Below, piece after piece: positions 1-64,000 of a DNA stretch of 64,000 nucleotides. The stretch spans positions 32,001 through 96,000 of the IMG/VR virus record IMGVR_UViG_3300050343_000285, one strand, 5' to 3'. Within the stretch, counting starts at the first letter, position 1. Every line of letters starts with the position of its first letter. The position numbers and the translations under genes were made by a program. The notes beneath the pieces are model-generated. The model searched no databases and was not told the DNA's origin. It saw nothing but the letters and a program-made list of their open reading frames with translations. Source of the DNA: a virus.

Positions 1-1
1 T

Positions 2-1390
2 AAAAATAAAACACTATACCCTTTAGAAGTTGAAAAAACTTTAGTATTCCATTATAAAAAAGATGACTGGCAAAATTGGGCTTATCCTATGATATATGCT
101 ATCATGGATGATATTAATATTATTGAAAAACTTAAACTTGCAGATTTAGCAGCCTTAGATGGCGCTATTTCTAATATTAGAATTTTTAAGTTAGGTAATT
201 TAGAGCATAAGATTGCACCAACAAAAGCGGCAGCAGCAAAGTTATCAAATATTTTACAAAATAATGTTGGTGGTGGCACTATGGATTTAATTTGGGGTCC
301 AGACATTGAATTATTAGAAAGTAAAACTAATGTTCATCAATTCTTAGGAGAGGCAAAATATACGCCACATCTAAATAGTGTTTATGCTGGTCTTGGCATC
401 CCCCCTACTCTTACGGGTACATATGGAGCTGCTGGAACTACTAATAATTTCATTAGTTTAAAAACATTAACTCAAAGATTAGAGTATGGAAGACAAGTCT
501 TAATGCAGTTTTGGCAGCAAGAAATTTATGCAGTTCAAAAAGCTATGGGTTTCAGATATCCAGCCAAAATAGAATTTGACAGGATGGACCTTAGTAATGA
601 AGAAGCAGAAAAAGCCTTATTAATACAACTTGCTGACAGAAACTTAGTTAGTGAGGAATTAATACAAACTAGATTTGGTCTTGATTCTGATATGGAGCAA
701 AGTAGAATTAGCAGAGAAAGCAAGGAAAGAAAGTCTAATAAGAGACCTACTAAGTCTGGACCATATCATGACGCAGAATTCCTAAACAGTCTGAAAAAAA
801 TAGCTTTACAGGCTGGAATGGCTACTCCTAGCGAGGTGGGCTTAGATCTTAATAAAAAGAAACGAGGAGAAAAAAATCTTTATGAACTAAAAAATAACAC
901 AGAAAAGACTAACACAACGAAGTTGGTTAAAGATTCTCCGGAATCTTTACCTGGCGTCCCTGGAGAAGGCCGTCCAAAAATGTCAAAAGATACTGATAAA
1001 CGAAAAACTAAAGAATTTAGACCAAGAACTGGAGCTACTCTAGACATATGGGCGCAAGACGCTCAGGAAAAAATAGCGGGAATAATTAATCCTCTGATAT
1101 TAGAATTTTATGATAAGAAAAATTTGAGATCTTTGTCTAATGGAGAATCTAAAAATTTGGAATTCATAAAAACCCAAGCTTTATTTTCATTAAGTCCTTT
1201 TGCAAAAATTGACTCAGATAAAATTTCTTCTAATATAAAAAATATTTCAAAGAATACCAAAACGTTAATATCGGGGTATGAATACTGGGTAAGATCTATA
1301 TCTAATAATTTACGAAGAAACTTGACAACAGAAGAGCAAAAATTGGTTAAATCTATTTACTACTCATCTATTCACACGGAAGAGAATTAA
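2..1390 (+). CDS. Portal protein (5'-truncated)
   Basis: Frame is open to the window edge (KNKTLYPLEVEKTLVFHYKKDDWQNWAYPM precedes the Met at 89). Lies directly upstream of protease/scaffold and capsid genes; helical body and a PGEGRPK motif near the C-terminus. Confidence 0.7.
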   Translation, partial: KNKTLYPLEVEKTLVFHYKKDDWQNWAYPMIYAIMDDINIIEKLKLADLAALDGAISNIRIFKLGNLEHKIAPTKAAAAKLSNILQNNVGGGTMDLIWGPDIELLESKTNVHQFLGEAKYTPHLNSVYAGLGIPPTLTGTYGAAGTTNNFISLKTLTQRLEYGRQVLMQFWQQEIYAVQKAMGFRYPAKIEFDRMDLSNEEAEKALLIQLADRNLVSEELIQTRFGLDSDMEQSRISRESKERKSNKRPTKSGPYHDAEFLNSLKKIALQAGMATPSEVGLDLNKKKRGEKNLYELKNNTEKTNTTKLVKDSPESLPGVPGEGRPKMSKDTDKRKTKEFRPRTGATLDIWAQDAQEKIAGIINPLILEFYDKKNLRSLSNGESKNLEFIKTQALFSLSPFAKIDSDKISSNIKNISKNTKTLISGYEYWVRSISNNLRRNLTTEEQKLVKSIYYSSIHTEEN

Positions 1391-1392
1391 TT

Positions 1393-3105
1393 ATGCAAAT
1401 TTATCAACAAGAATGGGATGATGGTGTCGCTGAAAAAGTGATGGCTAATGCGTCTGTAGCATATGTCACTAAAATTCAACCAACTACTGTATCAAATATT
1501 AATATAGCAAAAGCTAGTCTTGATACGGAGATTGAAAAAGTTTTAGAGAATATCTCTGATCCAGATGGTAAATCTTTAGCCTCGGTCGACGATGACGACT
1601 TGTATTATGTGCAGTCTATTCTTGTCTCTTCTTCATGGAATCGTAATGATGACATCTTTGATAAAGCAGAAGTTTGGAAAGCTAAAAATACACCTGAAGA
1701 TAAACCCACAAATTTAGAGCATGATGAAGACCAAATAGTAGGTCATATTATTTCTAATTGGCCTATAGATTCTGAAGGCAATAAAATACCAGAAAATTCA
1801 GACATTTCTGTATTACCAAATAAATTTCATATTGTTACAGGCTCTGTTATATATCGTAATTTTTCTAATCCAGAATTAAGAGAAAGAGCTGCGTCTCTTA
1901 TACAAGACATTGAGGCTGGTAAGAAGTTTGTCAGTATGGAGTGTTATTTTAATAATTTTGATTATGGATTATTAAATGCAGAAACTGGAGAATATAAGAT
2001 TTTAGCTAGAAATAATAATACATCTTATTTAACAAAATTCTTGAGGTCTTATGGTGGTATTGGTGAATATGATAATCATAAAATTGGCAGGGTGTTAAGG
2101 AATATTAGCTTTTCTGGAAAGGGTTTTGTAGACAAGCCTGCGAATCCAGAGAGTATTATTTTTGATAAAGACACCACTGATAAAATTTTTCTTAAAAAAG
2201 ATGATAACCTTTTAGCCAATAATAGTGTATTTAATATCCAAGCGTCCTTTAACCCGGAGAATGATAATATGAGTCTAGAAAAAGATGTAAAAGAACTCAC
2301 AGAAAAAGTCGAAGCTATGACCGGCTGTGGCGAAGTTCTTAAAGAAGCTTATAGTCGCGTTAGCGAACTAGAAGCCAAAGTCATGCAACTAGAAGCTACT
2401 ATGAAAGATAAAGAAGAAGAAATGGCTAGAATGTCAGACTCCTCTTCTAAACTCAGTGAATCAGTAGCTGAAAAAGATAAACTTTTAGAAGAACATAAAA
2501 ATAAAATGGAATATGATGTTGCACAGCTTGACGAAGTTAAAGCAAATGAGCTTAAAGAGCTTGCTGTCACTCATGAAGAATCCATTAAAGCTAAAGATTG
2601 CGATCTTGAGGCTTTAAAAACCGAACTTGCTGCTGCTAATGAAGCTATTGAAGCGTATAAAGCAAAAGAAGCTGAACTTGCTAGGCAGGCAATTATTGTT
2701 AGTAGGGTCTCTGAACTTGTCGAGTCTGGTGTTGCTCACGATGTAGCTACTGTTACAGTGAGTAAATTTGAAGATCTAGACGACGAGGCTTTCGCTACTA
2801 TCAAGTCTTTGGTAAGTTCTAATGTCCCTGAGTGGGCTCAGACTAAATCAGAAGAAGTTGCTTCAGAAGAAGTTGCAGAAACTGAAGAAGTTGTAGAGGC
2901 TACTGAAACTGAAGAACAAGAAAGTGAAACAGAAGATTTAGTTGCTGAAGTTGCTGAAGAAGCTTTAGAAACTGCAGAAGCTGAAGAAGCTGTTGATCTT
3001 AGTGTTGGTAGTGATGAAGATTCAGAGATCGATCACACTAGAGCATCATTAGTAGATTTTGTTTATTCTAGACTAGGCAAACAACAGTCCAATAAAGGAG
3101 AATGA
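1393..3105 (+). CDS. Prohead protease fused to scaffolding protein
   Basis: N-terminal domain with NLEH and FVSMEC motifs typical of phage prohead serine proteases; C-terminal half is coiled-coil then very Glu-rich; canonical position between portal and capsid. Confidence 0.7.
   Translation: MQIYQQEWDDGVAEKVMANASVAYVTKIQPTTVSNINIAKASLDTEIEKVLENISDPDGKSLASVDDDDLYYVQSILVSSSWNRNDDIFDKAEVWKAKNTPEDKPTNLEHDEDQIVGHIISNWPIDSEGNKIPENSDISVLPNKFHIVTGSVIYRNFSNPELRERAASLIQDIEAGKKFVSMECYFNNFDYGLLNAETGEYKILARNNNTSYLTKFLRSYGGIGEYDNHKIGRVLRNISFSGKGFVDKPANPESIIFDKDTTDKIFLKKDDNLLANNSVFNIQASFNPENDNMSLEKDVKELTEKVEAMTGCGEVLKEAYSRVSELEAKVMQLEATMKDKEEEMARMSDSSSKLSESVAEKDKLLEEHKNKMEYDVAQLDEVKANELKELAVTHEESIKAKDCDLEALKTELAAANEAIEAYKAKEAELARQAIIVSRVSELVESGVAHDVATVTVSKFEDLDDEAFATIKSLVSSNVPEWAQTKSEEVASEEVAETEEVVEATETEEQESETEDLVAEVAEEALETAEAEEAVDLSVGSDEDSEIDHTRASLVDFVYSRLGKQQSNKGE
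2269..3105 (+). CDS. Putative nested in-frame scaffolding protein (278 aa, MSLEKDVKEL...)
   Basis: In-frame ATG at 2269 with GGAG at 2256-2259 (9-nt spacer), exactly where the coiled-coil region begins. Confidence 0.5.
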   Translation: MSLEKDVKELTEKVEAMTGCGEVLKEAYSRVSELEAKVMQLEATMKDKEEEMARMSDSSSKLSESVAEKDKLLEEHKNKMEYDVAQLDEVKANELKELAVTHEESIKAKDCDLEALKTELAAANEAIEAYKAKEAELARQAIIVSRVSELVESGVAHDVATVTVSKFEDLDDEAFATIKSLVSSNVPEWAQTKSEEVASEEVAETEEVVEATETEEQESETEDLVAEVAEEALETAEAEEAVDLSVGSDEDSEIDHTRASLVDFVYSRLGKQQSNKGE

Positions 3106-3108
3106 AAA

Positions 3109-3570
3109 ATGGCTTTAAAACCAGATCGTGTTGAAAGTTTTACCGATGTATCTTTCTTTATGAACACCACCGGCGATCGTGGCGGTGTTGTAGTATACAA
3201 CGGTAATGGTGGTATCGGTTCATCCATGGATGACGCTGATGCCGTAGTTATCTATCCGACAGGCAGCCCATCAGGTACTGCACCAGCAGGTGTTTTACTA
3301 AATGATGTTGTTAATCTTGATCTTACAAGACAGCACATCAATTATCATAAAGATGAGGTTCAGGCTGGAGGCAAAGTGGCTCTTCTTCGTAGGGGTCAAG
3401 TTACTACTGACAGTCTTACTGCTGGTCAAGCACCAGTGGCTGGAGACGCTGCTTATTATGATGGTGCTGGTGATCTCACCACAGTATCTACAAATAGCGT
3501 TAAAGTTGGTACATTTTTAAGCGGCAAAGATGCCGATGGCTACGTCAAAGTAGATATTAACATTACCTGA
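3109..3570 (+). CDS. Capsid decoration/cement protein
   Basis: 153-aa Gly/Val/Ala-rich beta-type protein between scaffold and major capsid genes; GGAG Shine-Dalgarno upstream. Confidence 0.55.
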   Translation: MALKPDRVESFTDVSFFMNTTGDRGGVVVYNGNGGIGSSMDDADAVVIYPTGSPSGTAPAGVLLNDVVNLDLTRQHINYHKDEVQAGGKVALLRRGQVTTDSLTAGQAPVAGDAAYYDGAGDLTTVSTNSVKVGTFLSGKDADGYVKVDINIT

Positions 3571-3591
3571 TTAAGAAGGAGATTTATAAAC

Positions 3592-4593
3592 ATGGCTAAT
3601 AAATTTGAACCATCCGCTGAGCTTACTGATCTTCTGATTAGATCAGGTTCGGCAGAAAAAGAGCAGTCTTTAGCTGCAAGTAAAGAGTTTGCAAAAGCTC
3701 TTGAGCTTCCATTGCGTCAAGCTATTCTTAGTGGAGATATTCTCGATAACATCTTTGAGCCAATTCAATTAGCTCCAGGTGCTACTCCAGAATTTCCATT
3801 AGATTTCTTGGCCCCTGGAACAGAGGCTGATTTTGTTGCGTATACTTTACCTAATCATGGTTATGTGCCAGAACGACATGTCGAAGGCGACTATGTCATG
3901 GTTCCAACCTATGATATTGGTGCAAGTATCGATTATCTTTTAAAGTATGCTCGTGACGCCCGTTGGGATGTTGTCGGTCGTGCTATGGAAGTTCTCGAAG
4001 CGCAGTTTACCAAGAAAATGAATGATGATGGATGGCACACCTTGCTTGCTGCTGGTGTTGACAGAAACATCGTTGTTTTTGATAGTGACGCTGATGCTGG
4101 TCAGTTTACTAAGAGACTTGTTTCTCTCATGAAAACTGTCATGCGTCGTAATGGTGGTGGCAACTCTGCTAGCAATAACAGAGGTATCCTCACCGATCTT
4201 TATGTTTCGCCAGAAGGTATGGAAGACATCAGAAACTGGGGCGTAGATCAAGTTGACGAAATTACTCGTCGTGAAATCTACACCGCTGCTGATGGCAATG
4301 TAAACCGTGTCTTTGGTGTTAACCTTCATGATGTTGATGAGCTTGGCGAAGGTCAAGAATATCAAGAGTTTTATGATAATGTTCTTTCTGGAACAATGGA
4401 TGCTGGCGACAGTGAAATTGTTGTTGGTCTCGATCTTCGTAAGAGAGACTCATTTATCATGCCGGTTCGTCAAGAAGTTCAGATTTTTGAAGACGATACA
4501 TTACATCGTCAGAAGAGAGCTGGTTTCTATGGATGGGCTGAGCAAGGGTTTGCTGTTCTAGATAATAGAAGAGTGCTTCTTGGTTCTCTCTAA
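3592..4593 (+). CDS. Major capsid protein (HK97 fold inferred)
   Basis: 333 aa, strong AGGAG SD, position after scaffold/decoration genes, followed by an intrinsic terminator; C-terminal GFYGWAEQGFAVLD strand pattern. Confidence 0.8.
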   Translation: MANKFEPSAELTDLLIRSGSAEKEQSLAASKEFAKALELPLRQAILSGDILDNIFEPIQLAPGATPEFPLDFLAPGTEADFVAYTLPNHGYVPERHVEGDYVMVPTYDIGASIDYLLKYARDARWDVVGRAMEVLEAQFTKKMNDDGWHTLLAAGVDRNIVVFDSDADAGQFTKRLVSLMKTVMRRNGGGNSASNNRGILTDLYVSPEGMEDIRNWGVDQVDEITRREIYTAADGNVNRVFGVNLHDVDELGEGQEYQEFYDNVLSGTMDAGDSEIVVGLDLRKRDSFIMPVRQEVQIFEDDTLHRQKRAGFYGWAEQGFAVLDNRRVLLGSL

Positions 4594-4621
4594 GATTTAA
4601 GCTTATATTGCTTAATAAAGG

Positions 4622-4652
4622 TAGCCACCTCTTTTGGGGTGGCTATTTTTTT
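4622..4652 (+). terminator. Rho-independent terminator after capsid gene
   Basis: TAGCCACCTC-TTTT-GGGGTGGCTA stem followed by T7. Confidence 0.85.
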
Positions 4653-4718
4653 ATATACATGCAGTCTATAATGGGGTATATAAATATAGTTAGTCCACTA
4701 TTATCATAAGAGGTTATT

Positions 4719-5255
4719 ATGTCAGCAGAAATTAGAACTATTGTACGTGCCTTGATTAATGACCCAGCTCCACCAGATGCTAATAATGTATATAGCGACA
4801 CAAAAATAAACGATCTCATATCTGTTGCTGCTAGGTATGTTGTTATTGATCTAAATTTAGATCAGGAATATAAAATTGATGTTGTAACAAATACAATAAC
4901 GCCAGATCCTACTGGGGTAAACACAAGAGATGAAACATTCATTAGTTTTGTAGCATTAAGGGCATCTTGCTTTTTAGATCAAAGCACCTACAGAACTAGA
5001 GCTGCTACTGAAGGTATTAAAGCAGGATTAGGACCAGCTCAACTTAATGTATCTGGCAATTTATCTGGATATAAAAATATTATTGATATTGGTCCTTGTG
5101 GAGTTTACGAATATCTTAAACAACAGCATAATATAGGTAATGCTACTGCGATTAGTGCTGTGCTTAGTCCGTTTGCTGGCAATAATTTTGATCCTAGATT
5201 TTTGTTCGTTGCTGATTTACCAGCCCGTAGTACTCGTGATGGATTTTATACATAA
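4719..5255 (+). CDS. Putative head-tail adaptor
   Basis: 178-aa helical protein first after the capsid terminator (IRTIVRALINDP...YSDTKINDLI), the usual adaptor position. Confidence 0.5.
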   Translation: MSAEIRTIVRALINDPAPPDANNVYSDTKINDLISVAARYVVIDLNLDQEYKIDVVTNTITPDPTGVNTRDETFISFVALRASCFLDQSTYRTRAATEGIKAGLGPAQLNVSGNLSGYKNIIDIGPCGVYEYLKQQHNIGNATAISAVLSPFAGNNFDPRFLFVADLPARSTRDGFYT

Positions 5256-5752
5256 TGGATTTGACACCACTTAAGACTTTATATAATCAACAAATAGACA
5301 TTATCTTAGCGGATACTGGGCTAACCATACCGTGTAATTTAATATACGAAACTACAAAATTAACTCAATGTCCTAATTGTGTTTATGATAGTATTAGTAA
5401 AAAATCTGCTAATATATATAATGGTACAGGACCTATTTCTTTCGTTAATGGACAAACTTGCCCTTTTTGTTTAGGTTCCGGTTTGACTAACTCCTCCGTA
5501 GCAGAAGACGCTGTACATTTCGCTGTTTTAACAGATAGTAAGAATTTTGTAGGAGCTGTTAATGCACCGAATATTGATGCTCAAACTATATGCAATATTA
5601 GCTATTTAGATAACATTAAAAAGTGTTCTAAAATTGTTTTTAACACAGATATACCTAGTTTAACTAATAATATATTTATTAGAGCTAACGAGCCTGCACC
5701 GGTTGGTCTTGGTGATAGTAGATATATTTTTACTAATTGGAAAAGAACATAA
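5255..5752 (+). CDS. Putative head-closure protein with CxxC...CxxC insert
   Basis: TAATG coupling to upstream gene; CPNC and CPFCLGSG motifs; position in neck module. Confidence 0.45.
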   Translation: MDLTPLKTLYNQQIDIILADTGLTIPCNLIYETTKLTQCPNCVYDSISKKSANIYNGTGPISFVNGQTCPFCLGSGLTNSSVAEDAVHFAVLTDSKNFVGAVNAPNIDAQTICNISYLDNIKKCSKIVFNTDIPSLTNNIFIRANEPAPVGLGDSRYIFTNWKRT

Positions 5753-6387
5753 TGAATGTTGATATTAACATTAAAGAAACCAGTTCGCAAATATCTGTAA
5801 AAATACTCAAAGCCTTATCTGGTGAGGTAGATAAATATTTTCAACAAGCCTTTAATAGATGCAAAAGAGATATTGTGAGTATAGTTTCTGAGGCTATAAC
5901 TAGCCATAGAACATATCAATCTTTAACCTCAGGAAAATTAAGAGCAGAATTTGGCTTAGATAGTTCTAGTAGTAGATTATCTCAAATATTAAGGTTCTGG
6001 GAAAATTTAGAAGTAGAATATAAAAAACCTAAAATTAAAAGTAATCAAATAATCGGTTCTTTCTCCCTCTCTATGATTCAATCTGATTACTCCGATGTTT
6101 TAAGTAGTGCTGCTGCGGTAGTAAATACAGAAAAGGGATCTCAGTTAGAATGGTTAAGATGGTTATTATTATTTGGAGACAAAGAGATTATTAAAGATTA
6201 TGATATTAAGTTTGGTAGCAATCCTAGATCTAGATCTGGTAATGCTATTATGGTTGGTAAAACTGGTAGTAGATGGGGAGTACCTTCATCTTTTGCTGGT
6301 ACAGCCAATAAGAATTGGATTACAGAGGCCATAGATAGCGTAGAAGATCAGGTATTTAGACTGTTAGAACAATCCCTAAGGAAATAA
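5752..6387 (+). CDS. Putative neck/tail-completion protein
   Basis: ATG at 5752 overlaps the preceding TAA (the ORF track start at 5737 is probably too long); product inferred from gene order only. Confidence 0.4.
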   Translation: MNVDINIKETSSQISVKILKALSGEVDKYFQQAFNRCKRDIVSIVSEAITSHRTYQSLTSGKLRAEFGLDSSSSRLSQILRFWENLEVEYKKPKIKSNQIIGSFSLSMIQSDYSDVLSSAAAVVNTEKGSQLEWLRWLLLFGDKEIIKDYDIKFGSNPRSRSGNAIMVGKTGSRWGVPSSFAGTANKNWITEAIDSVEDQVFRLLEQSLRK

Positions 6388-6390
6388 AAC

Positions 6391-7362
6391 ATGGCTAAAG
6401 GTGATGAAAAATTTAGTGGTATAGATTCAATTAATGATTATTTACTTATATCTAATATAGAAAATAATATGAAGTCTTTTCTTGATTGGGGTTTTTTGAA
6501 TATTGGTGGATTTGTTAATGTTAATTCTACAGCTAATAGTTCAAGTGCAGACCCTAACAAACTAGCATATGTTAATGACCCTAACTATTCTGATGGTCAG
6601 GTATGGCAGACTAGACATCAGGATTGGGTTTATGAAAGTATAGACGATTATTCTCCTACTATTGCTAATAGTATCACTGTAGATGGTGTTGCTGCTCCTT
6701 CTCACACTTTAGATTTTATGAATAGTAGAGTTATTTTTGATACTGCTATTAGTCTTACTAGTGATGTTAGAATGGATTATGCATATAGATGGGTGCAAGT
6801 GCATAAATCTAGTAGTAATTTAGTATGGTGGAAACAATTTCAATCCGATATTGTTAATGACCCTACACAATTTAGCGAGAATACTGGAGAATATGCTATT
6901 TTTAATCAAAATAGAGTTCAGATGCCTAGTGTTATTATAGAAACAGTCCCCAAAGGAACTTCAAAACCTTATCAATTAGGTAATAAATCTTTAATCTCTC
7001 AACAAGATCTTATCTTGCATGTTATAGCTAATAATGCTGCTCATAGAAATTCTATTATAGATATCATTCGTTTACAGGAAGATAAGGTAATATGGCTGTA
7101 TGATACCAAAAAATTAGCGACTAATGGTGTTTTGCCATTTAGTTTTGATGGGTCTTTAAATTCTGCTAGATTATCTTATAATGATCTTATTATGGATTGT
7201 ACAGATCCAGACCCTGTTACTGGTGAAATTACCTGCGATGATACCTATAGATGGAAAACTTGCTATTTAAAGGATTTTATAGTCTCCGAAGTAGAAAGTA
7301 GATATTTCTTTGAAGAGGCTAAGATTAGAGTTACAGCTGAAATAATATTTGATACACTTTAA
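6391..7362 (+). CDS. Putative tail terminator/neck protein
   Basis: 323 aa directly upstream of tail-tube genes; QMPSVIIE...DLILHVIANNAAHRNSIIDII resembles tail-terminator folds. Confidence 0.45.
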   Translation: MAKGDEKFSGIDSINDYLLISNIENNMKSFLDWGFLNIGGFVNVNSTANSSSADPNKLAYVNDPNYSDGQVWQTRHQDWVYESIDDYSPTIANSITVDGVAAPSHTLDFMNSRVIFDTAISLTSDVRMDYAYRWVQVHKSSSNLVWWKQFQSDIVNDPTQFSENTGEYAIFNQNRVQMPSVIIETVPKGTSKPYQLGNKSLISQQDLILHVIANNAAHRNSIIDIIRLQEDKVIWLYDTKKLATNGVLPFSFDGSLNSARLSYNDLIMDCTDPDPVTGEITCDDTYRWKTCYLKDFIVSEVESRYFFEEAKIRVTAEIIFDTL

Positions 7363-7428
7363 AAAATTGGTGTATATACCTGTAAGTGTTCCCACTAGTT
7401 CCTTATAATATTAGACGGAGATTTAACT

Positions 7429-8325
7429 ATGCCAAATAATAGAGTATTTTACGCCTCTCATGGCGTTAAAATTGGTACTACAGTTGTACAAGGCGCTCAG
7501 AGCGTAGGTATAACCACCAACTTTAATCTTGAGCAGGCTTTCCAGCTTGGTCAGCTCGCTCTTTATGACAATATTTCACTTGATCCAGAAGTTGAAATTA
7601 CAGTATCTAAAGTTCTTGATGGACAAAGCAGTATCTGGAATCTTGCCACAAATGGTGGTGGTAGTTTGATTGAAAATGCTCAAGATGACGCCGTTGTTGT
7701 TGTTGGAGTTGGTGATGATACATCAGCTACTCTTGCAAACACCAGCGCTATTACTTGTAGCGGTATGTTTGTTTCTAGCGTTAGCTACTCATTCCCTGTA
7801 GATGGAAATCTTACAGAAGAAGTTAGTTTTGTTGGTAATGCAAAAGCTCTTACTGGTAGTGTCGCTGCTCCGAGTACTGCAGAATCAACAATTCTTAGAA
7901 GACAAAATGTTGATATTGCTAGTTCGACTATCCCATCAGAGGTTTCTGGTAAAAACATTACTAGTATTAGTATTAGTGCTGATCTTGGTCGTGAAAGTAT
8001 GTATAAGCTTGGTAGCTTAAAGCCTTTTCATCGTTTCGTTAACTTCCCTCTTGAGGTTACTTGCGAGTTTGAGGTTATTGCTATTACTCATGATGGCGTT
8101 GAAGTAGACGTTCCAGAAACAGCTTGTAGCGGTCTTGCTGCTAATGATCGTGAAATTGTAGTGAAGATTTGTGGTAGCGATGGGGCTAATGACTATACCT
8201 TTGACCTTGGTGACAAATGTAAGTTAACAAGTGTAAATTATAGTGGTGGAGATACTGGTGGTGGAAACGCTACTATCACCTATAGCTATAGCACCTTTAA
8301 TGAATTAACTATCGACGACAGTTGA
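7429..8325 (+). CDS. Major tail tube protein, copy 1
   Basis: 298 aa rich in Ser/Thr/Gly/Val, GGAG SD, followed by a terminator, upstream of chaperones and TMP. Confidence 0.7.
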   Translation: MPNNRVFYASHGVKIGTTVVQGAQSVGITTNFNLEQAFQLGQLALYDNISLDPEVEITVSKVLDGQSSIWNLATNGGGSLIENAQDDAVVVVGVGDDTSATLANTSAITCSGMFVSSVSYSFPVDGNLTEEVSFVGNAKALTGSVAAPSTAESTILRRQNVDIASSTIPSEVSGKNITSISISADLGRESMYKLGSLKPFHRFVNFPLEVTCEFEVIAITHDGVEVDVPETACSGLAANDREIVVKICGSDGANDYTFDLGDKCKLTSVNYSGGDTGGGNATITYSYSTFNELTIDDS

Positions 8326-8347
8326 TTCTTACCTGTTGGGAACACGT

Positions 8348-8383
8348 ATTGGTGGGGATTTCGGTCCCCATCAATTTATTTTT
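8348..8383 (+). terminator. Intrinsic terminator between the two tube paralogs
   Basis: ATTGGTGGGGAT-TTCG-GTCCCCATCAAT stem with UUCG tetraloop, then TTATTTTT. Confidence 0.8.
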
Positions 8384-8403
8384 AACATAGCTAGGAGAGA
8401 TAA

Positions 8404-9264
8404 ATGTCAAATAGAGTTTTTTATGCTTGTCACGCTGCATTTCTAGATAATAGCCCTGTTAAAGGCGCTCAAAGTGTAGGTATAACAACCACTTTTGATC
8501 TCGAACCTGTATTTCAATTAGGTCAAGTAAAGCCTGTAGATATTATGAATCTTGCTCCTAGTGTAGAGTTTACCGTTAGTAGAGCTTTGACAAGTAGTAG
8601 TGGTACAATGTGGAGTGGAAACTTTATTACTAATGTAGGATCAGCTGATAAGACTTTATGTCTTGGCATTGGAGATGACACATCACCTCTTTTAACTAGT
8701 ACAGCTAGTGTGCAGTGTACAGGTGCTGGTATTAGTGGTGCAACTTATAATTTTCCTGTTGACGGTATTTTTACTGAAGAATTAACATTTTTTGCTGATA
8801 ACAAAGTATTAGGTGGTGGTTGCGGTAGTGTCAGTGAAGACACCAGCTCTACAGCTAAAACTAGACAGCACTATAATGGAGGCGCTCCGTCTTTAGTAAC
8901 TAACGCTGGTAATTTAACTAATATTAGTATTAGCACATCTGTTAGTCGTGAGCAAATTTTAGCTCTTGGAAACTTTAAATCTGTTCATAACTATGCTAGT
9001 TTACCAGCAGAAGTAACCGTTGAGTTTGAGGTTAGCGCAACAAGTACGGACGGTGCAGCGTTTGGTACCGTAGCGGCTTGTAATAGTCCTACTAATGGTG
9101 TTTACGAGAAGCAAGATATAAGTTTAAATATGTGCGGGATAACTTTCTTAATGGAGGATTGTAAACTTAGTAATGTGACTTATGGAGGCGGTGATACTGG
9201 TGGCGGAAATGCTACTATCAGCTTTACATATACTACATATAATAATCTAACGATTACAACATAG
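8404..9264 (+). CDS. Tail tube protein, copy 2 (paralog of 7429-8325)
   Basis: Shares NRVFYA, GAQSVGITT.F.LE..FQLGQ, Y.FPVDG..TEE and GGDTGGGNATI motifs with copy 1; AGGAG SD. Confidence 0.7.
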   Translation: MSNRVFYACHAAFLDNSPVKGAQSVGITTTFDLEPVFQLGQVKPVDIMNLAPSVEFTVSRALTSSSGTMWSGNFITNVGSADKTLCLGIGDDTSPLLTSTASVQCTGAGISGATYNFPVDGIFTEELTFFADNKVLGGGCGSVSEDTSSTAKTRQHYNGGAPSLVTNAGNLTNISISTSVSREQILALGNFKSVHNYASLPAEVTVEFEVSATSTDGAAFGTVAACNSPTNGVYEKQDISLNMCGITFLMEDCKLSNVTYGGGDTGGGNATISFTYTTYNNLTITT

Positions 9265-9281
9265 TTTATTTTTGAAAATTT

Positions 9282-10340
9282 ATGGATATAGAAGGAACTC
9301 TATACAGGATTATTAATGGCAGTTATTATACTTTTGTAAAAAGCAAAAGATATAAAGTAGTTTTGCCTAATCTACAAATCAAACAACAAGCACATGCTTT
9401 ATCTTTAGATATCATACAAAATAATAGGTTCGATACTACTCATTGGCTAACTAAACATCAGGCTGAGAAAATATTAAGAACTAATGATATATGGAATAAT
9501 GAACAAGAAGAACAATTAAAGATTTTAAATAACAGACTAGAGGATATGAAAATTGAATTATACCTTAAGTATATTGATCCGGCTATGAAAAAGAAAATTA
9601 AAGCTAGCTTAGAAACAGGCAAATCTGCTATAGCAGAATTATTAGGCAAAAAACACTCTATGGATCACCTAACTCTAGATAGTCATGCTGAGAGTGCCAA
9701 AAATTCATATATTTTAACTCATACTATTTACGACGATAAAGATAATTTAGTATTTAATGATGAGCATGTAGACTCTGGAGAATTGGAAGATTTTATGACT
9801 GCTGTACAAAAACATGATGTATCTCATGATGATTTGAGAACTTTGGCTAGAAGTGAGATATGGAAATCTTATTGGGATGCTGCTAAAGGTAATATTTTTG
9901 CACCTCCTGCATATCTTTGGACAGATGAACAAAGACTCTTAATTAATATTAGTAAAATGTATGATTCCGTACGAGAACACCCTGAATGTCCTGAAGATGC
10001 TGTTATAAATGATGATGATGCTTTAGACGGATGGGTATTATTTTGGAAAAGAAAGGCTGAAAAAGAACGTAAGAAAAATAAACTTATGGAAGATGTTGGC
10101 GGTAAATATAAAAATGCTGGAGAAGTATTTGTTATAGCTAATTCTACAGAAGAGGCTAAAGAAATTTATGGTCTGAATGATGCTAAAGGTATGGCAGAAA
10201 TTAGACATATGCAAAAATTGGCAGCAGATAATACATCAGAATCTGGTATTCCTTGGCAGGATTTACCACATGTAAAGACTCAAATACAAAATCAAGTTAA
10301 TAGTAAACAACAATCTATGGCAGCCCAAAAGGGAAATTAA
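9282..10340 (+). CDS. Putative tail assembly chaperone (long form)
   Basis: Between tube and TMP genes; N-terminal ~150 aa align by eye with 10635-11519; extra C-terminal domain. Confidence 0.45.
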   Translation: MDIEGTLYRIINGSYYTFVKSKRYKVVLPNLQIKQQAHALSLDIIQNNRFDTTHWLTKHQAEKILRTNDIWNNEQEEQLKILNNRLEDMKIELYLKYIDPAMKKKIKASLETGKSAIAELLGKKHSMDHLTLDSHAESAKNSYILTHTIYDDKDNLVFNDEHVDSGELEDFMTAVQKHDVSHDDLRTLARSEIWKSYWDAAKGNIFAPPAYLWTDEQRLLINISKMYDSVREHPECPEDAVINDDDALDGWVLFWKRKAEKERKKNKLMEDVGGKYKNAGEVFVIANSTEEAKEIYGLNDAKGMAEIRHMQKLAADNTSESGIPWQDLPHVKTQIQNQVNSKQQSMAAQKGN

Positions 10341-10341
10341 T

Positions 10342-10635
10342 ATGAAAAATCATAGTAGACGACAAATGATAGATCAAATGGAAAAAAGATTTAAAACTAC
10401 AATAATTGGTGCTCTTGCTAGATTTGAAAATGAATTTGGATATCTTTGGAATGGTAATCAAGAACCTTCAGATGGTCAAGAAGCTTATTTTAGAGATAAG
10501 TGGGAAGACTTAAGAAGTGATTTGCTAGATCATGGAAATGATCAAATGAGAAACGGAATACAGGATTTGAACAATTACTTAAACAAGGTGGAGAAATACC
10601 ATCTACAAATTTATTATAATAAAGGAGATAGATAA
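10342..10635 (+). CDS. Hypothetical protein (97 aa) in tail-chaperone region
   Basis: Tightly packed ORF with TAATG coupling to the next gene. Confidence 0.6.
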   Translation: MKNHSRRQMIDQMEKRFKTTIIGALARFENEFGYLWNGNQEPSDGQEAYFRDKWEDLRSDLLDHGNDQMRNGIQDLNNYLNKVEKYHLQIYYNKGDR

Positions 10636-11519
10636 TGGCAGAAACATTTAGTTTACAGGTTGATGGAAAAGCTGTTGAGTTTCTCGTACAGTCACCCACA
10701 CTACATCAACAAAGAGAAGGACAGAAAGTATATAATCAAGCATTCTCAGATGCTGTAAAATCAGGCTCTATTGTTAGAGCCAAATTAGATGATCTATTAA
10801 AAGATCAAGGACTATGGGATGATAATAAGCAAGCTAGATTTATGGCTATTCAAACAGAATTAAATGATTGTGAAAAACAATTAGCTACGGGTGGCATATC
10901 TCTACAAAATGCTAAAGGTGTAGCCCTTAAAATGAAAAATTTACGAGAAGAGCTAAAAGATCTTATATCTGTTAGAACTAATCTCGATACGCATACGGCA
11001 GAAGGACAGGCTGATAATGCTAGGTTTAATTATTTAGTTTCTTGCTGCTTGGTGTATAGTAGTAATAAGAAAGTTTATTTTAGTAGCTATGAAGACTACC
11101 TAAATAGATCTTCTGATCCTATTGGAGTTATGGGAGCACAAAAATTGGCAGCCATGTTATATGGTTTAGATTCAGAATTTGAGAAAAAATTACCAGAAAA
11201 TAAGTTTTTAATTAACTATAAATTTGTTAATGATGACTTAAGATTCGTTAATCCAGCAGGTCAGTTGGTAGACGAAGATGGTAGACGAGTTGATGAGAAT
11301 GGCAGATATGTTAATGAGGCAGGAAAATTTGTTGATAGGGATGGAACCTTAGTTAGTGCAGATGGTGATTATGTTGTAGATTTTGTTCCTTTTACTGATG
11401 ATAGTGGTAAGCCCGTAGTTTTGGAAAATGAAAATGAAAACAAAACAGAAGAATCAACAGATCAACCGGAAGTTTCAACTAAAGAAGATAAGGAACCAGA
11501 AACCCAACCAGTTGAATAG
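10635..11519 (+). CDS. Putative tail assembly chaperone (short form) with 7-aa repeats
   Basis: Immediately upstream of TMP; GGAG SD; six V[DNS]xxGxx repeats and an acidic tail. Confidence 0.5.
   Translation: MAETFSLQVDGKAVEFLVQSPTLHQQREGQKVYNQAFSDAVKSGSIVRAKLDDLLKDQGLWDDNKQARFMAIQTELNDCEKQLATGGISLQNAKGVALKMKNLREELKDLISVRTNLDTHTAEGQADNARFNYLVSCCLVYSSNKKVYFSSYEDYLNRSSDPIGVMGAQKLAAMLYGLDSEFEKKLPENKFLINYKFVNDDLRFVNPAGQLVDEDGRRVDENGRYVNEAGKFVDRDGTLVSADGDYVVDFVPFTDDSGKPVVLENENENKTEESTDQPEVSTKEDKEPETQPVE
11247..11372 (+). repeat. Six tandem 7-aa V[DNS]xxGxx repeats
   Basis: VNPAGQL VDEDGRR VDENGRY VNEAGKF VDRDGTL VSADGDY. Confidence 0.8.
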
Positions 11520-11545
11520 ACATAATTTGTTTATATCATACATTC

Positions 11546-11573
11546 AAGATCCTCTATTAATTTAGGGGATTTT
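11546..11573 (+). terminator. Weak hairpin/terminator candidate upstream of TMP
   Basis: AAGATCCTCTA-loop-TAGGGGATTTT with G:U pairs; short U tract. Confidence 0.4.
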
Positions 11574-11600
11574 GTGTGTATATTAGATTAAGGTAAATAA

Positions 11601-14600
11601 ATGGCAGCGGCATTCAATCTCACAGCACAAATTAATCTTAGAGGCCCTAGAAATACTAGAGCAATTGCTTCTCAAATGAGGAAACAATTATCTGGTGTTA
11701 AAGTTAAAGTAGATCTTGATTTAAAAGGAGCATCTGCTAAAAACGTAGCTAATATTAACAAACAGCTACAAGGTTTATCTAGAAATGCAGCATTAGCTCA
11801 TAAGAATGTAGCTAGACTAAATCAAAGCGTAGTTCAGTTAGGTGCAGGACTAAAAGGAATGGGTGCTGGCTCAGTTCAGTCTATTGCTAAGGTGCAGAAG
11901 CAAGTTAATAATGCTGGTAAATCTATAGATACTGCTACTTCACAGATACAAGAATTTGGTAAGCAATCAGGCTTGGCTATTAGAAGATTTGCTGCGTTTA
12001 GTGCTGTTACAGGTGTTGTGTATGGTTTAACCAATGCTATTAATAGTGCTTATAAAGAATTCGTACAATTTGATAGACAATTAATTAGATTAAGTCAAGT
12101 TACTGGTACTAGTGTTGCTGGGCTCCAAGGTATTACTAAAGAGATAACAAGTCTTTCTACTAACTTAGGGGTAGCTTCTACAGACTTAATGCAAATTTCA
12201 GTAACTTTAGCTCAGGCTGGTTTAAGTGCTCAGGAAGCTAAAACAGCATTAGAAGCTCTGGCTAAATCTTCACTAGCTCCTTCTTTTGATAATCTGAACG
12301 ATACTGTTGAGGGTAGTATCGCTTTAATGAAACAGTTTAGCATATCTTCTACGGACCTTGAGGCAGCTTTAGGTAGTGTTAATGCTGTTGCTGCTAGTTT
12401 TGCTGTTGAAGCTGGAGATATTATTAAAGCTATTCAGCGTACTGGTGGCGTGTTTGCTAGCGCTAGTAAAGGAGTAAGTACAGGTACTCAGGCTTTGAAT
12501 GAATTTGTTGCGCTTTTTACTAGTGTTAGATCAACTACTCGTGAAGGTGCAGAGACTATCGCTACTGGTCTGCGAACTATTTTCACTAGGATTCAGAGAG
12601 GTTCTACAATAGAATCTTTAAAAGAATTTGGTATTACGTTAACAGATTTAGAAGGTAAATTTGTAGGGCCGTTTGAAGCAGTTAAAAGATTAAGCCAAGG
12701 TCTTAGTGGTCTTGATCCTAGAGATTTAAGGTTTGGACAGATTGTTGAAGAGCTTGGTGGTTTCCGTCAGATTGGTAAAGTTATTCCTTTAATTCAACAG
12801 TTTGCTACTGCTCAAAAAGCTTTAGGCGTAGCTCAATCTGGGCAAGGCAGTTTAAGTAAGGCCGCTATACAAGCGCAAGCTTCATTAGCTGTGCAGTTTG
12901 AAAAAACTAGGCAATCTTTTGTGGGTTTAATTAGAGAGATTGGAGATAGTACAACATTTAGGACTATTGCTACGGTTAGTTTAACAACCGCTAATGCTTT
13001 TATTAGTCTTGCAGGTGCTTTGAAACCATTACTTCCTATGCTTACAGCTCTTACTGCTATTAAAGGAGCTTCTATCCTGAGTGAATTTGGTAGTGGCTTT
13101 CTTGGTGGAGTAGGTAAGTCTGGTGGCGGTGGAGGTGGAGGTGGTCTTGGAGGTCTTCTTGGTGGAGGTAAAGGGCCAAAGGGTTCTGGTGGTGGTAGAA
13201 AAGGTAGTCCTGCTAGCTTAAAAGCCAATACAGCTGCCTTAGCAGCAAATACATCTACTATGGCAGAGTTGATTGCTTCAATGCAAAATTTAAACTCTAT
13301 GATTGCTGGTATGTCGGGAGGATCTACTAAGGCTTTTGCTAGTGGTGGTTTAGTGCCTGGTAGTGGTAACAGAGATACTGTATCAGCTAAGCTGACTCCT
13401 GGTGAATATGTTATTCGCAAGAAAGCTGTAGAAAAAATAGGAGCTGATAAGTTAAGTAAATTAAATCGTGGAGGCAGGATTCAAAAGTTTGTTACAGGTG
13501 GTTCTGTAGAAGAATTAGCTGAGCAAAGAGGAGTAAGCGCAACAGATATTGTAGCTCAAGAGATACAGAATGCTAAATCGATTAAGAATGTTAAAGAGCT
13601 TGCGGGTATAGACAATAGAAGCAAATTTAGTAAAAGCCTAAATAATATATTAAGAAAAGGAGTTTATGACGATCCAAGTAATCCAGAAGCACTTGCTACA
13701 GCTATAGATGTGATCAATAAAGTTTTAGCTAAAAAAGCTGGAGATGCCGAAAAGCTAGAAGGAGAAAAGGCGGTTGCTCCATCATACGCTCTAGTAGGAT
13801 TACGAGGTAAGCCCGCAGACCACTTCATGGAAGCTGAAGATGGTACGATGGTTAATCTTGTAGGTCGCAGAGCCAAATTTGGAAGAAGTTATGATAAACA
13901 AATGAGAGAAGGTTTTGTAGGTACAGTTCAGGATGTTGCTGGGTCAATGGCTCAAAAAATTGGCGGGGGAACGAAAGTTAAAATACCAGATAAAAAAGGA
14001 TTGGCAAGAGCAGGTTTATACAATGCTATAGGAGCTTATCTTGAAGCAGCAGTAGCTTCTATTGGCGCTCCTTACGATAAAGATCAAAGTAATGATCCTT
14101 TAGACTTTGAAAAGGGACTAGGTCCTGCTGCTAGTATGTTTGGCGTGCCATCAGATATGCCTGCTGATACTACTAGAACAGTTTTCGGCAAAGGTAAAAG
14201 TCCTGCAAAATTCCTTGATCAAGTAAATAGATATAGAAAAAATAGAATGGCTACAGGAGGTTCTGTAGAAGATACAGTTCCCGCATTACTTACTCCGGGA
14301 GAATACGTCCTTAATAAAAAAGCTGCTCAAAAATTAGGCTCTCAAAAACTAGATAAGCTAAATAAAGCAGATAAAATTCAAGGCTTTAATAAGGGTGGTG
14401 CTGTCGGTTTTGTTCAAAGATTTGCTGCTGGAGGCGGCGTACAAGCTGATCAAGCTGCTTATGTTGCTAGAATGGCTAAGAAATTAGGAATGACTGTTGA
14501 AAAATATGAGAAAAGTATTAGAAACAGAATTCTTAATCAAGCTGAAAAACAAGCTACTAGTAAAACTGGAGCCCAAACAGATCTTCTAAACGTTCTTGTG

Positions 14601-17600
14601 AAAAATATTGAATCTATTGGCGATGCTGATGTAGAAAATCTGGTAAGAGGACAAGCTCAAGAATTAGTAGAGAAAATTTATGGTGGAGCAGATCAAATTG
14701 ATCCTGATGTTTTAAGCGATTCAATAGACGATCTTGTTGCTTCAATGAAGAGTGGATTATCTATAGAAGAAATTAAGGCTAGTTCAAGCCAATGGGCTGA
14801 AACATTAGATATGCAAATTAATGCATCTGGTGAAGTTGCTAAAGCTCAAGAAAATATGGCAAAGAAATTAGGTTTTCTTAGTTCTGGAATGAAAACTAAA
14901 GATATTGACATTAGAGCCAGACAATCGCTCAATGAAGGTAAGTTTGGATCTTTTGATAAAATGAATTTACGAAATGCTCAAACCAATATAGAGTCTGGAT
15001 TTGGTAGCATTTTAGATAACATCGGTCAGAAACTTAGTACTGCAAATATACCCGGTATGAATAAGCTTTCTAAAGCTTTTCCTGATGCAGCAAATAAGAT
15101 TACTTCTATTGGCGATAAAATGGGTGGCCTAACTGGTATTTTAGGATCAGGAGCAACTATATTATCTACTCAATTACCTAAGATGTTTGATAGCTTTGAC
15201 AAGTTGACAGGTTCTGTTTCAGATCATAGCGAGACTCTTGCTGGAGTTACTGGAGCTTTAAGTTCTGGTGGTAGTTTTGGTATGAGTGGAGCTATATTAG
15301 GACAACAAGCATTCGGCAGACGGGGCGCTGCTATTGGTGGAGTAGCTGGAATGGCTGGTGGTGCGATTAGTGGCTTTATTAAAGAGTCTACAGCTAGAGA
15401 GCTAGAGAATGCTATGAGGGGCGTAACAGCTGCGTCTAGTAATCTTGATAAAACATTAGGTCGTTTAGATATGGCTCAAACTATAGAAGAAAGACAAGAG
15501 CTTGTTCAACAACTTAATAGAGATTATGAAAATCTTAATCAAGCTTTAAATCAATCAGCACAAGAAATAGAAAAAAATAGAATTTGGAATGCTTTAAGTA
15601 GTGGTTTAGAAGGATTTATGTCATCGCTTACTACTGTTATAGGCTTCATGGCTGCGGCTAAGATAAGTGCTGCTGCATCTTCATTTATACCTAGAGGAAA
15701 AGCAAAAGGCGGCTCTATTGGTTTTAATACTGGAGGTATGGTTCCTGTTAAATTAGCTAGTGGAGAAGGAGTATTTACACCACCATTACCGACATCTATT
15801 GGTAATCTTAAAAAGATGAATCAAGCGGATAGAAACGGTTATAAACCAAATTTTGCTGGTGGCATGGGGATTGTTCCTGGTTCAGGTAGCGGGGAAGTTG
15901 ATAATTACGATACTATGTTGCCAGAAGGTAGTTATGTTATTCGTGCCAAGGCTATGAAAAGCATGCAGGCTGCAACAGGGGGTAGAATTGGTAGTAGTTC
16001 TGTAGGAGTTAAGGGCTATGCTAGTGGTGGAGGTGTTCAAGGATATTTCTTGGGTGGTTTGATAAGACCACTTATAAAGGTAGGCTTTAGAACTATCGGT
16101 CCTTATCTAACTAAAGCTTTAGTACAAGGTGTGAAAACTACAGGTCTCATTGCTGCGGTAAATCTTATACCGGCGGCTATACAAGGTGCTTTGGGTTTCC
16201 TCGATAATACAGCTACTGATCAGCAATTAGCAGCACAAGTAGCTAGTTTAGAACAACTGAGAAAACTTGTAGATATACAGACCAACTTTGTTGTTAAAGA
16301 TCAGAAATCTTCTCAAAGATTATTAAGCCAGATGGATCCTATTGAAAGAGCTAATCTTACTACTGAACAAAGACAGGCGATGTATGCTAGTCCTACATCA
16401 GCTAGTGGTGATTTTAATGAATTAAATATTTTAGGTTCTAGACAAGCTAGAGCTAAGCTAAGTGGTGCTGGTTTTGATGTAGGTCAAGGACAAGGCATTC
16501 AAGAATATTTAGATAGTTTAAATAGTAATGATAGGCAGGCAGCTGAAGAACTTGTTGTTGAAGCTAATCAAGAATTAGCAAAAAGAATTTATATAGAAGC
16601 TAGGCAAAGAGAGGGTATAGAACTATCTACAGCTAGAAAAGAATTTGAAAGTTCTGATCCTGAAACTCAAACAAAAGTTAAGAAACGTATTGATGAAGAG
16701 TTAGGTAGTCAAAATAGACGTATAGCTTTAGCTAGACGTATGATGGTTGTTAATAGACAATTACAAAAATTCACATTAAGTTTAACAGATGTTATGAATA
16801 GACTTGGTAGCACTATGCAAAGAGTCACATCTGAGATTGTTTCTAGCACAAATAGATTATCACAATTATCTGGTGAGTTTACTGGAGAAACTGTTGGTGC
16901 AGCTAATCCATCAGAAAAAATGGCTCAAACATTATCTAATATTACAGCATACTCTGCTCAGGAATTAGCTCGTGTGGTCGATGGTGTTAATAGTAGTTTA
17001 GGTAATACGAAAGAAACTAGACAGATGGGAGATCTTATTAAAGGTCTTCAAATTATACAAAAAGAATTGCCATTAATTTTAAGAGACACTGCTGAAGGTG
17101 GAGACTTAGACGCTGGTGCAGAAAGTAGTATTAGAGATAGATTAGATACTATGTTTGCGGGTGTTGATATTGGTAACAATATAAAGAAAAATCTGGAAGA
17201 TAGTATTATCAACTATATAACAGATTCTACAGGCAACAGACAGGGAATGAGTTATGAAGACTTAGCTAATAATATTGAAGGACTTAAAGAGTTAGATGCC
17301 GCAGCAGAAAAAGCTAGATCTACCTTTGAAGATTATGCTAATAAACAAATAGAAACAAATAGACTTTTAGGTGGTGTTTCCAATCAATTAGCTAGCCAAT
17401 TAGATAAATTAAAAGACAATGTTATTAAAGTTCGAGATATTCAGTTACAAAGCGCTTTACAACTAGCTGATAAATTTAATAAGACTATAAGTTTATCCGA
17501 TTTAAATTCTCCTTTTAATAATTCTGTAAAAGGACTTACAGGAGGTACAACAGACGCGGCTGAAATAGGTAGAATAATAGCAGAAGCAATTGAACAAAAA

Positions 17601-20399
17601 CGCATGTTGGAAGCTGATCCAGCTACACAAACCAGCGCCTTGGGCGCAGGTCAGATAGCTAAGTTGACTTCGAAGATTAATAGATATCAAAGAGCTTTAG
17701 GTCTCTTAGCAGATAGTACTGATAAAGCTTCTAACGCATTGAAAAAAATTGATGAGCAGCAAAGAATCTCTGCTGGTCGTAGAACTGGAGTAATGGATTT
17801 TCTGTCTAATATCAATAACCCAGAAGCTTTGCTTGGTATGAGAAGAGATCAGGTTTCCTATTCTAATGTAATGTCTGGAACAGGAACTATTAATGATATT
17901 GCTCAGGGTATTTCTCAATTAAGACTTGTTGAAAATACACAAACCCCAGAGGACTTCGCTAGAACTCAAGAAGCATTTTTTAATAATGCTATGGGCATAC
18001 TTGAATCTTCTGGTGGAAATCCTGAAGTCTTTAGGCAGTTCAAAGAAATGTTTGCTGCTGATTTTGGTCCACAAGGACAGAACCCAGCTATATCTCCTTT
18101 TGTAGATGCATTTAGGCAAGCTTCAGAGAAGCAAATAGAGGCAGCTAAGGTGCAATCTGGATTAATAACTAGCGGTGCTGAAATTGCCGGAGATGCTTTA
18201 CGCAAAGGGGCTGAGGACTTTACATCAAAGATGAAAGTAGCTACAGATGCTATAGTAGCTGAACTTAATGGGGTAGCTGATAGACTTGGTTTAGGACAGC
18301 CTAGTGGCAGTCAAACGTTTGCTAATGGAGGTGTAGTATATGCTTCTGCTGGTCAGATGATTAATTTCCAACCAAAAGGTACAGACACAGTACCAGCAAT
18401 GCTTACTCCTGGCGAATTTGTTGTTAATAGAGCATCAACTTCTAAAAACCTACCTTTACTTAAGTCTATAAATAGTGGAGGTTACAGTAGAGGAGGAAGT
18501 GTATCTTATTATGATCAAGGAGGCTATGTATCAACTAGTGGTAATAAATTTCAAGGGGCTCAAAATAAACTTGATAAAAATTTAGAAACAGATTTTCAAG
18601 AACTTATTAGTGGCATATTAAAGGAATCTAAACAAGAATTACCAATGCAGGATGCTGGTTCTTATCAGATTCAAAAGAATATGTTTAAACGTAATAGGAA
18701 ATTGACCAACAAAATGACTGGTATACAGTCTGGTATGGACTTTTTTAATAATTTAGATAGTGGTGATTCTAGAAAGATAAAAAAACTAGACGTATTCAAA
18801 ACTCCTTCACAAACAATTACTAATAAAGATTTATACAGAACACTTGCTGGAGATAACAGGCTGGTTTCTTCAATAAATCCATATTTAACATCAGGTAAAG
18901 AAAATTCTTGGTGGAGTTTCTTTGAAGGACAGGGAAAAAACAACGAAAAATATAAAGGTAATTTAGCAGACTCTAAAGCTACCATAGAAACTCTTGGACC
19001 TAAACTTGATCAGTATTCCGGTATTATGGGAGATAGAATATCTGAACTTCCTGAACTTAAGAAAGTAGCAGCTAAAGATAGATCGATTGCATCAAGAAGA
19101 AAAATTCCTGAACTTGAATCGTTAAAACAAAGAAAAGGACTTATTGATGGTCTTATTGATTTTAGGGCTTTTGGTCAAGGACTTGTAGATACTGATAGCA
19201 TACGACATCTTTTCGGTTTTGGCGACACTGCGCTTGGTGGATCCGGTGGAAGTAGCACTGGTAAATATAGTAATGATCTGACATCTTTAATAAAAACTGG
19301 TTTATTGCCTGAAGATATCTTAGACGAAGGCGCTAAAGAAGGTGTGAGAAAAGGTCTAAGAAATGCTGCCATAGGATTAGGTGCTGGGGCTGCGGTAGCA
19401 GCGGCTCCTTTTACTGGTGGTGCTAGCTTAGCTTCTCTTGGATTAATGTTGGGTGGCACTATGGGTGTTAGCATGGGTGCTATTAATATTGCAGATATGA
19501 TAGAAGAACAACAATTTCAAAAACTAAAAAATAGTGATCCTTTAACCTATGAAAAGATTAGAGCTTTAAAAGATAATGAAAACTTTAAATCTACAGCGAG
19601 CACGTACGAAGGTTTAATAGATATTGCGGATTTGGGTGTGTCTGCTGGTCCCGGTGTTGCTAAATTTTTGCGCAATAGAGGTAGCAGATTAATGAAGAGT
19701 GTCGTTAAACCTGGTGCTATAGGTATGGCGGATGATGCTGTTAGTCCTGGTAGTAAACAATTGCTAAAAGATATTACATCAGATAGTCCTTCTACTAAAA
19801 ATAGTCCTTCTACTAAAAAACCTCCTAAACTTAAAGGTGGCACAAATCCCGATACAATAATGCGAATGACAGATGATGTTCGCTCAATGCTTACTAAGAT
19901 TGAAGGTCAGAGAGGTAGTGAATTAGCTGCAAGTTTTTCTAAAGCTGGTTCAGATAATCTTCTCCAGAATGTTCGAAATTCTCTGGATATATTAGGAGTA
20001 AATCCTGAAGACTTTTATAAAGTTTTACCTAGAGAGATTTCAGTTTCTGATAACTTACCGGGTGCTCTAGGTTTCTTCCGATCTAATCAAGGAGCTTTTG
20101 GAGATATGGGAGATATAGGAATTAGAAGATCCGCTTATGCAAAAACTTTGTATCATGAAATGACTCATTCTATGATGGATCAGATAAAAAAGAAGAGACC
20201 GGAAGCTTGGACAAGATATCAAGACAAGGTGAAGAGTGTGTTTTCAGGAAAAGATCCTCATAAGCTTGGTGATGCTATTACCTCTTTGAGTAAAAATTAT
20301 CAACCTGCAGATATGATGTATGGAAGATATTATAAATTACTAAGATTGCAAAAATTTGGTCAAAAAACATGGCAAAGGAACGTACCAAAAAATTACTAA
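11601..20399 (+). CDS. Tape measure protein, N-terminal ORF (2932 aa); probably continues through +1 breaks to 24484
   Basis: TP901-type TMP core (FDRQLIRLSQVTGTS...QISVTLAQAG...TGLRTIFTRI), long helical/Gly-Ala-rich and hydrophobic segments, position after tube and chaperone genes. Confidence 0.85.
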   Translation: MAAAFNLTAQINLRGPRNTRAIASQMRKQLSGVKVKVDLDLKGASAKNVANINKQLQGLSRNAALAHKNVARLNQSVVQLGAGLKGMGAGSVQSIAKVQKQVNNAGKSIDTATSQIQEFGKQSGLAIRRFAAFSAVTGVVYGLTNAINSAYKEFVQFDRQLIRLSQVTGTSVAGLQGITKEITSLSTNLGVASTDLMQISVTLAQAGLSAQEAKTALEALAKSSLAPSFDNLNDTVEGSIALMKQFSISSTDLEAALGSVNAVAASFAVEAGDIIKAIQRTGGVFASASKGVSTGTQALNEFVALFTSVRSTTREGAETIATGLRTIFTRIQRGSTIESLKEFGITLTDLEGKFVGPFEAVKRLSQGLSGLDPRDLRFGQIVEELGGFRQIGKVIPLIQQFATAQKALGVAQSGQGSLSKAAIQAQASLAVQFEKTRQSFVGLIREIGDSTTFRTIATVSLTTANAFISLAGALKPLLPMLTALTAIKGASILSEFGSGFLGGVGKSGGGGGGGGLGGLLGGGKGPKGSGGGRKGSPASLKANTAALAANTSTMAELIASMQNLNSMIAGMSGGSTKAFASGGLVPGSGNRDTVSAKLTPGEYVIRKKAVEKIGADKLSKLNRGGRIQKFVTGGSVEELAEQRGVSATDIVAQEIQNAKSIKNVKELAGIDNRSKFSKSLNNILRKGVYDDPSNPEALATAIDVINKVLAKKAGDAEKLEGEKAVAPSYALVGLRGKPADHFMEAEDGTMVNLVGRRAKFGRSYDKQMREGFVGTVQDVAGSMAQKIGGGTKVKIPDKKGLARAGLYNAIGAYLEAAVASIGAPYDKDQSNDPLDFEKGLGPAASMFGVPSDMPADTTRTVFGKGKSPAKFLDQVNRYRKNRMATGGSVEDTVPALLTPGEYVLNKKAAQKLGSQKLDKLNKADKIQGFNKGGAVGFVQRFAAGGGVQADQAAYVARMAKKLGMTVEKYEKSIRNRILNQAEKQATSKTGAQTDLLNVLVKNIESIGDADVENLVRGQAQELVEKIYGGADQIDPDVLSDSIDDLVASMKSGLSIEEIKASSSQWAETLDMQINASGEVAKAQENMAKKLGFLSSGMKTKDIDIRARQSLNEGKFGSFDKMNLRNAQTNIESGFGSILDNIGQKLSTANIPGMNKLSKAFPDAANKITSIGDKMGGLTGILGSGATILSTQLPKMFDSFDKLTGSVSDHSETLAGVTGALSSGGSFGMSGAILGQQAFGRRGAAIGGVAGMAGGAISGFIKESTARELENAMRGVTAASSNLDKTLGRLDMAQTIEERQELVQQLNRDYENLNQALNQSAQEIEKNRIWNALSSGLEGFMSSLTTVIGFMAAAKISAAASSFIPRGKAKGGSIGFNTGGMVPVKLASGEGVFTPPLPTSIGNLKKMNQADRNGYKPNFAGGMGIVPGSGSGEVDNYDTMLPEGSYVIRAKAMKSMQAATGGRIGSSSVGVKGYASGGGVQGYFLGGLIRPLIKVGFRTIGPYLTKALVQGVKTTGLIAAVNLIPAAIQGALGFLDNTATDQQLAAQVASLEQLRKLVDIQTNFVVKDQKSSQRLLSQMDPIERANLTTEQRQAMYASPTSASGDFNELNILGSRQARAKLSGAGFDVGQGQGIQEYLDSLNSNDRQAAEELVVEANQELAKRIYIEARQREGIELSTARKEFESSDPETQTKVKKRIDEELGSQNRRIALARRMMVVNRQLQKFTLSLTDVMNRLGSTMQRVTSEIVSSTNRLSQLSGEFTGETVGAANPSEKMAQTLSNITAYSAQELARVVDGVNSSLGNTKETRQMGDLIKGLQIIQKELPLILRDTAEGGDLDAGAESSIRDRLDTMFAGVDIGNNIKKNLEDSIINYITDSTGNRQGMSYEDLANNIEGLKELDAAAEKARSTFEDYANKQIETNRLLGGVSNQLASQLDKLKDNVIKVRDIQLQSALQLADKFNKTISLSDLNSPFNNSVKGLTGGTTDAAEIGRIIAEAIEQKRMLEADPATQTSALGAGQIAKLTSKINRYQRALGLLADSTDKASNALKKIDEQQRISAGRRTGVMDFLSNINNPEALLGMRRDQVSYSNVMSGTGTINDIAQGISQLRLVENTQTPEDFARTQEAFFNNAMGILESSGGNPEVFRQFKEMFAADFGPQGQNPAISPFVDAFRQASEKQIEAAKVQSGLITSGAEIAGDALRKGAEDFTSKMKVATDAIVAELNGVADRLGLGQPSGSQTFANGGVVYASAGQMINFQPKGTDTVPAMLTPGEFVVNRASTSKNLPLLKSINSGGYSRGGSVSYYDQGGYVSTSGNKFQGAQNKLDKNLETDFQELISGILKESKQELPMQDAGSYQIQKNMFKRNRKLTNKMTGIQSGMDFFNNLDSGDSRKIKKLDVFKTPSQTITNKDLYRTLAGDNRLVSSINPYLTSGKENSWWSFFEGQGKNNEKYKGNLADSKATIETLGPKLDQYSGIMGDRISELPELKKVAAKDRSIASRRKIPELESLKQRKGLIDGLIDFRAFGQGLVDTDSIRHLFGFGDTALGGSGGSSTGKYSNDLTSLIKTGLLPEDILDEGAKEGVRKGLRNAAIGLGAGAAVAAAPFTGGASLASLGLMLGGTMGVSMGAINIADMIEEQQFQKLKNSDPLTYEKIRALKDNENFKSTASTYEGLIDIADLGVSAGPGVAKFLRNRGSRLMKSVVKPGAIGMADDAVSPGSKQLLKDITSDSPSTKNSPSTKKPPKLKGGTNPDTIMRMTDDVRSMLTKIEGQRGSELAASFSKAGSDNLLQNVRNSLDILGVNPEDFYKVLPREISVSDNLPGALGFFRSNQGAFGDMGDIGIRRSAYAKTLYHEMTHSMMDQIKKKRPEAWTRYQDKVKSVFSGKDPHKLGDAITSLSKNYQPADMMYGRYYKLLRLQKFGQKTWQRNVPKNY
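13335..13502 (+). repeat. TMP repeat module 1
   Basis: FASGGLVPGSGNRDTVSAKLTPGEYVIRKKAV...LNRGGRIQKFVTGG. Confidence 0.85.
14247..14441 (+). repeat. TMP repeat module 2
   Basis: MATGGSVEDTVPALLTPGEYVLNKKAA...LNKADKIQGFNKGG...FAAGGG. Confidence 0.85.
15699..16058 (+). repeat. TMP repeat modules 3a/3b (degenerate tandem pair)
   Basis: FNTGGMVPVKLASGEGVF...MN and FAGGMGIVPGSGSGEVDNYDTMLPEGSYVIRAKAM...YASGGG...YFLGG. Confidence 0.7.
18318..18530 (+). repeat. TMP repeat module 4
   Basis: FANGG...QPKGTDTVPAMLTPGEFVVNRASTSKNLPLLKSINSGGYSRGG...YDQGG. Confidence 0.85.
19785..19820 (+). repeat. 18-nt tandem duplication (SPSTKN SPSTKK)
   Basis: AGTCCTTCTACTAAAAAT / AGTCCTTCTACTAAAAAA. Confidence 0.85.
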
Positions 20400-22773
20400 G
20401 AAATATCCATCGCTAAGGACATTCTTAGATAATCCAGGTAATTATAAGCAGCCTTATGATGGTGCTACAGATGCCATAATGAATGGAGCATTAACAGATT
20501 TAGGGGCTAGCCCAGCACAATTAACCTGGGATGCTAGTTCTGGCATGGAAGAATTTTTAACAAAATTGGTTGATAGCGCTAATGATATGAGTAACAAGCA
20601 AAGAAAAGGCTTAGGAGGTATATTAGATAACCTGTTGATGGGTCCACCTCCACCACCAATATCTAGGAACAATAGCGCATTAAAAAGTTTAGATACTCCT
20701 AATAAATTAACAGTTATGAAACAGTCATGGAGTAGATTTACCAAGCCTATCAGAAGATTTATGGGTGATGACCCCGATATCTTTTATGGATCAGATTCAC
20801 TTCCTGTTATGGTAGAAAATTCATTCCCCTCGACTGTAGCAGGAGGGGTATTGGCAGGGGCGATAGCGGCTGCTGAAGACCTTTATTCAAATCCGACAGC
20901 TGGTAGTGGTTCTGCTAGTGGTAGTTCTTCTAGTGGTAGTTCTGCTAGTGGTAGTTCTTCTAGTGGTGGTTCTGCTAGTGGTGGTTCTTCTGGTGCAAGC
21001 ACTTCTGTTCCACCTACTAGTAGTAGTGCTGGAGGTAGCGCTGGAAGTAGTGGCGCACAAGAAGCTATAGAACAACACTTGGAAGAGACTAGAAGAGTTT
21101 TTGCAACGACTAACGCTTCTCTTTTAGATGCTACTGGAGGAGAAGGTATAGGTGAGGATAATAGTAGATATAGTTTTGGACAAGCTGTTCAAGGTCGTAA
21201 TAAAGGTCTTGTAGATCCTCTTGATGCTGTCAATTATTATGCTAGAAGAATTCGTATTCCTGAATTTGAGCTTGGTGGTACTAGTCAAAAGGGTGGTGTT
21301 GCTGCTGGTGAGCTATTAACTGAAGATCAAAGACAAGTATATGAGAGTCAATATTATGATGTTTTAAATAAAATTAAATCATTGTATAAATCTAGCGGTA
21401 TGTCTCCTGATCCAGCAAAATTATCAGATTTTACCAATGAAAGAGATTTACTTAAAGAAGTTTTAGATAGTGATTATAGGGCTCAATTTAATCTTGGCCA
21501 ACCTACTAAAGCGCCTAAATTCAATTTAACATCTCCTACACAACCTAATAGTAGTCCTCCTAGCAATGCTGAAAAAATGATGCTAGAGGATGATGTACCA
21601 AAAGATAATAAAAGATTATTAGAGTTGATGTCACATATAAAAACTGGAACAACTACCAAAACTAATGAAGAGATTTTAAAACCTTTTGGCTCAAGATTTA
21701 CCAGTGTTGGTCAATCTTTAAACGAAGCGTTAAAACCAGGCTCAAAGATAGATTATCAAAAACAAGTTTTATCAGATTTTAATAAACTTAAAGCAGATTA
21801 TTTAAAAGCTTATGCTGCTCCACAAGATGTTACAGCTACCAATATTGGTTTTTCAAGTAGCACAAGTGGGCCTTCATCAACTCAAAAAGCTATAGCAGAG
21901 CTTAATCTTTTAAAAAAGGATAAATCAGCAAAGACTCAGGATCCGCAATTTATGTCTTCTCCAGGTGGTTTACCAATTACACCAGCAGAGTTAAATAAGG
22001 TGAACGATGATGTAAATAGTTTAGTAGCAAAATATCAAGGTCAATATGGACAACAGAGCCCAGCAGACTTAAAAGATATTCTGCAAAAAGCTACTGAAAG
22101 AAGAGATCTTCTTAGAATTCAACACGGAAACTGGGATAAGTATTATAAAGAAAAAAGCGGATATGATAAGAAAAGATTAGAGTTTGAGTTTTTAGAAAAA
22201 AGATGGAATTTCAGAGATGAGCTTAAGGCAGATCCTGAAGGTAGAATGTCCGGAGGTGGACAATTTGGTATGGGTTCTTTAGAATATGCATTATTTAACC
22301 ACCCAAGCCCTATCGGTAAAGTAAATCCTTTTGAGGTATTCAAAAAAGATCCTGAAAGTACACTTTATGGTAGACCTGCTACAGATCTTGATTCTGTCAT
22401 GGGCTCAGTCAATAAAACTACTAATAAGATTATTGAAAATCTAATTAAAAATTATGGACAAGCTTTAGGTATTAATCCAGGTTTACCTATACCGAAAAAA
22501 TCCAGTGATATGGATACTTGGCTTAGTAATATTAATCCCGACGCTGTATCATTAATGGATAGTAGTGTGCCAAATCCAGGATGGATGTTGGATGTTTTAA
22601 AAAATCAGTACACCCCAGGTAGGGTTTCAAACGGTGAGACGCTTGCAAGTAAATTTGGATTATGGAGTGTTACTGGTGCTAAAAATGGTTGGAATAGTAA
22701 CTTTGGTAAAGATTATGAAGCAGAATTCCAAAAAAGAGTTAGAGAAAAATTGACAGATTGTATACGAACTTAA
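20356..22773 (+). CDS. TMP middle ORF (cargo region); likely the same protein as 11601-20399
   Basis: Overlaps the upstream ORF in the +1 frame at CAAAAATTTGG; removing one A gives LRLQNLVKKHGK. Carries the EEF motif that may complete the upstream HEMTH peptidase. Confidence 0.55.
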   Translation: MVKKHGKGTYQKITKKYPSLRTFLDNPGNYKQPYDGATDAIMNGALTDLGASPAQLTWDASSGMEEFLTKLVDSANDMSNKQRKGLGGILDNLLMGPPPPPISRNNSALKSLDTPNKLTVMKQSWSRFTKPIRRFMGDDPDIFYGSDSLPVMVENSFPSTVAGGVLAGAIAAAEDLYSNPTAGSGSASGSSSSGSSASGSSSSGGSASGGSSGASTSVPPTSSSAGGSAGSSGAQEAIEQHLEETRRVFATTNASLLDATGGEGIGEDNSRYSFGQAVQGRNKGLVDPLDAVNYYARRIRIPEFELGGTSQKGGVAAGELLTEDQRQVYESQYYDVLNKIKSLYKSSGMSPDPAKLSDFTNERDLLKEVLDSDYRAQFNLGQPTKAPKFNLTSPTQPNSSPPSNAEKMMLEDDVPKDNKRLLELMSHIKTGTTTKTNEEILKPFGSRFTSVGQSLNEALKPGSKIDYQKQVLSDFNKLKADYLKAYAAPQDVTATNIGFSSSTSGPSSTQKAIAELNLLKKDKSAKTQDPQFMSSPGGLPITPAELNKVNDDVNSLVAKYQGQYGQQSPADLKDILQKATERRDLLRIQHGNWDKYYKEKSGYDKKRLEFEFLEKRWNFRDELKADPEGRMSGGGQFGMGSLEYALFNHPSPIGKVNPFEVFKKDPESTLYGRPATDLDSVMGSVNKTTNKIIENLIKNYGQALGINPGLPIPKKSSDMDTWLSNINPDAVSLMDSSVPNPGWMLDVLKNQYTPGRVSNGETLASKFGLWSVTGAKNGWNSNFGKDYEAEFQKRVREKLTDCIRT
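20902..20991 (+). repeat. 15-nt tandem repeat (~6 units) encoding a Ser/Gly linker
   Basis: Units AGTGGT[A/G]GTTCT[G/T]CT at 20917, 20932, 20947, 20962, 20977 plus a degenerate unit at 20902. Confidence 0.9.
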
Positions 22774-22858
22774 AGGTAAAAGAGCAGACACGCTTGATGG
22801 AGGTAAAGTATCTACTCAGGAAAGTATCATAGACTCTTTAGCTACATATAGTGGTTTA

Positions 22859-24484
22859 ATGAATCCTGCGGTTTATAGAGCTGGTAATCCTGCGTTTGGT
22901 CCTTTGATTATACCTAAAAATAATGCTAATATACCAGACGATAAAAAGGTTGCAAGATATAGAAAAGATATTGGAAGAGCATACCAAGCCTACACTAAAT
23001 CTAATTTTGATATGACATTTGGCGGCCGTACTAGTGTAGATGGATATCAAGCAATTGCTGATAGATTAGGTATTCCTTTAGGTGGAGAAGCTCTTAGAGA
23101 AACAGTTTTAACAGATAGAAATGCTTTAAAAAGAATTAAAGAAGGTAGAACTTTTGCTGTAGGCAGAGCAGGTAAAGGTACGGAAGGAGCTAAACAAAGT
23201 ACTGGTATCGCCAATCTTTTTGCTGCTGGTCGTAGTGCCGAGGTACCAGAGGGTGATCGTGGCAGATTCACAGATTTAGACGGTAATGAAGAAAAAAGTA
23301 AAACCATATTAGGATTACTAGCTAGTGGATTGAATTTTAGTAATAGATTAGGTATTACTAATAGACAATCTAGACTAGATTATGTTAAAGATTTTAAATT
23401 TGCTGATCTTTTACAAGATCCTATATACGCTAAATATGAAAAAGATCATTTAGATCCTAGTATCTCAGCCCTCAAACCTGTGTATAAAGTTTGGGATTCA
23501 TTAAAAAATTATTTTGTTAAAGATGGTCTAACTACCGCTAGAATTATTGATGAAAATGCTTCTGGAGTTGTTAGTCGAACTCAAAAAAGTAAAAATGATA
23601 GATTTCTTATTGGTGGCAAACCGATAGGGGCAGAGAATTTCTTAGATAATTATGCAAATGCTTTGAAAGATGGTAAAGATCCTTATAGTTTAATTCTTGA
23701 GGGTGCTAGTATTCTCAAAGATGCTACAAAGGACGGAGGCGCATTTAGCTCAATAGTAGGTAAACCAACTCCTTTTAATAATAAAGAATTTATCTTAGCT
23801 AAAAAAGAAATACAAATGCAAGATCCGCTTAATAGAGCAAAAGGCGGTTCAATACCAAATTATTTCAGTGGTGGTGGCTCTACACTTGTAAACTATCAAG
23901 CCAAAGGGACGGATACTGTGCCCGCGATGCTTACTCCGGGAGAGTTTGTAATTAATAGGGCCGCTACCCAAAAACATCTTCCATTATTAAAATCTATAAA
24001 TAATGGATCAATGCCTTCTAGCATAAGCGGTACTACATACGCCAGATCCGGCGGTGTTATACAAGCTAGGAACTATTTTGATGGAGGTCTTGGTAAGATG
24101 GGAAATCTTGCTTCAGGAGGTCTTGGCTTAGATTTATCGAGTGCTGAAGGTGTATTTAATACATTTATTAGAAACTTTAGTAGTGAAACTAGTGCTTTTG
24201 GTGGGCTTATTAATAACTTAGCTAGAGTCTTCCCTGCTCTTAGCGGACCTGTTAATAATTTTGGCAATCATGTTGATAAACTAGTTAATGCCCTTAATGG
24301 TCTTAAAAATATAGAAATAAAAGGACCAAATATTCCAGATACAATTAATGTTAATAGTGAGACTATTAGGGTCGAATTAATAGCACCACAAGATAGTAAC
24401 TATAAATTAAGTGATGATGATAGAAGACAGATTACTCAGTCTTTAGAAACTAGACTAAAAGAATTGACTACATTAGGTAGATAA
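22859..24484 (+). CDS. TMP C-terminal ORF; likely the same protein
   Basis: Frame is open upstream to 22754 and overlaps the previous ORF end; no strong SD at 22859; contains a DTVPAMLTPGE module nearly identical to the one at 18318. Confidence 0.55.
   Translation: MNPAVYRAGNPAFGPLIIPKNNANIPDDKKVARYRKDIGRAYQAYTKSNFDMTFGGRTSVDGYQAIADRLGIPLGGEALRETVLTDRNALKRIKEGRTFAVGRAGKGTEGAKQSTGIANLFAAGRSAEVPEGDRGRFTDLDGNEEKSKTILGLLASGLNFSNRLGITNRQSRLDYVKDFKFADLLQDPIYAKYEKDHLDPSISALKPVYKVWDSLKNYFVKDGLTTARIIDENASGVVSRTQKSKNDRFLIGGKPIGAENFLDNYANALKDGKDPYSLILEGASILKDATKDGGAFSSIVGKPTPFNNKEFILAKKEIQMQDPLNRAKGGSIPNYFSGGGSTLVNYQAKGTDTVPAMLTPGEFVINRAATQKHLPLLKSINNGSMPSSISGTTYARSGGVIQARNYFDGGLGKMGNLASGGLGLDLSSAEGVFNTFIRNFSSETSAFGGLINNLARVFPALSGPVNNFGNHVDKLVNALNGLKNIEIKGPNIPDTINVNSETIRVELIAPQDSNYKLSDDDRRQITQSLETRLKELTTLGR
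23834..24088 (+). repeat. TMP repeat module 5
   Basis: RAKGG..YFSGGG...QAKGTDTVPAMLTPGEFVINRAATQKHLPLLKSINNG...YFDGG. Confidence 0.85.
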
Positions 24485-24511
24485 GTATTATATATTAAGG
24501 AATAATATTTT

Positions 24512-26119
24512 ATGAAAATTAGAGACGAAAAAACAACAGTTCAAAATGTATCCATACAAAATGTAGGTGCTGGTGGAGCTAGTGTTTCTGTTAATGGAAC
24601 GTCTTTAGACCCAGCTCCTTTTGTTAGTCTCTCTACAGATCAGTATCGTGTTGGGGAATTAATAGTTGGTGGAGTATTAAGCGTATCTCTTAATGGTACG
24701 ATTTATACAGCTAGTGCTAGCAGTGGTGGTTTTTCAAATATAGCTGGTAAAGCAAACAATATATTAAACTCTGTAGGTAGCAGTGGGGATTGTGTAAATA
24801 TTAATATTAATTGTAATGGAACAGTTTTAGTTAATGGTTTTGGTACTATTAGATCTGTTAGTGTAGAAGAGGGTCCAGATCCTACATGGACAAAGTTAGC
24901 TACATATAATATAGAAATAGAAATGTATCATAATAATGGCCAACTAGCTGTTAAACCTAATACGGCTGCTGGTAGTTATGTTACTACTAATGAGATTATT
25001 AAAGATGTCAGCGAAAGCGTTACCCTTAATGTAGATAATGATGGTTTTGCTGTAGATGACGCTAATGGTACTAAAGCAGGTAGGGCACATGCTAAATATA
25101 GTTTTAGTATTAGTGCTACAGGAGGTAGCGTAGGTTGTAAAGGTCAACTTTCCCAAAAGACTGGTATTGAGGCTGCTGAAGAGGTTGTGAAAAGACGTAT
25201 AAGTAGTATTTCAAGTGGTAGTATCGGTACAGGCTTAGGTTCTCCTTCAGAATTAACTAGCCAATTAAACACCTATCATAGTGGTAGTAAAAAATTACAT
25301 GTACGTAATGTTGATGCCGATCCTATTAATGGAAGTATGACGGTTTCTGGTGATATTATTTTAAGACCTAGCGGTTGCACACATCCTGAAGCTTTTATCG
25401 ATATTACTGTTGATTCTAGGGCAGATAGTTCACAGGTGGGTAGAACTGTAACGGTGAGTGGAACTGTAGAAGGTCTATATAGTCATGATTTTAATTCCAT
25501 TATAACTAATGGTACTTTTCATTCACACGGTGCGGATCGTCTTGGCTCGGCAGAAGGAGTGTATAATAGCATAAAAGGCTCTTTCGAAAGTATGGCTCAA
25601 ACTTATTTAGAAGGAATTCTTAACGACACCAGCGATTGTACTAATGGAGGCTTGTTAGGTATCTGCGAAACTATCGTTACTCCTGCTGAATGTAATTTGA
25701 GAGAAGTAAATAAAAGTGTTACTAGGAATTTTGGTCAAGGTACTGTATCTTTTACTCATGAATATTCAACAGCTAGAAATTGTAGTATTCCTGGTGCTGC
25801 TAAAACAGACATAGAGATTAGTCATACTTATCCTACAGATGTTTTCGCAGAATTTACTATACCTTTTCGTGGTGGTGGACCACTACTGCAAAGTTTAGGC
25901 ACAACGACAAAAGAAACGATATCTGTTAATGTTAATGTTACTGTAGACGATACAGGTTGCGAGGAGAGATATTTAACTTCTTGCGCTACTTCAAAAGCTG
26001 ATGAAGCTGGGAATACAGAGGGTGCTGGTGGCTGGTATTTAACCCAAAACTCTATTACTAAAACAAACACAGGTTCTTTTAGAGTAACAAAGGAATGGAC
26101 GAAACCAAGTAATTGTTAA
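24512..26119 (+). CDS. Putative distal-tail/tail-tip structural protein
   Basis: First gene after TMP; beta-rich Ser/Thr/Gly/Val composition like the tube proteins; 11 Cys. Confidence 0.5.
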   Translation: MKIRDEKTTVQNVSIQNVGAGGASVSVNGTSLDPAPFVSLSTDQYRVGELIVGGVLSVSLNGTIYTASASSGGFSNIAGKANNILNSVGSSGDCVNININCNGTVLVNGFGTIRSVSVEEGPDPTWTKLATYNIEIEMYHNNGQLAVKPNTAAGSYVTTNEIIKDVSESVTLNVDNDGFAVDDANGTKAGRAHAKYSFSISATGGSVGCKGQLSQKTGIEAAEEVVKRRISSISSGSIGTGLGSPSELTSQLNTYHSGSKKLHVRNVDADPINGSMTVSGDIILRPSGCTHPEAFIDITVDSRADSSQVGRTVTVSGTVEGLYSHDFNSIITNGTFHSHGADRLGSAEGVYNSIKGSFESMAQTYLEGILNDTSDCTNGGLLGICETIVTPAECNLREVNKSVTRNFGQGTVSFTHEYSTARNCSIPGAAKTDIEISHTYPTDVFAEFTIPFRGGGPLLQSLGTTTKETISVNVNVTVDDTGCEERYLTSCATSKADEAGNTEGAGGWYLTQNSITKTNTGSFRVTKEWTKPSNC

Positions 26120-26135
26120 AGGACATGCAAACGGA

Positions 26136-28076
26136 ATGAAATCTTATAATATAGACATACAATCTCCTGAATGCTTATCTAATTCTAATGGTCGTATTAC
26201 CATAAGGGATTTGACAGAGAATCAATCCCTATCTTTTACATGGAAGAACTTGCCTATTGACTCTAAAATAGAAAACAAAGGATCTATAGTTTCAAATTTA
26301 GAATGTGGTACTTATGATATAGATATATATGATTTAGAAAGCAAAAAAAATATTAATGAAAAGATAACTATAGAATGCAAGGATGTTCTGTCTTTAGATT
26401 TACTGCAAATAGAAGGGTTGCATTGTTATGAAGATGTTGGTCAAATGAATATTGCATGGTCTGGAGGCCAAGCTCCATATACACTATCTATAGGCTCGGA
26501 CAACCATACTACTTATAATAATGTATTTTCTTATAATATATTAGCTAATCATACCTATTCTCTAACTATCAAAGATGCTAATGGGTGTTTAATTAATAGA
26601 AATAATATTACTAAAAATATTGATTTGCTAAACATTGATGTATATTGGGAACCTATTAGCCATTATGGAGGCTCTTCTGCTCATGTCAAATGCGAAATAT
26701 CTGGGGGTAAACCTCCATATCAAATAGCATGGTTTATAGATGGTCAAGATAAGCCTATTATTGTCAATAAGTCAAAAATTACCGATACATTAGATTCTAA
26801 TCATTATCTTATTACTGTTGAAGATAGTAATAAATGCAAAACAACAAAAGAGTTTTTTATATCAGAACCTTCTAATATAATGGTTAATTTAAAAACAAGT
26901 GCTGACTATCATAGTAATTCTTATTTTCCAGAAGAGGATGCTCAAAAGATCTATAATCTTCTGCTCTTTCCTGTAAAAAAAGATAAAATCAAAGATTTTC
27001 ATAAAAAACTTAAAAGTAATAAGCTAGTATTAAATCATAAAAATCAAAAAATAACACAGAATATTGTTTTAGATTTTGATATAGTAACTATAAATAATAT
27101 AGAATATATGTATTTTTATATTAGTCCTGGATTATTAGCTATTCAACAGGCCACATCTAAACTTTCTATAGGTGATGAAGAAATTACCTTACATCACAAT
27201 CCTGAACTTAATAATCAGAATAAACTATTAATGGGTTCTATTATTTTAGATCAGAATTATGAGTATCTATTTCATGAAAACGATGTGGTTAACTTATCTA
27301 GTAATAATAATGATAAAATTTTAAAAACAAAAATTAAATATGCATATACTATGAGTGGTTTATATCTATCTCCTAATATATCAACTATTATTAATTTTTT
27401 ACCTAATAATTCAGATCAAGTTTTGAATTTACTGAATCAAAAAAATGATTTAAAAATACAATGCTTAACTACTAAATCTAATAACAAATTAGGCGAAATA
27501 TCTTTATATGTGAATGGTGGACATACCGATTCTTTACAAGTGGAATTAGTAGATAGCCATCATAATGCGTCATACCATCATATAAAAAATCATTATGTAA
27601 ATATAAGCAATTTATCTTATGGTGATTACAAAATTAAAGTTTTTGATAAATTTAATACTGCAACAGAATATAATAGGACAATAATAGACGACCTACATTA
27701 CCCTGTTAAAATTATGCAGTCTTTTCAAGAAGAACAGGCTCATGCTCAGCTAGAAATATCGAATAAATATAATATTTCTCATACCCTTTTAAATAAATAT
27801 GACTCAACTCCTAGTAAATTATTATTTACATCTCCAGAATTCGAAAATGGGGTATTAATAAATATATCTCCATCTGAAGCTTATTTTGAGATTGTTGATG
27901 CGGACGGAAATAAGGTAGATGGTTGTGGTTATAGCGTTGTGGATTTAGATTATGGAAAATATACTATAACAGCTTTTCATGATGGTTATAAGACACAGAC
28001 TAAAGATTTTTTTGTTAATAGTTCTAAGGATTTAGTAACAGTTTTATTAGAGAAGGAAGATTATGGCTTCAGCTAA
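26136..28076 (+). CDS. SprB-repeat (Ig-like) protein with PEGA-like C-terminus
   Basis: WSGGQAPY...TIKDANGC and ISGGKPPY...TVEDSNKC match the SprB repeat pattern; C-terminal YGKYTITAFHDGYKTQT resembles PEGA. Confidence 0.55.
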   Translation: MKSYNIDIQSPECLSNSNGRITIRDLTENQSLSFTWKNLPIDSKIENKGSIVSNLECGTYDIDIYDLESKKNINEKITIECKDVLSLDLLQIEGLHCYEDVGQMNIAWSGGQAPYTLSIGSDNHTTYNNVFSYNILANHTYSLTIKDANGCLINRNNITKNIDLLNIDVYWEPISHYGGSSAHVKCEISGGKPPYQIAWFIDGQDKPIIVNKSKITDTLDSNHYLITVEDSNKCKTTKEFFISEPSNIMVNLKTSADYHSNSYFPEEDAQKIYNLLLFPVKKDKIKDFHKKLKSNKLVLNHKNQKITQNIVLDFDIVTINNIEYMYFYISPGLLAIQQATSKLSIGDEEITLHHNPELNNQNKLLMGSIILDQNYEYLFHENDVVNLSSNNNDKILKTKIKYAYTMSGLYLSPNISTIINFLPNNSDQVLNLLNQKNDLKIQCLTTKSNNKLGEISLYVNGGHTDSLQVELVDSHHNASYHHIKNHYVNISNLSYGDYKIKVFDKFNTATEYNRTIIDDLHYPVKIMQSFQEEQAHAQLEISNKYNISHTLLNKYDSTPSKLLFTSPEFENGVLINISPSEAYFEIVDADGNKVDGCGYSVVDLDYGKYTITAFHDGYKTQTKDFFVNSSKDLVTVLLEKEDYGFS

Positions 28077-28998
28077 AGCTTTTAATTGTGAAATTGCTAG
28101 TTTAACATGTAATTTAGGATTCGGTTCTAGCGAATCGAGTGTATCATTAAAATTAATAGAGCAACAAGAATGCGGAACATATAACGGCTCTTTGGGTTGT
28201 GTATATACTATTAATGTGGGAGGTTTTAATTTTAGTGGTGTTTTAGCAGACCATACTTACCAACAATCTTCCTCAGGATTAGTATGGGATGTTAGATTAA
28301 CCGATGGTAGACAAAGCCTTAATAATGTCTCTGTTATTATGAACGACTATTATTGTAGTCTCGATACACCCAATCTAATTAATGTTTTAGCTCTGTTGGA
28401 ACCATCTGTTTGTAATTTTGATTGCGGAGATTTTATGGCTTCGTTTAAAGATGAATCAGGTATACCCATGTTATATGTATTAAGAGCACTGCATCAACAG
28501 TCTGTCTTGCTGCCAGTTTGTGGAGCAACGTTAAGTCTTGATCTTTCTCAGGTCATAGCTATTTGCCCATTTTACTTACGAATTAACGATACAAGCTCTA
28601 ATGTTTTAAATATTATAGATCAAGCCTGCAAAGAAGCTGGTTTTGATTTTTTTGTACAGATTGTTGGCGGAAATTTTGAGGTAGTTCCTATAAATAAAAA
28701 AGTTGCGCCACCTAGTGGTGCGTTAAGAACATTATTAAATACTATAGCTGCTAGTTCCTGTGGTGGTCAAGGGACTATAGACCATAGATATGGAGAAGAA
28801 ACATCGTATGAACCTAGTAAGAAATTTGTTTTAGGAAATAAGGTACATTATTTAACACAAGTAGACAAAGATGGGGTTTGTACTGGTAATCCTGGTACAG
28901 ATATTAGACCTCCTGTACCTGACGACGGAGTAGTAACCAGTGCTGGGTTTATTCAAAATAATAACGATATTATAACACCTCAACCCAAAATTATATAA
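28063..28998 (+). CDS. Putative tail-tip/baseplate hub protein, Cys-rich
   Basis: Position; NVLNIIDQACKEAGFDFFVQI resembles hub-type segments; 12 Cys in 311 aa. Confidence 0.4.
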   Translation: MASAKAFNCEIASLTCNLGFGSSESSVSLKLIEQQECGTYNGSLGCVYTINVGGFNFSGVLADHTYQQSSSGLVWDVRLTDGRQSLNNVSVIMNDYYCSLDTPNLINVLALLEPSVCNFDCGDFMASFKDESGIPMLYVLRALHQQSVLLPVCGATLSLDLSQVIAICPFYLRINDTSSNVLNIIDQACKEAGFDFFVQIVGGNFEVVPINKKVAPPSGALRTLLNTIAASSCGGQGTIDHRYGEETSYEPSKKFVLGNKVHYLTQVDKDGVCTGNPGTDIRPPVPDDGVVTSAGFIQNNNDIITPQPKII

Positions 28999-29011
28999 GC
29001 GAAGGATTATT

Positions 29012-32000
29012 ATGGCTTGTAATGTAAAAATGTTTTTTGGAGAAAGATTAACAGGTAATGGTTTTGAGGCTTACCTATCAGAACCAGAGAGTGTATTTAT
29101 CGCAGATTTTGATTGTACCATGATATCTACCGCTCTTGGTATGGGCTTTACGGAGTTTGAATTAACTGAAAAAGAACTATTATCTACAGCTACTTTTCAA
29201 ACATGGTGCATGTATATTTCTGAGACAAATAATAATAATCTCTATGGGCCACAGGTTTTTGATGCTTTAGGTTTAGATTTGGCCGAACTTAGAGAGATCA
29301 CTGGTAAATTTTTTCAAGATATTATAGATAATAAAAATCCCACCTCTATCAATGCACATATTAATCAATTGGTTAAAGATGATGTTGCAGTTACAATGCC
29401 AAAATTAGAACAGGCGTTCAAGTGGATTAAAAATGTTCATGATAACTATTACGGTAAAACATATCTAATACAAATAGGGGATGCTAATAGTGGGGTTTGC
29501 ATTAAAGATAAATTCGGGAATGCTCCTGCTTTCGACTTAAAAGCAGAGCCTGGAGGACTATATTATACTAGCGATTCGCCTTCTACAGCTGGGGCTTGGC
29601 CAAACCCAAATGTAAATAATATATTAGGACTACAGATTGGTCAAGAAACTCTTTTATTTCACGGTTCTGATAATAGAGTTGGTTCATTTTGTAGATTTGA
29701 CGAAAAAGAAAATATAATAAAGTCGGGATTTGCAAATCTAAACTGGAGTATAGATCTTTCTAGTATTGATGATGGATCATTTGTTCAGAAGAATGATCAA
29801 CTTTTTTTAAGTTGTTCTATAGATGAATCTATTTATCAGATAGATGGTGATCAGTATGTTAAAGTTGAAGTTAATGGTCCCCCAAAACTTAAATTACAGG
29901 CTGATGGAGAATTATGTGAAGTTAATTTAATGAGTCAGGGTGCTGTAGCATTAATGGCATTATTTGGAGATCAACACCCTGAATTATCTACAGCTTTAGG
30001 AGATACTTTTTGTGATGATCCTGATGACACTCAAGATGGTGCCCCAACTAATAGAAGTGCTTTTAATATTCTAAAAAGTAATAGACCGGCTGTTGTTCCT
30101 AGTCATTTTATATTACCTATGAAAAGCAATTTGTTTGTATACGGACCATGGAGTTATGTATCAAATCCTGTAGGTGGAACTATGGTAGATAATAATCAGG
30201 AGTTGTGCCCATGGAAATTTAGCGATGGATTTGATGATGGTTATGATAGAATGAATCAGTATGGTGCTCTTATTGCTCAAGATGGCCCAAGGGGTTTACA
30301 AAAACAAGAATCTGGCTCTATCACAGTACCTTCTTTACCTTCTTATAATCTTGGTTTTATGGTAGGTACTAATGCAGCTACATTAACAGACATTAATATT
30401 AATATAGGGGAAAGTGGTTATACAACTACTTATAATTTTCAAACATACACACCTAAGTTTGGAGAGCCCGGAAGAGCTTTAGCTGATTTATGGTCTAAGA
30501 GCTATCAATCAATGTCTTACATTAATAAGTTTTTCAAAGATCAGGCTATAGATTTACAAAAGTTAATAAATTCTACAGACCAGGAACTGTCTAAAAAAAG
30601 ATTTTTTGATATTCCTAAAGTTAATCAGGATGGCATTAGTCAAGAAGATGGTGGAGATAATACTCCGGGTAGTGGCAGAAGTCCTGGATTATTACTTATT
30701 GGTTCGTTTTTTATGAGAGATAAAGCAACCAATGCTAGTGGAGGAACTGATTGTTCTGACGGCACAGCAGGGTTAGCTAGAGGGTGTCATGCTTGTGGGC
30801 CAACTCCACCACCGCCTCCTCCATTACCACCCCCATCAAATGCTTCTACTGGTAACATTCTACAGAACAGACCAAAAACAGAACTAGAGAAGGGCTACAC
30901 TTGGGAACATATTAGAAAAAATACATTTCATCGTGTAGCGATATCAACACTTGATTTAATTTTTACGCCCATCAGTACTAATCAAGAAGGAGATGATAGG
31001 GCGCATCTACCTAGATTGACTATGTATCAAGATTATGAGTGTTCGCAGATGGAATTTAGTGATAAGCCAGTAGATACTCAGCCAGGTAGACCTCCATCGT
31101 CTAGACCAAGGAGTGAAATACCTCCTTTCCTTTTAGATTCTGCTTTAACATATGACCTACCAGTGAACCAACAGTATTTAAACGCTGTAACTTCTGAAAC
31201 TATGTTAAATGATTGGGGAGATAGAATTAACGGCAGTACTAAAGGTTTTATTTGTCACTTAATTAGTTATGGTAATGATTTTGAAGATTTTAAATATAGT
31301 AATCAGGATAGTGATGAGGAAGCCAGACAAGCAGAAGAGAATTTTAGGTATAACATATTGAAAGGCCCATTAAGTTTGCAAGGTTGGGGATATGACACTT
31401 CCGGAAAACCTATACCTAATGCTGTCGATTCTGCAGAAGACACAGAGAAAGGCATGTTTAGAAGAAAAGGACTCAAAGACCAATTCTTAAAAGATTGGCT
31501 AGAAAACCCCAAAACGTGGCCTGCTGGACCCATTGATTTACGATGGGATAGAGAAAGAGGTGTTTGGGTAGCTCCCCCAGCTAATAAAATAGTAGTGGCT
31601 AGATTACTAGGTAATTTACAGAAATATGGTACTGTTGAAGCTGAATTAATTAATCCTACTGGTGGAGAGGTAGCTTTCTATGAATATTATGATATATGGG
31701 ATGCTGAAGGTAGAAATATTAAACAGTCTATTAATAAAGCTAAGATAAAAATATATGATTATTTAGGAATAGAGCTTTGTAAATGTGATACAGTGTATGC
31801 TTACTATGATGATAATAGATATATTGTTCTAGAAAGTAGTAGAGCTTATCAAGACCCTAACGAAGCTTGCTGTCCTACTACCACACTTGCGACAGAACCT
31901 GTTTCAGTTGCAACACCCACTCCTACATCATGTTGGTGTAACCTTGAATGTTTACAAACATTAAAAAATTATAAAGAAGGTAAACATCAAGCACTAGTTC

Positions 32001-32095
32001 ATAAAGCAGAAACTAATGGTCCAGATTGTTTACTGTGGGAGGATATAGTAGAATGTTTTACTCCACCTCCAAATTTTTATGAAAATCAAAATTAA
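29012..32095 (+). CDS. Putative large tail-tip/central fibre protein
   Basis: 1027 aa at the distal end of the tail module; poly-Pro linker at ~30800-30835; Cys/Thr/Pro-rich C-terminus. Confidence 0.45.
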   Translation: MACNVKMFFGERLTGNGFEAYLSEPESVFIADFDCTMISTALGMGFTEFELTEKELLSTATFQTWCMYISETNNNNLYGPQVFDALGLDLAELREITGKFFQDIIDNKNPTSINAHINQLVKDDVAVTMPKLEQAFKWIKNVHDNYYGKTYLIQIGDANSGVCIKDKFGNAPAFDLKAEPGGLYYTSDSPSTAGAWPNPNVNNILGLQIGQETLLFHGSDNRVGSFCRFDEKENIIKSGFANLNWSIDLSSIDDGSFVQKNDQLFLSCSIDESIYQIDGDQYVKVEVNGPPKLKLQADGELCEVNLMSQGAVALMALFGDQHPELSTALGDTFCDDPDDTQDGAPTNRSAFNILKSNRPAVVPSHFILPMKSNLFVYGPWSYVSNPVGGTMVDNNQELCPWKFSDGFDDGYDRMNQYGALIAQDGPRGLQKQESGSITVPSLPSYNLGFMVGTNAATLTDININIGESGYTTTYNFQTYTPKFGEPGRALADLWSKSYQSMSYINKFFKDQAIDLQKLINSTDQELSKKRFFDIPKVNQDGISQEDGGDNTPGSGRSPGLLLIGSFFMRDKATNASGGTDCSDGTAGLARGCHACGPTPPPPPPLPPPSNASTGNILQNRPKTELEKGYTWEHIRKNTFHRVAISTLDLIFTPISTNQEGDDRAHLPRLTMYQDYECSQMEFSDKPVDTQPGRPPSSRPRSEIPPFLLDSALTYDLPVNQQYLNAVTSETMLNDWGDRINGSTKGFICHLISYGNDFEDFKYSNQDSDEEARQAEENFRYNILKGPLSLQGWGYDTSGKPIPNAVDSAEDTEKGMFRRKGLKDQFLKDWLENPKTWPAGPIDLRWDRERGVWVAPPANKIVVARLLGNLQKYGTVEAELINPTGGEVAFYEYYDIWDAEGRNIKQSINKAKIKIYDYLGIELCKCDTVYAYYDDNRYIVLESSRAYQDPNEACCPTTTLATEPVSVATPTPTSCWCNLECLQTLKNYKEGKHQALVHKAETNGPDCLLWEDIVECFTPPPNFYENQN

Positions 32096-32104
32096 GTTTT
32101 AAAA

Positions 32105-32692
32105 ATGGAAACTTTCTTTTATCAAAATAAGGAATATTTTTTTCTTCATATACCTAAAACTGGGGGCAGTATGTGGAGGCATATGTTTGCTGATGTTATA
32201 CCCGTAACAAAGAAGAAGCACGAATTTTTACAAGAAAAACTGAACGCTTATACCTTTACTATAATTAGAAATCCTTTAGATAGATTGGTTAGCGCCTTCT
32301 TTTATTTAAAAGTAGGAGGAAAAAACAAATATGACAATCAAGCTTGTATAAAATATCATTTGCGCAATATTTCTTTTAATGAATTTGTAGAGGCTTTATA
32401 TTTAGATACAGAGCATTATTCTTACATTCATTTTATACCTATGGTAAATAGGATTGGTGATATAAAGTTTTTTGATCGTATATGCTTATATGATAATTTA
32501 GAAAAAGAAACTAAAGAAATGTATAAAATATTTCATAATAAAGAATTAGAAGGAAATATACCAATAATACTTAAAAGTAATCATAATAGATTTAATCTGT
32601 ATTATGATAAAAAAACAAGGAAAATGACAGAGTCTATATATGAAGAAGATATATGTTTATATGAAACTATAAAAAAAAGACAACAGAATTAA
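32105..32692 (+). CDS. Carbohydrate sulfotransferase (Sulfotransfer_2-like)
   Basis: 5'-PSB motif FLHIPKTGGS and 3'-PB motif IRNPLDRLVSAF of PAPS-dependent sulfotransferases. Confidence 0.8.
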   Translation: METFFYQNKEYFFLHIPKTGGSMWRHMFADVIPVTKKKHEFLQEKLNAYTFTIIRNPLDRLVSAFFYLKVGGKNKYDNQACIKYHLRNISFNEFVEALYLDTEHYSYIHFIPMVNRIGDIKFFDRICLYDNLEKETKEMYKIFHNKELEGNIPIILKSNHNRFNLYYDKKTRKMTESIYEEDICLYETIKKRQQN

Positions 32693-32732
32693 CTGCTGTC
32701 TTTAAATATATTATCATTTGCTTATAATAATA

Positions 32733-33053
32733 TTATGTTTTAGGCTGCCATTTATACCAGCCATTATTCTTCATGTAATTACCTTCAGCATCTTTTCTTT
32801 TTGGAAAGAGAGTTCCACCTTTTTTATGTTGACCAAAGGAAAGAATTGCTCCACAGTCCATACAGCGTAATTCATAATATTCGTTGTCCTCGACAACTCT
32901 AACCACAAACTTAATGTTTTCAGACCCACATACGCCACACTTAGCTTCTCCAAAAATTTCTTGTATATTTGCTATTTCTTTGAAAAGCTCTTTTTGACCA
33001 GCTCCATCTAATTCAAATTCAAGCTTATCCCCTACTTTGTACTTTGCTTTCAT
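32733..33053 (-). CDS. Hypothetical Zn-ribbon protein
   Basis: CGVCG and CMDCG pairs; last gene of the minus-strand block. Confidence 0.6.
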   Translation of the reverse strand: MKAKYKVGDKLEFELDGAGQKELFKEIANIQEIFGEAKCGVCGSENIKFVVRVVEDNEYYELRCMDCGAILSFGQHKKGGTLFPKRKDAEGNYMKNNGWYKWQPKT

Positions 33054-33772
33054 AATAAACTCCAGTTGTTAACGTAACCCTTTATATTTTCTGGTATATC
33101 ATCCACCTTTTGTTGATATGATGATAACTCTCTTATAACCCTTAAAGCATCTTCATGCAAGATATTTTTAACATTATCCTGATTTATTCCAAGATTTTTA
33201 ATAATAGCTAAAACATCAATATCTAATCTTTTAGCTATTACATCTATAAAATTAATTTGATTGTTAGTTATTTTTGTGACATTATCTGCTCCAATATCGT
33301 CTTCTGTTGATTCTACAACTTCTTCAGCAGCTAGTACTTTTCTTAGCCTTAAAGCTCTTCTTAAAGATCTACCCTCAGCTCTAGTTTCTGCGACTGCCAC
33401 AGGATGGTTACGGAATACTTTATCGCAATTACCCCAGTATACATCCGCAGCTCCATTTACGGTTCGAATCTTTAAGGCATCATCTAAAGAGCTATCATTT
33501 ATATAATAACTTAAGGAGTGAATAACAGTGGCTCTTTTTTCATTGCTTGGTTGTGGAGATTGAACAACATCGGACGTAGACTCTATTATTGTGCAGTTCA
33601 TAGCTTTTTCAAACACTCGCCTCAAACCATCTGTTGTAGGATTTCCTTGAATTTTTTCATCTTCTGATAATAAAGATAGAACATGATCTGTCCATTCAAT
33701 ATCCCAAATAGAACATTTATCTTGTGTAGTTTTGGTTTCTGTTTTGGTTTCTGTTTTTTTAGCTCTAGGCAT
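33050..33772 (-). CDS. Putative Rad52-like single-strand annealing protein
   Basis: VAVAETRAEGRSLRRAL resembles the Rad52/Sak helix motif; recognition by eye only. Confidence 0.35.
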   Translation of the reverse strand: MPRAKKTETKTETKTTQDKCSIWDIEWTDHVLSLLSEDEKIQGNPTTDGLRRVFEKAMNCTIIESTSDVVQSPQPSNEKRATVIHSLSYYINDSSLDDALKIRTVNGAADVYWGNCDKVFRNHPVAVAETRAEGRSLRRALRLRKVLAAEEVVESTEDDIGADNVTKITNNQINFIDVIAKRLDIDVLAIIKNLGINQDNVKNILHEDALRVIRELSSYQQKVDDIPENIKGYVNNWSLL

Positions 33773-34556
33773 TGTTATCCTCTATTTCTATAACTTTACT
33801 TACGGTATCGTTGATGTTATAAATAGTTTGTAATAGCTTATCACAAACAATCTTAGCTCTTGTCTTAGAGAAATCTTTCTTTTGCTTTACTCTAATCAGC
33901 TTATATCCTTTACCTATAATTAGACCAGTCTTCTTAGCATCATAGGTTATGTTTCTTTGTAAAACCTCTTCGCCCCACACAGACTCAAAATGTGAAGGAC
34001 CATCTACTTCGATAGCTATATTCATAGTAGGTAGGAATAAATCAATCTGCAACTTTGTATTAACTAAGAATTGTTCTTTATGGAAATCTACTTTAATGCT
34101 ATTATTTACTAAAAAGTTGAGTATAAAATGTTCCATCTTAGAACCCTTTTTACTACTTTCTCTCACAGCATAATTAGCTTTTTGTAGCATTTCATTTTTT
34201 TGTTGATCTGTTTTTTTATCCCATAATTTTTTTGACTGCTTCTTCTTTTTATCTATTGTCTTCTGATCTGCTTTTGACCAAGAATGTAAAACTCCTAGAC
34301 CTATTTTATCCTTTTCTTCTTGAGTTCTAGACCTTCCCTTGGTAGGATGTCGGTGTGAACCATTTTTAAGAGCATTTTTTTGAGCTTGTGATTTGTCACG
34401 AATCGGTATTTTAAACTTTTTAGCATCTCTTAAAATTTTATTAGGATAAGTATTATACTCTTTTGCTATATACTGAAAGCTTTGATCTTCTCCGACATAA
34501 ATATCTTGTATTAATTTTTGTTTTGCCGTTTCGTTAAGTGAATTATAATTTTTCAT
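33765..34556 (-). CDS. Free-standing endonuclease (Vsr/DUF559-like PD-(D/E)xK C-terminus, basic N-terminus)
   Basis: KLQIDLFLPTMNIAIEVDGPSHF...DAKK...GYKLIRV; NUMOD3-like HPTKGRSRTQEEKDKIG. Confidence 0.6.
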   Translation of the reverse strand: MKNYNSLNETAKQKLIQDIYVGEDQSFQYIAKEYNTYPNKILRDAKKFKIPIRDKSQAQKNALKNGSHRHPTKGRSRTQEEKDKIGLGVLHSWSKADQKTIDKKKKQSKKLWDKKTDQQKNEMLQKANYAVRESSKKGSKMEHFILNFLVNNSIKVDFHKEQFLVNTKLQIDLFLPTMNIAIEVDGPSHFESVWGEEVLQRNITYDAKKTGLIIGKGYKLIRVKQKKDFSKTRAKIVCDKLLQTIYNINDTVSKVIEIEDNNA

Positions 34557-34890
34557 TATTTAATATTTCCCCTATTTGATACTTTATGTCTATTAATGTT
34601 TCTTGAGAATTTATATAATTTACATGATTGTCTATATTTTGCTTATCAAGTAATACGATATATTGTTTATTATAATCAAGATCTACTAATGTTTTAAAAT
34701 CTTTATGATTTATTACTAAAATATATTCGTTAACCATTTGTCCTATAAAAAAAGAATGGAAACAACTAATATTCATATCAATATAATTAAAATGATCAGC
34801 AATTATGCAAGCTTGGCCATTTTCTATTCCTTTATAGGTATTTATTATATCTTGATCTTCTGGATTAATAGATTCTTTATAGAGGAACAT
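34543..34890 (-). CDS. Hypothetical protein
   Basis: Overlap-coupled ORF in an operon; no motif recognised. Confidence 0.5.
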   Translation of the reverse strand: MFLYKESINPEDQDIINTYKGIENGQACIIADHFNYIDMNISCFHSFFIGQMVNEYILVINHKDFKTLVDLDYNKQYIVLLDKQNIDNHVNYINSQETLIDIKYQIGEILNNEKL

Positions 34891-35551
34891 TGAGTCTAGT
34901 CCTTTTGATACAGTTTCTTATTTTACTAAGATCTTTTATTTCATATAAGTGACATATATTTTTATTAATTTTATATGGTTTAATTTCTATGTCGTGTTCT
35001 ATTAATGTGTTTATAATTTCAAATAAATACATATTATTGGATACATAATTCTGAACAATATTCTTACACTTATCAAAACTTTTTTGATTTATGTATATGA
35101 ATTCACAAGCTTTATTTTCTAAATCATAAAAAACAAATTTAACCCTATCATTGTTTATTGTGCAGCCTATTTTAGATTTAAAATTACTATTATTATTAAC
35201 TATTATAGAGTTATTCTTAATCTTAGTTTTACCCAGTATTTCCGTATCAAAAAACATTTCTACATTCATTATAGCTAAAGAAGAAGAGTTGACCATTTGA
35301 ATAGCTTTTTTAATAGCCGTTCCTATATTTGATGTTTGATTAGAATTATAATTAAGATATTTAACCCTAGAGCTAATAATACTATCTAAATATTCCCAAG
35401 ATCCTACTACAATAATTTTAGATCTTTTATAGGAGTTTAATATATTTTTGATTTGAAAATCTAAATATTTTTGTTTATATATTTTTTGCATATATAGACT
35501 ATGTTCTGATACAGAACCGATAGAAATGATAAAATTAGTATTTTGATTCAT
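34877..35551 (-). CDS. Degenerate sugar nucleotidyltransferase/GT-A-like protein
   Basis: LDFQIKNI...KIIVVGS...NIGTAIKKAI...AIMNVEMFF pattern resembles the NTP-transferase fold; the GxGxR motif is absent. Confidence 0.35.
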   Translation of the reverse strand: MNQNTNFIISIGSVSEHSLYMQKIYKQKYLDFQIKNILNSYKRSKIIVVGSWEYLDSIISSRVKYLNYNSNQTSNIGTAIKKAIQMVNSSSLAIMNVEMFFDTEILGKTKIKNNSIIVNNNSNFKSKIGCTINNDRVKFVFYDLENKACEFIYINQKSFDKCKNIVQNYVSNNMYLFEIINTLIEHDIEIKPYKINKNICHLYEIKDLSKIRNCIKRTRLNVPL

Positions 35552-35973
35552 TGCTTTATAGCTTCTATATAATATTCAAATATATTAATATATTTTTTTA
35601 TAGTAATTTTCATACCCTGATCTTTAAGATATTGCAAAATGTCTCCCATGTTATGGATAGATTTTTTATCTGGATATATAACTTTCTTAATAGTTTCTGT
35701 TGGCATCATATCAAAAGTTACCGCAATACAAAGCTGTTTTAGATCTAAGCTTTGTATATATAAAACACCGCTTTTTTTAATTTTTGAGCATATTTTACTC
35801 AATAGAACAGGAACGTCTTCTGCTATAAAATAATCACAGGTATCTTGCAATATTACCGATTCTAATGATTCTGATTCATAATTATTAAGATTGTCGATAT
35901 TTTCATACGAACTATTCGACGGCTGCAATTCTTGTTCAGTTACGTGAAAAAAAATAGATTTTTTATTATTCAT
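35548..35973 (-). CDS. Truncated class I methyltransferase-like protein
   Basis: ESVILQD..D...LLSKICSKIKKSGVLYI matches the C-terminal half of SAM-MTase folds; motif I not seen. Confidence 0.35.
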   Translation of the reverse strand: MNNKKSIFFHVTEQELQPSNSSYENIDNLNNYESESLESVILQDTCDYFIAEDVPVLLSKICSKIKKSGVLYIQSLDLKQLCIAVTFDMMPTETIKKVIYPDKKSIHNMGDILQYLKDQGMKITIKKYINIFEYYIEAIKQ

Positions 35974-36424
35974 AGTATTGAAAAAGTTTCTTATAAGTTT
36001 TAAAGATTATTTCTGACCATATATCAATATTATTACCTTGGTCTTTTTCTAATATTTTATGATAGGGTTCAGACCACGAGGTAGCAATTTTTTCATTTAA
36101 TGCCACTTTATATGTACAAGGAAGTGAGTATGCTTGTGTTTCTGTGATATTTTTAGGTTTTATATCATGTTCAATTAAAAGTATAGGTATATGAAATTGT
36201 ATAGAAATATTTTTACATTTTTCATGAAATAAAATTTTATTATTACATATAATCAAATGTGGAGAGTCTTTACCAAAATATAGTTGATCAAAATTTAATA
36301 AATTATGTCCAAGCTTTTTAATATTTTGCTTAAAGATCGATTGGTCTATTTCTGTCCATATAATATTAATATGATTATTCTTGTCCAGATGTTCTCTGGA
36401 TAATATACCACTTATTGAATTCAT
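35966..36424 (-). CDS. Hypothetical protein in glycosyltransferase cluster
   Basis: Overlap-coupled ORF; may resemble a GT-B N-terminal lobe (PHLIICNN...PILLIEHD). Confidence 0.45.
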   Translation of the reverse strand: MNSISGILSREHLDKNNHINIIWTEIDQSIFKQNIKKLGHNLLNFDQLYFGKDSPHLIICNNKILFHEKCKNISIQFHIPILLIEHDIKPKNITETQAYSLPCTYKVALNEKIATSWSEPYHKILEKDQGNNIDIWSEIIFKTYKKLFQYYE

Positions 36425-37527
36425 TTTAGTAAGCCTTCCACAAAAGCTTTTTCAGAAAACATTTCTCTATCAAAATTATTAATCTTATTGCTTTTTTCTG
36501 TATTTTTTGTTTCGTACGCCAGTCTCATTTGCTGTTGTATAGAATTTAAAAATGGTTCTCTCCATTTTTCATATACAGTAAAAGTATTTTCTATATAAAA
36601 GTCTTTACTGTACACATTAGTTAATAGGCTGTCTATTACAAACCCATTTTTATTATTAATGTATGTATTTGGACCAGTATCTTTGTTAACTATCGTTAGA
36701 TTTTTAAATAACATTGACTCAATAGCTGAAGCACCAAAAGCTTCTGCTTTACACACATCTACATAACAGTCACATTGGTTATGTAATCTCATTATATATT
36801 CTTGTTCATAATATCCAATTATAATTTTTGGTATTTGTATATTTTTTTCCTGAATCCTTAATGCTTTTTCTACTTGCTGTATATCATAAGCTACTATATG
36901 TTCTGCTTCTTGATTATCAAATCCATCAATATCTGTTTTAATAACTAATTTAACATCATCGTGTTTTTTGAACTCCAAAAAAAATGCTGCTAGCAAAGCT
37001 TTTAAATTATTTTTATCTTGATGTTTAGCAATATAATAAAAAACAAAGTCATTATTTTTATCATTAAATATAGGGTCGTAATCTTGATCGAATTTACTTA
37101 AATCAAATGGTTCTGGTAAAATATTAATTTTAGTTTCACAACCAGCATCTATCATAGACGATCTAGACCATACAGACGGAGTAATAACTTTATCCATCAT
37201 ATTTAATCTTTCCACCCATCCTGTATGACCTATTCCATATGTATCTATTTCCGCTATTGCTACATTTTCTCCAAAATCGTAACGGTACTCAAAACAATTA
37301 GGATATCCATGTTGGATAACCATATCATAAGATTTACTGCTATTTTCTTCAAATTCATTATAATCTTTACCTGCTTCATTACCATAGTCCAAGTAGGGAG
37401 TAAAATAGATAGGACGAATAGATAGGTTAATATCAAAATTATAACCTAAAGCATCAACATATCTTCTGGCGGATCTACCTAGACCAGTGTTCTCTTTATA
37501 CGGACCTATGTACAGTATGTTTTTCAT
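36421..37527 (-). CDS. Glycosyltransferase family 4-like (GT-B)
   Basis: MKNILYIGP...GLGRSARRY; KNNLKALLAAF; CDCYVDVCKAEAFGASAIESM (Ex7E motif). Confidence 0.75.
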   Translation of the reverse strand: MKNILYIGPYKENTGLGRSARRYVDALGYNFDINLSIRPIYFTPYLDYGNEAGKDYNEFEENSSKSYDMVIQHGYPNCFEYRYDFGENVAIAEIDTYGIGHTGWVERLNMMDKVITPSVWSRSSMIDAGCETKINILPEPFDLSKFDQDYDPIFNDKNNDFVFYYIAKHQDKNNLKALLAAFFLEFKKHDDVKLVIKTDIDGFDNQEAEHIVAYDIQQVEKALRIQEKNIQIPKIIIGYYEQEYIMRLHNQCDCYVDVCKAEAFGASAIESMLFKNLTIVNKDTGPNTYINNKNGFVIDSLLTNVYSKDFYIENTFTVYEKWREPFLNSIQQQMRLAYETKNTEKSNKINNFDREMFSEKAFVEGLLK

Positions 37528-37528
37528 G

Positions 37529-39148
37529 TTAACGATAATCCAAGAAATCTCTGTTTGTTAATATCGAAATATCCTCTAGCACTTTATTTAAATTTATTTT
37601 ATTATTAAACCACATTTGTAGAATATTTACGGCCTGTTGTCTACCGAACTTAACAACCTCACTATCATTCATTATATAGCCAGTATTTAAAGAGCGTATA
37701 ATTTGTTGAATAAAAAATTGTTTCTTAAGGTGGGGCTCTTCTAAAACATTATCTATTACATAATAAACAAAGTCTCTATTAGAAGCAAGGTCTGGCATGT
37801 CCTTATTTAAAGAGTCAAAATATTCTTTACTAATAGGTGTCCATTTTATTTTACTTTTGGGAATACTATCAAAGATATTTTGAAAATTATTTGCTGTAAT
37901 ATCCCAAGAGTGTTTTTCAATAACATTTTTTCTAATTTTTGTTTTTAATTCTCGCCTTTGTATTAAATCCATGTCAATATAATTCTGTAAGATATCCAGA
38001 CAATGTTTGTCGTCAGGATATACTCTATCCGCACCACTTTCTTGTTCAGTAAAGTCACATTTAATATCTACTCCAAAACCATCAAGATCGTTTATTAAGT
38101 CTAACATAGCTCCATGTTTTACAGAAATAAAGGGTGTACCGCAAGATGCTGCTTCTAGTGGGGGTATACCAAAACCTTCACATATAGAATATTGTAAATA
38201 AATATCCATAGCATTATAAATCTTATGCATATCTGAATCTAACAATCCATTATTTACATTACATATGGTAAGCTTTTTTTGTTTACAATAAGGACATACA
38301 CATACCTCTCCATGCCATAACATAGGAGACCATTTAGAACAGCTCTTACATTTATAAGAGAATAATACATTATTAAAAACTTTATATCTTAATAATAATT
38401 CTGGAATATCCCACCCCTTACCTTCTGGATAGCTTGTGTGTAGATATAACAATATTTTTTTATTAGGATTTTGTTTTTGTAGTTTCGATATAAGTTTTAA
38501 AGTATTGGGTATTAATTTTCTTTTCGCATTTCTCATTACGCTACCAACCACAAAAGTATCAAGCTCTATAGATAGTTGTTGTCTGCAAGAGGTTTGGTTT
38601 TTTGGTTTAAAAATATTTGTATCTACAGAATCTTTAACCACACCCTTAATATCTAAATCATATTGTTGAGAAAGTTCTTTTTTAGCCCAGTCTGTATGTG
38701 TTAGTAATGTGTCGCAATGCTGCATGGCAGATAGCCACTCTTGCTTGAGAGGTAAAGAATCTATAGTTGGGGCTAAAATCCAGTGAAATTTATTTCTAAA
38801 AACAGAAGCTTCTTGATATATAGACATAAAGATATCTCTAAAGTCTACGACTACATCAGGTTTAAAATCAGCTAAAACTATATCAAAACGCCATTGACCA
38901 AATTGGTTAGTAAAATTAGCTTGATAGGATTCATGTCTTTCATCTGTTTTAGTAACTGCATTAGGATATATTTTCCATTTTTCTTCTTTAGGAATGTCGC
39001 AACTTCTGTAGCAAGATAGCTCGGCTATTTTATATTTATTAGAATCATAAAGCCTAGAAAGTAAAGACCTTGTGTAGTTACCATATCCAGAATTAATATG
39101 GCCAGATTCAGTACAGAATAATACTTTGAGTTTTTTATTATTAGGCAT
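37529..39148 (-). CDS. Glycosyltransferase family 4 (GT-B) with Zn-ribbon insert
   Basis: Likely start MPNNKKLKVLFCTES; VGSVMRNAKRK; YNAMDIYLQYSICEGFGIPPLEAASCG; CKSC...CPYC insert. Confidence 0.8.
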   Translation of the reverse strand: MPNNKKLKVLFCTESGHINSGYGNYTRSLLSRLYDSNKYKIAELSCYRSCDIPKEEKWKIYPNAVTKTDERHESYQANFTNQFGQWRFDIVLADFKPDVVVDFRDIFMSIYQEASVFRNKFHWILAPTIDSLPLKQEWLSAMQHCDTLLTHTDWAKKELSQQYDLDIKGVVKDSVDTNIFKPKNQTSCRQQLSIELDTFVVGSVMRNAKRKLIPNTLKLISKLQKQNPNKKILLYLHTSYPEGKGWDIPELLLRYKVFNNVLFSYKCKSCSKWSPMLWHGEVCVCPYCKQKKLTICNVNNGLLDSDMHKIYNAMDIYLQYSICEGFGIPPLEAASCGTPFISVKHGAMLDLINDLDGFGVDIKCDFTEQESGADRVYPDDKHCLDILQNYIDMDLIQRRELKTKIRKNVIEKHSWDITANNFQNIFDSIPKSKIKWTPISKEYFDSLNKDMPDLASNRDFVYYVIDNVLEEPHLKKQFFIQQIIRSLNTGYIMNDSEVVKFGRQQAVNILQMWFNNKINLNKVLEDISILTNRDFLDYR

Positions 39149-39166
39149 AAATAAATTAGTCTCTAT

Positions 39167-39207
39167 AAAAAAAATGTGCGGAAGCCCCCACAACAAGACT
39201 TCCGCAC
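39167..39207 (-). terminator. Intrinsic terminator downstream of ssb
   Basis: Minus strand GTGCGGAAG...CTTCCGCAC stem followed by a long T run. Confidence 0.7.
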
Positions 39208-39225
39208 TCACCACAGCAACCTATA

Positions 39226-39633
39226 TTAGAAAGCTACGGCAGGTTCTCCACTACTGTCCTGACTAGTCTCCTGACTATCTTTTTTGTTAGCGCCAGAAGA
39301 CTTAGAAATCTTCTGAATTCTAGCAAAATTATTTACCCTAACTTTCATTGTGGATCTTTTGATACCATCTTTTTCCCAGGAATCATTTCTTAATGATCCT
39401 TCGATCATGACTAAATCTCCCTTTCGGAAAGAATTGCCAATAGCTTCAGCGCCAGTGTCCCAAGCTTCGCAATTAACAAAGGTCGTAACCTTATCCTGCT
39501 CTCCATTATTCTTAGTAAATTCTCGTGAAACCGCTACGGTAAAATTAATCACAGCAGTTTCCCTGCCAGAAGTATTAACATATCTAAGTTCAGGGTCTCT
39601 AGCTATGTTACCTCTCAAAATTACTAAATTCAT
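39226..39633 (-). CDS. ssb: Single-stranded DNA-binding protein
   Basis: MNLVILRGNIARDPELRY...FTVAVSR...TFVNCEAW...KGDLVMIEGSLR; C-terminal AVAF; AGGAG SD before ATG at 39633. Confidence 0.92.
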   Translation of the reverse strand: MNLVILRGNIARDPELRYVNTSGRETAVINFTVAVSREFTKNNGEQDKVTTFVNCEAWDTGAEAIGNSFRKGDLVMIEGSLRNDSWEKDGIKRSTMKVRVNNFARIQKISKSSGANKKDSQETSQDSSGEPAVAF

Positions 39634-39687
39634 AACAACTCCTATTTTTATAAAACAATGTAAAAGTCTCAATTGACAACATATGTT

Positions 39688-39715
39688 ATTATAAGCTTTT
39701 CTAAGGTTGAGTCAA
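39688..39715 (-). promoter_or_regulatory. Sigma70-type promoter upstream of ssb
   Basis: TTGACT-N16-TATAAT on the minus strand in the intergenic gap. Confidence 0.6.
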
Positions 39716-39717
39716 GC

Positions 39718-41328
39718 CTATACTTGCCAGCATTTCTTCACTATAAAAGAATCCTTATCCTTGGACCTATCTAATTTTAATATTAAAGTATTACCTTCCA
39801 TTAATAAATCTTTATATTTTGTATATTCTTCTGGAAACACAACAAGATCAGAAACTCCAGTAGAGTCTTCAGCTTTAACAAAAGCCATTTCCTGACCTGG
39901 ATTTAAACCCCTTTTGGTTTTGATAACATTTATATCTACAATTTCTGCTCCTAAAATAGGCTGTTTAGGGCAGTTGTTTTTTAATAGATCTTTACATTCT
40001 GCATTAGCCGTATATATATCACAACCATCAATTTTATGACAGGTTAGAGATATACCTAAATAGAATCTTTCATTACTAGCTAACCATTCTGGACTATCTT
40101 CTAAGTTGTAAGGCGGCTTATTTATACTATTGATGATAGATAATACTACATTCTTTCTCTTAGCTATCAGCTTTTTTTCTGTATTATCTATTAAGATAGC
40201 CAATGCTTTATCTATATCAATTTCTTTATCAAAAATTTTATTTAGTACAGACAGCTCTCTGTCGGTAAGACTATTTAAGTTTTCGTAGTAAAATAACATT
40301 TTATTTCTAGATATAGACAAAGTATCTATAGCTCCAACAGATATAATAGCTTTTGCTGCTGTAGAGTTGATATGTTGTAAAAATTCGCAATATAACTTAC
40401 CGAATCCCATATTTTTTAAATTAATATTATTTAATATTTCTGTAATTTTTTCATAAACTGAATCACCAACACCTTTAATATCAGTAAGACCAAAATAGAT
40501 ATTATTATCGTCTTGATCTATAAAAAATTCTTTTGATGGTTTTCGAATGCTAGGTTTATAAACATCTATACCCATTTGGTTAGCATTATTGACTAATTCT
40601 TGAATTTCTTTTAAGGGATCTATTTTATCTTTAGCAAATTTCATATATGCTGCAAAAAAATGTTTAGGAAAATGAGCTTTTATATAAGCAGACAAGTATG
40701 CATTATAAGCATAACTAACAGCATGACTTTTATTAAAACTATATCTTTGACTTTTTTCAATCCATCCAAACACCTGCTCAGCTTCTTCTTTTGATAATAT
40801 TTTAGCGGATGCTGTTTTTTTGATAAAAATCTTTTTAATCTTTTTCATTTCTTCTGGTTGTTTCTTACCGATAGCTTTTCTTAATTTATCAGCTTCGGTG
40901 AGATCGAAATTAGCAACACACTGACATATTTGCATAGCTTGTTCTTGATAAACCATTTCTCCATAGGTGGTTTTCAATATAGGTTCTAATGACTCATGGA
41001 AAAAGTCTACTTCTTCTTCTTGATTTTTTTTATCTATATAATGATTGCTAACAGACTTACCATCACGATAAGCTTCTAGACATCCCGGCCTCATGATACT
41101 TATCAAGGCAGAAAGCTGCTCTATATTGTTAGGTTTTAATTTCTTAGACATCATCTGACCTAGTCTAGATTCTAACTGAAAGCAACCCTTAGTATTCCCT
41201 TCAGATATTAAATTCCATGTTCTATTACAGCTTAGGCAAATATTTTCTAAACTAATATCTAAGTCAACGCTTCCGTCTTTTCCGACAGGAAACTCGCAAG
41301 CACAATCTGCAAATGTTATCGTTTTCAT
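39718..41328 (-). CDS. dnaE: DNA polymerase III alpha, C-terminal half (fingers, HhH, OB)
   Basis: GCFQLES, ISIMRPG, ILKTTYGEMVYQEQAM, EADKLRKAIGKK, YSFNKSHAVSY, FGLTDIKGVG, GQEMAFVKAED. Confidence 0.92.
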   Translation of the reverse strand: MKTITFADCACEFPVGKDGSVDLDISLENICLSCNRTWNLISEGNTKGCFQLESRLGQMMSKKLKPNNIEQLSALISIMRPGCLEAYRDGKSVSNHYIDKKNQEEEVDFFHESLEPILKTTYGEMVYQEQAMQICQCVANFDLTEADKLRKAIGKKQPEEMKKIKKIFIKKTASAKILSKEEAEQVFGWIEKSQRYSFNKSHAVSYAYNAYLSAYIKAHFPKHFFAAYMKFAKDKIDPLKEIQELVNNANQMGIDVYKPSIRKPSKEFFIDQDDNNIYFGLTDIKGVGDSVYEKITEILNNINLKNMGFGKLYCEFLQHINSTAAKAIISVGAIDTLSISRNKMLFYYENLNSLTDRELSVLNKIFDKEIDIDKALAILIDNTEKKLIAKRKNVVLSIINSINKPPYNLEDSPEWLASNERFYLGISLTCHKIDGCDIYTANAECKDLLKNNCPKQPILGAEIVDINVIKTKRGLNPGQEMAFVKAEDSTGVSDLVVFPEEYTKYKDLLMEGNTLILKLDRSKDKDSFIVKKCWQV

Positions 41329-42023
41329 GAACTAAAAGCGCCTTTAAATTGTATCTTACTGCTTAAATTTTTATGCAGTCTTAAGAATCTAATTAATATT
41401 TTTGCACAATCCTCAACATCTTTAATTGCATCATGAGCATTATCTTTGCTTAATCCTAGATAATCTCTCATATTATCTAAAGATAAAGATCTAACTTCGG
41501 AAACATAACTCATCCACAAGAACATAACATGCATTAAATCTATCTTGTCTCTAGGGTGAAATAAACACGTACTTTTTTCTTTATTAACATTATCATATTT
41601 TACACTTAATCTATCTACAATTGGCATATCAAATCTTAATATATTATACCCACAAGCAATAGGTGCTGTAAATTGAGATTTTTTACCCCCATTAGCTTTT
41701 GAGTGATATTTATCTAAATACGATACGAATTGAGACCAAGCATGTTTCTGATTAGGGTATTGCTTCCAATCAGATAATACCTGTTGAGCCGAGATAGCTT
41801 TCACCTTACCGTGCCATTCTAAAATATCCGAGTCGGTATAAGGATTATCGCAAGACTCATCTTCCAATTTTTCAGGTTTAAGCATCACATTAAACTGTGA
41901 ATTTTTAACAATATCTAGCTTTATAGGATCAACAATTACCGCAGATAACTGAACCGGACTACAAACAGAAGGGTTTATCCCATCTGTTTCAAAATCAAAA
42001 ACACAAATTTTATTCCTAATCAT
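41325..42023 (-). CDS. dnaQ: DEDDh 3'-5' exonuclease (epsilon-like)
   Basis: ExoI VFDFETDG, ExoII GYNILRFD, ExoIII HDAIKD. Confidence 0.88.
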   Translation of the reverse strand: MIRNKICVFDFETDGINPSVCSPVQLSAVIVDPIKLDIVKNSQFNVMLKPEKLEDESCDNPYTDSDILEWHGKVKAISAQQVLSDWKQYPNQKHAWSQFVSYLDKYHSKANGGKKSQFTAPIACGYNILRFDMPIVDRLSVKYDNVNKEKSTCLFHPRDKIDLMHVMFLWMSYVSEVRSLSLDNMRDYLGLSKDNAHDAIKDVEDCAKILIRFLRLHKNLSSKIQFKGAFSS

Positions 42024-42192
42024 TTATTACCTCCACCTTTGCTTTGTATTCAAAAAGTATTTTGTTGTTATCCTGTAATTTTAACGCATTACATTCAATT
42101 TGGCAACAGTTCTTTTTTATTTCAGTAATTTTTAAATATTCTAATTTATTGTAAATAAATCTTTGACCCACTTTTACATTCTGGAATTCCAT
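42016..42192 (-). CDS. 58-aa small protein between dnaE-N and dnaQ (not in ORF track)
   Basis: [58 protein letters not shown]; ATG overlaps the dnaE-N TAA; its end supplies the GGAGG SD of dnaQ. Confidence 0.65.
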   Translation of the reverse strand: MEFQNVKVGQRFIYNKLEYLKITEIKKNCCQIECNALKLQDNNKILFEYKAKVEVIND

Positions 42193-44083
42193 TATAAAGC
42201 CTTTATATTCAGTAAATTTTTAGCTAACATGATCTTATCCAATAGGGCTATGCCTAAAATATCGAATTTTATAACACCAATTGATTCTAAGTCGGACATT
42301 TCAAACCCTGCTATATTTTGATTTGTTTTTTTATCCCATATCATTGGACATATAGAGTTCAAAGAGTTATTGGCTATAGCTATACCAGCAGCATGTTTTG
42401 ATTGATTATATTTAGAGCCCTCTAACCGAATAGCTTGCTCAAATCTTTTTGCTAATGGGCCTTGTAGCTCACCATCATCATTTAAATGGCACCATTCTTT
42501 TAGTTTGTCTCCGTTATTTTCTAGAGCCCATCTAATTATGGATGCCCCACCATTCCCATCTTTCATTTGTTGCAATTCGTCAGCTATTTTTGCTTCATCT
42601 GGAATATTTTTTGTTATTTTATTCATTTCTTGGAAACTTATATGTTGCCGTAAACCCTTAATACTTCCTTCAAAGCTCCCCTGCCTTTTAGAGTATTAAA
42701 AGTAATCATTTGAGAAACTTTATCATCTCCATACTTTTCTCTAATATAATTAATAATAGCTTCTCTATGCTCTAATAGGTACGTCCACATCAATATCAGG
42801 CATTGATACTCTGTTTATCGGTGTTTCTCCCTGTATTATAAAATCTTTCAAAAATTAAATCATATTCAATAGGGTCTATAGAGGTAATACCTATAAGGTA
42901 CGACACTAGACAACCAGCAGCACTGCCTCTACCCGGTCCCGGCAAACAATCAATGAGATTTCACACGATCAACGATATCTTTTACAATCAAAAAATAGCT
43001 AGACAGATTTGCTCCTTCGCTAAAACATCAAGTTCTTGCTTGATTCTTTCTACATATATTTCATGCTCATCTTTAGGTACTTTGTTTTGCTATTTTGGAC
43101 TCGCCAGCCATTACGACATAACTCTCTAATATACTCTATCTGGCGTTTGTTTATCTAGGGCATTCAAAATCTGGTAATTGTGGAGCTTATGTAAAATATC
43201 ATAATCCTCACACATATTATCTATTAACTATAGTATTTTCAAGTTCTTCTTGAATCATGCAATTCATCCATTTCTTCAGGAGATAAGAATATAATATTTA
43301 TCAGAAGTAAAAAAGGTAGACAATGCCACTTCTTGATTATTTAAAATTTTATTTGATACATCGGGGAGTGTCGTCTTTAGAGAACTACATAGTAACACTC
43401 TTTGATCTACAGCGTCTAGAATATCGCAATAGTGTGCGTCTATAGTGGCAACTCTAGGAATATGCTTTGACTTAGAAAGATCTCTTAATGACTTTCCTAT
43501 AATCTGTTGATGCTCATTGCCTGCGTCCATTAATTGTATTTCAATAAAAAAATTATCTTTACCAAACACATCTTGTAGATTAGATATATGTTGCAAAGCT
43601 TTATTTTCCCAATCGTCAATCATGGCTGCCTTATCAAAACTATATATCTCATTAGCTAGCGTAGAACCGGGATGTCCCGAAATACAAATAAGGTCTTGAT
43701 TATTTATATACTTTTTTAATATATTTAAATCAATTCTAGGTTTATAGTAAAAATATTCTTCGCTATTAGATACAGAGACTATCTTAATAAGATCTTGCCA
43801 GCCATCATAATTTTTAGCAAGAACTACTAAGTGTGACAAAGATCTATTAGTTTTATCCTTAATGGTAGCGTCAGCACTAATATATAATTCGCAACCTAAT
43901 ATAGGCTTAATATTATTTTGCTTCATAGTTCTATAAAAAATCTATATTACCAGATATAGTGCCGTGATCAGTAATAGCGCAGGACTTGATATTAAGACTA
44001 GCGCATCTTTTAGCAATTTGCTCAGGTTTAGATATACCATCCAATAAGCTATAATGCGTATGTACATGTAATGGTGTGTACAT
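42192..44083 (-). CDS. dnaE: DNA polymerase III alpha, N-terminal half (PHP + palm); several apparent indel errors
   Basis: [45 protein letters not shown] (~42785-42805), KFDILG; frame breaks at ~43935 (T6 instead of T5) and several in 42630-43280. Confidence 0.9.
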
Positions 44084-44086
44084 TAA

Positions 44087-45151
44087 TTAAACCTCTCCTG
44101 GGGCTTTGTATGTGTCTACAGAATGTCCTGGGGCAGTGTATTTTTCTACTACATAATCCATACCATTCACATCATTGTCGTGTTTAATCTGTTCGCATTG
44201 TGTCATCAACTCATCCTTATGTGTAACTTGACGATCTCTATATTCTATCATAGGAGATACTGTCTCGTCTTGCAAAAAATTGTTCTTTCCAAAATGACAT
44301 AATTTAGTACATTTCCATGTTTTCTTTAAATGAGGACTCTTACTATTTTTTATTCTATTGAATTTTTCTCTAATCATATATTCGGCAACAACTGCGTTGT
44401 CATCATTATCAAAGCATATTGAGAAAGGACCACCATCATTCATAAAATTAATTGTCATAATAATATGTTTAAATTCTGGAAATAATCTATGTATAGCATA
44501 ATGATATATCCTTAACTGAGGATCTTGTTCTAACTTTTCTTGAGTTTTTTCTTCTCCAGTAGCCCAGTTTAATCTTTTACCAGTTTTCCAGTCAATAATT
44601 TCTAAGGTATCATCAGACACCTTAGTTATCAAGTCTACGGTGCCTTTAATAGATAGATGGCCTTCTAATTCACCCTCAACTGTATCATATTTATATTTAG
44701 CCCAAGGTTTATCTATAGATAGGTCGAAATGTTGTTCAGACCTAAAAACATCTCTTAATCTAGGATCAAATAATCTATTATTACCTGTTAATGTTTTCCT
44801 TACCCATTCTATACAATCTGTACGATCTTTTTGAAACCATTGATGGTTAGTAAATCTAGAGGTATAATAATCGTATACAGCATTACATAAATATAAGACA
44901 TATTTATTATCAAACATATCGCAAGTATTTAAATCTATAGCTCCTATAATTTCATCATCAATAGATACTTCCTTATCTTGTATACCTTTTTTCATAAGGG
45001 CTAATATTTCTAATACCTTATGGACAATTGTGCCCTTGTCTGCTTTTTTATTAGAGGAACCTCTTCTACCAAGAACATATTCAATAAAATATTGTTGCTC
45101 GCACATATTATGCGTACCATAAGAAGAACTTCTAAAGTATGTAATTATAAT
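44087..45151 (-). CDS. PD-(D/E)xK exonuclease, Cas4/AddB-like
   Basis: GTIVHKVLE, KGTVDLI, EIIDWKTG, QLRIY, CTKLCHFG...C; frame extends 15 codons upstream of the Met to an ATT with AGGA SD. Confidence 0.8.
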   Translation of the reverse strand: MIITYFRSSSYGTHNMCEQQYFIEYVLGRRGSSNKKADKGTIVHKVLEILALMKKGIQDKEVSIDDEIIGAIDLNTCDMFDNKYVLYLCNAVYDYYTSRFTNHQWFQKDRTDCIEWVRKTLTGNNRLFDPRLRDVFRSEQHFDLSIDKPWAKYKYDTVEGELEGHLSIKGTVDLITKVSDDTLEIIDWKTGKRLNWATGEEKTQEKLEQDPQLRIYHYAIHRLFPEFKHIIMTINFMNDGGPFSICFDNDDNAVVAEYMIREKFNRIKNSKSPHLKKTWKCTKLCHFGKNNFLQDETVSPMIEYRDRQVTHKDELMTQCEQIKHDNDVNGMDYVVEKYTAPGHSVDTYKAPGEV

Positions 45152-45777
45152 GGTATTATCCTTTGTTTCTCTAGGTAGTTTTTAATTAATTGATGTGTTT
45201 CTACAATTGGTAGCTCTTGATTATTTATGCTAAAATCAAAGTTTGACTGATCATATTTATCCACATCTAACGCTATTTCGCTTTCGTGTTCAGAATGATA
45301 TAAATTCCGGTTGAGTTTGATAACTACACCTTGAGCATTCTGAACAGCTTCAACCTCGTTAGGAAAACGACAATCCGCGACTAATGCTAGGGGGAAATTT
45401 TCTTTTTTGATTTTTCTAATAGTAGCATCTGCCCACACATTGTGCTGCATTCTCCTAAAGACGTCTGTACCGATATACTGCAATACTTCTCTAGCCGTCA
45501 TTTTAGCGTCAAGTCCCGGCCATTTACAATCCACTATTTCGTTTTTATTTGCATCTGTTCCATAACATTGCCTATCTGTTAGACCGAATATATCTATACA
45601 TAGTTTTTTTAATGGGTCTGCAAAATTATATATTTTAAAGGGGACTCGGTTTTCACTTGCATCTAAAATATACCCATTTTTTTCCCAGTATTGTTTTTCA
45701 AATTCTTTACCAATATATTCACAAGAGGTAGTTTTCCCAGATTGTTTTCTACCAGCCATAGCTATAATTTTACACAT
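45145..45777 (-). CDS. Deoxynucleoside monophosphate kinase
   Basis: AGRKQSGKTT P-loop, FADPLK, TAREVLQYIGTD, DCRFPNE. Confidence 0.85.
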   Translation of the reverse strand: MCKIIAMAGRKQSGKTTSCEYIGKEFEKQYWEKNGYILDASENRVPFKIYNFADPLKKLCIDIFGLTDRQCYGTDANKNEIVDCKWPGLDAKMTAREVLQYIGTDVFRRMQHNVWADATIRKIKKENFPLALVADCRFPNEVEAVQNAQGVVIKLNRNLYHSEHESEIALDVDKYDQSNFDFSINNQELPIVETHQLIKNYLEKQRIIPL

Positions 45778-46957
45778 GGAGTTTTCCTATTTCTGGTTTT
45801 ATAATATTTTGAATATCTTTCACTTTCATTTCCCCAATATCTGTTTCTAAGCAATCAATAGTTTTAGTATTATATGTTCTAGAGCATTTTTCAGTAATTT
45901 TTTTACCACCTTCTAGGCCCGCTTCGTCTGGATCTAATGCTATAATAATAGACATAGCACCAGAACAATCTAAAAGCATTTTCTGCCTATCGCTCATAGA
46001 TGTTCCAAAAATAGCAACAGAATTATGAATACCGGCCTGCTCTAATTTCCAAACATTACCAGGACTTTCTACTATAATAGCTACGCCACTTTCTATTATA
46101 TGTTTTTTAGCAAACCATAGATTATATAGATGGTCTTTTGATTTAAAATCTTTATTATGTTTCCATTTAGAATATTTCCAAGCGTATTTACCAGTAACAC
46201 AATCTGATTTTGGGTTATGAAAGTAACCACACTTATCACATTTATTATAGATACTTCTACCTGTACAGCCAACCATATTTGTATAATCTTGATTGTATAT
46301 TGGGACAACAACCCTATTAAACATCTCTTTTTTAGGGTTAGAACATAGTCCTACATCATATTTGTCTAATATTTTGGAACTAAATCCTCTATCTAGGTAA
46401 TATTGAGATGGTATATTAAGAGTGTTACGAATAGTCACTCTAGTAATACTAGGGGCGTGTTTAATATCAGGTGTTGATATTGTATGAATATGTCGTGAAA
46501 AATTATTCTTTTCTTTATTTATATTAGAAACATTGATGTCTTTGAAATCTTTTTTAAGAATTTTTAAGGCAAGCTCTACAGTTTTAGAAAATGGATACAT
46601 TTCATCACCTGCTTTTTGCCAATTCATTTTACTAACAGATAAAATGCCTCTCATAAAACCTATAATAGAAGGCTGAAAAATCTTTTCGCAGTGATGTGTA
46701 CGACATACCCAATTACCAACACTATAATCATAGTTTCCATCAACACCATGATATAAATTTAGGGCAGAAGGATTATCTCCACCATGAATAGGACAGCTCA
46801 TTGTGATCATTTTACCATTATGAACACAGTCTAAGTCTAATGAGTCACAAAACTCTTCTATATTACTACAAAGGTCATCGCAGATATTCTTTATTTCTGT
46901 CTGACTATATGAACGGTATGTCTTCTTTTTCATCAATTTCATTATTATTAATCTCAA
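45770..46957 (-). CDS. dnaG: DNA primase (Zn-binding + TOPRIM); true start may be ~46942
   Basis: CPIHGGDNPS...CRTHHC; IIVESPGNV; IALDPDEAG. Confidence 0.85.
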   Translation of the reverse strand: MRLIIMKLMKKKTYRSYSQTEIKNICDDLCSNIEEFCDSLDLDCVHNGKMITMSCPIHGGDNPSALNLYHGVDGNYDYSVGNWVCRTHHCEKIFQPSIIGFMRGILSVSKMNWQKAGDEMYPFSKTVELALKILKKDFKDINVSNINKEKNNFSRHIHTISTPDIKHAPSITRVTIRNTLNIPSQYYLDRGFSSKILDKYDVGLCSNPKKEMFNRVVVPIYNQDYTNMVGCTGRSIYNKCDKCGYFHNPKSDCVTGKYAWKYSKWKHNKDFKSKDHLYNLWFAKKHIIESGVAIIVESPGNVWKLEQAGIHNSVAIFGTSMSDRQKMLLDCSGAMSIIIALDPDEAGLEGGKKITEKCSRTYNTKTIDCLETDIGEMKVKDIQNIIKPEIGKLHV

Positions 46958-48368
46958 AATCTTTATCTGGGTTATTTGCTAATTCTAATTTTGTTCTGCC
47001 TTCTGTAATTTGAGCACACCAGCCCTTCATATGACAATTGATATAATCATTATCATCTAGACCAGCACCATGTCTGCTCACAACTGGTAATAATTTTCTA
47101 TTACCTCCGGTAGGACCGTCTTCTGCAATTTCTTCATCACTCTTTCTTTTAAAAATACTAAAATTACTACATAGCCAAATAATTCTATCAGAACCAGAAG
47201 CTGTATCAGTACTTTCTTTTGTTATACCATCCCTATTTAATTGAACAAAGGCCACTATAGGTATTTTATACTTAGTTGCAAAATTATGTAGTTGGGTCAT
47301 CATAAAACCTAAAACTTGATATTCTTTCATATCTTGACTAATGCCCTGACTATCCATAAGTTTCAGATAATCATAGAAAATCACACAGTCCTTAGCTGTG
47401 CCGTCATCATTAAGTCCAACCTCTTTTATTAACCACCTTCGCATAATAGAAACTTGTTCTTCGAAAGGCTTACCCGCTATAGGTTTGTAATACAGTCTGG
47501 TATTCTTTAGTTTTTCTGTAGCTTCATAGATCTTTGCTTTTAAATCACTAGAATTTCTAAAACCGCCAGTTTCTATATTAGATATATCTATTTCTGTCAT
47601 CATAGCTAAAATTCTATTTATATGGTCCTCAGTTGTCATTTCTGTATCCATATTTAAAACAGGTATACCTTGGCTAGCTAAAGCAAAACCCATATTATCA
47701 GCCAGTAGTGTCTTGCCAGTTTTTGGTCTTGCTGCTATAACATTAACAGTACTTCTACGCAAACCTCCACCTATTGCTTTGTCATATATAGGGAATCCAG
47801 TAGAAAGACCAACTTGATCAATCGGATTTTCTTCTAGATTTTTAATATAATCTTCTATGTTTTTACCTATAGCATCAGGTTCATTATTCCCATCGCCTAA
47901 TAATTGACCCAAATCCAGAACTTTACTTTCTGCTATATTAAGTATATCATTAATAGACTCTGTGCCAGATATATTTTCTACATCTGTTTGTGCCAATTTT
48001 AATTGTTCTGCTATAGTTTTTGCAACTTCAAGTTTTTTAATTTTTACAGCAAATTTTCGAAGATTGCTTTCTTCTACGGGAAACATTAGGATTGCTTTAA
48101 TGTGTAGTGCTTCTTCTTTGGAAGATATAAATTCCGAACAGCCTAATTCTTGAGCAGCGGAATATATAGAAGCTAAATCTATACTAGAAGTATTATTTTG
48201 TTCATAAATATGCTTAATGCAATTATAAATTATTTGATTACTATCTATAGTAAAGGCATTGCTAGATAGAATATCAGCGATATCTAAGTAAGCGTTTTCG
48301 CCATATCTACACAGACCAGCTAGAACAGCTCTTTCTGCGGATGGGTCTGATAATATACTGTCTTTCAT
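46905..48368 (-). CDS. dnaB: Replicative DNA helicase (DnaB family)
   Basis: AERAVLAG, AARPKTGKT Walker A, DTEM, FYDYLKL Walker B, QLNR. Confidence 0.92.
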   Translation of the reverse strand: MKDSILSDPSAERAVLAGLCRYGENAYLDIADILSSNAFTIDSNQIIYNCIKHIYEQNNTSSIDLASIYSAAQELGCSEFISSKEEALHIKAILMFPVEESNLRKFAVKIKKLEVAKTIAEQLKLAQTDVENISGTESINDILNIAESKVLDLGQLLGDGNNEPDAIGKNIEDYIKNLEENPIDQVGLSTGFPIYDKAIGGGLRRSTVNVIAARPKTGKTLLADNMGFALASQGIPVLNMDTEMTTEDHINRILAMMTEIDISNIETGGFRNSSDLKAKIYEATEKLKNTRLYYKPIAGKPFEEQVSIMRRWLIKEVGLNDDGTAKDCVIFYDYLKLMDSQGISQDMKEYQVLGFMMTQLHNFATKYKIPIVAFVQLNRDGITKESTDTASGSDRIIWLCSNFSIFKRKSDEEIAEDGPTGGNRKLLPVVSRHGAGLDDNDYINCHMKGWCAQITEGRTKLELANNPDKDFEINNNEIDEKEDIPFI

Positions 48369-48382
48369 TTGATTACCAAAGT

Positions 48383-48814
48383 TTAACCTGAGTTAGAACA
48401 ACATTTGTTACATTTATATCTATCGACATCACCATGCAATAGGCTTGAAGGAATTTCTTCTTTTTTACCACAAATTCTACAAGTGACTGAAATTTTTCTT
48501 TGCTTAGGTCTTCTTTTCATGGGTGGTTGCTGATATAATTTTTTGGAAACCTTTGAACTTTCCTTAAACATTTGACTTTCTGGCATATCCACAAACTTAT
48601 TGACTCTTGTGCTTGTAGTTTTTTTTGCAGCACTTGCGACATTTTTACGGCTAGAAGTTGCTTTTGTCGTTTTCTTTTTTACTACTCTTTTTTTGCTGCT
48701 TGGTTGTGTTTTAGGTTCTTCATCTTCTTCTTTGGGTAATAGGCTACTTAAAATACCAATTAATTGTTTAATTTGATCAGGATCTTTTAGGATATCTTCA
48801 GGATTGTTTGACAT
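48383..48814 (-). CDS. Hypothetical protein with C-terminal Zn finger
   Basis: CRICG...CNKCC; Lys-rich low-complexity middle. Confidence 0.6.
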   Translation of the reverse strand: MSNNPEDILKDPDQIKQLIGILSSLLPKEEDEEPKTQPSSKKRVVKKKTTKATSSRKNVASAAKKTTSTRVNKFVDMPESQMFKESSKVSKKLYQQPPMKRRPKQRKISVTCRICGKKEEIPSSLLHGDVDRYKCNKCCSNSG

Positions 48815-49343
48815 TGTACACCTTGTTTTTTTGAATTGATATTAGTATATCTGATAAATTTTTTAAACCATTGGATAAATACGACAACCTATCCATCCTT
48901 TGCTTTGCATATTTTTGTATTTTATAAAGAGTACTGGCCTTATCATTATTTTTAACTGCTTGATAAAATTTTTCTATATAACCATAACCTTTATAGTTAT
49001 TTAATTCATCAGCAATAACCATTTTAGTTGTGTCTTCTGCCCAATTATGTCTTGCTATTTCTCTATTTAAAGTTCTTTGAATGTGAAAAGACATCTGCCC
49101 TAATCTGTAACAAATTTGAGCACAATCTTCTGGAGTAAGTCTTTCTATTACATCTCTAGACATAGTTAAATATTGATGTATTTCATCTGATGTCTCTGTA
49201 TTGCTTTGATGGGAGGGCATTCCAACAGATTGCTCATATTCATCTAAAATCTTATCCCAATATTCTAATTCTTCTTTGCTTGTTTTATGCATTTGTAATA
49301 ATCTCCAACCACTCTGCTTCTTTATTATATGGTAGCTCAACAT
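48798..49343 (-). CDS. Hypothetical helical protein (start likely ~49292)
   Basis: Operon-coupled ORF between the endonuclease and helicase region; no motif recognised. Confidence 0.55.
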   Translation of the reverse strand: MLSYHIIKKQSGWRLLQMHKTSKEELEYWDKILDEYEQSVGMPSHQSNTETSDEIHQYLTMSRDVIERLTPEDCAQICYRLGQMSFHIQRTLNREIARHNWAEDTTKMVIADELNNYKGYGYIEKFYQAVKNNDKASTLYKIQKYAKQRMDRLSYLSNGLKNLSDILISIQKNKVYNVKQS

Positions 49344-49689
49344 AAGCTAAATTATTAATGTGACACCACTCTTGTTTTTCCCTATCTCTTTTTTGCTGTT
49401 TAAAAAAATCTAATTTAGTTCTATGATAAAATGGAGTAAATTCATAATGTTGTTCTCCATGAACTTCTATACATTTTTTAGTTAAAGGAATAAAAAAATC
49501 CATATATAATGTTTCAGATTTACGTATTCGTATAGGAATTTCTTCTAATATTTGTAATGTTGGGTATATCTCTTTTAATATTTTCCGAGCTGTTAAATGA
49601 AAAGCAGATTTATTATTTAAACTACTTTTAGCAGTCAAAGTGGATAATGATATCTTACATTCATATCCATCAAGACCAACAGTATTCAT
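49285..49689 (-). CDS. Vsr/DUF559-like endonuclease
   Basis: LYMDFFIP...CIEVHGEQHY...RDREKQEWC...YVEL. Confidence 0.65.
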   Translation of the reverse strand: MNTVGLDGYECKISLSTLTAKSSLNNKSAFHLTARKILKEIYPTLQILEEIPIRIRKSETLYMDFFIPLTKKCIEVHGEQHYEFTPFYHRTKLDFFKQQKRDREKQEWCHINNLAYVELPYNKEAEWLEIITNA

Positions 49690-50693
49690 TTTATACCCAT
49701 AGTTTCTTTAGTTGTTTCTAGTATTGTATCATATGCATCTGGATTGTCAACAAAAAACTTACGAAGTTTTTCAGTTCCTTGAAATTTTTTCTTCTCTCCG
49801 TCTATATCAAAACTATACCAAGCACCACCTTTGGCAATTATTCCGATATCAATAGCAAGCATCATGATTTCTGTAATCTTATCTATACCATCCCCGTATC
49901 TAATATATGATGTTGTAGTACCTCCGGGAGGGCTTAAGGCAGAGCAAAGAACTTGCCATTCTACCGTTTGTCCTATTTGAGTATTATCCGTTAGCGTCCA
50001 AGGTTTAAATGTTTTAGCTCTCATTTTTATATCTGTTTGATAAGCTATAGCTTGACCGCTTTTTTCTTTAAATTCAGCTCCGTAGCCAGTGGGGTTACCC
50101 ATAAGATGCGTAATACCTATAACTACATTTTTATTTACAGGAATTACATTAGCAACTTTACGGCAAAATTTTGCTAATAACTTTGCACCATCAGCCCTTT
50201 GCATTTTATCCATATCGCTAGTGATTTCTGCGGCTGTGCATATCGCAGAATATGAATCGATAATTAAAATTGATCCAGGTTCCTCATTAATAATTCTTTC
50301 AGCTATTTGAAGATATTCCTCGCCATGTAAGATTTTGCCTTCTTGAGAACCTATAATATCAAACCTATCCATATCCAAGTCTTTGATACCCTGTAGATCT
50401 CTTTTTTTTAGTCTACCTTCTATATTTAGGTAATACACATGCCTTGGTTTTTTTAAAGATCCTTGATATTCGCTTTTCTGTGCTGTTGCTGCAAAATCCA
50501 AGGAGGTCGTTGTTTTCCCACACTTAGGTTGTCCAGTTAAGACACAAAAGCTACCTTCTGGAATTCCACCACCCAGTACCATATCTAAAGCTGGACTTAG
50601 AGGGATGACAACAGATTCTCTATCCATTAAGGCGCTAGCACTTTGTATAACTTCATTGCCAAAATTTTTCTTTACATCATCTTTAAGTGTCAT
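49686..50693 (-). CDS. recA: RecA/UvsX-like recombinase
   Basis: LDMVLGGGIPEG, GQPKCGKTT Walker A, LNIEG, LIIDS Walker B, SGQAIAY. Confidence 0.88.
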   Translation of the reverse strand: MTLKDDVKKNFGNEVIQSASALMDRESVVIPLSPALDMVLGGGIPEGSFCVLTGQPKCGKTTTSLDFAATAQKSEYQGSLKKPRHVYYLNIEGRLKKRDLQGIKDLDMDRFDIIGSQEGKILHGEEYLQIAERIINEEPGSILIIDSYSAICTAAEITSDMDKMQRADGAKLLAKFCRKVANVIPVNKNVVIGITHLMGNPTGYGAEFKEKSGQAIAYQTDIKMRAKTFKPWTLTDNTQIGQTVEWQVLCSALSPPGGTTTSYIRYGDGIDKITEIMMLAIDIGIIAKGGAWYSFDIDGEKKKFQGTEKLRKFFVDNPDAYDTILETTKETMGIK

Positions 50694-50694
50694 T

Positions 50695-51123
50695 TTATTC
50701 TATCTCTCTAAGTTTAGATATTATAGATTTACTATTTGTATCTTTCTCTTTCCTAAATTCATTGTTTTGTATCTTGCGCGTTTCGCTGTAGTCTACATCC
50801 TTATGTACTTGCTGACCTAAAATATACTGCTGTTCTTCTATGATAGGTCTTAAATGCGGAGCTCGCAAAGAATAAATTTTACGAGCCCTATCATGTTTCA
50901 GAGCTTTAATAATAGCTTTTGCGTCAAAATCTTTAAGTAATTTATGTGCAGTAGCTATTTGACTTCTATAAAAATTAGACCATTCTCTGTTTGTCCAAAA
51001 TCTATAGTGTAAATCTTTTTTATCCTTAAATGCTTTATTCTCACAGATCATTTCTGTGATAAACTGAGCTGCGGACACAAACTTACCATTAGAGTACTTG
51101 GATGGAAATGTATTTTTAGACAT
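50695..51123 (-). CDS. Hypothetical protein
   Basis: 142-aa basic ORF coupled to recA. Confidence 0.6.
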   Translation of the reverse strand: MSKNTFPSKYSNGKFVSAAQFITEMICENKAFKDKKDLHYRFWTNREWSNFYRSQIATAHKLLKDFDAKAIIKALKHDRARKIYSLRAPHLRPIIEEQQYILGQQVHKDVDYSETRKIQNNEFRKEKDTNSKSIISKLREIE

Positions 51124-51134
51124 GTTGTGGTGAC

Positions 51135-51461
51135 TTATTCGTTTGGTTTATGTATATATTCTTGAGTATCTTTAACTTTAGTATGCTGTTTTTTCTTTAG
51201 CTCGTCATTTAGAGCAGAAGCCTCACCAGTCATAATGGCAACGCTCTTACTACCTTTGCTAGATGTTTTATTAATCATTAAATCTTTAGATTTACTACTC
51301 TTTTTTGTTTGTACGGGTTCTGAATTAATTCTAATGGCAGATTCCACTTTGTCAATAGGTATATTTAATTCATCTGCTATTTCTGAAGGTTTTGTGTTCT
51401 GTGAGTGTAGCCAAAGGATTGCATATTCTTGTTTTTTATTTCTTCTCATTTTTATCTCCAC
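51135..51461 (-). CDS. Hypothetical HTH protein
   Basis: PSEIADELNIPIDKVESAI helix-turn-helix-like segment. Confidence 0.5.
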   Translation of the reverse strand: MEIKMRRNKKQEYAILWLHSQNTKPSEIADELNIPIDKVESAIRINSEPVQTKKSSKSKDLMINKTSSKGSKSVAIMTGEASALNDELKKKQHTKVKDTQEYIHKPNE

Positions 51462-51793
51462 TTAAATTTTTGTTTAGGTTTTTTTATTCTAGACATACCA
51501 GTTGGCATAGGTTTCTTATCCACCTCATCTTTATATGAATTGTTTTTTTCGTATAAAGCTGATTTATGATCATCAGTCATTCTATCCCTATTTCTATTTG
51601 CTAAATCTCCTATGGTCTTTAATTCATCATCAGCCTTAATAACAGAGCCTGAAAGATTAGTAAAGTCATCTTGGTATGATCTTCTCATAGTAGCTTTGCA
51701 AGTACATTTAATAGTTTCTTTATAATTTGCAAGAGTAAAAAATAATTCTTTTTTTATTTTACACTTATCACAAATATAGGTATATGACGGCAA
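51452..51793 (-). CDS. FmdB-family zinc-ribbon protein
   Basis: MPSYTYICDKC...CTCKATMRR. Confidence 0.7.
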   Translation of the reverse strand: MPSYTYICDKCKIKKELFFTLANYKETIKCTCKATMRRSYQDDFTNLSGSVIKADDELKTIGDLANRNRDRMTDDHKSALYEKNNSYKDEVDKKPMPTGMSRIKKPKQKFKWR

Positions 51794-51794
51794 C

Positions 51795-52211
51795 TTACTT
51801 TAAACTCCTATTAATATCTTTAAGTAATACTACACTTTCGTTTTTTAAAAAGGATAGATATTTATTAAAAATATTGTGATCCACTTCCTTAAATCGCCAC
51901 TCATCTTTACACACACTATCAATAAAATTATTAAGAGCTTTGTCTTTTAAGGGGGTGTGTAGCTGTCTTGGATCAAAAGCTTCTTGATTAGGATTACATT
52001 TTATATAATAGCTATAATTCTTTTTACGGTCTGTAATATGTTTAGTTTTTTTATTACAAGTTGCTCTGGCGTAAGCCTGTTCAACATCATCAGTTATAGG
52101 ATAGCCATCGCTATCGAACTCCTTTGCCTTAGCTAATGATGTGTATAGCTTGTCCTCTTTTGTTCCTATTTTATGATGTACTATATTAAACTGTTCTTTG
52201 TCTATTTTCAT
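51795..52211 (-). CDS. Hypothetical protein
   Basis: Operon-coupled ORF. Confidence 0.55.
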   Translation of the reverse strand: MKIDKEQFNIVHHKIGTKEDKLYTSLAKAKEFDSDGYPITDDVEQAYARATCNKKTKHITDRKKNYSYYIKCNPNQEAFDPRQLHTPLKDKALNNFIDSVCKDEWRFKEVDHNIFNKYLSFLKNESVVLLKDINRSLK

Positions 52212-52779
52212 TTTTACATTCCAAAGGTAAGAAGTCCGACCATTCAGATATATATCCTATATTAGTCATTGATTGGTACCAAGGCAAGAACCTATAATTA
52301 AAAGCTGGCTTTACAGGTTTAGATAATAGTTTCATATTTGCTTGCTCAGGAGTTTTATTACCCTTTTTTCTATTGCAAATATTACATGCTGTAACTATAT
52401 TTTCCCAAGAGGTTGCGGATTTATAACTATTCCATTTAGATTTTGGTATCACATGATCATATGTTAGATTCTGGGATAAAGATTTTTTACCACAATACTG
52501 ACATGTATTATTATCTCTTAAAAATAAATTTTTTCTAGTAAATTTTACACTGTTTTTATATGCTTTAATATATGAGTTTAATTTTATTATACTAGGTATT
52601 GAATAAAGTTTAGCACATCCTACGATTTTATCATTCTGATAATACTGAACAATATCAATCGCAGGATTTTTTTGTTGAAAAGTTTTAAAATACCAGTTAA
52701 TAGCCACTCTCCAATCTATGATTGAAACTGGACTATAATCTAAATTTAAAACTAAACAAGGCTTATGCTTTATTTTCAT
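52186..52779 (-). CDS. HNH endonuclease (McrA-like)
   Basis: CLVLNLDY, RKNLFLRDNNTCQYCG...TYDHVIPKS...WENIVTACNICNRKKG. Confidence 0.9.
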   Translation of the reverse strand: MKIKHKPCLVLNLDYSPVSIIDWRVAINWYFKTFQQKNPAIDIVQYYQNDKIVGCAKLYSIPSIIKLNSYIKAYKNSVKFTRKNLFLRDNNTCQYCGKKSLSQNLTYDHVIPKSKWNSYKSATSWENIVTACNICNRKKGNKTPEQANMKLLSKPVKPAFNYRFLPWYQSMTNIGYISEWSDFLPLECKNENRQRTV

Positions 52780-53496
52780 TTTTATTAATTTTATCTATAA
52801 TATTACCTATTATAGGATTTCGTAAAATGTCACTACATTCTAGAGACATTGTACCTACACCATCAACATCGGCTAAGATTTGAGATAGGTTGTAAAAACC
52901 TCCTCTTTGTTGAAACTGTAAATCAGATTGTGCTATATCCCCAGTAAAAACCATTTTACTATTCATACCTATCCTGGTTAATAGCATTTTAAGTTGGTCA
53001 TATGAAGCATTTTGACATTCATCTGCTACAATAAAAGAATTATGAAAACTTCTTCCTCTCATTAATCCTAGAGGAACAACTTCAATTTGTCTACTTACTT
53101 TTAAGTTTTGCATAACTATGCATTTGTAAAAAATAATTAATTTCATCAAAAATAGGTAGTAAATAAGGATGTAGTTTTTCTTCTGCTGTCCCGGCAAAAA
53201 ACCTAGTTTTTCTCCGGCTTCTACTACAGGTCTAGTTATAACAATTTTTTCTACTTTAAAATCAATGAAATATTCTAAAGCCATTCCTATAGCGATATGT
53301 GTGTTTTACCACTACCAGGAACACCTTGACAAAAGGTAACAGTATTTTCTGCTACAGTTCTTATATAGTCTTTTTGATTGATACTTCTTGGCTTTAACCT
53401 ATTTTTAAAACCAACAATATTTGATTCTTCATTAGGTGTTATGCTTATTTGTAGCATCTATACTTTTTCTTCTTGTTTACTTTTTCTTTTTCTCAA
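52763..53496 (-). CDS. phoH: PhoH-like ATPase (apparent indel errors)
   Basis: GVPGSGKT, ITRPVVEAGEKLGFLPG, MRGRSF, VADECQN, LLTRIG, GDIAQSDL; extra CA after KT and a compensated frameshift after LPG; TTG start inferred. Confidence 0.85.
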
Positions 53497-53520
53497 AATG
53501 TATAACCTTTCAGGGTAAAG

Positions 53521-55726
53521 TTAAATTAGACATGCGCCACCAGCACAACTAATTTCCTCTATTCCTGTAGTATTGTCCTCTGTTTCTAGTAGTTGTGTAT
53601 AATCTACCTTACTAAAACTATTAAAAATCTGTATATATTTTCCAATTATATACATCTTTCATACAATAGGTAAGTCTTTTTATATCTTCGTTAAAGTATT
53701 TTTTTGCAAATCTCCTGCATTTTAATGCAAACAGTTTTTTATCATCATCCATCTTCATCTGATTCTTGATTTAGAGTCATATAGTCACAAGCAGCCCATA
53801 GATTATTATTAAATGCATTAAGACCTAATTCTATTAAACCTGAACACCATAAGCCAGCATCTCCATATTCTTTGACAATTTCTCTACTAGTGTAAACTGT
53901 GGTAAAAGGAGCTTGTGGATAATCTTTATCTCCACTTTGTGGGATAAGACTAATGCCAGCAAAAAACTTTCTGTTGTTGTAAATAAATTTTGTTACATCT
54001 TCCCATTCGTCTGGTTGTACTGTTACGGTATTACTTACATTATGACTAAAAAATCTTGAGTACACAAAGATCTATTTTTACCAGAATGTACCCAATTTGT
54101 TTGAGCATCTTTTACTACTCCCTAACATTTCTACTGCAGGTAATTGATTTTTTAATTTAGAGCCATCTGGAACCTCAATCGGAAATTTTACAACTTCATC
54201 AGTATCATTAGCAGACCAAGAAGATTTTTCACAAGCTTGTGGATTGTAACTTTTAAAATGTTGATATGGAGGTTCTAAAATATTTGCTTGTACATGTCTG
54301 ATATATCTTTTTGCATGATGAGGATGAATACCTGAACTAGTTCCTAGCATGCTACTGCTAGTACCTTCTGGCTTTAAACATGTAACTCTTGCTGCTTGAT
54401 TTATATCAATTTTTTTAGCAATTCTTTATTGTGTCTACAGCAATTTTAGCTCCTTTTTTAAGAACTTTTTCTGTTAAAACTAGGTCATGTTTTTCCATAA
54501 TTCCTGTTAAAGATACACCTAGTAAAGCTTCTCTTTCAAAGATAGAGTTAGTGATTTTACTCCTAGATATTCTAGATCAGTAAAACCAGCTTGTAAAGTA
54601 CCTATAATCGCAGCAGCTTTACATCTTTCATAAAAATCCTCTTCGTCTACTACAGATGAACAATTAATTGTAGATAAGATTACAACCTTGCCATCCAGAT
54701 TTGCCTGTTTTTTCATCTACAGGCCACATCCCTACTTCTACACACGGATTAAAAGTCATTTCTGTAGAATCGCTCCAGATAAAACCAGGCTCTCCAAACT
54801 CTTTAACGGATTCCATAAGAGTTTTGACAAAATCTTCATAAGTAGTATCATCCTTTAATAATAACGCAGAGTTATTACTTCTAGCTCTTTGTGGATTGTC
54901 TATATACCAATTACCTGTTTTTGCTTTCGCCATGTCTTCATCATTTGCGCTAAATAATGCTAACGACGCACTTCTACGAACACCACCAGATAATACAGCA
55001 TCGCTGCTGTGCATAATAATATCATAAGCATCGATTGGTCGTAAGTTTTTTTTGTTTGTTTTCAACGCAATTCTCCAATAATTCTCTAATTTTTTCTAAA
55101 CCTTTTTGCAGTGGTTCAAAACCTGGGGCTTTGCCAACTCCAGAAGATAATACTGCGCCCTTTTCTCTAATGTTTGAATAATCAAAAACAATATATTTAT
55201 CTTTATACTCTGAGAAATTTGATTCACTAGGTTTGTTAAAATATGAACTTAACAAAACACCCAAAGCATCTGCCCAGCCTTCAATACTATCTTCTATTTT
55301 ATATTTTACACCTTTTCTTTTGTCTTTTTTTTCTGTGACACAAGATTTGGTAGTTTTGCTACATGATGTTTTTGGACACTAAATCCAGTACCACTACCAC
55401 ACAACAATAAGCCAAAAACATTCTTGAAAAAATCTAAGTCTATCACAATATGAGCTGGTACAGTTGTAGATCTTAGCGTGACGCTTTAAAATTGGCTCTC
55501 CGCCAAACTGTAGCGCTCTTTGACTACCTAGTACTCTTTTTTTAAACATTAAGTCGTAGGCCCAGTCTATTTGATCAGAGATGCCTTTGTCGTGATATTG
55601 GGTATGCATCATGTTTTTAACACGGTCTACCGCTTCCTTCCAGGTTTCTCTACGATTTTCACTTTCTATCCAACGAGCATACTTACTAACAAATGTATAA
55701 TTTTGAAGCTCATTCAGTGCCGACAT
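53521..55726 (-). CDS. nrdJ: Class II (AdoCbl-dependent, monomeric RTPR-like) ribonucleotide reductase, broken by apparent indel errors
   Basis: SKYARW...RETW, YNCTSS, LLCGSGTGF, GGVRRSA, RSNNS, GEPG, FNPCVEV, QGCNL, CLKPEGT, C-terminal SCAGGAC. Confidence 0.88.
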
Positions 55727-55865
55727 GCTATCTCCTTAGAAATCTGAACCCTAAAAGAATTGAAATTAGTCCTAATAATATGATAACTCATAGTAGACAT
55801 AAATCAAGGGTTTTGGTTAAAGAATTGTTATTAATATTTTAGTATACACCACACAACTTAACGAA

Positions 55866-56327
55866 TCATATTTGAAAATTTTTGATCCAAGATAAATCCG
55901 CATCTACTCGAATAATTTTTATACCCGTTTGGTGTACGAATATATCAAAAAGTTTTTTCTGATTTTCGTCAAATAGTTTTGTTCCATGAGCGTTAGACAT
56001 AATTACTTTTGCAATACCAGCTTGCCATAAAGACATTATACAATCATTACAACACTGTCCTGTTACATAAGCTATTCCATCTGTAGGTTTGTGTGTGCAA
56101 TTAGATAGTGCATTTCTTTCAGCATGAATCATCCAGTGATATTTTTCTGGGCGAGATGTTGGTAGTATGTTATCATCCATACCTCTTGGAAATCCATTAT
56201 ATCCCGTACCTAAAATTAAATTGTCTTGATCTGTAATGATACAGCCATGTTGGGTATGAATATCATGGCTTCGTTGAGCAACAACTGTTGCTAATCCTAA
56301 AAAATAATTTGTCCAGCTAGGTCTCAT
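55866..56327 (-). CDS. dCMP deaminase
   Basis: TGYNGFP, IHAERNAL, CCNDC zinc-binding deaminase motifs. Confidence 0.88.
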   Translation of the reverse strand: MRPSWTNYFLGLATVVAQRSHDIHTQHGCIITDQDNLILGTGYNGFPRGMDDNILPTSRPEKYHWMIHAERNALSNCTHKPTDGIAYVTGQCCNDCIMSLWQAGIAKVIMSNAHGTKLFDENQKKLFDIFVHQTGIKIIRVDADLSWIKNFQI

Positions 56328-56333
56328 GTATTT

Positions 56334-56362
56334 ATTATATAAGTGACTCGTTTATGTGTCAA
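56334..56362 (-). promoter_or_regulatory. Consensus sigma70 promoter, probably giving a leaderless mRNA
   Basis: TTGACA-N17-TATAAT, then 6 nt to the ATG at 56327; no SD. Confidence 0.8.
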
Positions 56363-56364
56363 CT

Positions 56365-58101
56365 CTACTCTAAGAGCTTGCTATGTATAATACAGTATTT
56401 AAAATATTTTTTAAATTCTTCCAAGTGAATTTTTTCTGTATCGGGAGAGGTAAGATTATAAATTAATTTATTTGAGATGTAATTATGTTGTATAAAATTC
56501 CATATTTTAGAATTGTCAAGATCATTATTATAAAAATCTAGCAAAACACTATATAATAAATAATCGTATGGCATAGCTGATAATCTATGCTTTACATAGG
56601 TGGGTAACAACTGCTTACAAAAGTGTAACCATTGTTGTAAATTATTATTCCCCGTAGCATATAAACAAACTCCGCCATTTATATGTTGATTAGATAAATG
56701 ATGCATATTATATAAATTATTTTTATAGTTTTTAGAACCAGAAACCCAAAAATTACCAGAAAATAAACAATAGTTATATACATTAGTCAACCATTTTTGT
56801 CCAAAAAGAACATCACATTCTAACATTAGTGTAGTATTATAATTACATAATTTATGCATTGTTTCAAAAAAGCACCAATTTGGACCAGACATTCTGCCAT
56901 ATTCAGTAGACGGGCTCTCTGTTTTATAATGGTCATATTCTGGGGGTATATTTAGAGATAAAATATTTATTTTATTAAAGTATTGCTCCAGTATCGAGAT
57001 TTGTTTATCTGAAATCTGATATTGCGTAGCAATATTAAAGTCTAATAATTTAGCATATTCTTTGTCCTGATTATTTAGTGAGTCAGTCAGTCTATGTATA
57101 AAGATATCGAATCGACCATTTTCAATTTCTTTACCAGTTAATAATAGGGTTATATCTTCTAACTTATTGTCATATGGTTTTATATCATTTGTAGAGAGAT
57201 AATCTTGAATATTCAATAGTTTATAATCAATCATATCTTTTGAAAGGGGGTATTGCTGTCTTGACTTGATCTGTCTTTTATCTAAATGTATAGCGTTAAT
57301 ATTTTTATACAAATTAATGAAATTTAATCCACATTCTTTCTCAAGATAGTTTTTAAATAATCTATCACAGTTACCAATACCTAATTCAAAATTGATATAT
57401 TTAGGATCTATGACATCTATTTTGTCTTTAAAAATCCAACAATCTTGCGAATATATAGGGTTTGTTGGGTTGTTATAATCTTCGTACGTATCATGACTGT
57501 TTACGATATTCCCATTACTGTCAAGATCTTTACGAGTTATAGTATAAAATGTTTTTGGGGTAAAATATTTAGTAAATACATGCTCTAAAGTTTCATCAAA
57601 ATATATATCAGTATTAGATAATATTTTAATATATTCACTGTAGTGTTTTTGAGAATAAACCACCCAATCTGCATAGCTTAATCTTTTATCTATATAAGCC
57701 GTTTTTAACTTGGGGTGACCCATAAGATGGGACGGTATTATTGTGTCTTTACTCTCCATCATTAAACATATAGTTTCTATATATTGATTTTGAATATTAT
57801 TTTCCAGACATCGAATATTATTCAGCGTAGTTGTATTATCCTCTGGATTATACCAAGGAGTGAATAAAACGATCCTTTGTTCATCATTTTGTATCGAAAC
57901 AAGCTGATTATGAGATATTGTATTATTAATCATATCTCTATAAATCGGTTTATATTGACGATTTTCATTTTTTCCATACGAGACATAATGATTAATAGCG
58001 GCTTGTTCTGTTTTTAAGCCAGCTTGCATTAAGTCTGGATGGCTAGAAAGATAGAAACTCCAATCAAAATCTTTAGGTACATTAGAATTACTGACTTGCA
58101 T
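56365..58101 (-). CDS. Multi-domain glycosyltransferase-like protein
   Basis: N-terminal FDWSFYLSSHPDL...HYVSYGKNENR module; two GT-A-like domains with NTDIYFD and LECDVLF acidic motifs. Confidence 0.45.
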   Translation of the reverse strand: MQVSNSNVPKDFDWSFYLSSHPDLMQAGLKTEQAAINHYVSYGKNENRQYKPIYRDMINNTISHNQLVSIQNDEQRIVLFTPWYNPEDNTTTLNNIRCLENNIQNQYIETICLMMESKDTIIPSHLMGHPKLKTAYIDKRLSYADWVVYSQKHYSEYIKILSNTDIYFDETLEHVFTKYFTPKTFYTITRKDLDSNGNIVNSHDTYEDYNNPTNPIYSQDCWIFKDKIDVIDPKYINFELGIGNCDRLFKNYLEKECGLNFINLYKNINAIHLDKRQIKSRQQYPLSKDMIDYKLLNIQDYLSTNDIKPYDNKLEDITLLLTGKEIENGRFDIFIHRLTDSLNNQDKEYAKLLDFNIATQYQISDKQISILEQYFNKINILSLNIPPEYDHYKTESPSTEYGRMSGPNWCFFETMHKLCNYNTTLMLECDVLFGQKWLTNVYNYCLFSGNFWVSGSKNYKNNLYNMHHLSNQHINGGVCLYATGNNNLQQWLHFCKQLLPTYVKHRLSAMPYDYLLYSVLLDFYNNDLDNSKIWNFIQHNYISNKLIYNLTSPDTEKIHLEEFKKYFKYCIIHSKLLE

Positions 58102-59056
58102 GTTCTATCATTTCGTTAATGAGTGTTTGCAGATTATATTCTTGAGTCCAACCCAGTTCTGTTTTAGCTGGTTCAGCAAAACCTCTGAGATAATTTAATT
58201 CTTCTGGCCTTTCATATCTAACATCTTTTTTAATATATTTGTTTGGGTCTAATGATAATTTTTCAAATACATATTCTAATATAAATTGTACAGAACAGGA
58301 CCTCCCCGTAGCTATAACGTAGTCTTTAGGAGCCTCCTGTTGTAGCATCAGATACATAGCTTTTACATAATCTTTAGCGTGTCCCCAATCTCTTTTGGCT
58401 TGCAAATTGCCTAGAGTTAAAGATTCAGATAATCCTTTTTTGATATTTACAGCACCTGTTACTATTTTGTTAGTCACAAAATTTACACCTCTTCTTGGAG
58501 ATTCATGATTAAATAAAATGCCAGAGCATATATACATATTATATGCATTTCTATAATTTTTACAAATATTGTATGCAAAAAGTTTTGAACATCCATATGG
58601 ACTCACAGGTTGCATTGGCGTTGTAATTCTTTGATAACCATCGCTATCTATTGAATTACCAAACATTTCTGAAGATGCAGCGTTATAAATCTTAGCGTTT
58701 GGAGCATTTTCTTTTGCTGATTCTAAAACATTAATTGTACCACCACAATTAACATCTGTGGTATATTTAGGTAAATCAAAAGATATTCTTACATGACTTT
58801 GTGCAGCTAAATGATATATTTCATTTGGTTGAGATATCTTAATAGCTCTATCTATAGAAGATCTATCTAAAAGATCTGCATATATAAGATTTATATTATT
58901 ATCTTGGTAAATTTTATTTATTCTGGTTGTTTGAGATTCGGGTACAGAATTCCGTCTTATTGTACCATATAACTCATAATTTAAACTATATAGGTATTCA
59001 ATTAAATATGATGCATCTTGACCATTAGCTCCAATTACAAGCGCTCTTTTTGACAT
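58088..59056 (-). CDS. gmd: GDP-mannose 4,6-dehydratase
   Basis: GANGQDASY, YHLAAQSHV, SSEMFG, PVSPYGCSK, LFNHESPRRG, LGNL.AKRDWGHAKDYV. Confidence 0.95.
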   Translation of the reverse strand: MSKRALVIGANGQDASYLIEYLYSLNYELYGTIRRNSVPESQTTRINKIYQDNNINLIYADLLDRSSIDRAIKISQPNEIYHLAAQSHVRISFDLPKYTTDVNCGGTINVLESAKENAPNAKIYNAASSEMFGNSIDSDGYQRITTPMQPVSPYGCSKLFAYNICKNYRNAYNMYICSGILFNHESPRRGVNFVTNKIVTGAVNIKKGLSESLTLGNLQAKRDWGHAKDYVKAMYLMLQQEAPKDYVIATGRSCSVQFILEYVFEKLSLDPNKYIKKDVRYERPEELNYLRGFAEPAKTELGWTQEYNLQTLINEMIEHASQ

Positions 59057-59060
59057 ATAC

Positions 59061-60005
59061 CTATACTCTCTTATCCGCTTTAGCCGTTTTTTCAAACCAA
59101 TTAACCGTGTCCTGTAAACCTGTCAATAAATCTATTTTAGCTTTCCACCCTAAGCTGTTAATTTTTGACACATCTAAATATCGTTTGGGAGTACCGTTGG
59201 GATATTTTGTGTTCCATGTAATGTCTCCTTCATACCCAACTGATTGTTTAATATTTTCTGATAATGTTTTTATACTAGTCTCTATACCGCTACCCACATT
59301 AATAATATTAGGATTATTATAGTGATGCATTAGATAGAGGGCAGCATCTGCTAAATCGTCTACATGAAGAAATTCTCTAGTAGGACTTCCATCCCCATAA
59401 CATTCAACGGTAGGCATTTTATAATTTCTAGCATCTATAAATTTACGAATTAATGCTGGAATAACATGACATTCATCTAATTTAAAGTTGTCATAGTGCC
59501 CATATAAATTTGAAGGCATCAGGGATATAGTATTAAAACCATATTGCTCAGTGTACTTATGACACATTGTATAACCCGCTATTTTAGCTATAGCATATGC
59601 TATATTTGTTTCCTCAAGCTCTCCCGTAAGTAAGTCTGATTCTTTAATTGGTACTGAAGCTAGTTTGGGATAAATACATGCAGACCCAAGAAAGCATAAT
59701 TTAATAACACCAGTACTACAAGCTGTGTCTATTACGTTTGTTTGAATCAGAAGATTGTCTCTTATAAAATTTGCTGGGTGTTTTTTATTATGTGTAATAC
59801 CTCCTACTTTAGCAGCAGCTAAAAATACATATTCCGGATTATTTTTTTGGAAAAACTCTCTAACCTGACACTGATCAGTTAGATCTAACTCCTGTTTGGT
59901 TCTGACAATTATATTTTGATAGCCTTCTTGAGATAATTTTCTACAGATAGCTGAACCTACCATACCCTTATGTCCAGCGACATATATTTTACATTTTGTA
60001 TCCAT
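59061..60005 (-). CDS. fcl: GDP-L-fucose synthase
   Basis: VAGHKGMVGSAI, AAAKVGGI, FLGSACIYP, YAIAKIAG, MPSNLYG, HVIPALI, REFLHVDDLA. Confidence 0.95.
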   Translation of the reverse strand: MDTKCKIYVAGHKGMVGSAICRKLSQEGYQNIIVRTKQELDLTDQCQVREFFQKNNPEYVFLAAAKVGGITHNKKHPANFIRDNLLIQTNVIDTACSTGVIKLCFLGSACIYPKLASVPIKESDLLTGELEETNIAYAIAKIAGYTMCHKYTEQYGFNTISLMPSNLYGHYDNFKLDECHVIPALIRKFIDARNYKMPTVECYGDGSPTREFLHVDDLADAALYLMHHYNNPNIINVGSGIETSIKTLSENIKQSVGYEGDITWNTKYPNGTPKRYLDVSKINSLGWKAKIDLLTGLQDTVNWFEKTAKADKRV

Positions 60006-60078
60006 AATATTTAAGCCATATCGTAAAAGTTTTTGCTACGGTTTTATAATAGTTCTTAGCTTAATAATAAGCAATGTC

Positions 60079-61764
60079 TTATATATAAATTTTATCGCAT
60101 GTCAACTTATGAGGTATTAATCCTGATAAAATTCTTTCCCAAGTATGCGTTTTGGTGGCTCGGTGATTTTTGGTGTAGCCATATTCTAGACTTAGATGTT
60201 CTTCGGATAGATTAATTTTATATTTTTTAATAAAAGATTTAATAACACTAAGCTTATAGATAAACATTGTACCAGCAAAAAAATTAAAATTATAATTAGT
60301 ATTAATATTATAACGATTACAAAATTCATTCATTTTTGATTTATTAATATCATCCATTGGTACATTGTGGTCGATTAATCCTGCTATAGCTGAGTGACGT
60401 TGGTTTTCTAAAAGATAAAGAGAATAATCTAACTGATTTAATATTGAATCAAAACACATATGTCTAAATCCATGATGTGATTTTGAATGAAATTTTAAAA
60501 TATAATTATATTTATTGTTATCTAATATATATTTATCTAATATATATAAAAATGGGCCTATGTCTGCTCCAATATTTGGTATAACATATGAATCTATATT
60601 AGGTATAATATCTATAGAAGTTACAAATAAATCTATTCCTAATTTCTGAATTTTATCTATATATTTTTTAATATCATTTATGTAAACACCATTGAGGTTT
60701 CCGATATGTATATGGCAGGCTACTCCAGTATGCTTATCATTTTTGTACTGTAAGAATTTATCAATAATGCTACGACCAGTACAATTAACAATTTCTGGTT
60801 TTAAAACACAATGTTGAACATTCAGTCTTGATATTTTGTATAGCTTTTTGGATATTAGTGGAAATTCGTGTTTTTTAATAATATGTCTATAATCTAATAT
60901 ATCAAAAGAAAATAAATTTTGCCAAAATATTTCTTTATATAGATTAATATATAATAAACAGCTATAAGTTATATTATTCTCAAATAATAATTTGTTAATA
61001 TAAAAGCTTGTACGACTAGTGTTCTTAATTATACATTTTAATATTTTAAATGCTGTACGTCTTTTCATTATCATACAATCGGTATTAATACCATAATAGT
61101 ATTTATTATTATAAGTTATATTATATTTATCATGAATACTAAAAACATCAGCATTAGAATGCATTCCTTGTTTTATAAAATTCTGTAATGATGAGCATAT
61201 ACAATTATTATTATTTATATATAAGCAGTAATTATATTTTTTTATATATCTTATTAGATCATATGGTTTTGTTAGGGTCGTTATTTTATCTTTATATTTT
61301 TCATTTATAATCTTGCAAAAATTGATATGACCTAAAGTGATAATTTTAATATTCTCTGTATCGCTCAGAATATTATCAATAGAATTAATAGCTATAGCTA
61401 AGTCTACTTCACTATTTAAATATGCTACATATATACAGCACATATTATTAATATTTATTGAATGATTTAATAACTCGCAAGAAGTGTTTTTATCTTTAAA
61501 CCATTGATGATATGAGTTTTTACGCAATAGAAAGTATTGTATAGCCCTATATTCCGTATCAATACTAATATTATTCCAATTTAATTTACTAACAAATAGA
61601 CCATAGTCAAAATTATCATTAACTATACATCTATTGATAAACTTTCCTTCAAGCTTATTGTCTTCCCAAAAATTTTGAGACGTAGAAGAACAACCATAGT
61701 ATTGATTATAAAAATCTTGATCAAACACATTAAGGAATGTGTTGTGTATATCCTCTGAATCCAT
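60079..61764 (-). CDS. RgpF-like (rhamnan synthesis) polysaccharide biosynthesis protein
   Basis: CHIHI, NIGADIGPF, LKFHSK, FFAGTMF, HTWER motifs in the C-terminal half; very AT-rich. Confidence 0.55.
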   Translation of the reverse strand: MDSEDIHNTFLNVFDQDFYNQYYGCSSTSQNFWEDNKLEGKFINRCIVNDNFDYGLFVSKLNWNNISIDTEYRAIQYFLLRKNSYHQWFKDKNTSCELLNHSININNMCCIYVAYLNSEVDLAIAINSIDNILSDTENIKIITLGHINFCKIINEKYKDKITTLTKPYDLIRYIKKYNYCLYINNNNCICSSLQNFIKQGMHSNADVFSIHDKYNITYNNKYYYGINTDCMIMKRRTAFKILKCIIKNTSRTSFYINKLLFENNITYSCLLYINLYKEIFWQNLFSFDILDYRHIIKKHEFPLISKKLYKISRLNVQHCVLKPEIVNCTGRSIIDKFLQYKNDKHTGVACHIHIGNLNGVYINDIKKYIDKIQKLGIDLFVTSIDIIPNIDSYVIPNIGADIGPFLYILDKYILDNNKYNYILKFHSKSHHGFRHMCFDSILNQLDYSLYLLENQRHSAIAGLIDHNVPMDDINKSKMNEFCNRYNINTNYNFNFFAGTMFIYKLSVIKSFIKKYKINLSEEHLSLEYGYTKNHRATKTHTWERILSGLIPHKLTCDKIYI

Positions 61765-61773
61765 ATTATATTT

Positions 61774-61998
61774 TTATTTATTAACTAATTTATTATATAG
61801 CAATAAAGCTACACAAGAACCTCCTATGCCCATAAAAATGCCAGCTGGTTCAACAGCGGAATATGATCCTAACAAATAAAGTATAGCTCCACCCATATAG
61901 GAACCAGCAACACCTAGAGCGATTGTCCTAATAAAACCAAAATTTTCTTCCCCAGGTATAATTGCTTTAGCAATAGAACCTACGAAAATACCATACAC
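61774..61998 (-). CDS. GlsB/YeaQ/YmgE-family membrane protein (5' end uncertain)
   Basis: GIFVGSIAKAIIPG...TIALGVAGSYMGG...GIFMGIGG; three hydrophobic segments. Confidence 0.7.
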   Translation of the reverse strand: MYGIFVGSIAKAIIPGEENFGFIRTIALGVAGSYMGGAILYLLGSYSAVEPAGIFMGIGGSCVALLLYNKLVNK

Positions 61999-62004
61999 TC
62001 ATAA

Positions 62005-62241
62005 TTATGGTTCACAGTATTGACAGTTGATTTTTGCTATTCCATCTCCGCTTAAATACCATCCCTTACCTTTACATACAGGACAGTCTTTTCTTTTATA
62101 TTTTTTTGTTACGTCTATTTTTTGACTAGCTGCTATTTTGGCTCCGATTAAAGTTACTACAGAAGTAGTACTATATTTTGAAACCGAAGCAAAGAGCATT
62201 GTACCGCCTAAAACAGTAGCAATTAATATTTTGCTGATCAT
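62005..62241 (-). CDS. Small secreted/membrane-anchored Zn-finger protein
   Basis: Hydrophobic N-terminus; CPVCKGKG...CQYC. Confidence 0.55.
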   Translation of the reverse strand: MISKILIATVLGGTMLFASVSKYSTTSVVTLIGAKIAASQKIDVTKKYKRKDCPVCKGKGWYLSGDGIAKINCQYCEP

Positions 62242-62396
62242 TTTTTAAATAACCTATCTATTAAGTCTTTAATTGGTCTTTTTGGTTTTGGTGCAGCCTT
62301 ATCATTGTTTGGTGCAAACATTTTTAAAATTGCTAGTATAAAATTAGTAATAGTTTTAATAAGGCTATTCAGTGCTATTTTATCTAATAATCTCAT
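62238..62396 (-). CDS. 52-aa amphipathic basic protein (not in ORF track)
   Basis: MRLLDKIALNSLIKTITNFILAILKMFAPNNDKAAPKPKRPIKDLIDRLFKK*; overlaps the flanking genes at both ends. Confidence 0.6.
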   Translation of the reverse strand: MRLLDKIALNSLIKTITNFILAILKMFAPNNDKAAPKPKRPIKDLIDRLFKK

Positions 62397-63319
62397 AAGT
62401 AATCTACGAAGCCGTAGTCCGGAAGTTTTTGAGGAGGGAAACCATTAAAATCACTAAATGCGTATGCTCCATTCTGCCTAAGCATACCTTCTGCAATATC
62501 TGCGTGTATTAAAAAAGATCCATCCGGAATTGGTCCCCATTCTGGATGTCCTCCACTATTGAATTTACCCCAGCTATTTTGTATAAGAAATGCAGGTTCT
62601 TTACCTGTGTCGTCACAAGCTGTCCATGCCATTGCATGAGCCCATGATCCGCTTTTTCTTGCAAAACCCTTGCTATCTCTTTTGTTAGAAAATCCATAAC
62701 TACTACATACACTTAAACCATACCCATTAGCAAGTGCATCTCTAGCTTCTTCTACTGTTTTAATTAAAGATACTGTCTTAATTTGATGTTCATCAGCTTT
62801 ATCAATTACCTTATCTGGTAATCCCCTGCTACCCCATCTTGCGCCCATACTGCCATTATACTTACTAAAGTCTGCAACTCCAGGGTAATTTTTTCTGACA
62901 AGTACTCCACCAACTTGGCTAACAAATTTAGCAGCACGACTACAGCTCATACCTTGTCCGCCATGACCCCTACATCCATATATAGCTTCTGTAGCACCTC
63001 TTGCTATCCAGCTTTCTTTGTCTCCTTTAATATCTATTTCTACTGCTCTGGTTAAATCACAGCCGTTTCTGGTAGCGTGTGATACACAGTCTCCTGTGGT
63101 CTGTCTTTCTATATATGCATGCTTATCGAATTTTAGTACAGACATAAACGGAGTAGACAGTTTACCTTTACCGCTATTTTTAATTTTTTTAGAACCGTCT
63201 TTAAAATATGCATACCTAGACGTTTCCATCAGTTCATCATATACGTGCTGTTCCCAAAGGCAGCCACTATAACCCTTACGATATTCATTGTATAGTTGGT
63301 CTGGTGTTAATCTTGGCAT
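62393..63319 (-). CDS. Papain-like (C1A) cysteine peptidase
   Basis: QTTGDCVSHA (oxyanion Gln and catalytic Cys), WAHAM (His), IQNSWG (Asn). Confidence 0.8.
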   Translation of the reverse strand: MPRLTPDQLYNEYRKGYSGCLWEQHVYDELMETSRYAYFKDGSKKIKNSGKGKLSTPFMSVLKFDKHAYIERQTTGDCVSHATRNGCDLTRAVEIDIKGDKESWIARGATEAIYGCRGHGGQGMSCSRAAKFVSQVGGVLVRKNYPGVADFSKYNGSMGARWGSRGLPDKVIDKADEHQIKTVSLIKTVEEARDALANGYGLSVCSSYGFSNKRDSKGFARKSGSWAHAMAWTACDDTGKEPAFLIQNSWGKFNSGGHPEWGPIPDGSFLIHADIAEGMLRQNGAYAFSDFNGFPPQKLPDYGFVDYL

Positions 63320-63829
63320 TTATTGACTTCCTTGATAAAAGGCCCACGATAAAGCTCTGAATGCATCAACTGCTTTGTTTCTAGTTTCGTCATCTAACAC
63401 AACATCCTCTTCGCCTATAGCAGAAATAAGCAAATCTTTAGCTTTATCTGCTAATCCTTGATATTTATTTTTTACATCTAGTCTTAGCATTTTGCCAGAT
63501 AAACTATTAACTTCTCTAATAGAAGCTGTGTCAGATATAATTTTATCATCTCCGTCTATCTCTATTAAAGTAGCTATATCAGAATATAGTGCAGAAAGTT
63601 TTAAACTGTCAGATTTTCGTGTAGAATCATCTGATTGTTTTAAAATTTTTGAAACAGCTCTTGCTTTTTCTAACAGTTCTGTATCTGAAGGTGCGTCAAT
63701 AACATAATTTTCTAAATTACACGAAGGTTGATTCACGGGTAACCTAATATTAAAATTACTTAAATCAGGCTTCAGTATACCTATAACAATTAATATTCCG
63801 CCTAAAATTAACCATAATTTTTTAGACAT
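63320..63829 (-). CDS. Membrane-anchored hypothetical protein
   Basis: N-terminal TM KKLWLILGGILIVIGILK then a soluble helical domain; GGAGG SD. Confidence 0.65.
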   Translation of the reverse strand: MSKKLWLILGGILIVIGILKPDLSNFNIRLPVNQPSCNLENYVIDAPSDTELLEKARAVSKILKQSDDSTRKSDSLKLSALYSDIATLIEIDGDDKIISDTASIREVNSLSGKMLRLDVKNKYQGLADKAKDLLISAIGEEDVVLDDETRNKAVDAFRALSWAFYQGSQ

Positions 63830-64000
63830 CTGTTTCCTCCGAACAAATAGTAGGACTTAAATAAGGGAACATCTGATCCGCTACTTCTACGGCTTTGTTA
63901 CACCCACTACGCTCTGCTAAATCTCTTGTCTGCTTCCAAGATACAACCAAATCAAAAAATAGTTTTTGTTTATCTTCTGGTACAGTTTTAGCTACTTCAT
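63822..64000 (-). CDS. Partial CDS (start outside window)
   Basis: Open frame EVAKTVPEDKQKLFFDLVVSWKQTRDLAERSGCNKAVEVADQMFPYLSPTICSEETDV* overlapping the next start. Confidence 0.55.
   Translation of the reverse strand, partial: EVAKTVPEDKQKLFFDLVVSWKQTRDLAERSGCNKAVEVADQMFPYLSPTICSEETDV

Follow-up and report, generated by a model that had tools for sequence, protein, structure and literature searches.

A strongly conserved joint, repeated six times, parts a fixed backbone from exchangeable inserts in the giant tape measure protein of an uncultured phage

The window, a stretch of 64,000 nucleotides within a 194,787-bp record, comes from an uncultured phage of ~195 kb. Its positions 11601-24484 hold a single tape measure protein (TMP) gene of ~4,290 codons when two +1 breaks are repaired. 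Unrepaired, the locus reads as three plus-strand ORFs in successive frames, 11601-20399 (2,932 aa), 20344/20356-22773 and 22754/22859-24484. The first of these frames carries a TP901-type core, the modules m1-m5 described below and the start of variable slot 2, the second (20344-22773, 809 codons from stop to stop) has collinear relatives from ~aa 223, and the third (22754-24484, 576 codons from stop to stop) encodes the C-terminal part. The core domain lies at 12021-13019 on the plus strand, where TIGR01760 (tape_meas_TP901, aa 141-473) matched with 72 bits against a curated cut-off of 28.8 and PF10145 (aa 180-374) with 79 bits against 33.2. In two relatives the TMP is one ORF each and the genes downstream are conserved, whereas the TMP ORF in the window is interrupted by two indels. 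A giant TMP of ~4290 aa after repair had been proposed in an earlier reading of the letters (hereafter the sequence-only reading), and the two family matches and the single-ORF relatives bear this out. Five hydrophobic segments, called on the Kyte-Doolittle scale with a 19-aa window and a mean of at least 1.4, are found on the same strand at 12966-13022, 15324-15380, 15633-15689, 16146-16202 and 19395-19451. The neighbouring genes gave no match to known tail families except a weak tube match (E 0.02), which leaves gene order and the TMP itself as the basis for the tail context; no sheath gene was detectable in the phage genome. Megablast found no near-identical DNA in cultured phages, and at the protein level they matched the TMP core alone, with 22-27% identity. 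By the rule that tail length follows TMP length at ~1.5 Å per residue, a fully helical chain of 4,290 aa would correspond to a tail of ~640 nm.

Both +1 breaks look like indels introduced by an assembly with many errors, which would make the three-gene split artefactual. Break 1 (20344-20399, plus strand) is one extra base in overlapping frames that contain A5, A6 and A6 runs, and break 2 (22759-22771, plus strand) has 13 nt where the relative L009 has four codons, with no homopolymer; the frames overlap by 56 nt and 20 nt, respectively. We regard the locus as one gene because L009 and L010 read the TMP in one frame throughout (ORFs of 4,356 and 4,207 aa), because the region of break 2 is uninterrupted in L009, and because break 1 falls inside a conserved domain, the rest of which is read in the next frame. 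About 24 similar frame changes were found in at least 14 other genes of the record over 34.5k aligned aa compared with intact ORFs of G002, some of the broken genes being 95-99% identical to the intact G002 genes. At this rate a TMP-sized sequence is expected to carry about three, and gene calls throughout the record are hit by the same kind of assembly error. That the breaks are genuine, the TMP being truly three genes or a decaying pseudogene of a defective phage, is very unlikely: break 2 lies outside any homopolymer and candidate starts exist at TTG 20356 (ORF2) and ATG 22859 (ORF3), but the homology of ORF3 to the relatives begins already upstream of its ATG, and the unbroken relatives, the cut domain and the other broken genes all argue against it. 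Programmed +1 ribosomal frameshifting, yielding nested TMPs of 2,932, ~3,740 and ~4,290 aa, would agree with both shifts being +1 and with the frame overlaps, but we give it almost no credence, as the shift sites are absent from the relatives, which read through, break 2 has no RF2-type CUU-stop slippery context, and frame breaks are found all over the genome. An apparent natural split of the gene at a joint in another TMP, P0113, is not real; that sequence begins after a scaffold gap of Ns.

The TMP contains six copies, four strong and two degenerate, of a module of ~65 aa, GG..DTVPAMLTPGEFV..L..N..[FY]xxGG, all on the plus strand. All six were detected by a profile made from 794 instances of the module (p1 denotes residues of ORF1, p3 those of ORF3 numbered from stop to stop). 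Modules m1 (FASGG..RDTVSAKLTPGEYVI..LN..FVTGG; 13326-13526, p1 576-642, 88 bits) and m2 (14238-14438, p1 880-944, 78 bits) are of type A. The degenerate copies follow at 15693-15839 (m3, FNTGGMVPVKLASGEGVF.., p1 1365-1413, 16 bits, iE 2e-6; present in both relatives) and 15852-16040 (m4, ..VDNYDTMLPEGSYVI..YASGG, p1 1418-1480, 26 bits, iE 2e-9). Type B is represented by m5 (FANGG..PKGTDTVPAMLTPGEFVVN..LPLLKSIN..YSRGG; 18309-18548, p1 2237-2316, 88 bits) and m6 (23831-24091, p3 360-445, 78 bits). The first module starts at aa 576 and the last ends ~130 aa from the TMP's C-terminal end, and the same layout is seen in both relatives. With 15 occurrences the motif [FY]xxGG is enriched five-fold, as 500 shuffles gave 2.8 ± 1.6 and never more than 9. 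Six modules, two of them degenerate, and the [FY]xxGG motifs had been listed in the sequence-only reading, and both the profile scores and the shuffles agree with it, as do the module coordinates.

The bulk of the sequence between the modules is conserved backbone, not swappable cargo: in the identity profile most of it is collinear with the relatives and 50-90% identical, and the backbone segments each end in a ~65-aa joint, the module. Two slots are variable, each beginning directly after a module. Slot 1, right after m1 (13527-13775, plus strand), is 18-44% identical to the relatives, with ~315 extra aa in L009, and slot 2, right after m5 and extending to a Ser/Gly-rich linker (18549-21009, plus strand), had no BLAST match in either relative, the content of this slot being unrelated in the two relatives. 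In self-BLAST the inter-module segments showed no mutual similarity except for a ~70-aa extension upstream of m5 and m6, as expected from the earlier claim that they are unrelated to one another. No Pfam domain was detected in them at E<=0.001, PF10145 being the only Pfam match in the TMP. An HPD stretch in the slot of L010, taken by eye for a J-domain, was unsupported by Pfam.

Slot 2 of the window TMP holds two cassettes, both on the plus strand. Cassette A (18597-19700), which includes a hydrophobic Gly/Ala-rich stretch at 19395-19451, recurs in four more giant TMPs (P0018, P0020, P0089 and P0079), where its position is different. Frame break 1 runs through the HExxH cassette (19920-20643; HEMTH at 20154-20168), the remainder of which (..YKQPYDG..SGMEEFLTKLV..) is encoded in the next frame, and in other giant TMPs the cassette lies elsewhere along the chain, bracketed by [FY]xxGG. 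Fifteen giant TMPs share the conserved HExxH together with a GKEEF downstream of it. The domain did not match any Pfam peptidase family, a profile search of the cassette against PDB sequences gave nothing below E 0.3, and IMG/VR contained no close relatives of it. For an intact homologue, AF2 run on an alignment of 4 rows returned an unusable model (mean pLDDT 39), and the ESM Atlas provided a lead only, a cluster in which 18% of the members carry LPD23.

Homology among giant TMPs also tends to end at the joints. In 150 of them, homology blocks of at least 250 aa had their C-terminal end at a module in 69% of cases against 16% expected, and the N-terminal ends of the same blocks were at chance level (15%); this test counts non-independent pairs, and a conserved module tends to prolong alignments up to itself, a bias that only the left/right asymmetry opposes. 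The notion of modules as recombination joints gains support from the C-terminal block ends and from the mobile slot-2 cassettes. Likewise, the proposal of interchangeable cargo between modules holds for the two post-module slots but fails for the remaining segments, which are conserved when the TMPs of the relatives are aligned, and none of the segments, supposed to be effectors, matched a known effector family.

The module profile matched 25,506 cluster representatives at E<=1e-3, of which 1,322 reached E<=1e-30, and two copies or more must be present in ~1,300 uncultured protein clusters. The top 150 matches are 2,281-7,872 aa long with 3-10 copies each, and the family medians place the first module at aa 519 and the end of the last one 131.5 aa before the C-terminus. 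Residues 732-789 of lambda gpH match the profile (28 bits, E 1e-10) as a single copy, and cultured phages have one or two; the statement in the sequence-only reading that the motif is usually single-copy near TMP C-termini is supported by this, and the profile counts (one in lambda, one or two in cultured phages, 3-10 in the top 150 uncultured matches) set the window TMP, with its six copies, in a giant multi-joint class defined by at least three gpH-type modules in a TMP of more than 2,000 aa. The core residues of the module are 81-99% conserved (M 72%) in the 794 instances, which come from proteins otherwise 20-40% identical. It matched no Pfam or NCBIfam family even at E<=10, the sole catalogue match being PHROG 35029, whose function is unassigned. 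By eye, the core T-V-P-A-M-L-T-P-G-E-F-V shares the spacing of the signal-peptidase/LexA hairpin S-M-x-P-T-L-x-x-G-D-F-I, but we dropped this resemblance to S24/S26 peptidases, as no profile backed it, the module has no conserved lysine (K makes up 44% and R 29% of column 36) and the Thr is absent in lambda.

Several known proteins resemble parts of this architecture. Lambda gpH, which is processed to gpH* and gpHC, has its module (FATGG..GEFVF..L..GYATGG) near the C-terminus, behind a hydrophobic and glycine-rich stretch, but it is a protein of 853 aa with one module that is devoid of the D-T-V-P core residues, it has no insert slots, and its core is TIGR01541 rather than TP901-type. The part of gpHC that matches the module is not resolved by cryo-EM in virion structures, and the cleavage of gpH takes place near the module (PMC12617516). 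The TMP gp16 of mycobacteriophage Douge (PDB 8ZDO) has two modules, at 964-1034 and 1412-1457, and Gordonia phage TMPs have two module places per record; these differ from the window TMP in having two copies within at most 1,699 aa and no described variable slots. The Douge structure shows residues 1658-1699 only, so the modules are not resolved (PMC13033339). Thermus phage P23-45 gp96, a 5,002-aa TMP fused to the virion RNA polymerase and thought to deliver this enzyme through the tail, is likewise a giant TMP with a working enzyme domain as well as metallopeptidase and membrane segments, but it carries its cargo, whose function is known, at the N-terminus, it is full length in virions, and its description includes no repeated joints (PMC10770324). 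Polyvalent proteins of phages and conjugative elements are also very large, virion-associated strings of unrelated domains, which have been proposed to be processed by an HExxH metallopeptidase embedded in them, but their domains are recognisable by Pfam, where the window TMP yields PF10145 only, and a repeated joint is not described for them; tape measures are not mentioned in that work (0 occurrences) (Iyer et al. 2017, PMC5512222). In T5 pb2 the cut comes after R1127 and is followed by AEGG, a hydrophobic stretch lying on one side of it and a C-terminal enzyme motif on the other; we rejected this protein as a module carrier since its profile score was -3.8.

In structure prediction, the module had a pLDDT of 35-57 beside a preceding folded domain at 80-94. 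This domain before m6 (23231-23833, plus strand) is predicted to consist of helices and a five-strand sheet; Foldseek returned nothing for it at E<=0.001, and a wide VIA-align search only generic helical bundles (Z<=7.3). The joint alone is predicted to be disordered and to lack a stable fold, its low pLDDT possibly stemming from a shallow alignment of 27 rows. The statement that the segments between modules are not of the helical TMP kind was not borne out: their composition is helix-friendly, and the one segment for which a structure was predicted came out as mostly helices with a small sheet.

We lean, with somewhat more confidence than doubt, towards an error-split single TMP with a conserved backbone, joints that bind a partner and are prone to crossover, and two insert slots that follow joints. 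Within the tail, the joint probably binds something conserved, for instance another TMP chain, the lumen of the tube or an assembly chaperone, and repeated joints would keep the chain of a long ruler in register. Strong conservation could also let the joint act as a homologous crossover point, so that cassettes would be gained and lost just downstream of it, and the inserts would be carried with the TMP into the host envelope on ejection ahead of the DNA. That the modules are instead functionless, mere linkers or scars left by recombination, is very improbable. Their predicted disorder and their coincidence with homology breakpoints would suit it, but conservation of the core this strong, among proteins that have diverged so far, implies constraint and thus a function, and the module has been retained from lambda to the giant-TMP phages.

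It is possible, albeit doubtful, that the TMP is a polyprotein cut at or beside the xxGG joints, in the tail or after ejection, freeing the segments as effectors; by analogy with polyvalent proteins, the embedded HExxH domain may then be the processing protease. Lambda gpH loses a ~14-kDa C-terminal piece by a cut in its glycine-rich region (PMC12617516), and this location puts the cut near the module at 732-789. The cut of T5 pb2 directly before AEGG, the enrichment of [FY]xxGG and its place on the flanks of the HExxH cassette, the conservation of HExxH with GKEEF and the proposal that injected phage proteins of several domains process themselves in a zincin-like manner (Iyer et al. 2017, PMC5512222) point the same way. 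Against it, P23-45 gp96, which has an enzyme domain, is of full length in virions (PMC10770324), T5 pb2 fails the module profile, and most segments are order-conserved backbone instead of a set of independent effectors. The HExxH domain, apart from its lack of a Pfam peptidase match, occurs in only ~15 of the top 150 giants and so cannot be a general protease. A search at E<=1 for a gpK-like GG-specific peptidase (JAB, PF14464; NlpC/P60, PF00877) also found none in the 194,787-bp record, while control genomes gave matches. We hold with considerable reserve that the gpH-type joint could be a self-contained maturation signal, giant TMPs being tail-borne polyproteins of ruler pieces and effectors that include a zincin-like enzyme. 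If true, a maturation-signal joint would also explain the cleavage of gpH to gpH* in lambda, for which, to our knowledge, neither the site nor the enzyme is known after 50 years.

The window TMP is one member of a large uncultured family in which one conserved joint parts a fixed ruler from exchangeable inserts. Since TMPs are ejected into the host before the DNA, whatever is part of them arrives first, and the scheme of joint and insert suggests that long-tailed phages have a general means of changing what is delivered. Because lambda gpH has one copy of the joint, its role is testable there by ordinary genetics and mass spectrometry. The cleavage of gpH near the module fits cleavage at the joint as well as it fits docking.

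The tape measure locus at window 11601-24484 consists of three ORFs on the + strand in successive frames: ORF1 (11601-20399, +; 2,932 aa), which carries a TP901-type tape measure core (PF10145, 79 bits; TIGR01760, 72 bits), ORF2 (20344-22773, +) and the C-terminal ORF3 (22754-24484, +). A search of IMG/VR with the C-terminal ORF returned three relatives, two of which encode the tape measure protein (TMP) as a single ORF, of 4,356 aa at locus L009 (relative G001) and of 4,207 aa at locus L010 (relative G002). At the second break, L009 reads ..RKRLQDISKQKGKEAE.. without interruption, while in the window REKLTD and LKGKRAD are encoded in successive frames; the 13 nt between them take the place of four codons in L009, which leaves one surplus base in the window, outside any homopolymer. 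The first break sits in sequence absent from L009 and L010, within an HExxH domain that other giant TMPs carry uninterrupted. In these proteins, ..YGRSYK.. and the downstream ..FKPINP..GKEEFLTTLV.. lie ~70 residues apart; the corresponding window stretches are YGRYYK, read in frame 1, and YKQPYDG..SGMEEFLTKLV, which follows in frame 2 at a distance of 68 codons plus one base.

When 126 long ORFs of the complete G002 genome were compared with the whole 194,787-bp IMG/VR record, of which the window is bases 32001-96000, we counted about 24 frame changes, spread over at least 14 genes, in 34.5k aligned residues; several of the changes are in genes 95-99% identical to their intact G002 counterparts. 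Affected regions include window 42195-44086 and 52772-55437 (- strand) and, in coordinates of the whole record (G000), within 2355-3319, 29114-31139, 136910-139030, 148651-149201, 157974-161483, 174092-175454 and 191026-193875. Because this rate, roughly one per 4.3 kb, predicts about three breaks in a 12.9-kb gene, those in the TMP look like assembly errors rather than biology. Gene calls are unreliable throughout the record. The observation made in the sequence-only reading is confirmed, and the three ORFs belong to a single gene.

For the module, or joint, of this protein, searches by regular expression and with a four-sequence HMM recovered five copies, four of them strong and one intermediate, and a profile built from 794 instances scored all six copies that had been claimed (m1-m6). 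The arrangement of the six copies, degenerate middle pair included, is the same in both relatives. Type A modules (m1, m2) are short, while type B modules (m5, m6) additionally contain a ..N[FY]xPKG.. loop and share an upstream extension of ~70 aa, making the type-B unit about 160 aa rather than 75. The m5 and m6 units (window 18099-18548 and 23639-24100) are 39% identical over 162 aa. The module core is highly constrained (% of 794 instances: G94 G95 .. D93 T81 V86 P94 A93 M72 L96 T81 P89 G99 E95 F87 V94 .. L92 .. N94 .. G90 G83), and [FY]xxGG is enriched five-fold in the TMP.

The sequence-only reading described the module as usually single-copy near TMP C-termini, and lambda gpH confirms this, matching the profile once, at residues 732-789 (28 bits). 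One-sequence tblastn against 50,697 cultured-phage records detected the module in 104 records; among the matches listed, all lay under an annotated TMP, at one or two places per record. Douge gp16 (PDB 8ZDO) has two copies. Against 1.84 billion cluster representatives, 25,506 proteins matched the profile at E<=1e-3, and 1,322 did so at E<=1e-30, a score beyond the reach of one module copy. The best 150 matches span 2,281-7,872 aa and carry 3-10 copies each, and length correlates with copy number (r = 0.71); the first module lies near aa 519, about 131 aa separate the end of the last one from the C-terminus, and 80 of the 150 share the N-terminal FNLTAxINLxGP signature of the window TMP. Judged by these copy counts, which the sequence-only reading had proposed to make, many-copy TMPs are a large uncultured family, yet not routine in characterised phages.

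In a three-way alignment, the window TMP is 50-98% identical to that of L009 over most of its length, with the exception of two regions. Slot 1 begins directly after m1, where L009 has about 315 additional residues (L009:9410-11077, - strand; TMP aa 689-1244 of G001), including a P-loop stretch (Walker-A GPAGSGKT) between ASGG..FAGGG and FASGG..FDDGG with only weak AAA_30/AAA_33 matches (E 0.002-0.02). Ahead of it is a DGDS..GEGYDAYE stretch, nuclease-like by eye only, and pieces homologous to this region occur in the giant TMPs P0125, P0045, P0133, P0151 and P0058. Slot 2, about 840 aa long, begins directly after m5 and ends at a Ser/Gly linker; by BLAST the window version matches neither relative, and those of L009 and L010 have about 380 aa in common before diverging again. 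The window version holds two cassettes: cassette A, which P0018, P0020, P0079 and P0089 also have, at positions from 1149 to 4201, and the HExxH cassette, shared by 15 giants, whose motif lies at positions 113 to 4548 and which usually has an [FY]AxGG about 175 aa downstream. One HExxH-bearing TMP, on ENA scaffold L012, contains a run of N (L012:2821-3000); P0113 is the part after that run, and we rejected it as a natural split gene. The slot after the fifth joint in L010 (L010:7163-9358, TMP aa 2349-3080 of G002) has an HPD tripeptide stretch, ..FRKLQKLLHPDMM.., followed downstream by KPKPGQSS-type proline/lysine repeats; it resembles a J domain by eye, but Pfam gave no DnaJ match and this assignment was rejected. 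Pfam searches with segments of the window TMP and 13 other giants detected nothing beyond PF10145. The idea of interchangeable cargo between modules, for which an alignment of relatives had been proposed, holds for the two slots but not for the protein as a whole.

That modules serve as recombination joints is supported statistically. Among internal homology blocks (at least 250 aa) in 150 giant TMPs, 69% of C-terminal ends fell within a module +/-25 aa (16% expected) compared with 15% of N-terminal ends, which indicates that inserts begin just after joints. The test uses non-independent pairs, and alignments are prolonged by the conserved module itself; what is informative is the left/right asymmetry.

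The joint could also be a processing tag at which the TMP is cut, a testable idea. A cut in the glycine-rich region removes a ~14-kDa C-terminal piece from lambda gpH (PMC12617516), and T5 pb2 is cut after R1127, with AEGG immediately following; pb2, however, does not match the module profile, and virions of P23-45 contain gp96 at full length (PMC10770324). As to a protease, self-processing by HExxH domains has been proposed for polyvalent proteins (PMC5512222), but only a minority of the giants carry the HExxH cassette, no peptidase family matches it, and no gpK-like JAB or NlpC/P60 peptidase was found in the genome. Fold prediction of the cassette was unsuccessful. An AF2 model of the C-terminal ORF, built from a 27-row alignment, shows a confidently predicted domain at aa ~150-325 (pLDDT 80-94), for which fold searches returned no informative match, and low pLDDT (35-57) in the module region (aa 333-411), with one predicted helix (aa 367-381). 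The lambda counterpart of this region, gpHC ~690-817, is likewise not resolved in virions (PMC12617516). We infer that the joint folds only with a partner.

No sheath gene was found in our search, which fits a non-contractile tail, and the presence of TARA Oceans sequences among the homologues points to a marine origin. A sulfotransferase gene (window 32105-32692, +; PF03567, E 2e-11) closes the rightward tail block directly ahead of the strand switch. Two genes past the TMP, a 646-aa protein (window 26136-28076, +) has weak Ig-like and prealbumin-like matches (Ig_3, E 2e-5; PHROG Hoc-like, E 2e-4) and may be a decorated tail or fibre component.
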